From positions 204,662,001 through 204,726,000 of the forward strand of contig CM097885.1 in NCBI GenBank assembly GCA_044892525.1: a DNA stretch of 64,000 nt, read 5' to 3'. The translations under genes and the position numbers were made by a program. The stretch comes from Schmidtea polychroa. Taxonomy: Eukaryota. How positions within the stretch are numbered: the first letter of the stretch is position 1; each line of letters begins with the position of its first letter. The notes under the pieces were generated by a model that worked only from the letters and a program-made list of their open reading frames with translations, had not been told where the DNA came from and made no database searches. Below, piece by piece: positions 1 through 64,000 of the stretch.

Positions 1-561
1 ATTCACTAAGTACATTTTCCAAGATTTTGATTTTTTGTACTAAATTAGATCATTATAATGCCAACTTTATATGGGCAAAATCTTATAAGTCGTAAATTGA
101 TATTGTTGAGGTTTTTAGGCGGACATTTATTGCACTAAGTCAATCGTGCTATTATAATACAATCAGAAATTCCTTAGTGAGTTTTTTGACTTAGTAAACC
201 GACGATATATCGGTTATATTGATTGCATATTTCAGTTATATTTTTAACTTTGGATTATGGAGAAAATTTATTAATGTGATTTACAATCTATGGTAAACTT
301 TGTAAAAATGAAAATAATGAAAATCGGCAATTTTTGTCAATGACTGAGATGTAAAATAAATTAAAAAACTTTATTTATGGTTTGGTTTAATACTGAATAT
401 AATCTAAAATTGAAATAAATATCTATTAATTACACTTATAATTCTCCTTTCTCTTATATGAATACTAATATTAATTTTAACATCTCTATTTATTTTTTCA
501 AATTTCTTTGCCATTGAATTATTTTCAATTTATCAGATTCTTCATCTGTTTCGTTTTCCAG

Positions 562-2843
562 GATATGACAAATTATTATACTGGACATTTCAGAAAATTG
601 GTCAAAGATTTCTATGTTTGTAATAATGAAAAATTGTTATCTGTTGGCCCTGATTATATTATAATCAATTTGTTAAATGTGAGTTTATTTTTTTATACAA
701 TTTATAATAATAATAATTTTAATAATTTATAATTAAAGTATTTATAAATTATAATAAAAAGTAATAATATTAAATAATTATAAAAAATAGTTTTTTTTCG
801 TAAAAAAATCTTTACATTTTTTCAACAAAATATTTTTTAAGTTTATTTGTTTAAATTTGCTTTTTGTGTCGATAATACAAATGTTATAGTTGAAAAGCCC
901 TCTCAACACTTAGTTGTGTATCAGAAACTGCGATGATTACCTGGACCACCTGGTATATAATAGCGATGTTTGCAGTTTATGTTGCTCCCAAAATCTTAAA
1001 ATATATTTTCCTTTTGCCACTGGAATATATTTTCCAAATTAATTCTTTTTTAAACTTCTCCAAGAATGTCCTCATTTTCTAAAGAACTAGAAATTGCTGT
1101 TCTTCTAAAATTTTCTTTTTCTCTATCCGTTAGCAAATTTCTGAGAAATTTTATTATTTTTAAAATGTGCCTCTTAGCATTGTAAATATCTTCGGTACTC
1201 AGCATTAATCTAAAAAGTGTTTGTTGCTTTAACCCTTTCAATACTGTAGGGACATATTGTCCCAGAGAATTTCTAATAATTACTAAAATAATAAAATGAT
1301 AATTTAAGCCTTTTGCTGAAAATAATGTATTTAATGAAAGAATTTTCGACTATACGATAGTCCTTGTCAATCTCCTGGAATTTAGCAATGTTCTTCCCCA
1401 AAATACCCTTCAATCTTTCTTTTATTTCCTTTCTCTTAATTCTCATTGGTTGTAAATATAATGAATTGTTTTACTAAAAACTTTTAAAATTTTTATTTTT
1501 TATTTTTTATTTTTACATTTAAAATTTCAAAATGACACAAACTAAAAATTTTTAAATTTTTTACAGCTTCTATAATTAGCTTCTAGAAGCCTAATAAAAT
1601 ATTTGAAGCTAATTATTTTGGGAAGAACATTGCTAAATTCCAGGAGATTGACAAGGACTATCGTATAGTCGAAAATTCTTTCATTAAATACATTATTTGC
1701 AGCAAAAGGCTTAAATTATCATTTTATTGTTTTAAATAATAAATGCTGCTACCAAGCAATCATCATTTTATAATTACTAAAATAATTTAAATGCTTACAA
1801 ATGCATTGGGATCTGGGATTTTAGTACTGTACTGGCAAAAACAGGAAACCTTTGTCAGATCATTTATTTAAATATTTGTTTTTCCCATCAAACTAAATTA
1901 GCAATAAATATTTTGTGCTATAAATATTACATGAATTATTAAAATAAAAAAATCGTATTGAAAGCGTTAAAAACAGTTATAACTACAAATTCTTTGATAT
2001 TTCCCCCCCCCCCCCCCCCAATTAATTCATTTTTAATATTTATTTAAATTTACTTATTATTTTTAACACTTGCCGGAACATACTTATATAACCCATAATA
2101 ACTTTACATATTCGTTATTATTAATCATTGCAACATGTATATTTCCTCTTCAGTTATAATAACACAAGAAAATATAAGAACCTAATAATTAAACATTAAA
2201 GGAATTTTGAATATCTATTTTAGGATCTAAAGTTTATCATAAATGACTTTCTAAAATTTATTTAGAACTGTTATAAATGAAAAAAAAACACATTTTGTTA
2301 GAAACTTTAACTAACCTAATGCTTTCTTTAAATTAAGTTCTGTTTTTCGTATTTCCTACCAGTTCTATTTAATAAAACTTAATTTATTGAATTTAGTCTT
2401 TATTTGACATTTCTGTAGGATTATAAAACATGTCTAACTTTATCGACATTTTCAACAGAAATCATGTGTACTTGCATTTACAAAAATAAAGTTTATGGAA
2501 CTTTAAGAAATGGAACGATTTTCATTGTAGAAACCAAGTCCGAGGAGGTCCATATATATCCAAATGTTCTAAATGATCCGGTCATTTCTATTATAATTGT
2601 AAAGTTGGATCACGTCAAACTGTTGGTCACAGCAAATACAGTAATAGTATTTCTTGTGTGGAATGGATTTGAATGCTTTATTGTTTGTAGAAAAACGAGA
2701 TCGTTAGTTACAGTCTTAGTGACACAAACTGGCTTAATATAGTAAAAGTTGTGAAACTTAATGATACTGTAAAGGGTTTAATTAATTACTCCAGTAATAT
2801 CATCTGTTACACAACTCATTTTATATTTCTCCTAGATAAACCA
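562..2843 (+). CDS. Partial host gene, WD40/beta-propeller-like (exons 562-678, 2419-2640, 2691-2843; gene ends not resolved)
   Basis: Three AG/GT-bounded phase-0 open exons. The first reads DMTNYYTGHFRKLVKDFYVCNNEKLLSVGPDYIIINLLN (GH...LLSxGxD, WD40-like). The others are beta-strand-rich. Joining them into one gene is inference. Confidence 0.45.
1285..1733. repeat. Foldback/MITE-like element with ~120-bp inverted arms
   Basis: 1285-1405 is a near-perfect reverse complement of 1614-1733 (for example GAATTTTCGACTATACGATAGTCCTTGTCAATCTCCTGGAATTTAGCAATGTTCTTCCC). No coding capacity. Confidence 0.7.
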
Positions 2844-3118
2844 GTAAGTATTATTTTTTAATATTTTTTGAAAATAAATATTAATTGTCGGTGATATTTA
2901 TTAATAATAATAATAATTTTCCGTATTATTATTATAATAGCATTAGTCTGTCAAAAGGATCCAATAAAATAACATATTTTGATAAAAGAAACATTTTCTA
3001 AATAATTTCGAAAACCCTTACAATTATGATACAGACCTGAATTTACCATTAGGCTGGATTTACACAGGGCCCGGAATTTTGTATTATTATAATAAAAACT
3101 TATTACATCTTTAAATTA

Positions 3119-5422
3119 CACCTATCCCCCGATTTACACGGTAGATACGTTCCTGAGAAAAACGTGTAAATCGAAAATTAAAAATTTTCAAGTTAAAACC
3201 GTGTAAATCGAAAAGCTTGCAGAAAATGCATAATTTTGCTATTTAACAGTTGTGATTTTTTTCAATATTTTTAGGTGTACACAGAAATAAAAATAAAATG
3301 CATTGACAGGTTAAAATATGTAATATATTACGGAAACACTGTTTTTTTGTTTAATTACAATACATTAAACAGAAGAACAAAAAATAAAACCAAAGGTGTT
3401 TTATTATCCTTCATCACTATCAGAAATTACTCTCATTCTTTTTTTCGGAATCGAAGGTTGGAATTCATTTTCATCACTCGAAGTTATTTGTGCCGATTCG
3501 ATGTTTGAAGCAGAAATATTTACATTCTGAGAGGTGGTAATAAAATCGGTTATTAACAATTGCTTCGAATTTTTTGTAAGATATTTGTAAACTTCTTCAT
3601 TTTGAGCCAAGCAGCGAGTTATGTCACGTTGGAATCGTAAAGCCCTTTCTACGTTTGTGTCATTTTGTATAAAATGATTACCCAGCTTTCTTCCAAATGC
3701 GAGTCTTTCGCGGATGACTTTAGCAGTGAATGTTACTGGTACTAATTCCTCTTCATCAGATTTTTCAGACTCACTTTCGCAAACTAAGTCAACTAAATCA
3801 TCCTCACTTAGTTCTTTATCAGCCATTAACTCTGCGATATCATCATCAGTAAAATCATCAAAACCTTCTCCGCCCAATGAATGCGCCATTTGTACTATCT
3901 GCGAATATTCATCATTTAACGTTGAAATGGAATGTTCATTTTTGACTACATTTGGCCACATTTTTTTCCAACAGCTATTGAGCGTTGTTTGCTTAATCGC
4001 AGTGTATGATAAGGCGACATGCATCACACAGTCTAATATTGTAAAATTTTTCCAAGCACTAATAACTGTTAAAGATTCATTTTTCTCCATTTGTTCCAAA
4101 ATATATGTAAAGGCTCGTTTTATGTACAAAGCCTTAAAAGTAGAAATTATGCCTTGGTCCAATGGTTGTAATAATGAAGTTGTATTTTTTGGTAAAAATT
4201 TTACTTCAACGTTCTCATATTCTAGATCTTGTTGGTGACCCGGCGCATTGTCAATTAACAAAAGCACTTTAAAAGGCAATCCCTTTGAACCTAAATATTT
4301 TTGGCATCTGGGATAAAACATTCATGAAACCATTCAGTAAACATTGCAGCAGTAACCCACGCTTTCTTATTAGCCTTCCAATAAACGGGAAGATTTTTGA
4401 TGTTTACTCCTTTAAAGGCACGGGGCATTTTTGATTTGTTAATCACTAATGGTTTCATAATATAATCTCCTGAAGCATTGCTACAGAAAAGAATTGTTAT
4501 GCGATCTTTTGCTGCTTTATGACCACTAGCCGATTTGTAAAATTTTGAGACATAAGTCCTTTCAGGCATTTTTTTCCAGAATAACCCTGACTCATCGGCA
4601 TTGAAAACCTGATCAGGGGTGTATGAATTGTCGTTAATAATTTCTCCAAAATTTGCTGGATGTTCTTGGGCTGCATCTACGTGGCCAGAAGCCAGTTCAC
4701 CTTTTAATTTTAAGCTGTGTAAAGAATGTCTTATTTTAAATCTTTCAAACCAGCCATGACTTGCCAAAAAATTTGGCTTCTTTTCAGTTGAAGAAGATGG
4801 TAATTGCTCTACAATTTTTTCGTAAATTCGTACTGCTTTATTTGTTATAGTGGCCGTATCAATGGGTACTCTTTTTTGTGTTTGATCTTCTATCCAAAGC
4901 ATTAACGCTTTCTCCATTTTTTCCATTGCGATATTTCTGGTGTATGATGTTGTGCCCATACTCGTGGTTTTGCCAGCTGCAACACTCTTTCTAATTTTGT
5001 TTTCATTTGTTCTAATAGTTCTTATTGTAGCTTCGTTCATGCTATATGGTTTTGCAACATCTACTACTCTATCTCCCTTTCGTAAGCGATCCAAAATTTC
5101 GATTTTATTTTCTAAAGAAATAGTTTCTTTTAACTTCTTTCGACATTATAAGCCTATAATTTTTTTTAATTTATGTTAATTTATAATATGTAATCTAAAT
5201 TATGCACTCACTTTAAACTTTAATTTTATGCGAAGACACAGTGTGCATGTGCAGCAAGTCAGCACATAAACTCGGGATTCCCTGTAAGATGTGTACACAG
5301 CGCACGTGTTCAAACACAGTAGCATTTTGTAGAGTGCGATAAAAACAAAAAAAAAATATTTGGAAAACCGTGTAAAAGCGAAAACGTGTAAAACAAGTAC
5401 CGTGTAAATCGGGGGATAGATG
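3119..5422 (-). mobile_element. Full-length Tigger/pogo DNA transposon (2.3 kb)
   Basis: 25-bp TIRs CACCTATCCCCCGATTTACACGGTA (3119-3143) and TACCGTGTAAATCGGGGGATAGATG (5398-5422), one mismatch. TA target duplication on both sides. Internal transposase. Confidence 0.95.
3404..5146 (-). pseudogene. Tigger-type DDD transposase with two frameshifts (~5125 and ~4300)
   Basis: CENP-B-like HTH (FLASHGWFERFKIRH) and catalytic motifs FNADESGLFW, LIDNAPGH, LQPLDQGII. ATG at 5146. Both frameshifts fall in A runs. Confidence 0.9.
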
Positions 5423-8400
5423 TATTTGCAAATTATTATATTTAATATAATACCTTTCCAAAGTTGCTGTTGAAGATTTTGCAGAGAAAAAATATAGAAT
5501 AAAATTTTTCTAAATTAATATAATTTACGAAATTAAACTGTTATTTTAAATATATAACAGCAGGAAATAAATTAACATTTTTGTTTTAAAAAAATTATAA
5601 AAGGGACCCATAAGATTTTAAACCTTGGGCCTCATCAAGAGAAAATCCATCTCTGTTCGTATGACTTAAATTTGTTATTATTTATTTAGAAGTATTGTTA
5701 TTTTTACTTTTTCTCAAATATTTGCATTCTTATTGATTTAAAACTGTTCGTTTGAATATTCATTTAAAATCAATAGATATATACAATATAAATAACAATT
5801 GTCATCACAATTTAATAATTGAATAATATGACTTTTAAAGAAAAGTAATATAAGATTTTAATAATGAAGATATCATTTCGTTTTAAACTAGCTGATATAT
5901 CGCAAATCGATAATTTCCGTAATATATCTTATGAAAATACAATTTACAAAGATCAGAAACAAAAAAGATATAGTTAAATTATATAGATACTCACAAAATA
6001 ACAACTAAAATTCAATGAGAAAATAATCAATAATTTATAATAAAAGAAATACGTAAACTTTTCCCCTATGACGAATTGATTTAATAAATTTAACAATTAC
6101 AATTAAAATACATTTTTTTCGAAATTATTTTAATATTAAAAATCCACATAGATACTTTAATAGAGAAAAATTTTAAATGCGATATTTCCAATATTTGATA
6201 ACAAATCCAAAATAAAATTTATCATTTTTCTACTCAACACACTAAAAATTTTAACGATTCCGACAGTTTATTGTATTTTAGACATTATAACATCTAAATT
6301 TCGAAAAAATTGATAATAAAGTAAAAATCAGTTATAACCCTTAACGAAATGAACAATATCCGTGACACTTGCCAATATAGATACTGCCCATATGAATTAT
6401 TCTTAAGAAAATCTACAAATGAGAATGATGACTTGGTGTAATATTGTTTTTTGTGAATACGGCAAACTGGTAAAATGTTGTGTTTCAACTTTGAATCGAG
6501 TGGCTGGTGTTGATGGGGTTGTAGTAATCAAAATCACCCATATAATTACAAATATCGTTTGTTACAATATTCTCATTTGTTTACATGTAAACTACTTATT
6601 TTAATAAGTAACTATTATAACAATGATAAATTAATAAAAATGACTTTAAGATATTTCAAAAATGTTTATTTATTACAAATATATAAACAAATTTATTCCA
6701 ATATTTATTTAACTATTATATTTATTAATAAATTCTATAATATCGAATAGTGATTTTTAGTGTGGTGAATGTGTATACAAACAAGAATTCTCTACATTTC
6801 GTCACAACTTTTTTTGGCATAAAATATCTAATACTAAGAATTAAGTTTTCTCATATCACAGTATGGGATATATAACCAAGTAAATAATAATAAAATTCTT
6901 TTGTTGCAAAGTATATATGGAATAAAATGAAATAATTTTTGATTATAAAAAATCTTTATCAAGTCAATTTTATTCAATATATACTTTGCTGCAAAGGCCT
7001 ATATTATTATTTACTTGTTTAGCATTTTATAGATTTACCCTTTATAATCTTTATTAAAAACAAATATCAAAAAAAGCCTTTCAGCTTTTATTTATATGAA
7101 CTCCCCACATATTCCATCGGTTTTGTTGGCATTTCATTCTGGTCTTCTAATGACTAAATTTACATGTCACTTTGAATTTATTTATTTTTTAAATTTAAAA
7201 ATGAGAAAATTAAGTGAGTTAAGAATAGTTTTCATTTTTTTAAAAATGATGTCGGTTGACAAAAGTTTGGGAACCAGCGCTATTGTATTAACTAACAGAT
7301 TTTACATAAAAAATAAGTGCAAATAAACAAACCAATGTTAACTCTAAAAATATAAGTAAGCTTTCTTATTCACCACCAATTATCGTGCACCCCTTTTTGC
7401 CTGAGTTATTAATTTCATTATGCATCGCGTTGCATTTGATTAACATTATAAGATACATAGAAATTCAACTTGATGCTAAAAATTGATTAGTAGTTATATC
7501 TGCCAATTTATTATAAGATTACAAAAAGGGTAGAAAAATTAATAAAACAAACAAATACGGTGAATGCAATTTCTATAGTAAATCCAAACATGCAAACGAG
7601 TGATAAAATACGAAATTACTTTTTCATATGTCATTCAGAAAGTTATTAAAATTAGGAAAAGAACCTCTTCGTTAGATTTCTAAATTATTGAGTTCCGTTA
7701 GCAAACAATTAAGTTACCTTACTATGCTGCAAAATATGTTATGACAAGGTTACTTACTCAGACAATGAGCTTTAGCTTAGGAGGGGTGAATAACTTGCGG
7801 TAAATTAGAAATTTCACTACTCATATATCACATTAAAAGTTGGTTGTTTTAAATTTAAAGTTTCGATATCATTTTAAACCAAATGTTGTCTTTGCATACT
7901 TGTAAATTTAATTAGCGATATTTTACTGGCGAACACCTAAGGAAGCTCAAAAAAGAAATTGGTCTGAAATTTGAAATATTTATTTAAAAATAATTATTTT
8001 CAATTTTAAAAATGGAAATCTCGCTTTGGTTGACATTGAGGTATTGCCTGCCTAGAGCCTCTTTCTAATGCAATCATCTTTCTACAGCCTGGATATGATT
8101 TATTTCTCTTTGGAATATTATGAGGATGGTGTAAAATGTTGACAGTTTTTCTTTCTATTTTAATCACTTAGATTTATAACAACCATCTTTCACAAAAACC
8201 TGTCAAATTCAAAAATTTGACCTATTGATGCTCCGGGACTATTCTTGGACTCAACTGACGAGTTTTCGGTTTCTTAATTGTTTGCAGTTTTCCTTCAATC
8301 ATAGAAAATAGCAATAAAATCATCTAAATTTCCAAGATCTCTCTCTCTCTCTCTGCAGCTTTAGTGGACCTTTATTCTGACTCTTGTCTTTTTTTTGTAG

Positions 8401-9329
8401 ATGGCATGGTCATGTTATAACGATCTAAAATAATCTTGCAAAATAGTTTACATTATTATAAGATGAAATATAATCGGAGTCTTTTTCATCTTCATTCTAA
8501 GAATTCTGACCGATTAGTGTTGACACCAAATTGATCCATACCCTCATCATTGAAAATCGTCTATAATCAATGTTTATTATATTTTCCAAATAATAGTAAT
8601 TCTTAAAGTTTTCTTTTATCAGTTAGATAAAATTATAATGCTAAGAGAAATTACCAATGAGATAATGTTCCTTGAAGCGAATATGAATACAATCATCGTT
8701 TTGGATAATTATAATATCCTCCACAAATACTTAATCAAGGTAGGCGACATTTTGAATTGACTCAGCTCATTTACAAGTTGGTTCAGAAAAGCAAAGTCAA
8801 GCCGGGATCGACAGTGGAAAACCTACCTCTGGAAGGAACTGCAACGGCAATGTCATATAATTATCAAAGGAAAATGGTAATTCCATGACAAATACGATTA
8901 AATTATTTTTTTATATTTCCAGATATATTTTGCTAGTCATAATATTTTATTTTCTCAGAAATTTTAATAATAAATGTTCTTAATGTATTCATGTTTTTAT
9001 TTTAATTTTTTAATTCTCATTGATGTTGGAGCCGAAGGTGATATTTGTTTTTGCATAAGATCAGCAATACCGGGATACATTATCGAACCACTTGATAAGA
9101 CTCTTTTGGCTGAACACAGTAAGCTATATCCTTGAACAAACTCAATTTTTAAGCACAGCAAGCAATAAAAAAAACAGCAACAAAACAAACTATGGCATCA
9201 AACCGAACAAGCATTTCAGAGACGAAAGCAAGCACATAATGGAAAATACGAACTACTACTATAACCCAAACACCAGCACGGAAAATACACTCCATAAATT
9301 AAATTATTAACCCCAGAACAAACATCCCG

Positions 9330-12300
9330 AACTACTTTAGTGAAGAAAATGGGACTCCCCAAAAATGGTTAGAATTTGCTAAGCTAACCCTAACCTTATC
9401 GGGAATAAAGTCGACGAAAACGCTATGTTCGAACAATCCCCGCACTCCCAAGTAACTAACTGAACGAAATCGCTAATCAAATTGAAGAAATTTCAAAGAG
9501 CGAAGACCGTTCAACAAACTTTGCAACGTTCTTACAAACAAAATCAACAGGAGGCAAATCATGTCTCAACAATACATAACTTGGCGACAATAAACTAACC
9601 GATTTCCTTCGCCAACTATAACAAAAATTGGAGTACCTCCAACCAAACATCACTAATTCTGGATCAAACGATTTATTAAAGGATTTTTTTATGCAAACAA
9701 TGCCGCCAAAAATAAGACGTATTCTAGCTGCCAGTAGCAATTCGGATGTAGAAACGCTAAATTTATCCGATTATATACTCAAAACTACAATAGAAACAAA
9801 ATAAATTACAACAAACAATCAAACAACAAAATTACCGAATCAAACGAAACAACAAACTAACTAATAAACACATTCATTAGCAAATTCGACGAAATAGTTG
9901 TCGAAAACACAAATAAAAGCAGAATTAGCCGAAATAAAAGAGAAATACAACAGGCAAAATTTCAATTCAAACGAAAATAGAGACCTATACAACAAACAAT
10001 TTCAACACAAACCAACCATCAGATAATCATAACAGACAAAACTATAACCAATTTTCAGACGGAAACAACAGTCAGAACTACAGCCGCAGAAAATCCCCAA
10101 ACAATCGCTACAGAAACCAGTCCAACTCCTCAAACCGATTCAACAACTACCGAATCAACAGCCCAGAAAAAGAATCAAGAAGCGAATTTATAAATAAAAA
10201 CTACTGCTACTTTCACAAAAAATTCGGTGAAAAAGCATACAAATGCACAAGATAAAGAAGGAAAACTAAAACTGTTGATAGCACCCACATTCAGTGACAA
10301 AATCAATACATTTTTGGTGCACACAAATAACACTGACTTTCTAATTGACACAGGCTCGGTCATATAACTATTGTCTCACTACATGTACAAAATCGCAAAA
10401 AACAGAAAAATCACTAACAGCCGCAAATGGCTCTGGTATAAAAACATTTGGCCAACACACACTAACCTTAACAATAAATTCACAAAAAAATACAACTGGC
10501 CATTCACAATCGCAGAGGTACAACAATCAATAATCAGAGCTGATTTTCTAGCACACCAACTTAATAGTAGATTGCAGAAACAAAAAATTAATTGAAAACC
10601 TCACAACAGACAAGGAAACCAACAAGATTAAAACGACAGACATTGCAAAAGAAGACATTGACGTGATACAAACAAGCACACTAAATATTAAAACAATCAA
10701 AACAAACGAACACGTTCCTGAAATAACTGCACTTCTGGCAAAATACGTTAATCTCTGCGAACCAGTAACTTTCGACGGAAAATCAAATTACTCAACTGAA
10801 CACGCATAACTAATAGAGACCCAGTACACGCAAAGGTCAGGCAACTAGACTCACAAAAGACACACATCACCAAAGAAATTTTCCAGGAACTACAGGAAAA
10901 CAATATAGTAACACATTCAAATTCAGACTGGTCATCAGCACTAATTCTCAAACAAAAAGCAAACGGGGACTGGAGAGCTTGCGGAGACTATAGAATGCTC
11001 AACAAAATGACAGAACCAGACAACTACCATCTGCCGATCATAAGAGATTTAATAAACAGACTCAGAGGAGCAAATATTTTCTCAAAAATTGACTTGCGAA
11101 AAGCTTACCACCAAATTCCAATCAGAAAGGAGGGCATTTAAAAACAGCAATCGTAACACCAATCAGCATGTTCGAATACAACCGAATACCATCTGGTCTA
11201 CGAAATGCAGCAGCAACATTTCAACGTTTCATGGATTGAACGCTGAAGAACAACAAAAACACAATCGCATATTTGGACGACATATTAATACCCAGTCCAA
11301 ATAAAGAATCTCATCTCAAAGACAGATGAAGTGTTGAAAACTTTAAACACAGCAAACCTCAAAATAAACTCCCAAAAATGCGAATTTTTTGAAAAGGAAA
11401 TGAATTTCCTCGGGCACACTTTAAACGAAAAAGGCACATAGCCTATCGGGAAAAATTCAGCTCAATCCAACAATTCCAACTGCCAAATTCAAATAGAGAA
11501 CTCAGACGATTCCTAGGAATGGTAAACTTCTACCACTCCTATATACCAAATTGCAGCCAATATTTAGCCCCCCTAAACGACCTTATCAAAACAAGACGAA
11601 AAATCAAAATAAACCGGACTGAGGGAGCAATCAAAAACTTCGAGAAAGCAAAAGCAAGCTTATCTCAAGCCACACTACTTGAATACCTTGACCCAGAACG
11701 AGATTACAACCTAGCAACAGATTGTTCTGGATTTGCATCGGGAGCAACTCTTTACCAAGACAATGAATTTGGTAAACAACCTATCGGTTACTTCTCCAAG
11801 AAATTAAAACCCACCAGACAAGATACTCTTCATTCGACGGGGAACTGCTCGCAATTCACGAAGCCATAAAACATTTTCAACATCTACTAAAAGCAAGGAA
11901 CTTCAAGATCTACACTGACCACAAAATTCTTACAAACGCAATAGAAATGAAAATGCCATCACCAAGGCAAATAAGGCAATTATATTACATATCCCAACTC
12001 AACTGCACAATCAATTATATCGTGGGAGCAGCAAACATAGCAGCAGGCACTTTGTCAATAACCGAAACAGACATAAATGCACTTGAATTCCGCGAAATGT
12101 TCGAAGTCGAAACAATCAAAAAAAGCAACTAGAAACACTGAAAGAGCTACCAACAAAACATAGCCTAAAACTCAAACAAATCAACGATTGCTGGTACGAC
12201 ATCAGTAACGAAAATACACTAAGAATACTCCTACCGTAAGAATTCAGGAATAAGTGTATCTCTAAGATACACGACATCAATCATCCAGGAAACAAGGCCA

Positions 12301-12510
12301 AATACGAAATCATCCACAACAAATACATATGGCCAAACAATCGAAAAGAAACAAAAGATTTCGTCAAGACATGCAAAATTACCAGGTCAACAAAACTATA
12401 TAAAAACTAACAGTTGAAAAAGTAAATTTTCCAAGCACCCAAACTTTCGAAACAATACACATAGACATAGTAGGACCGTTACCACCAAATAAGGAATTCA
12501 AAAATTTGAC
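9330..12510 (+). mobile_element. Degenerate Gypsy/Ty3 LTR retrotransposon internal region (gag-PR-RT-RH-IN, 3' truncated)
   Basis: gag-like LGDNKLTDFLRQL...MQTMPPKIRRILA; protease FLIDTGS (~10345); RT FSKIDLRKAYHQIP and AYLDDILI; RNase H ATDCSGFASGA, PIGYFSKKL, IYTDHK; integrase HPG..IWP..CK and TIHIDIVGPLP. Many stops and frameshifts. No LTRs identified. Confidence 0.9.
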
Positions 12511-12519
12511 GACACCAAT

Positions 12520-13550
12520 AAAGCCATTGAAAATCAAACTGAAATATTTGGTGACAACTTTGATGACGATTTTGATTTGGATGATGTGTTCGATAAAGAA
12601 ATTTTTCTCGACGAGAATATTGATGATATTCTTGCCTCTGTGTGTTAAATTGTAATTTTGTTTCAGCGTTCGTTACTCATAACTGATCTGTTGCATAATA
12701 AAATACAAGAGATAAAAAAAAACTCAACAAAAGCTACATAATGAAAAATTGAAGCTACAACTTGATGTCAAAACCAGTGGAATACGATCGTTCATATGAT
12801 CACAATTTTCATCCGATACTTTAACGCTATTAAAGCAGCATTAAGTGATCTTGGTGATGAAGAAATATTAAAAGAAATCAACATAGAAATGGTAAAATCT
12901 CTTGTCGCCATCCTGACACCCGTTGAATTGACAGTTTTGTAATTGGAAAAACAGATGCATCTCTTCGCAAGGCTATGGTTTCAATTCTGTTTGTACCAGA
13001 AACAAATATCTCAAAGCTCTTCCGCTATATGCGTAGAATTATTGGAGAACATAAATAAATATATGAATAAAAAATTGGACGAAACTCTTTTTGATATCAT
13101 CGAATGCCTCAAAACAGCTTCAGTCCCACGAACTTCCACTCTGCAGTATGCATCAGAATTAATGAAACGCCTTTTTCTGACAGCTGAAACAATAAATGAT
13201 GAAAATGATATTGCAAATTTTGAAAGTGTCTCTGGTCAGAATGATTGACTTTTAAGTTTAGCACAAGAATTATCAAAACGTATAAATTCTTCTTCCATTC
13301 AAACAATGACTCAGCCAAAATTTAATAAGTTGAAACAAGAATTTCAAATTTTTAAATCTACAGAAATCGAACAGAGAATCTGGAGAAGCTTCGCAATGCC
13401 TTTAACACAATTCAACCGACATTAACTGAATCTGTACGAATATTTTCAGTAGCAGGAATGTTTCTTTCAAATTTGCGGTGCAAATTTTCCGATAGGTCAT
13501 TGGGTGCTTTTGTGTTCCTTAAATATTATTTCAAAAATCCATTTTTGTAA
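12520..13550 (+). pseudogene. hAT transposase remnant
   Basis: KLQLDVKT-RWN motif (~12760-12785, frameshifted) and a C-terminal dimerisation-like segment RIFSVAGMFLSNLRCKFSDRSLGAFVFLKYYF (~13435-13530). Confidence 0.75.
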
Positions 13551-14242
13551 AGTCATTGACCATTTGGTGAAATTAAAAATGATTGAATAAAAAATAATCT
13601 TTAATTTGTTGTTTTAAAAAAACTTAAATAATAATATTTTACAATCTGCAATTATAACGTGAAAATATAAAATTTAAAATTTGAAAATTTTCAATCAAAG
13701 TCAGGCTTGAAAACTTGACAAAAATGACCAACCTCGAGCCGAGTTGAGCCCCAGGCTCAAACACAAAGCTTTCCGAAACTACACATCGTTTCGAACAGTA
13801 ATATATAACTAGAAAACGCTTGGGATCGATTCAAATACGTCCTTTGAGAAAGGTTATTGCTGTCTAACCGTCTAGTAGACTGACTTTTACCTTCTCCTCC
13901 CCACGGAGTTGTAGTCAGAACAATACTTCGTTCTTTCAATACGATATTGATATTCGTTTCATGAAATCAGCAGTCCTAAGTATCCAACGAGAAGCTAGGA
14001 AAGTAGGAAACTATTCCACACAAACTGGGATACGACTACATGTAATTTATAGTCAGCCTGAGCTTTTAAGTCACCAAGAAACCATTAAGGTCGAATCGTG
14101 TCTAGTTATCACATGTTATGAATATGCGGAATCAATCCATGGAAGGTTCTGGTAAAATGCAGGAAGTCTATTTGCATCGACATAGGCTGAAAAAACGCTC
14201 GTTTATCTGCTTGAGCTATTATTATCATACAATTTAGGATTA

Positions 14243-17200
14243 CTAAAAAAGTGAATGATTTAGGGGCAAGCGATATCGGTTCTCTAACCTTTCGTCCTCG
14301 GTATTTTGTTTTTCCTGTTCTGCTTTGTCATGAGTTTCGCCTTTGAATTGGTTGAAACCTCTTTCGTTGAAACCACACCTTTTCTTGCATTGGTTTGCAT
14401 GTACCATAATTGGTTCTGCATTTCTATTTACTACTACCTGTAGTATTAAATTAGTATCCGTAGACCGTAATACATCATTAGGGCCTTTAAAATTTCGCAT
14501 AAGTTTGGGTGATAAGCCTTTCTTGTTATAGTGACTTTCTAGCATTACCTGATCTCCGACCACTATACCATGCTCTTCGGACCTACGATTGTGATAGTTC
14601 TCTGATGATTCCCGATTATACTTTAAACTGAGTCTCGGTTTTGCCCATGCCTCCTGCATGCGTTCTAGCATCTCCGTGAGATAATCCCTTTGATCCAAGT
14701 ACTGTGTTGCCTTGGGGAAGAACAACAAATCCACAGGCATTTTACTTTGCCAAAAACACATTAGATAAAACGGTGTTTCACCAGTTCTCTCATGAACAGC
14801 ATTACGATAAAAAAGATGGAATGTGGATATCCTAATCAGATTTTCCAGAATTTACATAGGACGCTAACATATTCGCCAATGTTTCGTTAAATCTTTCTAC
14901 CAACCCGTCCGTGTGCGGATGATATGGAGAAGTGTTCAATTTCAAAATGCCGAAATAGTCATTGATTCCCTTGAGCCGATTACACATAATATCCGCTCCT
15001 TGATTCGTTAGTAGTGTTGAAGGTACTTCATACCTAAAAACTATTTGTTCCACAAAATTTCTGGCTATCGTATCAGCCTTATGATTTGGAATTGGATATG
15101 CTTTTGGCCATTTCGCCAAATAGTCAAAAAATACTAGGATGTATTTTTTTCCACTGTTGAATTCTTTAAACAATCCCGACACTAGCACCGGCATCATTGG
15201 TACGTGTGATTTCCTTCCTGTGTTTCTCCTGGTGATCCAGATTTTACATGTCTGAACCATTCCTTCACATCTTGCTTGATTGTTAGCCAGAAGTACTTGT
15301 GCTTCAGCCGTGACAACATTTTCAGTGAGTTTTACGAGTGCTCCATCATAGCACTGCAACCTAAGTGCTTCCCGATATTTCTTCGGAACCATGATGATAT
15401 TATCCCTTGCATACGCGTACTTGACTAATCCCGTATTCCGACAATCTGCCAACACGACAATCCGTCAACACTAAAAAATTGGATAAGGCTGATATTTATA
15501 AAAAAATATATTTGTAGGTCATCATATTAAAATTAATTTACATGTACTTGTACAACAAATTTGCCTAAATAATCATTCAAATAAAAGCATTAAAATCAAA
15601 TACCAGTACCTTTATGATCAGTATCATTGCGACATGTTGAATGTGAGTAGTACTCTTGTAAGCAATATTTATAGGGGGTCAAAATATCTTGTCGGATAAA
15701 CTCAGAGTATATATAATAAAACGAATTAACTCATTCAAATTTATCACTGAATCAGTCAAATTATCACAAATTTTGATAAAAAATCTTGTATACCTCTCAG
15801 CCAGTTAAATTGTTTAAATATTTAATTAAAATTTTATATTAAACAATTACTAGTTGATTTTTATCTTTCAGCGGAGAATTTATTATTAAAATTTTAAAAA
15901 TATAATAAATTTAAAATGTATGTATGTTAAAACAAAAATTTATCGACTTTTTGGCAGATTGTCGCTTTGGCGGATTGTCGTACAACCGACTAATCCTTCT
16001 TCGAGTAATAATTAATCTCAATGCTCGTCCCAATACTTAGTAAATTCCGTCGTTGGTTTCCAATGCCTGTCGAATTGAATTGATCCCTTCGTCCGACTTT
16101 TTTGTTTCCATCAGATCTGCGATTCTCTTGGTTCTTCTTGACAACACAAAGAGTGTTTCTTCTAATATGTCTTCCTTGAAGTCTTCTTCTTCATTTCCTT
16201 GATACATTCGGAATAGTGCATCTGGGTTTCCGTTGTGGTATTTTTTTCTGTAATGTATTTCAATATCGTAGGGTTGTATAATTATTGACCATCTGACAAG
16301 CTTTGATGTATCTATTGTATGTTTGGTTAGCAATTGTAGAGGCTTATGATCGGTTTCAACGATTATCTTTCAACCTCATAAATACGTTCTGAATTGGCTT
16401 ATAGCGTAGACAATTGCTATAGCCTCAAGTTCAATCACTGTATAATTTTTCTCTTATAGCTTTAGTTCTCTGCTGGCATATGAAATAGCATATACATAAC
16501 CTAGGACATCTCTCTGAACTAGCACAGCACCAATAACCCGAGTGCTGCCATCTGTCATGACCAAGAATTGTTTCTCAAAATCTGGGAATCGTAGAAAAGG
16601 AGGTTCCAAGAGCAATTTCTTGAGTGTATCAAATTATTTTAATACCTACCCAAACAAATTTGACGTGGACTTGAGTCCAAAAAGCAATCAATGATTATTG
16701 ATGAGAAAATTCCCCAACATGTTCATTTGGGTTTTGCTTTCTATAATATAATTGTTATCTAAAGATTCTTCTCACGTCTCTAAGTAATATTCTAGTTCTC
16801 AATGCATCTCTCATTTCTGCCCACGTTTTAGGTACGATGAGAGCTGGTAATGCCATTACTTCATTGTACTTTTCTCTTGAAGATCCTTTCAAATATATTG
16901 GCAATCTTTGAATAATTATATTGTCCGGGTTGGCATTTGCTTTTGCCATCTTATAATATTCTGACATATATTCGGGAAATTCTCATGAATCCTCAATGAA
17001 TGCCTTAACAGGCAGAGCAGGATATCTTGCGAATACATTTGCAATAACTTCCTCTGCAATTTGCTTCTTTAGTTTAATTTGCGCACGAGTTCCAAACGCT
17101 ATTTTAAATTTTACTTCACAATATGCCAACCAAAATGTTAGGTTTGCAAGTGGGTTGTACGACTAACACACTCACTCGATCTGACTCTAAGGTGTGTTCA

Positions 17201-17399
17201 TTTTGGTTCCCAGATTCCCGTATAGGCCATAGATTGCAAATTGTGACTGGCGTGGTTTAATCATCTACGTATTTGATGAGAGCTAAGATTGTTGCAAATG
17301 TGGCTGTGGAGAGACCAAGAATTGATAAACACCAGTAAATATGAATTTGGAAAACAGGTTAAAAGTCACAAACACTCAATAAATATTAATTAAGCTACA
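14243..17399 (-). mobile_element. Second degenerate Gypsy element (gag, RNase H, integrase; RT apparently deleted; possible 5' LTR 17136-17399)
   Basis: Integrase FFDYLAKWPKAYP...SPYHPHTDGLVERFNETL (14832-15455); C-terminal KLMRNFKGP (14243-14761); RNase H TDGSTRVIGAVL...VETDHKPL...LVRWSIIIQPYDIEIHY (16037-16560); gag-like 16755-16967. A TG...CA segment followed by TGG is the LTR candidate, but no partner LTR was found. Confidence 0.85.
15640..15715. repeat. Dispersed short repeat family (GGGGGTCAAAATA..TGTCGGATAAACTCAGA core), copy 1
   Basis: Core is shared with ~27480-27545 and, in diverged form, with 37420-37510 and 46910-46970. Confidence 0.65.
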
Positions 17400-17804
17400 T
17401 TCTTCTTAACATTATTTAAAAAGAAAACATTCTTCCAATATTGTTCACTTTCCTCTAACATTACTCAATTCTGTTTTACTGTTTTAAGAAATTTTCTATT
17501 ATAAGATTTGTAATTACCTTTTTCAACTTATTAATTTCTCAAGCATTGGAACTTACTCTATGATACGTTTGTTTATAATTAAAATTTTTAAATTAAAAAA
17601 ATATTTAATTTAGAAAGAATTTATTTTGTTCTTTTTAATTTAATATGGAATACATATTAATAAAAATAATTAATTTAAATTTAATAAACTAATTAATATT
17701 AATAGTTTTTTTATTCTAATTAATTTGACCTTGAACGTTTGTTTATGGGCAATACATTTTGTCTATCACTAAAACGTAAATCAACTGATTCAATTGCAGC
17801 AAAT

Positions 17805-20800
17805 ATGGCTTCCTCTAAATTTTCAGCAGAAATTATTGAAGCAGCAGGAAAACATACTTCTACAGTTAGTATTTATATAAAATAGTTTTTTTGTTTTATT
17901 TATAATATTTAGCTTATATTTCTTCATGGTTTGGGTGACACAGGGTACATTACTGAAATTGTGAATTTTATTGAATTAATATTCCAGGTCGGGCTGGGCG
18001 ATGAATTTAAAACACTATGTACCTAAAAGTTGCAAAGTTATTTGTCCACACGCGTTAGTTATTTATAAATTGTCAGAATAATTTTTATTATGGATAAAAT
18101 ATAAATGATAATCATTATTGGTGCTTGAAGCATTCCAAAATTTAAATTATAAGATAATTTAATATTAGATATCTATCATTTTTAATTATTTTATCTTAAT
18201 TTGAAAATAAAATTTTGTAGATTGTGGTACAACTATGAAGTTGTATTATATACCTAGAATTATATTTCTAGACTTGAAACTTTACTTCACATTATGTGAA
18301 GGTTGATTATAAAATATCCTTTAAGTTATGAATGATGAAACAAATAGAATCATTTGCAATTTTATTTAAAAGATTAAATATTAAAAAGATACTTTTACTG
18401 TTAATTAAAAATATTCCAATACTATATACACTTTTAGGTTATCTATTAATTGCAATAGATTCCTTATAAATTTGTATTTGCAATGTGTTAAATGCTTATT
18501 ACAACATTCAAACTAGAAACATCTTTCTAATTATTGATTTAATTAGAAATTATGAAATCCGAATAAAGAAAAGATAATATTATTGGATCAAAATTTTTTC
18601 TAGCAGATGTTGCGCCAAATTCTTTGGTAAATAATTGTCACTGTTAGGATTTTATTGGTCATTGTTTGAAGTTCAATAATTTTGTTTGAAACAACTGCAA
18701 TATTTTGGATTCATTAATTGTCAAATGTTTAACACATTTATGAGTTTAAACACTCAAACCTAACAAATTATAATTTGGATTAATAATGTGACGAGTTCAG
18801 GAGTTAAATAATTACGATTTCAAAATATTTTGTAATGGTTTACCGAATTATACAAATATAAACTTGCATAACCGATTCCTTTTTGCTGCACTTGTAAGTG
18901 TTTAGCTGAAAGTCTTTTCGACTATAGATAGTTAGTAAGCATTGGTGTAACACTATTGGTATTTTGGGTATTTTTAAAGAAAAATAGTTATCGATTAAAT
19001 ACATATTTTGATTACTATTTATATTTGGATTATATTAGGAACCCAAGCATGAAATAGTATTAAAATACTAATAGGGCTTATAATAAACGAAACATGGTAC
19101 TAAAATATAAAAGGAGAATAATCAATATCAAATAATTTAATCGATATCATTGACTTTATCAAAATCTTAGAATACACTTTTAGATTTTTCATTCTCATGC
19201 ATTGCATTGTCACTTGAGAGCATACATTTACAGCTTAAAAATAAAATTAATTGATTTCGGTTAAAAATTTTTATAATTACATTTAAAATTACATATTTAT
19301 TCTAATTTTTATAAATAACTTATTTTTGTTTTTATTTTTTAAATTTTGAATCAAAAATCTAAAACTCGATGCATTATATTATTTTATTAATAATAATAAT
19401 GAAAACAATTACAATGAAAAATAAATGAATTAATTGTAAATTTTACGTCTTATATGTCTTAAAATGGCTACATATGAATAGTTTTGAAGTCTATAATGCC
19501 AATATATTACATTAAGAATAAAAACTAATGACTTTTCTATTATTTAATGCACCAGTGAAAATCATTTAAAGTGAAATTGTAAGCTAATACATCTTTCAAT
19601 TTCAGAAATACTAGACCAGTTACTCTTAATGGTGGAGCATCTATGCCGTCTTGGTACAACAATAAACTTATTAAATTATAATTATATACTAAATTAGGTT
19701 TGATATTATCGGTTTAACTCCAGATAGTCCTCAAGATGAAGCTGGTATTAGACATGCTTCTAAAGAATGTATTATACGCTTATTAATTGTATTTATTCTG
19801 TGAATTTCGTATGTTATAGTGAATAATATAGTAAATAAAGAAATTGAAAGTGGTATTTCTCCACAAAAAATAGCAATAGGTGGATTTTCCCAAGGTGGAG
19901 CAGTAGCATTATTCAATGCTCTCAGTGGACCTATATCTAAATATGCTGGTGTTATAGCTCTCAGTACTTGGCTACCTCTTCATTCCTCGTTTAAGAACGA
20001 TCCGAGCGTAATGATAATAAATTATATTTGATCTAATATGAATGTGTATAGATTTTAAAAATTGACAAAACTGTGCCTGTTTTGCAGTGCCATGGTCAAA
20101 TGGACCCTCTGGTGCCTATTCAAATGGGTCAGATCACTAATCAGTTTCTCAGCATTTTAGGACTTAGTGAAGTTCAATTCAAGATCTATCCTTACATGGA
20201 CCATTCGTCATGTGATGAGGTATAGTTATTGATTTACTATTCCTATTTTATTATTTTATATTATTTTTATTTTTGCCATTTTATCGGTAATTTTATTTTT
20301 AATATATTAATTTTATTATTATCGTTTATATTAAGGTTAAACAATTAAATGATAAAATAAACCTTTTTTCATATTCAATAAAATGAAAGAATTTTCAACT
20401 ATAAAAAATTTTTTCTGATAATTGTTTTGAGCGTGTGATATGTGAAGCATTATTTTAACTTTTAATCCTAAAATCAATGTGCAGAATGCAGTGAATACGT
20501 GTGTTGAATGTTTTTAATTAAGTTTTTGTATGTTGATGTATATTAATAATAGTTATGTTAAATAATTAAAATAATATTTTTAAATAATTGATTGTTGAAA
20601 ATTATTTTTAAAAATAATTGTTTGAAATTTTTATTTATAATTTAAAAATTTATAGATTTTATAATTTGTTTATATATTATCAATATAGTATAGTTATTCA
20701 TCCGTCGTGAATGTAGGTAACCTGATGATGATAGTGATGCTATCGAAATATATAGTGAAAAATATGTACGAATGGCGATTTTTATTAATAAAATCTTTAC

Positions 20801-23102
20801 CGTGTTTATTTAAGTATTTATAAAAATTTTATTATTTTAAATTAATATTTTTTATTAATATTATTTTCTTTTTAATATATTAATTATTTTATTTTTTATT
20901 ATTATTAAATAATTATTAATCTTATTATTATTATTGTTTATAATAATATTATTTTTGTCAATTATTTATTTTTATTTTTGCCATTTATACCGGTAATAAT
21001 ATTTTTTTCTTTTTAATATATTAATTATTTTTTAATTATTTTATTATTATATAATTATTAATCTTATGATTATTATTTATATTAATGTTATTATTATTAT
21101 TGTCAGAACAAATTATCAAATATTTTTTTACAAAAATCTTTGCCATGTTTATTTATTTATTCAATTAATTATCCTCTGTTTATGTTTGCTAAAAATATAT
21201 AATTATTATTATTACAAATTAACAGCTACTGACAAAATTTAAATGAATTTCGTCGTATAATTATTTAGATGGCGTCAATTTGTTAACAATAAGCTATTAA
21301 TTACTATTAATATTCATTTCCCGGCAATTGTAAACAATTTATAGTTAGATAATTTGTCCGTTCAGAATAACTTGTAATGTATAATTATGATATTCTATAA
21401 TTACTGTAGGTTATGTAAATATCATCCTCATTTAATATTCCCCACCCCCCCCTATTATAATGCAAACAATAAAGGCTAATATAAAAATATCAATATTTAG
21501 TCCTATATTGATTGATAAACTAAATTTTTGTTGATGTTTTTTGAAAATTTACTTTTCATTCCATGACAAGATAAAATATCTATGAATACAATCCACAAGA
21601 AATACAAGGGCAAAGAACCATATAAAATTAAGAATAAATAAGAAAACAATACGCGCTTGTAACCTCTAAAAACAAAAGCATTAAGTTAACAATTTCTAAA
21701 TATTGGGTTTATAGCTAGGTAATTGAAGTTTTTAAGATATATTTACGTATCTAAAGTGTGTAAAATTGGATTTTCGATTGTCATTCTGTAGAAAATCAAA
21801 ACACATATTTTCTTCATATTTTGCGTTTGCGTTGTGTATAGTGCAAAAGAATGACAGTAAAAAAATTAATTTGCTAAATTTCGTTCTAGTGATTTTTCAC
21901 TGAAATATAAATAAAGCTGAGGTTTGGTCCAGTTAAAATTGAAGACAATCAAATCGATAATCGATGCGAATTGTCATAGAACAACATGCGAGATTGTAAT
22001 TAAGCCCAATGTATTACATTTTGAGATTGAAAGGCGTTTACAACAACCTATATACTCTAAAAAGTATGATTTATGGATCCCCTGTGAACTTAGAAAAATT
22101 CGCTTAACGCAACTCATTAAGATATGTGATAATAATGACTATATTTATATTTCTAAACATCAATTTTAGAACCAGAGACCCTGGTAAGGTCAAAATAATA
22201 AAAAAGCAACGTAACTAATTAAGAATCAGTAGCTAAATTATGTATTAAATAAAAATTCATAAATATATTACATAGAAAATTTAATCGATTTTTATATAAT
22301 ATATTGATATAATATATTGATATAATAAATTGATATAATAAATGATATTTGAATAATATTAATACTATTCATTAACTATTTCTCAATTGTTAAAATAAGA
22401 AAAATATAAGTTAGGTTACAAATTTTCAAGTAATTGTTTTAACAACTTATGTCTATACCAAGCAATTTTGCTCTAAATCTTCACAATCAAATATAGCGTG
22501 AAAGAATAAAATCTAAAATTTTTATATAAAGTGGGAGCTACAAAACATAAAATAATTGAAAAATATTCATGTTTTAAATATATAAATAAAATCAGATTTT
22601 ATATATTTTGAACCACTATTAAATATAGTTACGTTAAATGCGATCAATTGTTATTTTTGTCAAACATAATAAGTGAAATTTAATTTTTTTACTTTTCGGT
22701 TTTTGGCAATTGGATTTTCACATGAATTCTGTTTGTCTAATTTTATATAAAATTCATTCGATTCCATCAATTCAAAAATTATACATTAAATTGAAAAATG
22801 ACAATATATTATAAATGTCCATCAACCAGATAGGAAATCTGAATAGGATAATTAATGCCAAAATTTTCCACAAAATGAGTTGCATATTTTATTGAATTAT
22901 TAAAATTTGTTATGCTGAATTGAATTTTTTTTCAAATGTCGATTCATAGATAAATTTAATAACCTACATTTTTAATGTTCTTATGGGTATAATCATCTGG
23001 AAGTAAATGTTTTTTTTGTAAATATCAGAAATCGATTTTTTAGTAATACTCCAATTGGATGAACCAATTTGCTGAATTATTTATGATATTTCAACTTAAA
23101 AT

Positions 23103-23152
<50 letters not shown>

Positions 23153-25626
23153 CGTGTGTGTGTTTAGGATACCTAAGTAATAAAAATTAAATAATTGTTG
23201 TGGTTATAAGAGATACGAAATGAAAATTTGGAAAAAGTAAAAATCAATATTTTATCGGGGAAAAGTGGTAACGCGTGAGAAATGAAATCGATTAGAGGTC
23301 CATAGAAGGGTGTGGGGATCCACAAACAAATTAGTTAATGAAGTTTCAAACAAATCTATTAATGGAAGGATAGTCAGAATTGGGAGAATTTGCAGAGAAT
23401 TATTTAAGTCGGATGAAGTAAAGATTGATGATCAGTGAAATACTATATAGTCAGAGAGCTAAAAACAGAAAGCGTCAGTTGGTGGAGGAGAGAAAAATCA
23501 TAATAACCTAGCAGAATTAAATAAAGAAGGTGACAAGTGCGATTGAGAAAGAGTGATAAACCAAATTGTGTTATGACTTATTAGACTGATACCCATTGGC
23601 CATTTACCCAGCTATACTAATCCTCAATGAAGTTGGCAATTTGAAAATAAGGATTTGAGTTTTATTTCTTTGATTGCTGAACACGAGGAATCGGATCAAG
23701 ATTTAATCCCATCGATTAACATTTAAATATCCAAACATTATTATTGTTAAAGTGAACAAAATAATTGGAGGGATATATAAAGTAAAGAGATGCCATTCTA
23801 AAGTTCTGAAAAGTAGGAACGAAAGGAAGAAATTGGAAAATCAAATAATGAAATACAATAATTAATAAGTACAGCATAAAACGGAAAACGAAAATAGAAA
23901 ACAAATTAGAAATGGAATTTCCTTATATCGACGACTTGCACGAGGTAAAGGAAATGGATAATTGGGGAAACGTCTTCTAAAAATTATATATCTTGACAGC
24001 TTTCAGAGATAATAAAAGAATTAGATAAAAGACTTAAGGAAATGTACGGGGAAAAGGAATATAAACGATTATCAATTTAATATCAATAAGTGCTATTAGA
24101 TTGCAGATTAAGGAAACACAACTTGAATCAAAAAGGAGAATTTCTAAAGTACACATTTTGTAAAGAAAACACAATTTAATTGAATTATTAAATTATGGGA
24201 GGAACAAATTAATGCTATCGAATAAATTCAAGTTAAATCTAAGAAAGCAACTAGATCGAATCTACCTATCATTGAAGCCAGAACAGTTGGCAAGTGGTGG
24301 TTAACTCCAACTTGTATCGTAAACGTGCTATTCTTTCCGAAGGATTTGCAATAAGTACTCAAATCATTGTTGGAATATTGAATTATTGGTGTCACTGTAA
24401 ATTGGTTATTAATTATTTTAATCAATAAAAGTTTCCTGCTTGGAGCTCTGTATAATCTATAATCCCAGTTATAATCCTTCAAAATTCATGGAATAAAATC
24501 ACATTAATTTATAAAATTGAAGAATTTATTAATAATTCTCGATCCGTAATAAAAATATCAAACGAAATTTCATGAATCACTCTGAAAAATTTCGTGTAAA
24601 ATATGTGACAGAATTGATTCCTTGGGTCACAGCAACATAAAGTTGACAATAAGCAAATGGTGGCTTTTATTAACCCATAAATTGCCGTATATATCTGACA
24701 ACCTCAGTTTAAACCTTTCAAAAATGTCACATAATAAGTCAATTATACAATAAAAATAAAAATTTAATTAGTATTTTTTATATGTAGTTATTGTCACTAT
24801 CAAAATTAGAATTATAAATCCATTTTTAATTTATTAAGAAAATAACGATAATTCGCATTTATCCACGTTTCGATTTTGTATTTTGATGACATGCATATCT
24901 TCCGGATATAGTATAATAGGATGTTATATGAGATAAATTTTGAAGAAAATTAGTGTGTCAGTACGTTACATTTTAAACGAAATCGACTATTGTAAAATCT
25001 GGTTATAATAAAATTAATTTCTTACCAAAGGCATTTTATTATAACGGTAAAAAATCTAACTTTCTAAGCCTCGTTAGTCATATAAGCATGATATACACCA
25101 ACCTAAATTTGAAATTTGCAAAAATAGCAAACTTTTTGTTTCTATTTTATCTATCAAATTAGTTAATAATCTAACTTTGGATCAGGGGCAGTTTTTTGCT
25201 CTTTCCACTATTAAAGTGTTAACTAAAACAGAAATTTCGATAATCTGATAAAAATTATGTAATAATAAAAAAATGAAAAGCTATTGATCTGTATTAAATA
25301 TAATTGATACTCGAATGCGATGGCATTTTTGTCCCGAAAAATTTTCACTTAAATATGAATTGATTTTACTATATTGAGGGAAATTGTTGTTTATTTGTAA
25401 TTGTGATATCAATGAAATCCTATTAATTAATCCGATGTCACATTATTTGCAATGTTGTATCAATTGATAAATTGACATTGTCCTGGCTATTTAATTGCTT
25501 TCCATTAATTCTGTCATTGGATATTTGATTACATCTATGATTGTAGAAATTCAATTTATTTCTCATTTTAACTTTTAGGAAATGCAAGATCTTTCCAAAT
25601 TTTTGAAGACTGTTTTAACCGACTGA
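17805..25626 (+). CDS. LYPLA1/2: Acyl-protein thioesterase / lysophospholipase; exons 17805-17864, 17913-17944, 17988-18053, 19606-19653, 19698-19768, 19820-20007, 20052-20219, 25579-25626
   Basis: Spliced product contains IFLHGLGDTG, VICPHA..RPVTLNGGASMPSWFD, DEAGI, nucleophile motif GGFSQGG, catalytic Asp in HGQMDPLVP, catalytic His in MDHSSCDEE, and ends EMQDLSKFLKTVLTD*. All junctions are GT-AG and phase-compatible. Confidence 0.92.
20719..20757 (+). ncRNA. Minimal type I hammerhead ribozyme motif (Penelope-type) in LYPLA intron 7
   Basis: AAC-CTGATGA-T-GATAG-TGATG-CTATC-GAAA-TATA-TA-GTG. Intact core, 5-bp stem II, palindromic stem III; stem I pairs at 2 of 3 positions. Confidence 0.65.
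23106..23149. repeat. (TA)n microsatellite
   Basis: Uninterrupted TA run. Another lies at ~62164-62200. Confidence 0.95.
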
Positions 25627-26322
25627 TCTTATTTCTTCTCAATAATCGAAAATTGATTTAGTGTTGCATAATTTTCAAATTTGAAGCTAGTTATTATCGC
25701 CTGTTGTTTCGATGGGTCGCATTGATTGTGATTCCATAATGTGGTAGTATTTGCATAAAAGTTTTGTTTATTTTGTCAATGATTTTTGCACTTTTTATTA
25801 TTAGTTTTTGTAAAATTTATTTTCTATTAATAATCTTATAAAAATAATTGCTTGGTACTCAAGGGTCAGTTTGATCGCGGTTTATTATTTTAGAACGGTA
25901 ACTACTGCATGCAGTAGTAATTAGCTACTGTTTATAAATTCAATTCATATATTTACAAGAATATAGCATATAACGTCTATTTGCTCACGTTGGATTTCAT
26001 AAAAAAAATTTGATAACATCTGGGGCATACATTTAATTTCCATGGAAATTTTGATAGTAAAACATAAATTTGTGTAGAATATTGTTCCAAAATGTGAAGT
26101 AATTTTGGCTGTTTGAAACAATAAAATTGGAGTAGGGAATTAGGAATAAACGGTTGCATTTATTTGTCGTAGTGATTTTGTAGTTTGGAAAGAGTTACAA
26201 ATCCATTATATAATTTAAATTAACGAACATTTTTGCTATTTCGGTCAATGAATTGTAAGTGTTTAAATTGATGTCAGGAATAATGCGATACGAGGAACGT
26301 AATTTGTTACCGTTTCTGTATT

Positions 26323-26606
26323 TTAACCCTTTTACTGTCTTGAGTATCATGTATGATACTCACCGTTTCAGTGAGACGCCCATGCATCATATATGATACT
26401 CGTATATATGACTCGCGTACCATGGGTAACACAGTTATACGCTTGACGATCATATATGATACTCAGTTTTTTTTATTCCAGGGTATATGAAACAGTATGC
26501 TCAACAACTTCACATTTTTTTTCTTGTTTGTACAGTACTTTTTATTATACGCACAGTGACGTCATATGCCAATCATCGAAAATGGGCTTGACAGTGAAAG
26601 GGGTAA
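26323..26606. mobile_element. piggyBac-like MITE
   Basis: TTAA-CCCTTTTACTGTC ... GACAGTGAAAGGG-GTAA. CCCT/AGGG termini; the right TTAA carries one mismatch. Confidence 0.5.
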
Positions 26607-27077
26607 GAACGTTTAGTAAGTTAGTAAAAATGAAAAAAATATAATACGATATTAAAATTCATGGATATGTTCTTTTTTAAAAATTTTAATATTTCTATTC
26701 TCTTTTTTCGACATAGAAATCGAATATGATGAAAGAATTAGTGGCTGTTATTAAAAAGTTAGGTAAATAGCATTTTCTATAAACTAAATATGGTTTTGGT
26801 AGATGTTTCTTTGTTGATCTGGATTGAAATGTTTTTAAAATTAAGTGTGATATGAATATAGTTTCAATTAAGTTTGTGTACTGGTCATGTATTTAAAGTA
26901 TAATTTTATGAATTACTTTAAAACTGAAGGAGATAAATTAGTTTTAATACTAAGGAAAAAGAGAAAGAAGTAAAACTGGAAGTAAAACTATTCCAACTGT
27001 TGGGGTTCGGCTAGACGAACATATTGATAGCCATTAAGACTAATTTACAGTTAATAATTAATTACTATATTTAAATT

Positions 27078-27870
27078 CGGGTCACCTCATAAAATCGACT
27101 TCTAGTACATCGATTTTTAAAACATCGAGTGTGAAAAGATCTACTTTTAGCCTTAAAACATCTATTGTCGAAAACATCTACTGTCAAAAACATCAACTGT
27201 CAATAACATCTAGTAATAAAAGGCAAGAACATCAATCGCCTAAAACATCGAGTTTAAAAAACCTTTTTTAATTAAATGCTCTCATCATTTTTTAATTTTA
27301 ATAGTTTTTTTTAATTTGTTTAATTTTGAAACCATCTCTTTTCGTTATATTTTCATCAATTTAATTAATTCAACAAATTTTAATACTCCTCTGTTGTATC
27401 TTAAAGTACCGTTGTGTGTCCTTTTCTTCCTAAAAAAAGACTTGTACACGAATCGTGCGGGCGTGGTGTGTGTGTTGAGTACGACCAGTCCCCATGTGAC
27501 CTGTACTCCTCGGGGGTCAAAATACTTTGTCGGATAAACTCAGACAAAATGTGAATGTTTATATCATAGCTTCCCAACCAGTGTGCCGCGAAACATTTTC
27601 GTTATATTTTCATCAATTTAATTAATTCAACAAATTTTAATATCAGATGAAAGTTTAATTAACCTCAATTAATTTAATTTTAATTTGTAGATGTTTTAAA
27701 ACTCGATGTTTTAGAAGTTTTAAAAGTAGATTTTATTGACAATCGATGTATTTGTTGTTGATGTTTTGGACTCGATGTTTTAGACAGTAGATGTTTTCAC
27801 CAATAGATAAATTAGAAGTTGATTATTTTGTTGTTGATTATCTAGAAGTCGATGTTTTGGGGGCGCGCCA
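27078..27870. repeat. Foldback-like element with arms built from AAAACATC(GA) micro-repeats; contains a 46-bp direct duplication (~27339-27384 / ~27597-27642) around copy 2 of the dispersed repeat
   Basis: Left arm has tandem AAAACATC units, right arm has GATGTTTT units, and the ends share ATCGACTTCTAG / CTAGAAGTCGAT. Confidence 0.55.
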
Positions 27871-38408: not shown

Positions 38409-41400
38409 TTAATCACTCAATTGTACATCATCAATATAAATTTCGTCACTCAATTGTACATCGTCAATATCGATATCGTCAAATGTATTGTTCTGGGATT
38501 CATACCAATCCTCATCATCAAAGCTCGGACTCATTCCGCCAAAGAGAGGGCCAACTTCAGATACCTGGTCAACATCTGGAACATCGACTCCTAAAAAATG
38601 TCCATATGCGAGACTGGTATTAGGACCCACCCAAAGGCGCTTGTCATCGTTGTTCGACAAGGCTATTTTATTATTTTTAAAAGTAAAGAGCTGGTGGTTG
38701 CGTGTTCCTATTCTCGATTGTGGCACTGTATATACTACGTTGTTGTTGTAGCAGTCTAAATACGACTGGTGCCCGATTTGAGTCCCTATCAATTTGACTC
38801 CCTTTGCTTTTAAATGATCTTTAGCCCCTAACAAACTATAACACTTAGGGCGTAAGAAAACCCACTCGCTATATCCCAGCCCTTTACTCTCATCCTTAAA
38901 CTTCCCTATAACCGAATCCAAGCTCTTAGAATACAAAGGATGAGCAGGATCGTAATTTGACGTGTCTAGAAGGCTGTCTCTTATCATTGCCGGCAAAAGA
39001 GTGTCAAGCTTACAGTGCTTTATCTCTAAGAAAAAGGAGTCGGTGTCGCCGGCAACAATATTTATTTCGCAATTAAACTCTGTCCTATATTTCGCCAGTT
39101 CGTTATATTGCAGTTCATACATCCTCAGTTTAGACAGATCTAGTACTGTTTGACCGATGTAACTAGGCCTGTCTAAACATATAGAGTCCTTATTCAGATG
39201 GGCGGCTATCAAGTTCTCATCAATTTTGATAGATTTTCTGAAAGTTGGCTTTGAGGCATATACAATCATCTTTTCAGCTGAATTGCATAGCCTCAAATTC
39301 ATCCTTTTCTTTAAGTTCTCAACGGATTTCCCATATACGCTGTTGTTATAAAGCTTAAACAAATCTCTATATAACTCACTGGTGGATTGTGCTCTTAATG
39401 TTGTGTTTTTATTTATATAAGAACGAAATATAGGTGCTTGCGTGAATTTAACTGCTCTATAAATTTTAACAACCGTCGCACCGAGTGAAAGATAAAGTTT
39501 AAGAAGCCTCCAATGAAGAACATAGTTCTTCTTTGGCCAATGCGTGAGCATCAGCTTCTCAACTTTGGAGTTCGGTGGACACATCTTTTCTGCGGCAATA
39601 GGAAAGTCATTAAGGAAGTCATGCAAGCATTCAGGTATATCGATATCAACTTCCATAGAATACCCATATGGAAGGTTATCAATATCATCATTCACACATT
39701 CAGAAAGTATAATATCCAAATCATCATACACCCATACAAAGTCAGCATAAGGCAGATTTTGGCTTAAGGCCCAACCATACAAGTTATTAATATCAATATA
39801 CAAGAGTTCTGTGTCTTCAGAACTAGCAACATAATGTTTGTTAACAAATGTTAACCCACCCGTATCCCTCCTTCATAGAAATTAAACATTTCCATGTCCT
39901 GCAAAAGTTCTATGGGTTCCCTTAATGTCATAAGCGCTGAAGCCCATGACATACCGGGAATTCCATAGAAATTAAGAGGTTCAAGACCATTGTAAGCAAT
40001 GGCCTTTGCACGGAATTGTTGAAAATAATCTGCGAGGAGAAACACGTCTAATTAAGGGTAGGTTAACATGTAATCTAACATGTTGTTGCAATTTTGCTGA
40101 GTCCAAATAACTTGGGCTAATGCATACTCATCATTAGACACAGAATCCCAGATAGGAGGTAATTCAAGAGTCGATTCCAGAATCTCAAGAGTGTGGCAAA
40201 GTCATAAGGAAAGATACCTTTGGATCGAACAATTGCGTCATCGAAAACAGAAGAAGTTAAAGGCAGATCGGAAAGAGTCTTAACCGCTTTTGCTAAAGAT
40301 GAATTAACAAACTGCATGCTGTCAATAAAACGAACAGGCAGTTTGTTAATGTACGCGATGAGAGAGATGAATTTTTCTGTAGTGGTCGGAATAATATTTA
40401 ATTCCCAAGAAGGAAAATTTTTCAAACCATACTTCAAAATATGATGGAGATCATACCCCCTCAAATTATGAAAAACAACAGGTAACTGTTTCTGAATTCG
40501 CCGAGAAACATTGCATTTCCTACAAGCAGCACCTAAATACTTGCCTGTGAAGTGGCAATGGTCCCTAACTCTATCTCTAATGAATTTTTTACAAAGGTAG
40601 CAGGTCCTGGAATCTCTATATGCCCGTTCTTCAATGAAAGACAAAGTTTGAATAGGTTTTCGCCCATTCATTTCGTAATATGGCAGGACAATTGTGATAG
40701 CAATTTCCTCCACCTTACGAAGGAAAGACAACACACAATCCTCACCAACAAACTCATAATAAAATCTTGTGTTATTATAATTATAAATTAAAAGCATGCC
40801 TGCTGTTATTGGCAAGTGTATTTGGTGATGGGTAATATCCTCAGGTAAAATTGCCTCAAAATCGGCATATATTACGAATGGCGGGGTGACTGTTTTGGAG
40901 TAATCTTTAAATATTAAATTTTTATCTTTAGGTAGGGTGTATAATGTAGTACCTATCTGGTTCTTACTGCATATTGCAACATGAATATCAAATGCTTTTT
41001 CATGTCGAAAACCATTGAGACAATGGGGGCACCAGTTCACTTTAATTCTAACACCGCATTCACTGCTAGTGACAATTCATTAATCTTTGTAAGTTAAAAA
41101 CTGCGGTGTAATGAAAATTATCACCGTCTTCCAATAAAAGTAAGTATAAGGGTTCACCACCTATAACCTTAGATCGGTGAATTATATCCAATTTGGGATG
41201 ATGTGGAATATAATTATCATCAACTATATTTTCAAAAGGCTTAGCTGAGGTCGTTCTATAAGTTAAAACATTTATTGCTAAATTTAAATCCTTATTTTTC
41301 ATCTCGAATTTAGGAATATCACATAGTTTCATTGGACAGTCGGAAATGGGGTCAAAATTTAACTCGTCAAGATAATTTTCATAGGAACTAGCACGGTACC

Positions 41401-42480
41401 TATGACTATGTACGACATTACGTTTTAAAAGTGCTAAAATACTATATATAAAGCACATATCATCAGTGTTTTTAACGTTTACTATTGCATTTTTAGAATT
41501 TAAAGCTGATGGAGTGGGGATATAACTATGTCCAGCTAGCCTATTCATATGTGTAAATTTTGTTAATATAAAATTTATTTCTTTGATTTTAACCACACGC
41601 CATCCGCTACCTAAATATGTGAACTTTTCTATTTTCTCATTTAACTTAGTGATACCCTCTACTAGAAAATTATCTGAAAAAACCTCTGCATTATTAGAGA
41701 AAAAATTATCTCTAATTTCCCCATCTTTCTCGAATTGGATTAAAACGGCAAACTGAATTTTAATTGTGCCCATACCTACAATTTCGGCAATTAATTTATT
41801 TATAATTTTATTTGTAAGGGAAATTTGCACCAAGTTATCCTTTTCCATATTAAAGCGTAAATTTTTTCTCGCCCCCTTAAAATCGACTTCTATTTCTGGT
41901 TCATCGTCAATATCGATCGAACCACCTATTTGATTATATACGGAATCACCAGTTGTATTAATTTTAATAATTTTAGAGGGAACACCAGACCCAAAACTAA
42001 CAGCAGGACGTTTATTATTTATCACAGAAGGTTTTATCACAGAAGGTTTTATCACAGGAGCAGCTATATTCACTGGAGCAGTTATATTCACAGGAGCAGT
42101 TATATTCACAGGAGAAGATATAATCAGGGGCGAAGTATTTGTAGAGATATTTTTTGTTATAGGTCGCGAATTATTATTTACATGTGTATTATTTGCAGGT
42201 CGCGAATTATTATTATTTACATGTGTATTAAGTGTATTATTTGCAGGTGTTTTACTTTTTATTTTATTAAAAAGTTTCTTTTTATTTATTGTATACTGGT
42301 TAAGATGAGTCTTATGGGTCATATAAAAACACTTATATTTTATATTTTGGGCTGTCTCGCATATGGGACAAATATAGTAGTTGATGCCATAGAATCTATG
42401 ACCATAATACCTTTTCATGGTCTTATGACATAAATTGGAATGGCTTATTGAGGATTGGCAATATTTACGATATAATTTAC
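38409..42480 (-). pseudogene. polB: Protein-primed family B DNA polymerase (pPolB) with N-terminal region, endonuclease VII-like Zn insert, exonuclease and polymerase domains; three frameshifts (~41068, ~40190, ~39860) and one in-frame stop (~40052)
   Basis: GSGW...GHSYIPTP...AIVNVKNTDDMCF; IYADFEA; CYLC...RDHCHFTGKYLGAACRKCN; VFHNLRGYDLH; FIDSMQF; KGIFPY; YIDINNLYGWAL; KLYNNSVYGK; AGDTDSFF; LRPKCY; KAKGV; NDDKR. Confidence 0.95.
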
Positions 42481-42662
42481 CTATTAACGATAAATTATAA
42501 AAGATGATGTAAAATATTAAAATCAATTGTTATTAGTTAGTCTATTTTTATGATTATAAAAAAGGATTAACTATTAACCATTAAAAATAATAATCTATAA
42601 TATTCTTTATGTTCAAAGATAGTTGTATTTATTAATATTATTATAAGAAGAAGTGTAAGTTA

Positions 42663-42708
<46 letters not shown>

Positions 42709-43169
42709 ATTATTTTAACTAATGTAGTTGCTCATTGCAAACTACAAGGAATATTTTAAAGCTATAGTTTCTTAATCACTTTTTTTTTTAAACATTTGCA
42801 TAATTTCAACATAACAATTTCATTGTTTTCTCCATTTTCGTCATAATAATTTTTATATAACATTTTCATCATTTTCATAATTTTCATAATTTTCTTCAAA
42901 TTTTCATCATCATAATTTTCGTCATTTTCATAATTTTCAGCATTTTCATAATCATTTTTATTTTCTTCATATCATCATATTCTTCATATCATCATTTTTC
43001 ATCATTTTCTTCATATCATCAATTTTTCATCATATTTTTCATATCATCATAATTTAATAATTTAATAACATAATAAGTATTACAAAAATTTTTATGCAAA
43101 TGTTTAAAAAGTGATTACGAAAATTTTTAAATTTAAAAAATAATATATAAATAATAAATCAATTCTTAC

Positions 43170-43659
43170 ATTGAGATTCCTCGTCGGAATCATTCTCAGA
43201 GAGGCCATTATCATTTTCTGCTATCTCCTCATTAGAACTGATGACATTTTCTGCTACCTCCTCATTTGAACTGATGGCATTTCCACCATTAAATAATTCA
43301 TTATCCAAGTCCACATTAAACTCTAAATGATTTTTTTTTAAAATAATATACAAAAAATAAAATAAATTTACTTTCAGCATCATTTTCTCTTACATTAGGG
43401 GCATCAGTTTGCCCAATAAACACGACATCATCGTCGTCACTAATTGTAATCGTTCTAAAAACAAAATTAATTTCATAAAAATTAGAATAATAAATTTACC
43501 TAAAATTCGATCCACATTCAATATCGTCTCATCCTCGGTTACTTCGAACCAGTCAAAAGAATCTAAATAAAAATAATTAAAATAGAATAATAATAAAAAT
43601 AATAATTTACCAGTTGTTAAAAGACCACGTAAAATATTGTTGCTTGATTTGTTCGACAT
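43170..43659 (-). CDS. Four small acidic exons inside the element (43659-43611, 43562-43500, 43454-43372, 43322-43170); possibly the spliced 5' end of polB
   Basis: GT-AG introns of 48, 45 and 49 nt. Reads MSNKSSNNILRGLLTTDSFDWFEVTEDETILNVDRIL-E-TITISDDDDVVFIGQTDAPNVRENDAEKFNVDLDNELF...DSDEESQ, which requires one missing A at the start of exon 3. Confidence 0.55.
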
Positions 43660-44101
43660 TTTAGATTGTTGTTGTATTTTCTTCATTACAAAGGAAAACA
43701 ATTAAAATATATTAGTAAATTCTTTATTTACTTACTTTATGGATACTAAAACGAAAGAAATAAAGTTATATTTAAATAATTTAAATTAGTTATTTAAAAA
43801 TATTTAAACAATTTAGTTATTTAAACAATAATATATAGTATAATTTTATATAATATTATATAATATTATAATTTATGTATTCTAAATTTATTAATAAATA
43901 TAGTATAATTTATATAATATTGTAAATTTAATATATCCTTCATTTAATTTAAAAATTTATAATGAAGATTCTTTGAATTAAAAAAAAATTCTGTTAATAT
44001 TTCCAGACAGAAAACAACGAATTCAATATTTAAAATCTTAATTTTCATGTTGTTAGGATTGTGGCCAGAAGTTAATCGCCATCTAATCATTTTTCTCAAT
44101 T

Positions 44102-44308
44102 TCAATCATTTTTGTTCAAAACATTCAGGGGAGTTGTCATCTGGAAAGTTTCTTTGAGCTCTGTTTTGTTAAAACACTCACGGTATTTTTGAGAGACGTG
44201 ACACTGGAAATAAATTAACAATGGGTGGTCATCCATACATGTTGTTGGTCTGAGCTGTCGATTTACTTTAGAAATAGGTATATTAAAATCATTTAAGGTA
44301 TCATTCAA
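44102..44308 (-). pseudogene. Probable C-terminal remnant of an adenain-type cysteine protease
   Basis: VNRQLRPTTCMDDHPLLIYF...NKND loosely resembles the Polinton protease consensus N..QLQ....CG..C..F...ND. Abuts the truncated ATPase. Confidence 0.4.
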
Positions 44309-44622
44309 TAAATTTTTGTGAATAAATTATTAAAATCCTTTTCTTTATTGGCTTCTTGATACAAATCATCGATAATGATGACATCATCTCTCTTCAAACG
44401 ACTTGACCAGTTTTTATCAAAACCCTTTACTATTTTTATGTTTTTCAACTGACAGAAACTTGATTGCGTCAATCCATGTTCTTCATCGGCGCCTCTATGT
44501 CAATAAATATTGTTGAATTTTGTTTTGAAGAAATTAGATTTTAGTAATTTACAAACAAATAATGTTTTCCCGCTACCACTCGGACCAACGATTTGGTATA
44601 CTGCATCATTTCGTAATTCCAT
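44305..44622 (-). pseudogene. A32/FtsK-like DNA packaging ATPase, N-terminal half (not in the ORF track)
   Basis: MELRNDAVYQIVGPSGSGKTLFV (Walker A), TGA at codon 41 (44502-44500), DDVIIIDDLYQE (Walker B), DFNNLFTK, then truncated. Confidence 0.87.
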
Positions 44623-44729
44623 TTTTTAAATTTAAACTATATAATTATTGTTTATATTGATAATTTAAATGAACTCCGTTTTAAAATAACTATATATATA
44701 ACAGAGTTTTTTATAATTATTTCATTAAA

Positions 44730-45194
44730 ATGCTTTCAAATATAAATTACAGGGCAAAAGCTGATGTATCAAAAATGGTATTTCCAATGGGGAAACCACA
44801 ACAACTCATCAATAGAAGTAAAAAATATCCAATAATATATTTCAAAACTGGTAAATGTAGAATTATGAGATGTAAGGAAATAATCAAAGCTAGTGAATAT
44901 AATGTTTATGATTTAGAAATACAATCGATAACCGTAACTTCCGATATAGGTTTTTCTTGTAATTTAAATGAATTGGCTAAATTAATACCATGCTTTTATG
45001 AACCAGAATTATTTCCAGCTTTGAGATATATAAAATATAACCCTATGTGTGTAAATATATTCGCTAGCGGTAAGATAGTAATTCTTGGAATAAAAAATAT
45101 TGATTACAAATGTATAGTTGATAATATCATATCTGAAATTAAATCAATAATTGAAGGAAATGAATTTTTAGATTTTTTATTATCACTTAATTAA
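44730..45194 (+). CDS. Divergent TATA-box-binding-protein (TBP)-like protein, 154 aa, intronless and intact
   Basis: Two TBP-like repeats: LSNINYR...IIYFKTGKCRIMRCK and IQSITVTSDIGFSCNLNELA...YEPELFPALRY...VNIFASGKIVILGIK (compare canonical YEPELFPGLIYR...IFVSGKVVLTGAK). Confidence 0.88.
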   Translation: MLSNINYRAKADVSKMVFPMGKPQQLINRSKKYPIIYFKTGKCRIMRCKEIIKASEYNVYDLEIQSITVTSDIGFSCNLNELAKLIPCFYEPELFPALRYIKYNPMCVNIFASGKIVILGIKNIDYKCIVDNIISEIKSIIEGNEFLDFLLSLN

Positions 45195-45315
45195 TTATTT
45201 ATCATTGCAAATTCAATGCAATTGAAATGCATGATTCTGATTGGTCGAAATCTAATTGGCTGATGATTATTTATAACAAAATGTTTTCGGTTTAGTTGTC
45301 ATTTATTCAACAAAA

Positions 45316-45725
45316 ATGTACAACATACAAAGTTCCGCAATCACCTCAATGAAAGAGCATGCAAATTATGGTAATTTCAAATTTTTATTATTACATTAAT
45401 ATATATTTTTTTTACAGATGAATATCAATCAATTATCCTGCAAAGATTATGTTTCTATTATCCAGAATTAAATGAAATTCTACAAGATAGAGATCCAGCT
45501 ATCATTCCGGATTTGATATACAACCAAACACGAATCTGGATATTCGATATAATAAACACCTTTCTATGGGATATCAAGATAGGAAGGGGGATGAAAGAAA
45601 TGAAACCAGAAATTCCTTGCATTTTCGGATGTAGCTGTTGCAATTTCCGTTATCAACAATATGTTGAATGGTGTTTGGTGAAGACTCTGAGAAATCATCA
45701 CTCGAGTCAGATTGTATCAAAATAA
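45316..45725 (+). CDS. Element-encoded 120-aa protein with a CxxxCxCC cluster (exons 45316-45370, 45418-45725)
   Basis: 47-nt GT-AG intron gives an open frame MYNIQSS...LCFYYPELNEILQDRDP...PCIFGCSCCNFRYQQYVEWCL...VSK*. AATAAA overlaps the stop. Confidence 0.7.
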
Positions 45726-45965
45726 ATTTTTATGTTGAATTGTTTTGTTTTTGTAAATCGAAATAATAGAAATAGAAATAATAATAGAAATAGTAATATT
45801 AGAAATAATAATAATAAAAAACAATATTTATAATAAAAACATTAATGCTACATTAATGCAAATGACATGCAATTTAAACAAAGACATGTAGCAATCTGAT
45901 TGGATGATAAACAATAGTCATAGGTATAAAAACTCTGTACCATTTCATTTTAATCATAATTCACG

Positions 45966-46385
45966 ATGACAAAGAAAATTTCAAGCACTGAAAAGTCAAA
46001 AGTTGTTCCAGAACTTGTACAACCTGTTCAAATGTTCCAAAACTATAAAATGTATTTTTTAAAAGAAGAAATCAATATGAAATTGGTGTCACCGATCAAG
46101 CTAATTCCAACTAAATTTCAATTCTTATCCGGCACGCTTTCAATGTTAGATGTTAAATCTATTGATGATGTTTTCAAACGGTTGAATACGAATCTATCTT
46201 GTAATCAACATGCATTTTTCAACAACCGATATGCAAGATTTTATGATTCCTTTGATGAAATCAGCTTCAAAGAAAACGAAAATTGGTATATAACAATTGC
46301 AATCCAAGGATATAAAGTTGATAATAATGATGTGTATTCACCAATTTGGAAAATTATGTCTGCTAGACTTTCACAGTTATTTTAA
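45966..46385 (+). CDS. Element-encoded 139-aa protein, possible OB-fold ssDNA-binding protein
   Basis: Intact ORF with TATAAAA at 45925, ATTGG at 45899 and AATAAA at 46396. C-terminus WYITIAIQGYKVDNNDVYSPIWKIMSARL has a beta-beta pattern like viral OB-fold SSBs. Function is inference. Confidence 0.65.
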   Translation: MTKKISSTEKSKVVPELVQPVQMFQNYKMYFLKEEINMKLVSPIKLIPTKFQFLSGTLSMLDVKSIDDVFKRLNTNLSCNQHAFFNNRYARFYDSFDEISFKENENWYITIAIQGYKVDNNDVYSPIWKIMSARLSQLF

Positions 46386-46472
46386 TATTATATTTAATAA
46401 ATGTATTTAGTTATATTTGTTTTCGCTTATTTTCTATAAATAAATATATACTATAGTTTTAAAATACTAATA

Positions 46473-46831
46473 ATGACTACAGAAAAAGGTTAATATGATT
46501 AGTTAATTATCAAATTATTTAATATTTAGAATTTATAATAAACTTTTTATTGGAAAAATTAGCAGAAATATCTGGTGTGAAAATGGAGGATATATTATCT
46601 GTTACAAACGCATTAAATATAGACTGGGTAGCAGAGAGTGAAGATTCGGGATTTGATGAAACATATGAAGAAAACACTCAAGATGATGAGGAAAGCATTC
46701 AAGAAATTGATGAACCTATGGAGGAATTTACGGATACTGAACCGTGTGTATATAGGGATTGTATAGATCATGTTGTTGAAAACGTTATCAACTGTGGAGA
46801 TGATGAATGTGAATGTGTTAATAAATTTTAG
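46473..46831 (+). CDS. Element-encoded 105-aa acidic protein with a C-terminal Cys/His cluster (exons 46473-46488, 46530-46831)
   Basis: 41-nt GT-AG intron gives MTTEKEFIINFLLEKLAE...SEDSGFDETYEE...PCVYRDCIDHVVENVINCGDDECECVNKF*. The stop coincides with the inner edge of the right TIR. Confidence 0.7.
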
Positions 46832-47240
46832 TGTATATTTAAAGTATAATTTCTTTGTTAAAGTTTTGTCTTGAATATTTTTACCAGTAACTTTGTGAAC
46901 AATATCCATGTGACTTGTTGAGTGTGAGCAGTACCCTGGTGAGCAGTACCCTTAGGGGGACAGAATATTTNNNNNNNNNNNNNNNNNNNNNNNNNNNNNN
47001 NNNNNNNNNNNNNNNNNNNNNNNNNNNNNNNNNNNNNNNNNNNNNNNNNNNNNNNNNNNNNNNNNNNNNNNNNNNNNNNNNNNNNNNNNNNNNNNNNNNN
47101 NNNNNNNNNNNNNNNNNNNNNNNNNNNNNNNNNNNNNNNNNNNNNNNNNNGTCTTGGATTGGGCTTTAAAATGAGCTATCGTTTAATAAATTCGGATAAT
47201 GGGAACGATAACTGGCCGGAATGGCCCCATACCATCTACT
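46831..47240. repeat. Right terminal inverted repeat (partly in the N gap 46971-47150; lacks the equivalent of 36340-36661)
   Basis: Direct inverted alignment to the left end as above. Confidence 0.85.
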
Positions 47241-50200
47241 ACGGAAATATTACTGAAGGCATTCGTCAAGAAAACAACGTTGCGAGAGGATTTAAAATCA
47301 GCTATGTCTAGACAGATGACCGAGGAGCCCAAAAAATATTTTAGTATCCTAGACGAGTTAGTTGATAAAATATTGGGACATGAGTTAAATAAGAAAGGTT
47401 TAACAGAATATCTACTGGTACACTGTGCAGCCGAGAAAACTTTGAAGCGAGAATTGTGTCTAAGTGACGCCAAAGACAAATGATTTATTAGAAATATTTT
47501 ACAGGACTTTAAAAATATTTTGAGAATTCGCTCAATTTTAAAAGGTTGGACAAATTTATTACCTTTCGTTCTATTGGATTGGAGAAGCTACAGAATCAAC
47601 TCCATTACATCTGTTATTCAGAACACAAACTTCGTTACCATAGGAGAACATTGATTTTAGAAAAAACACAACTTTGGAGGAACTCAAATCATCACATGGA
47701 TATTTCCTAACCATCAATTCAGATCCTCAATTCACCACAAGAACCAGATACAAGCAATATATTCCAAGGACTTTGGAAAAACCAACTCATGTTTGAATCA
47801 GAACCATATCCGACTCTGGTTTAAAACCGAGATACCTAGGCCCACACAAACTTTCTAAGATCATTGACAAACATGCACATGTTATTATCGACGGACAAAA
47901 CCAAACAATAGGTCAGCACACCTAAAGCCTGCATTTCATTACAGGATGACACAATCAATCATGCTAACCTTAGTTCAAAAGGAAAAAAATCATTTCAAAA
48001 ATGATCAAGGTTCTAAGAAAAACTCAAACAAAGACTACACCAATCTAAATAATTTGCTAATTTATAATACAATGAATATTCCAGAGACAAGTACAATAAT
48101 TCGAAATAATATTCAAAATTTGGAAAATACCTGCAATCCAAAATCAGGCCAGACAACAAGCAACAACAAAAAAACATTCTAATCAAACCTATTAAGCGAA
48201 ACAAAATATTCAAATACGCAACAATGAAATAAACACCCTAAGATAGGCATTCAGCGAATAGAAGATCCGAAAAGAAATCTTTCGTATATAGGGTACGCGA
48301 CAGAACCGTCAGACAATTTATATGTGATTGGCTTCGATTGTTGATGGAATACCTTTTCCGATACCAATATTTTTAATTTTGAACATAATTAAATTTAAAA
48401 AAAATTTATACATAAAATAGCATGTAAACAACATATTTCAATAAATTAGCCTAATTAAATGAATTTGTTTAAAATATATATTATTTTATTATTACTACAG
48501 TATTAAACATTGATCTATAGTCAAAATCTAAATGAAGACAAATGAAATTCTTTTTAAAAATAGCTCAATATTCAAAAAAAATAAATAATAACTAATAGCA
48601 ATAATTTTTACTGAATTTGAAAATATTTTTCTGATAATGTATCAAGAAATTTAATAATCATGATCTTACCCTGATGATCGATCTTCTGATGAGGTTTCCG
48701 TACTTGTTCAGGTTGGAACCAAGTTCCTTTCATTCTCTCTCGGCCTCACGACCCGCTTATGTCGTATATCGCGCCACATCTTGGCAGAACTTTTCCATTT
48801 GATCCACTGTAATGATTTTATTTAAAATTTAATCATGGAGTATATATAATAATACTACTGGTATTTATAATGGTAAAAAGTTATTGATTCTAATCTCCTA
48901 TTAATTATTTTAATTATGCAAATAATAAATTTACTAGTTGAAATCATTTTCTCCTTAAAGCTGTTGGGCCGGAAATGTATAAAATTAATAAAGTTTCCGA
49001 ATAAGGTTTCTTCGGTTTTATTTACCTGTTTTAAACAATAAATTAAGGTGAACTGTACTAAGGTGAAGGAGGCACCAACACAGCACAAAAAAGGCATAAA
49101 GTTTATTTAAAATAACTTAAAAACATCAAATAAACAAAATTTAAAAACATAACAAGAGAAAGTAAAATTTAAACAAAAGTAATAAAATCAGAAAATGCAA
49201 GAAGTAAATATTTTTCTACAAACGGGGCAGTAAATGCGGGCAACGAGACTACCATCAAAATGCAAGTACTTCTCTGGAAACTAATTATTAGATCTTCCTT
49301 ATACTGATTACGGGCGTTAACTTTGGCAGTTTTATATTTGACGCGAACAATACCAATTTCCCATGAGTTCAGGAATTGAACTTGAATAAGCCAGCTGTTT
49401 TGCCACACGATTTAAATTCGCTAAGCTACTTAATGTTCAACGAACAAGTTGTCGGAGTGTAACAAGAGGAATATAATTTATGCAATTAAGTTAACGAATA
49501 GGTATTTTTTGTGTAGACCCATCACCAGGTCCCGATTTCTTTCCCTGTCATGTTTCTATAATCACTGGAACTAAAGCCGAGCGTTTATTTCGACTTTGGT
49601 TTAAGCATTCTTTCAGCTATGATTATAATCTGTTATCCCAGTATTTATCATTTAGATATTTATTTTCTCAGATCATGTCTACTCCAACCTGTCACAAGAG
49701 CATCCTTCGGCTGTGTTTTTCTTGCGCCGATAAGAATAATATCATCCGACGACACTTCGAGCAGATCCAACTATTACGGCTAAAAGTATACCACTTGGAG
49801 GGCACGTGATTTAACCCGACCCAAATGAAGGAATTGTAGAAGAAAATCCTGCAACTAGAATATTGTCGCGATAATCTCTTAAAGGAGATCCGAGCGTAGA
49901 GGATCCTGATCAAGGAGCAGTCACAAGCGCTCCACCAGGTATACACGAGTACGGAACTAAAAGCACAAATTTAAGAATTAATAGACCCAACCAACGTCTA
50001 CTCAGCCCATTATCTCGTGGCTGATTCTTCTATCCATCGTCGACCTGCGTGCACATGATGTATAGCGACCTCTAGTGCGGCTCCTATACCAATGGCCATG
50101 GTCAATGACTCCGCGAAGAGTGCTCTAACCATCGCCCAACCAATCAACCAAGAGACCTCATCGTCAGTCCCAGCGCGTCCGAAATGTCACCCACTCTTGC

Positions 50201-52892
50201 AGGCAGAACGCACCCGCTGGAAGAAGCTCCTACGGGTCGAAGACGAAGCCAAGCTTACGGCGTCTATCGCCCCAGCACCTGTAGCGCGTATAATTCCCAT
50301 AATGGATCTACCAGGGGAAGTGACGGTCGACATGGATTTCGACCTGGATACTTTGCTGACCGAAGCCGAGGAGTCTTCCTTTTGAACCGATACAATGTAA
50401 ATCTCCTTGACGGGTCTGACTATCCATCGCATCAGCGTGTTTTGCCCAGCCACGACCTTCTTTCATTCACATTTTGTATTCTTATCCACTTTTGAATGTT
50501 GTATACTTGTTCTGGTTGGTCATAGCAGTTGTTTCTGGTCCGATAGATGTTTTCTTTTCTTTACTCTGTTGATGTAACTTGTATTCGGTGTGTGATATAA
50601 TTCGTGTAAATAAAACTTTGCCGGTGTTTAATTCTTGTGGTTTGTTTCGAGTAAACGATTTTTCATCAAATCGTAGTGATACATGACTAATACGCATCGT
50701 ATTGATTCAGCATGCATTAATTTTCTGCGAAGACGTAAGCCCTTCCAAAAGCAGTCAAGGACCTGAATTGGAAGCACATCAGGGAGTAGTGCTAACACAT
50801 GTGCTCACCTGTCTCATGTCCTCTGCCGACTTTGTACAGAACCAACGTGGAAGACCTCACAGGTGCCTAGTCCAAATAGTAACCATCTTGCAGCTTGTTT
50901 GGGAAATTGAACTCTAGTGCTTGCTTGAATCTTAGTCTTTTTAAATCATAAAGTATTAATGACGGTAAACCATGTATGCTAATCTTGTGTGGAGTCTGGT
51001 TGTTTTAATTGGTATATTTTTTCTCCCATTCCCCCAACAAAGCCAATAAATCTTTTAATTAAATTATCTCTTCTAATTAAAGGTTTTATCACCTGGTACT
51101 TTTAATGACCTATTTCAATAATAATTTACAGAAAAAAATGATTAAAATCTGCTTTAAGCGACATCTCAAATAATTGTGAAATCAAAATTTCAAAATATAG
51201 TAAAAAAAATTTCAAAATAAAATTAAATAACTAATTAAATTTAATAAAATTTAGGATTTCTGTTCCCCTTTTGGCAGTTCATCGTTGTAATTATCTGCTC
51301 ATCGTCGAACATTCGGTTCGGTATTGATTTCACACTCATATTTAAATTTAAAAAATCTTTTACTCAAGTAAAACAAAAAATGTAAATATAAATCGCCCGT
51401 CCTAAATGATCATAATCGCTTTAGAACGTCATTATTCATCTCGAAAGTATAATGCGGAAGCCTGTCATAATTTGTTTGATCATTTGTTCCGAATAACGAA
51501 TTTCACTTTCCTCATATCTGAAATTCTCCTTTCCACTCTAACTGAGATGACAATAAATTTTATTGTGGTACTCAGTATGTCATTCTGAGCACCCGATCAG
51601 CAGTTTAGCAATTTTAGGTAGGTCCTATTGACTCAGGATCTACTTTTTATAACAAAATTCATAGATCTCTTAATAGATCTAAAAATATAAAAAAAATTTT
51701 TTATCTTTGCTCTCTCCTTTCTTTTCTTTTCCTCTTTGTTGCAAACCACCTGCTCTATTCATCACTTGTTCTTTGCATCTTTATATTTCTGAGATTTCTT
51801 TTTCAAACATTTTCTGACAATATTTAAATTTTTCCCTCAACTATTTTTTTTAAATGCTTGTACCGACAATTCATCTATTCGTCTTGGTTTTCGTAGTAAT
51901 TTTCTATTTCTTATTTATTGCTTATAAACATTGTTGGAACCATATTTGTAATTATGCATTTTTTTCATTGATTTTTTTTGTTTTAATTAGTGTTTTTCTG
52001 TATTTTCGTTTTCTTGTTTCTTAATTCTTATTTGGTTTACATTTTTTGTTTCTTAATCTAATTTTTTATTATATTTTCTTTTCTCTTTTATTTTATAAGT
52101 ATTTATTTATTTCGTGTATCTTTTCACCCTCTTTCTTTTCCAATGTGGATTTTTTCCCCTGGTCGTTTATTCGCTTTAACTAAAGAAATTATTTTTTCCC
52201 TACTTTTTCCCCAACAACAAATATAAATTAAAATTTATTAAGTAGATTTAATACAGTAAATGTATTAGTCAAAAAATAGGAAACCTAAAAACAACATCTT
52301 TGACAAGAAGGAATAAAGAGAAAACTGACTGGAAATATTACCAATAAATAAGGAAACAAAGTAAAACTGGGTACGCGTCATTCATTATAACCTATAGAAC
52401 GGATATTAAACTTTATTCTAGTTTTCCATCACCAGTTATAGAATCAGTAAAAAGGAAACTCAAAAAGATGACAAATATGAACCAATGCGATAAATAATAA
52501 TACATTTTAAGATTGAAAATATTCAAGCAATCTTAAAAAATATTAAAAAAACTAAATAAAAAACGAGCTGGTTACCTCACCGATCAAGCAGTAGGAATGA
52601 TCATAAACATCCTAGATTTCATTGACATTATTATTGAATGCCTCATGCAAAAATTAAAAAATTCTGAATCTCTAAATTTGTAAATCTAAACATAACTCAA
52701 CGAACTAATAATATTCAAATTTTTTTAAATGATTGGATTTATTTAAAAATACACTAATATCAAGATTTAATTTTGTTTTAAATTATCAATTCTCAAAAGT
52801 TCATAATTGAAATATAATTACATGGATAATTACTAAAATTATTATCAAATTAATTAACATTTATTTTGTTTATGTGGTATTCTACTAATATT

Positions 52893-53439
52893 ATGAATAA
52901 AACTTATATTGACGAAGCAAACAAACATCTGCAAGCCTTAACTGATCAAAATGCAGTTTTAGAAGCCAAGTTGAAAGATGCTAATGAAAAATTATTGGCT
53001 AAAGAAACTGAAGTTAACGAAATTATTCAAGTAGGTCAATTTTACAAAACTAAATTAATAATTTATAATTAAGGATATGGCCAGAAGAAATCAAGAACAT
53101 ACCAAAGAACTTTCCGAAAAACTCAATAAATCTGAAGCGAGGTGTCGTAAATTGGAAATGCAATTAGAAACAAAAGAAATGGAAATTTCAATTTCAGATC
53201 ACAAATCCAAATTAATGGAAGAAATAATCAAATATAAACCTTTGCTTGCAAAACTAACGATTTGTCTTGAACAGGCAGAACAATATTCACAAACTGGTTA
53301 TAATCAACGGCAGTATTATACGAACAATCCAGGAAAAGGTCAATATATGAATAATAGTGATATATCTACACTCGTTGAAAAAGCAGCTATGTCTTTACCT
53401 ATATATGATACCCAACAAAATGGAAATAATTTTCATTGA
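52893..53439 (+). CDS. VMAC: VMAC-like coiled-coil protein, 167 aa (exons 52893-53030, 53074-53439)
   Basis: 43-nt phase-0 GT-AG intron. IDEANKHLQALTDQNAVLEAKL and KPLLAKLTICLEQAE resemble the vertebrate VMAC segments as I recall them (IREANAHL...ELEARL; PPLAGLL..LAEAE). Similar length. Confidence 0.68.
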
Positions 53440-56400
53440 AATATAAAAACAATTCAAAAGAAATCTCTGTGATCTTCAATTGTGTGCGGAAGATGTAAGC
53501 ACGCATAGACACACAATTACAAATTTTTAGCATACACACAATCATTATTTGAATTCAATTGTTGGTATTAAATTTATTATTGTATTGATTAATTTATAAA
53601 ATTAGTCATTTGATGAATCAGTTTCAGTGTTTTCTATGACAGGCATGATATCACCGGGTTCGCATTTTCGAAGAAATCGCTTCAAAGACCTATTCAATTA
53701 ATCATTAGAGAACCCCAAATGGAATTATAACCTGTTTTCCATTTCCATAAAATATCGATTAGCACTGCCATCCGTTTGGCAAAGGTCTTGGACTTTTCCC
53801 GATGTTTTATAGGAAATTATTCTCGGATACGACGCTAATTCCTTGTTTTCATTAGAATAATAATTTGAGAGATCGCCTTTGCTTAAAACCACAAATGAAA
53901 TGTTTTCTTGTTTTAATTCTCCAATTTGCTTAATTTAATAACAGTAATAATTCAAATCAATAAAAAAAATTTTGATAAAAAGATTTTTATTGTTAACTAC
54001 AGGCCAGCTATGTGATAAGTGTAAGCCATTGAAAACAGGCACCCTATTTTCAAAGAAATTTAGGACATCGAATTTATTTATTTACTCGTTCTTCCGTGGT
54101 GATCTGAAGATATTGGTGTAGACAGATGGGGATATAAACAAACTACTATTCTTTACATAAGTTATCTTCAGACAATTTCTGTCTCATTTTCAACATCCAT
54201 TATTTACCATAGTAACTGAAGGTGTTGCTAGACATGTGCTAAATACTTGAAGCCCTCTTCTAACATGCCCCCTTTGCAAAGATGTCCTTCTTAAAGGACA
54301 TCATTCACGGATGTGGATACGTAAAATTAAATAAATATTAAATTATAAGAAAGCATTAGACATCTATTTTACTATATATTTCGATGTTTTTGTTATTATC
54401 AGGTAAGGTGTGTCGACTAAAAAAGTTCACAAATTGGATACACTTTTGCTTTGAGATGAGGCGGATCTGAGGTACACATGGATTGTTCATGACTTTTTGA
54501 ACAACATGAATGTTTTTGATTCGAACCCATTCAAAAATGACAGGAGAATGGGTAATGTTCATCAAGAAATGGTAGGAGATGCTGTTGCAGATATTTTTTG
54601 ATATAAATAGAGGCATTTGGGGCCCTTAAATTTGATTTTCGGACCAATAATTAGGACAATCCACGTGACACTGCAGGCCGTACCGAAACTTTAGGGCAAA
54701 TTTCTTTGAATTTGAATCGAATCTCATATGGGACATTGTGTTTATTTGATTTGAGGAAATGTGGTATTCTTCATTTTGTTAGCCATTCAGTGTGAAGTAT
54801 GATTAATTATAATTATCCAATAAAAACTCTTCACTTTCTCGATACAAAAATATTTCAAAATTTAATTCGGCCAGACCGGTGGATTTGTTGAGCAGGATTT
54901 ACTCTAAGGGTCTCCATTCTCTATCTATATACAACATCTGCTTCTTTTGATGTTAAATTTTTTTGCAGGTTTTCAGAGGCTTTAGCCTACATTTCTATTG
55001 GCTGAGGCCACCAGCTTCTTTCGACAAGATTCGACCATCATCATACATTTTATGTCACCTCCAGACCTTATGTCAGTGATACTGTCTTCTTCATATACCT
55101 GGATGATCTTATGAATACAATGGCCTACAAATTTATTTACAGTTGCAACCATAGAATTATTACAAAATGATATCATTTGCGAAGCTCTTCGTGCTCAAAT
55201 CTGTGATAAACAATAAAACCCAGCAAAATGATGTAACAAAAATTATTAGAATAAATTAAAAAACCAAAAAGTTATACAATTTTAAATTTTTGTGAACTTT
55301 TTACCGGACACACCTTAGAATAGAAAACACTAGATATTATAGATTTAATTACCAAATTGCAAAATTTTATTATTTAAAATATTTAATTTGTACACATTTT
55401 AATTTTTTAACAATTAATCAATAAAATTAAAAAAAATTATTTAACTTAATAAATTATATGCATAACAACAATAATCCACATGCACTCAAATTATCACCGA
55501 AACTAATTCAAAAACCTAGTGTTCACAGCATTTTGCACAGTAATTTTCGGATTCAATGATTTTATCAACAAATCTTCACATATTTAATAAAATTTTAAAA
55601 TCAAATATACCAATTTTGCTCAAACACGAAACAGTTAACAACGAATTATTATTGTATTTTTAATTTTTTTGTAATGAAGTTAAAATATATTTTATTCAAA
55701 AGTTATTTATTTTTGTGCTTATAGTGTTGATTATATAAATATATGTAATTCCATTCATTTGTATATAATAATAGTAGTTCTAGTCATATATTAAATTTTT
55801 TTGTTTGTATTAAATGTTTGTGTTTTCTAATGATGAAATTCCAAGAAGTACATGTTAACTTCTTCATAGTTACTCTAAAAAAAGAATGATTAGAAAGAAG
55901 TTAATATTCACCAATTGTTAGTGACTGCCTGAGCTGATGAGTATATAATTTGTCTTCGTCATGTTCAAGAATAGGCACGCAAGTTTCGAGTTCTCAATTT
56001 TTATCATAGAAAGAGATAAGATAGACCCAGACAAATGAGACCCGATGCAAACATTGTTTATGTAAAGGAACTAGTTTAAAATGACCAATGCATGTCTGTG
56101 TATAGTATACGAATTCTGAAAGGTGTTATCTACAAAGTTTTGTCACCGGCTGGGTACGCTACAAACTTACAGACAACATGAAACAGCATAAGTGATAGTA
56201 TACAGGCTATTTTAAATGACTTGACCGTTTCATTTTTCTTAACGTGAAGAAAAGAATGGAGTTGGCATTCAACAATACGCGTGAAGTTCAGGTCTTTATT
56301 GAGACTAGTAACGCTTGTCTCTGAACAATGAACTTCTCCATCTTCGACATGATATAAATGGTATTATTGAATGTGGTGAAGATTATTTGTAACTATATTC

Positions 56401-56902
56401 ATGTTCATTGACATTCAGTTCTTTCAAGAATTATAAAAACGACATTAATTTTTAGGCCCCTATATATAACATTTGTATTCTGCAACAACTATGTGCAATG
56501 TGAAATCAAATTAACAGATTCAGTGTGCTACTAAAATTTACATCGAATATTTCGCGATGACACCAATATAATATTTGTTTATAATCTATTTAAAACCAAA
56601 GTAGAGATGAATTAATGAACATTTCGAAGAAATATTGTCAAGAAATTAAATTCATAAATATATTATATTAAAATAAAATAAATATTTAAACAATTAAATT
56701 GATATTGATATAATAAATGATATTTCAATAATAATAATAATCTAAATACATAATTCTCTATGTATGTATGTGAATGAGCGATTATGGAATAACGCTTAAT
56801 TAAAATCACCAAATGGGAAATTTTATTATAACTTTTAACTTTGATCGACAATATGGCATTTTTTATTTTTCTGAAAATCGAATTTCTTCAATCGAATGAT
56901 GC

Positions 56903-57022
56903 ATAATTTGTCCAATTTGGACCATTAATTCTTTTTTAACTGTTATCTACTACATAATAGAGAATTATTATATTGTAGATAACAGTTAAACAAGAATTAA
57001 TGATCCAAATTGGGCAAATTAT
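56903..57022. repeat. 120-bp palindromic MITE/hairpin
   Basis: 48-bp arms 56903-56950 and 56975-57022 with 3 mismatches. Confidence 0.65.
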
Positions 57023-57032
57023 ATACCATAAT

Positions 57033-57339
57033 GCTATGACAATCAATAAGGCACAAGGCAAATCTTTCGACCATATTGGTGCAAGTCTTCCCACATGGAC
57101 AACTTTATGTGGGTTTAACTCGCGGACGATATCACGGAAACTTAAAAATTCAAATTACCGACTCTTTTTATCAAGGTTCTTTCTGAGATGATCAAACTTA
57201 TACCAAAAATATTTTCATTAAAGAGTTATTGAATTAAAATAAACATGAATTAATACACATATTGAATCTTTTTTTAACATACAAATCCATGTTTTGGGAT
57301 GGATACATGATTCCGTCATTTTTGACGGGTTGTAGCTAG
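57033..57339 (+). mobile_element. Helitron 3' end (helicase C-terminal remnant, hairpin, CTAG)
   Basis: AMTINKAQGKSFDHIG...HGQLYVG...TKNIF.KELL; hairpin CCGTCA-TTTT-TGACGG (57313-57328); terminal CTAG (57336-57339) followed by T. Confidence 0.82.
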
Positions 57340-58274
57340 TAATAATAATAATGCTATTTTATTAAAAAAATGTAAGTTTAAAAATCAAAATCCAGTCACA
57401 TTTTATCTAATTACATCAATATCAAGTAATATGGAGCTCAGACATTTTTATTTAGCCTCTAATGATAAATCGTGATTGAAGGAAATCTAATATATTGATA
57501 AAAAGAAAGGACAGAGAAAAGATCGAAAAAAATCAATATAAGAAAGAATTAGTAATAAATTCATTTGTATCAACACGGAGATTTTAAAAGCGATAAATTT
57601 AGAGGCAGGATTATGCCACATAATAATTTTAAAAAGCAATATGAAGCCTCCTTTCCGTATAGGTTATAAAATATAAAATGGCTACTTATACTAAATCAAT
57701 GAATGATGCATGTTTCCCCATATAAGATAAAGTTGTATAATATTCTTGACGGATAACAAAGACTAGATAATGATTATTGTTTGATATTTTCTGCACACTT
57801 CTCAACTACTTAACCACGCGTTTCAATGAGAGCGAGCAATTGAAAATCTTCTCATTTCTGATTTGCCCTTAAATCAATTTACTACCGACTCGTAAAATTC
57901 TAAGAATTTTCAACTAATTTCTAAATTTATTTTTGTTTATCGAAATCATTATTATCAGCCAATGGGAAACATCCATTTTCCATTTTTATGTGTAAAACAC
58001 TCAAATCAATAAAGATTATAATACATTTATGCTATAAATTTCACTCATTTTACACTGTCTAAATAACCAATATATGTAAATATTTCTTTCCTTAAACAAG
58101 CCTACAGCTAATAAATTATTGGGATTATGTGTTTAGGATCGCAATAACCTATTGTTTAATTACTGGTTACAAGATAATTATTGATCAGATTGTGTTGATC
58201 AATATTTAAGAACCTTTTCCAGAATATTTTTCAATATGATTTTATTGAGATTAGAGATAATTCGGAATTATTAC

Positions 58275-61200
58275 CTCGGTTAAACGCAGCTCTTCAAATT
58301 TCACTGGAAAGCTACAAGCAGTTTCTGATTTTGGACAAACCATAGAATGAGGACACTGGGAAAACCATTAAGAAATACCTGGCTTAATAAATTATTTACC
58401 GGTGAAAATATTCGTGCGGGGTTTTCGTCATTTTCAGTGCTAGCCACAAGCCAATCTCTTGCTTCGAGTATTGCTTGAAAACCAGCTTTTGTGCCTTGTT
58501 CTATGAAGATAATAAATTTGCCAGTTTTCTGCCATAAATTTGTAATGATTTCTCGTCGACTCAAATATCCACCTGCAACATCGAGTAAACTGTAGCAACT
58601 GATAACTATGTCATATTCAATGTCGACTGAGGTCGAAAAATAAGACCGATGCGTAATCCCTGGCAAAGCAGTCAGGTGTTGTTTTATTGCCCCGTCTTTC
58701 AATAAAAATTCTGAAATCGACAACAAAGTTGTTGACGCATCAACAAGAAAATGCTGCTTTATAGTGCCTATCGGCCAAACACTGTTGGCTGCCCTAAAAA
58801 TACCTATTATCTAATTCATTACTTACAAATTAAACATTCTGTAAACCAGCCACTTCAACTAATAACCAGTATTTTTCAACATCTTTTTAATCGTGTCCTT
58901 TAATTTAATTTAAATTAATTTCTAAGGTAAGCAATATGAAACCTTTACTATTTAATTACCGAGAAATTTATACCTATTAATATCCATAAATACATAGGAT
59001 TATAAAAACATCTTATCAAATGTAAAAGGCTAAAAAAGAAATTTAACTTAATATTTTACTTATAGTTTGTCAGTAAAATATTAGGTTTAACTTATTTCAA
59101 AATAAAATAAATGAAATACTATAGAGCAGAAATGGGTAACCTTTTATCAACAATAGGTGAGTGAAAATATTTTTTAAGTGTATATGAGAAAATCTTTTTC
59201 TAACTTTCAACAGTTTTATTAAAACCGTGTACTAAAAAGTGCCTAATCAATTTTATTAATAAGGAAAATGAAATTCAAATTTAATATATAATTACAAAGA
59301 TAGAGTAATAAAATACCAATAAAATTACAGTAAGGAATTGGTATATTTTATTTAACCCTTTCCTATCCTGTGCTTATAAAAATTATATATAGTGAAATGA
59401 GTAAATTTAGCTGCATGAGGTTTAACTTTGACTTTGAACTAATAAGAATACAGACATATCAATATGAAAATACCTCACGTTTCTATATATATATATATAT
59501 TTCTGTCGAAGAAAAAACAATTTGTAGGAGTAATCAATTATATAAGTTTCTAATATTTGATATATAATATAAAGCAATGTATCTATTTTCTTAGAAATAC
59601 TTCTTAAAGATGGTCAACCAAATGCATTGTGAGGAAGTTTTAGACAAAGATTTTTTCTAGTGGGTGCTATTAAATCTGAAAGTAATGATTGAGGATGTTA
59701 GTTTGAAATTAGAAAGTGATATGAAAATAGAGGAGAGTTCATATGATTAGGACAACGAGATTAGCGATACTAAGGATCAAGATCGTTGAAAAAAGATGAC
59801 ATCCAACAGATTGTTTCGAAAAATATCATTCCCGGAATAATTACATTTTATAAACTGTAAAACTAGAGACAAATTGAGAATGTAGAAGACTAATTTCAAG
59901 TTCTGTGATATAAAATTATTATTTCTTAAAGCTCTAGTATTTTGATCACCCACTGTAATTCCCCAAATGTATTGTTTTTTGGTTAGCATGGTTCTCAATT
60001 TGGATTATTGTTACGTTTTCAGAAAAAAGCGGATCCAGTAAATACAGAGTCATATACCAAAAGATTACCGCAGAAATTTCAATAAGCATTGCAATGTTTC
60101 AGGTTTTTCCATAATCGATTAAATCTGTATAAAATCTCTATTTACCTTTTCATTGTTTCTTGAGATAGTTTATAATTCCATTATTAGCAGGAAATACCGT
60201 ATATACTTGCGTATAAGTCGAGTAAATTTTAAGAGGTTTTTAAGTCCTAAATTGGAAACCCGCGTATAAGTCGTAGTAACAAAAATAAAAAAAAGGTTTA
60301 ATGATTTCATTAAAAATTAATTTGTACGTTTTTTGACCAGCGTATAAGTCGAAGTGGCTATTCTGACTTGAAATTTGACGTAAATTTCTCGACTTATATG
60401 CGAGTATATACGGTAATTGATGTTTCACTGCTCTTCTATGTCCAAGATAATGCCAGTTTGAATAGTTGCCAATGAAAAGCATGCTTGATTGCTATAGCTT
60501 TAGAAAGTAAAAATAAATTATCATTTATTTCAACCTCCACAAAGTATCAATTCATAACAATAGGACAGAAGTTTCAATTAAATTACGATTAAGAGATATC
60601 TTCAAGTAACATCAGATATCTTTTCATTTTTAAATTACTATTTTCATATAAAGAATTAAATTTTTCTTTTAACGATATAAGTTGTTTTCCAAGTTCTTTA
60701 TCCGTTTTTCATAAAATTTACTTCCTTTCAGCTTCATTAGCATTAACTTTTACAGATGATTCCAATTCATATACTGCTCCGCACGAACTGATATGATCTC
60801 ATCATATTTCATACTTGTCGATTCTTGTTTTTTACTCCGAATGTGTATTTATGTTACTACTTAAAGAAAGTGGGGTACCCCCACCCCTTGCTCCTGGTTA
60901 GTGCATAAAATTTCTATTTTCCTCTAGCAGTGTGGCACTTTTAGCTAATTCTCTAAAAATCATATTTGCACTCAAAGGACTAAAATAGCAAAGTTTATTT
61001 CCATATAAGACCAATTAAAATTTTATCGATTAATTTTCATAATATATCTGACCAGTTTTTTACATCAATTTCCAAGTTGTTAAATCACATGAAAGCCATG
61101 GGCTCAAATTGATCAAGTTTTCGAAAAAAACTTTTAAAAATACTTTGGTAGAAATTAAAAATATATTAATTATACTTTTAAAAAATATTAATTATATATA

Positions 61201-62161
61201 TATATTGATAATTGATATATTTTAATATCAATAAAATAATAAAAATGATGGATTTTTGGTAGCAGCATAAATTAGATGTTTACAGGGTTGCCAACTTTTG
61301 AAGATGTCATTATAGTACAATATGGACAAAATTATAGTATTTTCAAAAAAATTATAGTACATATTTAAAAAACTACAAAAAAATGCTTTTCTATTATAAA
61401 CTTTTTATTAAAATTAAATTAACAAAAATTAAAATATTTGGTTTTTCTTCAGGACCCATTAAAAAATATACATAAAAACAATAGCAAACAAATTCATATG
61501 ATAATTAAGTAATAAATTTATATGTAATAATACTTATTATATATTTATAGTTACATATAGCATAATTCTATTTTGATTTAAGCGTCAGTCATACCCTTAA
61601 TATTTAAAAAACGTACTATGTTTAGAAAAACACATGAACTTTGAATTTCAATCCAACAAAACAAATCAGATGTTAATTTTTACCATCTGCTCATATTCAT
61701 TATTCATACCGAAATACGTTTTGTAAAAAATTAATATTGATTAAAGTTTTTTTTAGAAAAATTCTGATTAATTGTTTTCAGAAAATTAAAATATCGTAGT
61801 GAAAAAATGTTTTAGATAAATTTGTTAAAATTATAGTACAATTAGAACTTCCAATAGTACATAGTACACAAGATACAAATTATGGTACAAATACTATAAT
61901 TATAGTACGGTTGGCAACGCTGGATGTTTAACACGTAAATGATAAGATAAGATTAAGGTGAAAATTTTACACATAATAAAATTTAACATTTTCTATCACA
62001 ATATTCATTTTTATAATTTTTATTATACAAACGTTTTTTTATCAATTTCGCGCTAATAACCAATATGTATAAATAAATTTATGACTTTGCTTCCGAACTG
62101 GAAAAATATCCAATAATCACTCATAGGTAACAAGAGGTGTTTGATGGCAAATAAATAGCTG

Positions 62162-62205
<44 letters not shown>

Positions 62206-62865
62206 TTGAGAAGATTATTTTTTATAAATAAATTCCTTTAAAAATTAGTTTTAATAAGGTTATCAAAAGTCGCAAATAAAACTAATTTAAAAAAATCAAT
62301 AATATCAGAGCACAATTGATTATAATAATCTTCAATTCTTTTTTAAACCTATCTATCAATATTTTGTTTTATATTCAATACAAATTTGTTGATCGATAAT
62401 CTTAAATGAGAAATGAAGACAAAAAACTCGAAAAAAAAGATCATTGGTTGAAGATTTTAATGATAAATTAATAGAACAGATAAAATATTGCAACACCCAC
62501 CAGACAGCACTACCGACTCCTGAACCGAAATCATATAAATTAGCCGGCATGAATTTTGGACATCGTTTGCGAATTTCATAGAAAACTTTGCAACTGGCCG
62601 CAAAATTTGGGGCTAACCGACCGACCAAATACAAATTCGACAGATTTGTCGAATATCTAATAGCATTTGGCTTATCGTCTATTTCGTATTTAATAGATGC
62701 TTCAACGCTTTTCCTGAACATTTGGGAGATTACTTTATAATTGACAGCATCATTGAGAAATAAATCTTCAGATTTGCCATCATTATTTAATGAATTTTCC
62801 ATTTCAAGCATATTAGAAGATATTTTCTTTTTTGCGATATTTTGAATATGTGTTTGTAGATTTTT
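58275..62865 (-). CDS. METTL17: METTL17/RSM22-like mitochondrial small-subunit assembly methyltransferase, partial (exons ~62865-62501, 58793-58400, 58355-58275)
   Basis: YLVGRLAPNFAA...LYDFGSGVGSAVW|AA; YDIVISCYSL; IFIEQGTKAGFQAILEARD; IFSP|CPHSMVCP...CSF. GT-AG junctions are phase-compatible. First and last exons not located. Confidence 0.87.
60197..60413. mobile_element. pogo/Tigger-type MITE in a METTL17 intron
   Basis: TIRs CCGTATATACTTGCGTATAAGTCGAG / CTCGACTTATATGCGAGTATATACGG with TA TSD. Confidence 0.85.
61283..61922. mobile_element. hAT-type MITE in a METTL17 intron
   Basis: TIRs CAGGGTTGCCAAC / GTTGGCAACGCTG; perfect 8-bp TSD GATGTTTA; subterminal TATAGTAC repeats. Confidence 0.87.
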
Positions 62866-63543
62866 CTGTTTTAATGATATAAAATGATAAAAAAAATAGC
62901 GAAACCAAAAAATAGTATAAAAAAATATAAAATTAGAGGAACCAATGGTTATTAATTCTAAAATATTTGGCTATTGTTTTTTCACTGTTACTAGGTTAAA
63001 GAAACGTTTTTATTTGAATTTGGTTTGAAATTGTAATTGCTGATAATATTTCTCCTCAATAAATTGAGTTAGACTAACAAATGAAAGCTTAAAACCTTTT
63101 ATGGAAATAAAATTCACTAAAAACATTCAAAAATTTGAAAGTTACTCGAGAAGAAACTCGAGTAAAAATAAGACAAATTTTATTGAGCTTAATATATTGT
63201 TCTGCTCATATAATAATATATTACATCTAGAATTGATCAGATCTGTACACCTTGCTCGTGATTCATGGTAGAAATTAAGTATTTACAATAACTTTAATCG
63301 ATAACATAATCTTTTATTTCAATATCTGAAAATCGACTTTTTAAAAATCGAATGCATAATTTATTCAATTCCACCAAGTATTTCTTTTAAAACTGTAAAA
63401 CTACGGTCAATATTAAAAATTATTGTAATCAAATCTAAATTAATGATTGAAAATTTTGAATATCCTAATTTCCCCAATATGACCAATTAATCAATTATAT
63501 ATTTATTCTAACGAAAAGCACCAAATCCAATATATACATTTTA

Positions 63544-63960
63544 CTACAATATATTTCGACAGAATCACTGTCATCTTCGGGTAGAATTGAAATCAAACTA
63601 AATCAATATAAATTGCTCTTTTTTTAAACAAACTAATTAACTAATTCATTAAATTTTTTTTAATTAATTTCGCTAAAAATTTACAAAATTCTGTTTTTTA
63701 TATTCAAACTTTAAAAATTATAAAGTTTTAAAATTTTTAAAACTCACAGAAGTTGAAATCATACAAGATTCTAATAAATTTTCCACAAAATTGTGTTTAC
63801 TAATAATAATCAATTGCTTCAGTCGATAGTGATCAGGAACTTGAAAACGGAGATGACGGACAGTCATTCCAATGTATGTGGCATTGCACCCATGACATAA
63901 ATATTCATAACCAAGATCCGAAAACCATCTAAGTAATAATTGAAATCCACTAATAAACAC
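63544..63960 (-). mobile_element. Penelope-like 3' remnant (GIY-YIG fragment plus hammerhead-like motif at 63544-63584)
   Basis: YEYLCHGCNATYIGMTVRHL. Downstream motif CTAC-CCGAAGA-T-GACAG-TGATT-CTGTC-GAAA-TATA-TT-GTAG has a U4C change in the core. Confidence 0.68.
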
Positions 63961-64000
63961 GAAGTTTATTGATGTTATTATTTTACAACGTAATATTTAT

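Follow-up and report, generated by a model that had tools for sequence, protein, structure and literature searches.

Polintons, Mavericks and adintoviruses share (Starrett et al. 2021, PMC8502044; Barreat and Katzourakis 2021, PMC8097293) TIRs starting with AG, a protein-primed PolB (pPolB), an A32-like packaging ATPase and an accessory region by the TIR. Vertebrate Mavericks lack introns, and 96% of their genomic copies are degraded, according to the available portion of PMC8097293. The wider question is the timing of capsid genes in Polintons, together with the reality of their virus cycle. A literature search that covered few subscription journals returned no description of a Polinton TBP mechanism, and a box studied below, TATAAACA, did not occur among the literature matches listed. 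Term searches of the accessible text of PMC11161782 and PMC10748475 gave no mention of TBP or promoters. In the accessible text of Starrett et al. 2021 (PMC8502044; preprint 10.1101/697771), the sole mention of 'TBP' is a label in the legend to a MELD virus figure, and the word is absent from the text supplement. The pairing of a TBP with this box as a switch is apparently undescribed in the searchable literature; also added here are an SSB-fold partner, an intron conserved in relatives, a contrast between two loci named L057 and L058, and the finding that the intact arm of the copy under study lies within chance.

Beta- and gammaherpesviruses encode a TBP of their own, which works with a modified TATA box upstream of structural genes. 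The example from KSHV, ORF24, in the parts of PMC12529657 and PMC6541308 at hand, has the TBP fold with polar replacements at the equivalents of V122, V161 and L205, and in both respects resembles the family analyzed here. It is, however, a multidomain protein of 752 aa within a complex of six members; it binds Pol II, has retained the four Phe and uses the box TATT; a section title of PMC12529657 has it predicted not to bind TFIIB.

The window analyzed is a stretch of 64,000 nucleotides of Schmidtea polychroa (GCA_044892525.1, contig CM097885.1, positions 204,662,001 to 204,726,000 of the forward strand). It contains a 9.5-kb unit with TIRs at both ends, enclosing the four genes of interest. 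The left TIR (37427-37581, + strand), with its outer end at about 37427, begins AGAGT, unlike the (AG)3 or (AGT)2 motif of vertebrate elements; the right TIR (46831-46970, - strand) has its outer end within an N gap (46971-47150). The arms 37442-37581 and 46831-46970 are 94% complementary over at least 140 nt, with 142 of 152 aligned bases identical. Four features lie on the - strand: a degenerate duplicate of the polymerase 3' end (37751-37902), which runs into an N gap; a broken protein-primed PolB gene with an endonuclease VII insert (38409-42529), with frameshifts near 41070, 40190 and 39860 and a stop near 40053; a predicted acidic gene with three introns of 45-49 nt (43159-43686), the exon frames of which are disconnected at one junction by an apparent frameshift; and the 5' half of an A32-like packaging ATPase (44311-44622), with an in-frame stop after codon 40 and homology that stops at 44311. 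The pPolB matches PF03175 (E 7e-6) and, at 37-56%, the pPolB of two relatives, L004 and L007; the ATPase fragment matches its closest relatives at 64-68%, so that the two genes together span 37-68% against L004 and L007.

No integrase match was found inside the element, and the relatives L004 and L007 have one. The putative capsid ORFs of L004, L007, L057 and L058, which owe that name to position and similarity and have no Pfam or PDB match, gave no tblastn match in the window. These results uphold the loss of virion genes put forward in the original prediction. The missing integrase is read as a deletion. Judged by gene content and termini, the element is an internally deleted Polinton/adintovirus: it has pPolB (broken), the packaging ATPase (5' half, with a stop) and TIRs with an AG end, and it lacks the retroviral-like integrase, the major and minor capsid genes and the protease. 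Beyond pPolB and the ATPase, the relatives have an rve integrase, putative capsid genes and, by a weak match, an adenovirus-type protease. What sets the lineage apart from described Polintons is its compact TBP, its gene with a predicted SSB fold, its short introns of the spliceosomal type and the repeated TATAAACA box.

Other origins of the termini were considered. NuwaI (PHIS) transposons have a CWG TSD and 12-61-bp TIRs starting GGG, according to the available part of PMC4482050; although CWG precedes three similar ends, they were rejected, the TIRs here being at least 140 nt long with no GGG start. A TIR 16-mer matched 29 viral contigs, which was put down to chance, since the profiles of the TBP, g3, the ATPase and the capsid matched none of them, and a TIR 10-mer was absent from the 56 loci compared.

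The right arm carries four + strand genes, designated g1 to g4. The TBP gene, g1 (44730-45194), is an open frame of 154 aa encoding a compact two-lobed protein. A Cys-tipped protein of 120 aa is predicted for g2 (45316-45370 joined to 45418-45725), across a 47-nt GT-AG intron (45371-45417). The intronless g3 (45966-46385) encodes a protein of 139 aa with a predicted OB fold, a putative T7 gp2.5-type SSB, and g4 (46473-46488 joined to 46530-46831) a predicted acidic protein of 105 aa with a Cys/His tip and the motifs DSGFDET and INCGD, across a 41-nt GT-AG intron (46489-46529). The models of g2 and g4 were built from open frames and splice signals alone. The original prediction had placed these four open genes, both introns, the ATTGG, TATA-like and AATAAA motifs and a 107-nt divergent spacer between the ATPase and the TBP gene, and each was found where it had been put. 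AATAAA, which it placed near three stops, lies at -4 and +88 from the stop codon of g2, at +11 and +54 from that of g3 and at -11 from that of g4. Its description of the genes as monocistronic is not established for g1, because no AATAAA lies within 100 nt of the g1 stop. The signal itself is modest evidence, since 18% of random positions in the element have an AATAAA within -10 to +60. The introns had also been called host-sized; a host intron of 44 nt, in a Rsm22/METTL17-type gene within the window, agrees, a fit that rests on one example.

The 107-nt spacer (44623-44729), which separates the two start codons, consists of back-to-back promoters. A canonical-type TATA, TATATATA (44691-44700, + strand), faces the TBP gene as a predicted early promoter, and on the other strand TATAAACA (44656-44649), with its ATAAAC 33 nt before the ATPase ATG, faces the ATPase as a predicted late promoter. 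This second promoter class, on the ATPase side, was overlooked in the earlier reading. The predicted g2 promoter (45216-45259, + strand) contains ATGCAATT, TCTGATTGG and a second ATTGG; that of g3 (45856-45931, + strand) contains ATGCAAAT, ATGCAATT, TCTGATTGG and TATAAAA. TATAAA occurs at 45925 and again at 46435, ahead of g4, and ATTGG at 45240, 45255 and 45899. By itself, ATTGG is weak evidence in such DNA: the + strand of the window holds 76 copies, and 0.17 and 0.34 are expected by chance in the two spacers. The promoter module common to g2 and g3 is nevertheless real, because the only two + strand copies of TCTGATTGG in the whole window (0.2 expected, for a 9-mer picked after it had been seen) lie in these two promoters and ATGCAATT is present in each.

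The TBP-like call for g1 is borne out at several levels. The protein matches PF00352 (E 6e-14, Pfam), and its AlphaFold model (pLDDT 96) is predicted to have the two-repeat saddle fold of that family. The best PDB matches of the model in Foldseek are cellular and archaeal TBPs (E 6e-9, 22-28% identity), followed by giant-virus TBPs. With these proteins g1 shares the two-lobed saddle, and its second repeat aligns with the YEPELFP and IFxSGK motifs, whereas its first repeat is shortened, its DNA-contact columns are changed, and it falls about 30 aa short of the cellular TBP core. Giant viruses encode their own RNA polymerase, and the 13-kb elements considered here do not. In a protein search, 94 of 117 candidates proved to be homologues, mostly of 144-160 aa and, near-identical copies apart, of 35-58% identity. 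Metagenome contigs yielded 55 confirmed TBP loci among 86 candidates; a g3 homologue accompanies 19 of the 55 and an ATPase 16, counts in which many contigs are short and some near-duplicates. The longest, L004 and L007, have an ATPase, an rve integrase, putative capsid genes, pPolB and long open frames, and to judge by these genes are Polinton-like. A locus with giant-virus-type genes, L001, came from the TBP alignment scan and was left out of the motif counts. The scan of genome contigs with the TBP alignment found nothing, and when IMG/VR was scanned with g1 alone, with g3, with the ATPase and with the putative capsid protein, no relative was confirmed.

Among 56 aligned TBP relatives, residues F38, F95, F111, E91, E93, N6, P23, R44, M46 and N109 are invariant, and S66, T68 and R99 nearly so. 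They were mapped onto yeast TBP by HMMER alignments to solved TBPs for the second repeat and by eye for the first, and I194, which we take to be a yeast contact, was used in the mapping. E91 and E93 belong to the EPE stirrup, which is TFIIB-binding in cellular TBP. N6, P23, R44, M46 and N109 fall at or beside yeast V71, F99, V122, T124 and L205; with S66, T68 and R99 included, the set lies at or beside contacts that also comprise N159 and V161. All seven yeast residues are DNA contacts in Table 1 of PMC12529657. The full canonical set of four intercalating Phe and DNA contacts is absent: three Phe are invariant, the fourth appears to be the invariant Pro23, and several contacts are replaced. 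Because the invariant residues fall on yeast DNA-contact positions, the predicted DNA-binding face of the family is conserved but non-canonical. Compared with ORF24, g1 is a bare 150-aa core with the EPE stirrup kept, a Pro apparently in place of one Phe, and no partner activators evident: at 154 aa it is no multidomain ORF24-type protein, and none of the five partner activators is found among the ORFs of L004 and L007. It does share the modified TATA box before structural genes, with TATAAACA instead of TATT and late timing predicted. By analogy, g1 may work like a herpesvirus vTBP, without being a member of that group.

Upstream regions of the lineage fall into two classes. The comparison drew on 40 TBP regions (the window, L057 and the 38 of 55 loci with a readable start) and 14 ATPase regions (the window, L057 and 12 metagenome loci out of the 16 with an ATPase, one duplicate, one truncated and two weak cases being omitted). 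ATAAAC lies at -60 to -15 in 13 of the 14 ATPase regions, the window copy included, versus a single TBP region out of 40. The opposite holds for TCA[TC] near the ATG (35/40 TBP versus 2/14 ATPase regions), TATAWAW (18/40 versus 1/14) and CCAAT (9/40 versus 0/14). These counts lend support to the early-type Pol II promoter signals that had been predicted for the arm, although TATAWAW and CCAAT are each missing from more than half of the TBP regions. Of 147 ATAAACA sites in 24 loci of at least 2.7 kb and the window element, 72 stand ahead of an ORF start, in most cases by 31-38 nt, compared with a median of 10% for letter permutations; for the other 75 no such start is in range. The virion strand of nine TBP-family loci holds 62 copies of YATAAACA, the opposite strand 5. 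The box even extends into coding DNA: the invariant YKQ at the end of the ATPase is encoded by letters that overlap with the box of the following gene.

L057, located by way of its ATPase, has a compact TBP (E 1e-47) and seven boxes on one strand; its ATPase has no box at -60 to -15, the nearest being at 95 nt. By contrast, L058 encodes a canonical-looking TBP of 185 aa, and its strands hold YATAAACA once versus three times. The search for TBP-less control loci gave only L060 and L061, both partial, with YATAAACA counts on the two strands of 2 versus 2 (L060, no TBP seen) and 2 versus 0 (L061). The box-less controls are L058 and the incomplete L060, which are more distant and lower in GC, so that lineage and TBP type are confounded in this comparison. 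Because the box also lies 5' of the g3 homologues in L009-L011 and of some accessory genes, the split between promoters is not purely one of early versus late. Still, the TATA/CCAAT/Inr-like class and the ATAAAC class suggest an early-to-late switch like that of the herpesvirus viral TBP.

We propose, with fair confidence, that the arm is the early-gene arm of an internally deleted, probably decaying Polinton/adintovirus, and that in its complete relatives the compact TBP activates the virion genes through TATAAACA. Host Pol II would start the TBP and SSB genes from the TATA/CCAAT/Inr-like promoters, the signals of which are seen, and the host spliceosome would cut out the introns of 41-47 nt. 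The g3 protein, given its predicted fold, could coat displaced single strands during protein-primed replication. The viral TBP, its acidic TFIIB-binding stirrup kept and its DNA-facing surface rebuilt, would bind TATAAACA, which lies about 31-38 nt upstream of the start codons in the ATPase, core and capsid-module genes, and once bound would recruit host TFIIB and Pol II to them. A TBP-and-box switch in this lineage is likely on the motif and alignment evidence. The wider statement, that a lineage of 13-kb Polintons/adintoviruses runs its early-to-late cascade by one captured, shrunken 150-aa TBP rewired to TATAAACA, which steers host Pol II towards the genes for capsid and packaging, is one towards which we lean only slightly. 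The switch reading predicts that the family TBP favours TATAAACA over TATAAAAG or shuffled DNA.

A host factor might read the box instead. The box matches RYAAAYA, the Forkhead core, and a host TBP that tolerates the box would serve equally; the viral TBP would then have another role, for example at its own early promoters or as a sink for host TFIIB. Such a reading would account for the box before some non-structural genes, and it gains from the few independent lineages on which the co-occurrence of box and TBP rests and from the shortness of the TBP, which at about 30 aa below the cellular core may have lost partner surfaces. We consider it rather unlikely, however, given that the spacing of 31-38 nt between box and ATG is fixed and TATA-like, and that L058, with its canonical-looking TBP, is without the box pattern. 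The DNA-facing residues of the family, invariant yet non-canonical, likewise point to selection for a different DNA word. If the viral TBP does read the box, no smaller switch for viral late transcription would be known; it would have converged on the herpesvirus vPIC and would be a natural altered-specificity TBP; L058, with its full-length canonical-like TBP and no box, would resemble an earlier state. Since the element encodes the TBP itself and almost every virion gene has the matching box in front of it, the idea is testable with one small protein and one 8-mer, and the box could serve to recognize late genes by sequence in elements that have not been cultured.

The SSB-like call for g3 is backed by the fold of its predicted structure (pLDDT 89). 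The top four of 48,161 chains are ASFV CP312R, DUF2815, Enc34 SSB and T7 gp2.5 (Z 7.1-6.6, rmsd 3.0-4.7, 102-125 aligned residues), and the next row has Z 5.3; a Z of 6.6-7.1 is under 8, within the range that the tool calls common. Against viral structures, Foldseek gave 18 matches at E <= 0.001 (E 2e-5), the named ones being uncharacterised giant-virus proteins, and Pfam gave no support for an SSB assignment. Compared with T7 gp2.5, Enc34 and ASFV CP312R, g3 has only 4-10% identity and no acidic C-terminal tail. We regard g3 as a likely SSB, putatively of the T7 gp2.5 type, on this structural model. Its close homologues form one cluster of nine members in the protein search; others were found in 17 loci by tblastn (25-39%), the 19 of 55 TBP loci mentioned above being a profile count. 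A GT-AG intron of 41-46 nt lies at the same point in 13 of 18 homologous ORFs, that of L004 included; several of the loci are near-duplicates. It is missing in L007, L009-L011 and the window copy, and in L014 a donor but no acceptor was called. Because short introns appear native to the lineage and already present in a complete relative, they are no evidence of host adoption. Their presence in relatives with full gene sets would imply nuclear, spliceosome-dependent expression.

For g2 and g4 the searches returned no relatives. The single candidate for g2 in the protein search gave nothing at E <= 1 (best Atlas value 0.81), g4 had no usable Atlas match, and the best E value of the two second exons against loci L001-L060 was 0.12 (phmmer). 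Adintovirus Oncoid proteins, as presented in section 3.2 of PMC8502044, resemble g4 in being small, acidic, Cys-tipped and encoded in the accessory arm, and g4 has INCGD. The second exon of g4 nevertheless lacks a strict LXCXE and a paired CXXC; the Oncoid combination of LXCXE and CK2 site next to a paired CXXC was not found in the second exons searched, which hold INCGD only (g4) and one CSCC (g2). In the corresponding arm, the relatives have other small ORFs, acidic or Cys-rich and unrelated to these two. The DSGxxxT of g4 is a degron-like motif. Among the relatives only the TBP and g3 are repeatedly found together, and their order and orientation vary, so that the four genes do not form a conserved cassette.

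The original prediction also held that the arm remained intact after virion loss. Six lesions were counted in about 4.66 kb of the rest of the element versus none in the 1566 nt of the four genes, where 2.0 are expected; chance gives zero with P = 0.13, and P = 0.32 for g1 and g3 alone. Moreover, residue 47 of g1 carries a non-conservative change at a column where all 56 other aligned sequences share one residue, and the window copy disagrees there with both of its near-identical cluster mates. These figures lend the claim of a preserved arm no support. Selection after virion loss would make the arm either part of a spreading, non-autonomous element whose regulators act in trans or a host-adopted module. 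The open frames, splice sites and promoter motifs, all intact beside six lesions elsewhere, speak for it, as do the retention of both TIRs, the presence of near-identical DNA in several sequencing runs of one organism, and the existence of close g1 and g3 relatives as full-length proteins, in databases that favour open frames. Set against this are the chance value, the altered TBP column, the 10 differences in 152 TIR bases, the broken pPolB and introns older than the deletion, and we hold selection to be improbable. Passive survival is the simpler reading for the window copy, because the targets of the TBP are deleted and pPolB is broken: the deletion would start mid-ATPase and remove almost all target genes, and the arm most likely survives only by lying outside it. 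We are thus quite confident that the window copy is an ordinary deletion remnant, a deflationary result for this locus. It is improbable that g2 and g4 are chance open frames in AT-rich DNA, or that the assembly has joined several copies into a mosaic element. Neither gene found a homologue, and the element contains or borders on two N gaps, with the polymerase end duplicated beside one; yet g2 shares the TCTGATTGG/ATGCAATT module with g3, both introns are canonical GT-AG of lineage-typical size, and the same arm of the relatives also holds small acidic or Cys-rich ORFs. No sequencing run on record as RNA was listed for the stretch, and two runs guessed to be RNA contain 0.32 and 0.06 of its words.

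Ends resembling the TIR of the Polinton element were also found elsewhere in the window, at 15601-15726 (79% to the element's TIR) and at 27473-27544 (about 75%), and C[AT]GAGTYTATCCGACAA is present in both. No Polinton genes were detected beside either of them; they are possibly the ends of other subfamilies, or those of gene-less satellites. An outer TTATTATATATACTC flank is common to the element's left end (37400-37440) and to one of these ends (15690-15725), and in both cases it completes a short palindrome, ACTC-W-GAGT, that spans the presumed terminus and may reflect either where the true end lies or a preferred target. To the left of the element, tandem satellite-like units of about 206 nt each occupy 36624-37375, and an inverted piece related to them lies to the right of the N gap, at 47151-47213. 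These units and the inverted piece may bear on the insertion site of the element.

The window also holds a pogo/Tigger-type transposase split across two frames (3404-5145, minus strand; DDE_1 and HTH_Tnp_Tc5), a decayed LTR retrotransposon pol (14243-16369, minus strand; rve and RNase H), which is interrupted close to one TIR-like end, and a host Rsm22/METTL17-type gene (58301-62970, minus strand) with one 44-nt intron plus longer introns.

Inside the element, an acidic gene at 43159-43686 (minus strand) has three introns of 45-49 nt. By eye, its exon 2 resembles an acidic ORF of a related locus (L016:939-1484), itself placed behind a TATAAACA box.

Accessory genes of the relatives (L007:222-719, L002:4008-4316 and L031:1918-3327) include a ubiquitin-conjugating enzyme, a dual-specificity phosphatase and an LRR protein. 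A recurring ORF of 154-164 aa with a DEDD-like start (D-x-E/Q-G/A-F) adjoins TBP or putative capsid genes (L007:9591-10055, L029:2913-3404, L024:1828-2316 and L057:10736-11212); its L007 copy had no Pfam match. Behind a box, the predicted late promoter, and directly before or overlapping the integrase start, stands a small MG-starting ORF (L004, L005, L007, L009, L010, L039, L050 and L057), whose MG start we take as possible myristoylation. Homologues of g3, the predicted SSB-fold gene, occur twice in tandem in L033, and both copies have the same 43-nt intron.

A second Polinton TBP type, of 185 aa, was found at L058:11568-12122; its repeats 1 and 2 are both canonical-looking, and the element that carries it is without the box pattern. 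This contig and three other Polinton-like ones (L057, L060 and L061) are assigned in a genome collection to bacterial MAGs, a binning that probably reflects contamination.

Follow-up and report, generated by a model that had tools for sequence, protein, structure and literature searches.

Does the open reading frame (ORF) at 44730-45194 encode a TATA-binding protein (TBP) that belongs to the Polinton-like element around it and, if so, what would such an element do with a basal transcription factor of its own? The sequence-only reading of the window (the whole stretch of 64,000 nt that was analysed) had described an intact ORF with two TBP-like repeats among damaged element genes, and had tentatively interpreted the product as a private basal factor or as a decoy for host factors. 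The observation as a whole is confirmed here, and the interpretation is partly supported. The features referred to below are as follows (TIR, terminal inverted repeat; PolB, family B DNA polymerase).

36305-36310: left target-site duplication ACGGAA, read directly and identical to 47241-47246.
36311-47240: decayed, internally deleted Polinton/Maverick-type element of 10,930 bp, defined by its termini, the target-site duplication and tblastn with related-locus proteins.
36311-37581, plus strand: left TIR region; besides the 29-nt terminus it contains ~310 bp of inserted sequence, a tandem duplication (~414 bp) in subterminal position and, at 37442-37581, an arm of 140 nt.
38409-42526, minus strand: protein-primed PolB region, broken, with an N-terminal part, an Endonuclease VII domain and a PolB domain.
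44311-44622, minus strand: remnant of a packaging ATPase of the A32-like type, in which 104 N-terminal codons, including the P-loop, are left with 1 in-frame stop and the C-terminal half is deleted.
44650-44656, minus strand: TATAAAC box, 34 nt upstream of the ATPase ATG and the sole copy in the element.
44691-44701, plus strand: TATA-like run of ordinary type, 39 nt ahead of the TBP start codon, with TCATT right before the ATG.
44730-45194, plus strand: mini-TBP gene, an intact, intronless ATG-to-stop frame of 154 aa.
45966-46385, plus strand: 139-aa ORF (g139) with no assigned function, a recurrent TBP neighbour in related elements, with TATAAAA upstream at 45925.
46831-47240, minus strand: right TIR region, broken by an N run at 46971-47150.
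47241-47246: right target-site duplication ACGGAA, read directly.

The ORF at 44730-45194 encodes a genuine, lineage-specific member of the TBP family of about 150 aa, which we refer to as mini-TBP. The Pfam TBP model PF00352 matched residues 62-125 with 52 bits against a curated cut-off of 22.9 (E 6e-14), and a search of the PDB retrieved solved TBPs at E 1.7e-17 with the single sequence and at E 1.4e-21 with a family profile. The AlphaFold2 model, with a mean pLDDT of 95.5, has the TBP fold; Foldseek matched it to 44 TBP chains (E 3e-9 to 2e-6, query-normalised TM 0.59-0.72) that are 22-28 % identical to mini-TBP. Both the profile search and the structure prediction that had been proposed as checks therefore identify a TBP. 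The start residues match an N-terminus common to all 52 aligned relatives, so that no upstream exon is needed and the ORF is complete without an intron, as originally read.

Sequence methods (Pfam and the PDB search) recognize a single full repeat in mini-TBP, at residues ~60-140, and residues 1-58 could not be aligned to solved TBPs with either the single sequence or the family profile. However, when the profile of the N-half of the family was compared to that of the C-half, residues 21-52 aligned with residues 94-125 (E 2e-5). In the AlphaFold2 model, residues 1-58 form four strands with no helix of 4 or more residues, and residues ~60-153 form a full second repeat with the long C-terminal helix at its end. 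The reading of two repeats, the first of them shortened, is supported by these comparisons, and the first is very confidently predicted to be reduced to ~58 residues of strands, with both helices missing.

Residue conservation was counted in 53 aligned family sequences. The two Phe of the second repeat, F95 and F111, are present in 53/53 and the Phe of the first repeat, F38, likewise in 53/53. The first-repeat position that aligns with F95 is not Phe, as had been noted from this one copy, but a conserved F18 (49/53) is located nearby, a few residues before it. The S1 Asn of the second repeat was correctly seen to be replaced; Ser is found there in 52 of the 53 sequences. N6 is invariant, and the family also has a conserved Cys triad, a median pI of 9.4 and a median net charge of +11. 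The basic charge together with F38, F95, F111, N6 and, in most members, F18 makes DNA binding plausible on sequence grounds. E91, P92 and E93, in the loop that contacts TFIIB in cellular TBPs, are each present in 53/53, and E91 and E93 align with the glutamates of the Glu-Pro-Glu motif in TBPs of archaea and eukaryotes. The C-terminal repeat is complete and retains both the Phe pair and the Glu-Pro-Glu-Leu loop. In known TBPs, the two glutamates of this C-lobe loop are contacts for TFIIB/TFB, and the N-terminal lobe is the surface for TFIIA, TAF1, Brf1/2, Mot1 and NC2 (PMC7221094). The two halves of mini-TBP are about equally conserved, with mean pairwise identities of 48 % (N-half) and 50 % (C-half).

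The element that surrounds the gene is clearly delimited. The termini at 36311 and 47240 both read AGTAGATGGTATGGGGCCATTCCGG, in inverted orientation, and are flanked by the 6-bp duplication ACGGAA, and this bears out the bounded element first seen around the ORF. Runs of N lie within the element at 37903-38058 and 46971-47150. The PolB region matched the Pfam models DNA_pol_B_2 and Endonuclease_7. The unit of ~800 aa that combines Endonuclease VII and PolB is spread over three frames, with at least 2 frameshifts and 1 in-frame stop. The PolB region is 63 % identical to the PolB of the related locus L005 (related loci carry the prefix L) and 55-66 % identical to the PolBs of related contigs, and the nearest named PolBs, from spider, mite, beetle and abalone, are ~40 % identical. 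Relative to the ATPase, the PolB is inverted when compared to intact relatives. The ATPase remnant is 63-71 % identical to residues 1-104/110 of the ATPases of L005, L009 and L012, and the homology stops at 44311. Of the three genes that had been described as damaged, PolB and the ATPase are indeed broken, but no remnant of a protease was detectable in the element.

Neither an rve integrase nor a capsid gene was found in the window element by tblastn with related-locus proteins. The block from the middle of the ATPase through the integrase and capsid-size genes is missing, not merely damaged. An assembly gap was considered as the cause and rejected, as there is no N run between PolB and the ATPase remnant. 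As an integrase is present in the intact relatives (L001, L002, L005-L013, L015, L016, L020, L023 and L052), the window copy is a deleted derivative.

The 139-aa ORF is related to ORFs adjacent to TBP in L002, L015, L001, L020, L023, L016 and L005 (tblastn E 5e-24 to 3e-8). It has no Pfam match and a protein search found one close relative; an AlphaFold model built from these two sequences had a pLDDT of 34 and gave no usable fold.

Most likely, the mini-TBP copy in the window no longer functions and is a relic of an element that is dead and internally deleted. An intact TBP frame next to a broken PolB and ATPase could suggest that the host kept the gene after the element died, and the comparison with a sister copy that is 97 % identical to the window copy (6 synonymous, 6 non-synonymous and 1 stop-creating change) does include fewer non-synonymous changes than the neutral expectation. 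However, an intact frame of 465 nt is no more than its short length would lead one to expect; at the observed divergence, the chance that an ORF of this size escapes a stop is 0.47-0.68. The frame is therefore not evidence of selection at this locus. The sister copy already has a stop, the excess of synonymous changes can largely predate the insertion, and no exact copy of the window protein is on record elsewhere. The window copy also has a private change at 1 of 18 nearly invariant positions, which the sister copy does not share. Given these observations, we consider domestication by the host to be highly improbable.

The family itself is large and metagenomic, made up of proteins of ~150 aa. 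A word-indexed search returned 94 close relatives, and a full profile search returned 59 clusters at E<=1e-30 and 729 at E<=1e-10, with the top matches mostly covering the whole profile in one stretch. A scan of IMG/VR with the family alignment found one weak locus, L017 (33 % identity, on a 44.7-kb contig), and the family is thus nearly absent from that collection.

The TBP gene lies beside an A32-like ATPase, an rve integrase, a 409-aa capsid-size gene and PolB in L001, L002, L005-L013, L015, L016, L020, L023, L052 and L055, and the same context of PolB, integrase and A32-like ATPase was found in nearly every contig long enough to judge. Among the shorter metagenome contigs, ~30 add at least one further gene of the PolB/integrase/ATPase/capsid-size set to TBP. 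The 5-kb contigs L018 and L028 have accessory-gene homologues only, and L075 includes TBP, in a form with a long N-half, together with a PolB that is only 39 % identical. The search for the same ORF near PolB in other genomes, suggested at the outset, has thus yielded dozens of independent contigs, and mini-TBP is a regular gene of one Polinton/Maverick (adintovirus-like) lineage. The ATPase is full-length in the relatives (faint Pfam matches to Pox_A32). TBP adjoins this packaging ATPase in many loci and follows the capsid-size gene block in a second group. The capsid and protease candidates of the relatives (genes of 409 aa and ~120-170 aa) have no significant Pfam or PHROGs match, and no Pfam TFIIB match is on record in any related locus. 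Sister elements carry Bcl-2, TRAF/MATH and RING genes, which would tentatively point to an invertebrate host.

Comparison of six TBP genes gave pN values of 0.21-0.43 against pS values of 0.61-0.85, the latter saturated. Where it could be computed, dN/dS was 0.12-0.32, so the check across copies that had been called for indicates long-term purifying selection. Among near-identical loci, with 0-1 differences, the ratio is uninformative. A recent retrocopy of host TBP was also considered as a source of the gene and is rejected, based on the breadth of the family, the reduced N-half throughout and the linkage to element genes.

What the protein might do is best approached through the promoters of these elements. 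The motif TATAAACA occurs at 164 distinct sites, 73 of which are 31-40 nt upstream of an ORF start. For control motifs, the numbers in the same 31-40 nt bin are 2/254 (TATAAAA) and 3/205 (the reverse complement). The box is found upstream of 14/21 ATPase genes, 9/14 capsid-size genes, 10/16 g109 genes and 10/18 g159 genes. It is 32-37 nt from the ATPase and capsid-size genes, with a peak at 33-37 nt, and the two bases that follow it are A in 83 % and 70 % of sites. In the related loci, the box was found at this distance upstream of none of 31 integrase genes and none of 49 TBP genes; a TATAWAW box is present at this distance upstream of 19 of these 49. Of the TATA-like sites singled out earlier as candidate binding sites in the window, both TATATATATA at 44691 and TATAAAA at 45925 are present.

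This two-class promoter layout lends indirect support, at the level of sequence, to a private basal factor, and the tie between mini-TBP and the TATAAAC(A) box is one of co-occurrence. None of the three more distant PolB loci (L073, L074 and L075) provides a clean comparison for the link between box and gene in elements that lack TBP. L075 itself carries TBP, and the box persists there as ATAAAC(A/G), in many cases without the leading T; L074 is a degraded locus of a spider genome; and L073, where the box is present, is a partial contig.

We consider the chances to be about even that mini-TBP is a virus-encoded basal factor for the promoters of the virion module, of which the window holds a relic. 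Host machinery would express mini-TBP from its ordinary TATA-type promoter, and mini-TBP would then bind the TATAAAC(A) boxes of the same element, which lie 32-37 nt ahead of the ATPase gene, the capsid-size gene and further genes of the module. There it would recruit host TFIIB and RNA polymerase II, and would be largely blind to the host regulators of the N-terminal lobe. The outcome would be a separate promoter class, probably a late one, where the division into 'early' and 'late' classes is assumed by analogy. We propose more tentatively that a widespread Polinton/adintovirus-like lineage has two-stage transcription on host RNA polymerase II, by means of a minimal TBP that has kept the TFIIB loop, has shed the N-lobe helices for TFIIA, TAF1, Mot1 and NC2, and reads a private TATAAAC(A) box. 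The suggestion that a private basal factor favours AT-rich promoters is sustained in part. The gene is assigned to an element lineage and is under purifying selection there, and the two-class layout speaks indirectly for such a factor, but the promoters concerned are marked by one specific box, TATAAAC(A), and not simply by AT-richness.

Conservation of the TFIIB-contact loop and of the Phe positions would also fit if mini-TBP were a general substitute for host TBP, binding any TATA-like box of the element or the host and either raising transcription of the element or freeing it from control by TFIID. TATAAAC(A) would then be read by host TBP or by, for example, a forkhead protein. Host TBP might serve the box, the first six bases of which form a canonical TATA box, and ATAAACA also fits the site of forkhead factors; the ATAAAC(A/G) of L075, in many cases without the leading T, fits a reader other than a TBP too. 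However, position 7 is strictly C and the extension stays A-rich across loci whose proteins are only ~50 % identical, and the absence of the box from all 49 TBP promoters is the pattern that a hierarchy of factor and target predicts. In solved TBP-DNA complexes the N-half covers the 3' part of the box, and it is the N-half that is altered in mini-TBP. We regard a general substitute as possible but rather unlikely.

Retention of the TFIIB-contact residues with loss of the regulatory N-lobe surface could also describe a decoy that sequesters host TFIIB or further partners of TBP, or occupies the TATA boxes of the host, and so shuts down or re-routes host transcription with no nucleation of its own. 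The other host-manipulating genes of the sister elements (Bcl-2, TRAF/MATH and RING) would fit such a role. This reading is not favoured and we judge it improbable, as a pure protein decoy would not need the candidate DNA-kinking Phe, the first-repeat S1 Asn and the strongly basic charge, all of which are conserved. Because the N-lobe surface for NC2, Mot1 and TAF1 is missing, mini-TBP could not be a decoy for these three factors.

TBP folds bend DNA sharply and the TBP gene adjoins the packaging ATPase in many loci, both of which would fit a role outside transcription, in bending element DNA for replication initiation at the termini, integration or packaging. However, the invariant Glu-Pro-Glu loop that contacts TFIIB would have no role there, and no TATAAAC was found in the terminal repeats of the window element. 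In the second group of loci, TBP follows the capsid-size block, and its place beside the ATPase thus varies between loci. We think this role very unlikely, and retain a basal factor for the virion-module promoters as the preferred reading.

Accounts of Polintons, Mavericks and adintoviruses usually centre on a constant core set (genes for polymerase, integrase, ATPase, protease and capsid proteins), and to our knowledge the control of their expression is essentially unknown; some recent survey papers on these elements make no mention of TBP or promoters. For the window locus itself, a dead copy, the result is modest. If the preferred reading is correct, these small elements would express their genes on a timed programme, as large DNA viruses do, and the box would be a simple sequence signature for annotating their genes. 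Mini-TBP would represent a minimal TBP of natural origin in which one lobe is reduced to its sheet, bearing on how DNA binding, TFIIB docking and regulation are divided between the lobes. Should transcription be in two stages as proposed, mini-TBP would be the smallest known natural TBP, and nuclear virus-like elements of 15-20 kb would govern, through the basal machinery itself, which promoters are used.

Compared to cellular and archaeal TBPs (PF00352), mini-TBP has the same fold (Foldseek E ~3e-9), a second repeat that is likewise complete (Phe pair, Glu-Pro-Glu(-Leu) loop), and a basic charge. It differs in a first repeat of ~58 instead of ~90 residues, helix-less in the model, in the lack of an N-terminal tail, in Ser for the S1 Asn of the second repeat, in the conserved Cys triad, and in being encoded on a mobile, virus-like element.

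A gene of this kind is not wholly undescribed. In the legend of Figure 5 of Starrett et al. 2021 (PMC8502044), a 'TBP' gene is labelled in MELD viruses with an adintovirus-like PolB. The setting is the same, namely a TBP-like gene in a mid-size, virus-like element with PolB and integrase, and TRAF and Bcl-2 are also listed; the legend offers a label and not an account of sequence, structure, distribution or promoters, and the gene so labelled may be of the same family as mini-TBP.

TBP-like proteins of Nucleocytoviricota are also virus-encoded TBP folds (Foldseek against BFVD, E 1e-7 to 1e-3), but are 190-550 aa long and only 8-22 % identical to mini-TBP. In giant-virus TBPs, the TFIIB-contact residues are only ~40 % conserved and the proteins are paired with virus-encoded TFIIB-like proteins (PMC7221094), whereas both loop glutamates are invariant in mini-TBP and the related loci have no Pfam TFIIB match on record.

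The TBP mimic of beta- and gamma-herpesviruses (KSHV ORF24, EBV BcRF1 and HCMV UL87) is described as marking a non-canonical TATA-like box of late genes and bringing host RNA polymerase II to it (PMC7498053, PMC12529657). What it may share with mini-TBP is the proposed working principle only. The herpesvirus mimics are large, bind the polymerase CTD directly and act with five other viral proteins, and nothing comparable to those five vPIC genes was found in the mini-TBP loci. With BcRF1, Foldseek gave E 0.015 and TM 0.34, and any meaningful similarity ends at the class of fold.

Host factors of the TRF2/TLF type are likewise TBP relatives, paralogues that serve a distinct set of promoters. They are host genes with two full lobes, whereas mini-TBP is borne on an element and has kept the Phe positions.

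The window element (36311-47240) is a decayed Polinton/Maverick-type (adintovirus-like) transposon of 10.9 kb. It is bounded by an identical 25-nt terminus, inverted, at 36311 and 47240, with ACGGAA flanking both ends; a 6-bp target-site duplication is typical of Polintons. Longer inverted arms are found in the terminal regions (140 nt at 94 % and 63 nt at 98 %). The left terminal region includes an extra insert and a tandem duplication, and the right terminal arm contains an N run. The insert (36340-36650) is ~310 bp long, with a short inverted repeat at its bounds and 'caaggtcat'-type tandem units filling it, and the subterminal duplication (36599-37375) is ~414 bp at 83 % identity; neither was seen in the non-N part of the right arm. 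Searching the window with protein sequences from intact relatives revealed no more than four recognisable genes in the element:

38409-42526, minus strand, PolB, broken
44311-44622, minus strand, first 104 codons of an A32-like ATPase, a remnant
44730-45194, plus strand, TBP gene, intact
45966-46385, plus strand, 139-aa ORF, a recurrent neighbour

The ~800-aa unit of Endonuclease VII and PolB is in three frames with one in-frame stop, and what is left of the ATPase contains a single stop and ends without the C-terminal half. An integrase, capsid-size genes and any protease were absent from the window element in the same search. Hence, of the neighbours described as damaged in the sequence-only reading, PolB and the ATPase are indeed broken, but the protease is missing altogether. 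As there is no N run in the interval of the missing module, the missing gene block counts as a deletion in the present assembly. The orientation of PolB relative to the ATPase is opposite to that in every intact relative. The Endonuclease VII domain precedes the polymerase domain both in the window (40117-41040, minus strand) and in the related PolB proteins P0103, P0125 and P0147.

ORF 44730-45194 is an open frame of 154 codons with no interruption, and its product (here mini-TBP) matches the Pfam TBP family at residues 62-125 (E 6e-14; 52 bits, with the curated cut-off at 22.9). A sequence search of solved structures returned only TBPs, the top match being an archaeal TBP (E 1.7e-17), and residues 61-140 can be aligned to each of the two repeats in every TBP matched. 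Judged from these alignments and the Pfam match, the protein has one full repeat. However, when the N-half and C-half of the family profile were compared, residues 21-52 aligned to 94-125 (E 2e-5), and at profile level the N-half thus looks like a TBP repeat in shortened form, as the sequence-only reading had proposed. The AlphaFold2 model, for which 53 members of the family were used (mean pLDDT 95.5, pTM 0.84), is very confident and has a complete TBP repeat with both helices at residues 60-153, and four strands with no helix of 4 or more residues at residues 1-58. Foldseek matched it to 44 TBP chains in the PDB (E 3e-9 to 2e-6, query-normalised TM 0.59-0.72), the next matches having E values of only 0.02. 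The best matches among predicted viral structures were giant-virus TBP-like proteins (E 1e-7, 8-22 % identity). The TBP fold, whose absence would have counted against the earlier reading, is thus recovered.

All 53 sequences have F38, F95, F111, N6 and Glu-Pro-Glu at positions 91-93, L94 is found in 51 and F18 in 49, and the S1 Asn of the second repeat is replaced by Ser in all but one. In alignments, Glu-Pro-Glu-Leu-Phe-Pro falls on the corresponding stretch of repeat 2 in TBPs from archaea and microsporidia. Family medians are pI 9.4 and net charge +11. A Cys triad, C43, C48 and C107, is conserved in 53, 50 and 53 sequences, respectively. In TBP, two glutamates of the C-lobe loop that corresponds to this Glu-Pro-Glu contact a conserved Arg and Thr of TFIIB/TFB, and the N-terminal lobe is the surface for TFIIA, TAF1, Brf1/2, Mot1 and NC2 (Ravarani et al., PMC7221094). 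In giant-virus TBPs the TFIIB-contact residues are mostly gone and the partners are viral TFIIB-like proteins (Ravarani et al., PMC7221094). The mini-TBP is the opposite case, with the TFIIB-contact residues invariant, and no gene on record in the related loci has a Pfam TFIIB match. Compared with that of cellular TBP, its N-lobe is predicted to be reduced to strands, and the mini-TBP may escape regulators acting on this lobe. That the protein is a decoy appears improbable, and that it is a non-transcriptional DNA bender, distinctly more so.

A word-indexed protein search found 94 relatives (100-270 aa, 31-95 % identity), all in metagenome or read-archive assemblies. An exhaustive search with the family profile gave 59 clusters at E<=1e-30 and 729 at E<=1e-10 (clustered at 50 % identity), and most of the top matches cover the profile from end to end without a break. 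The genomic surroundings of the gene were obtained for L001 and L002 (20-22-kb contigs), L005-L008 (16 kb, at least 13 assemblies), L009-L013, L015, L016 and 55 metagenome loci. In almost all contigs of sufficient length, the TBP gene is among a shared element gene set, namely:

A32-like ATPase
109-aa gene
rve integrase, sometimes with a chromodomain
PolB
two or three 330-345-aa paralogues
105-129-aa gene
409-aa gene (capsid size)
120-aa and 157-171-aa genes

In L018 and L028, both 5-kb contigs, only accessory-gene homologues accompany the TBP gene. The TBP gene either adjoins the ATPase or directly follows the 409-aa/120-aa/160-aa block. In L075, PolB is only 39 % identical to that of the window, yet a TBP of the same kind is present (hhalign probability 99.9 %); its N-half is longer, which suggests, at the sequence level, that the first repeat was reduced stepwise. 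Six mini-TBP genes compared have pS of 0.61-0.85 (saturated) and pN of 0.21-0.43, and the two halves of the protein are equally conserved. A conserved, element-borne mini-TBP therefore exists, and it is not a one-off, near-identical retrocopy of the host gene, the other outcome that would have told against the earlier reading.

Host-like accessory genes next to the TBP gene in sister elements include Bcl-2 (L005-L011), TRAF/MATH (L016, 14488-15477) and RING (L009, 10662-11075), and others are phospholipase A2 (L075, 13833-14243) and C2H2 zinc-finger genes. The apoptosis and signalling homologues hint at animal hosts. The 16-kb element of L005-L008 recurs nearly identical in at least 9 more assemblies of one sample series, often as the second or third longest contig of a small assembly, with 0-1 differences in the TBP gene, and looks like a circulating or high-copy element, not old genomic debris. 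The sole IMG/VR match, at 10001-10306 of the 44.7-kb contig L017 (IMGVR_UViG_3300020438_000074), is a TBP-like gene of greater divergence (33-37 % identity). It lies in a larger viral contig with upstream regions dominated by TATATAT-rich runs, and probably belongs to a different virus group.

A second copy, 97 % identical to the window, is found in L014, a 1.2-kb contig from the same sample series as L005-L008. The TBP ORFs differ by 13 substitutions, 6 synonymous, 6 non-synonymous and one that creates a stop in L014. If every single substitution in the window ORF is considered, 5.9 % would create a stop, and the chance of its staying open is 0.68-0.47 at 1.4-2.8 % divergence per copy; a region the size of PolB would almost surely be hit by a stop at the same divergence. 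The window copy deviates from the family at 1 of 18 nearly invariant positions, a change not found in L014, and no identical protein is on record elsewhere. Given this open-frame chance, the stop in L014, the private change and the lack of an identical protein, the intact frame of the window copy needs no selection in the host; that it is a host-domesticated gene is the least probable of the alternatives considered. L014 lacks window segment 45207-45865, between the TBP gene and the 139-aa ORF. A small candidate gene in this region (~45317-45728, plus strand) has a Cys-rich look and a short GT..AG intron candidate, with two CTGATTGG-type CCAAT boxes and a TATA-like run upstream. Homologues of the 139-aa ORF lie next to the TBP gene in L002 (5082-5546), L015 (15732-16103), L001 (5271-5642) and others, head-to-head in these three. 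This family has no Pfam match, and its predicted structure reaches a pLDDT of only 34.

In the upstream regions of called genes from five loci, TATAAAC(A) recurs ~35 nt before ATG codons. Counting distinct contexts only, across all loci, there are 164 sites for TATAAACA, 73 of which are 31-40 nt upstream of the start of an ORF of at least 50 codons, compared with 2/254 for TATAAAA and 3/205 for the reverse complement. The distance peaks at 33-37 nt, and each locus has 10-12 copies where dinucleotide shuffles predict 4-5. After the C of the box, the first base is A in 83 % of sites and the second in 70 %, and nothing stands out in the flanks.

Genes with the TATAAAC(A) box upstream
ATPase, 14/21
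409-aa gene, 9/14
109-aa gene, 10/16
157-171-aa gene, 10/18
TBP gene, 0/49
integrase, 0/31

The box is thus sharply positioned on packaging and candidate capsid genes and missing from the TBP gene itself, which has an ordinary TATAWAW box upstream in 19/49 cases. The sole TATAAAC of the window element is 34 nt upstream of the ATPase ATG. TCAT(T) directly precedes the TBP-gene ATG in the window, L001 and L002, and CTGATTGG-type CCAAT boxes lie further upstream of several accessory genes. We propose that a host-type promoter drives expression of the mini-TBP and that the protein would recognise the TATAAAC(A) box and, once bound, could recruit host TFIIB and polymerase II. If the orientation is that of solved TBP-DNA complexes, the changed N-half would presumably overlie the box's unusual 3' half. 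The strongest competing explanation, though an unlikely one, is that the protein stands in for TBP generally and that host factors read the box. The proposed role most resembles, as a working analogy, that of the late-gene TBP mimic in beta- and gamma-herpesviruses, which shares no homology with the mini-TBP beyond fold class.

A 'TBP' gene label for related viruses was used by Starrett et al. 2021 (PMC8502044), who give no analysis of it and also note Bcl2 and IAP homologues. No other published mention of TBP in these elements was found. Three recent surveys covering Polintons and Polinton-like viruses are silent on TBP, TATA and promoters, and no paper in the collection searched joins TATAAACA with Polinton-type elements.

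The window is AT-rich (G+C about 29 %), with much transposon debris. Outside the element, a pogo/Tc5-like DDE transposase split in two ORFs and pieces of LTR retrotransposon (RNase H, integrase) were found at 3404-5094 (minus strand), 11519-11869 (plus strand) and 14832-15455 (minus strand). Two exons of an Rsm22/METTL17-like host gene, ~3.6 kb apart, are at 58301-58726 and 62356-62811 (minus strand).
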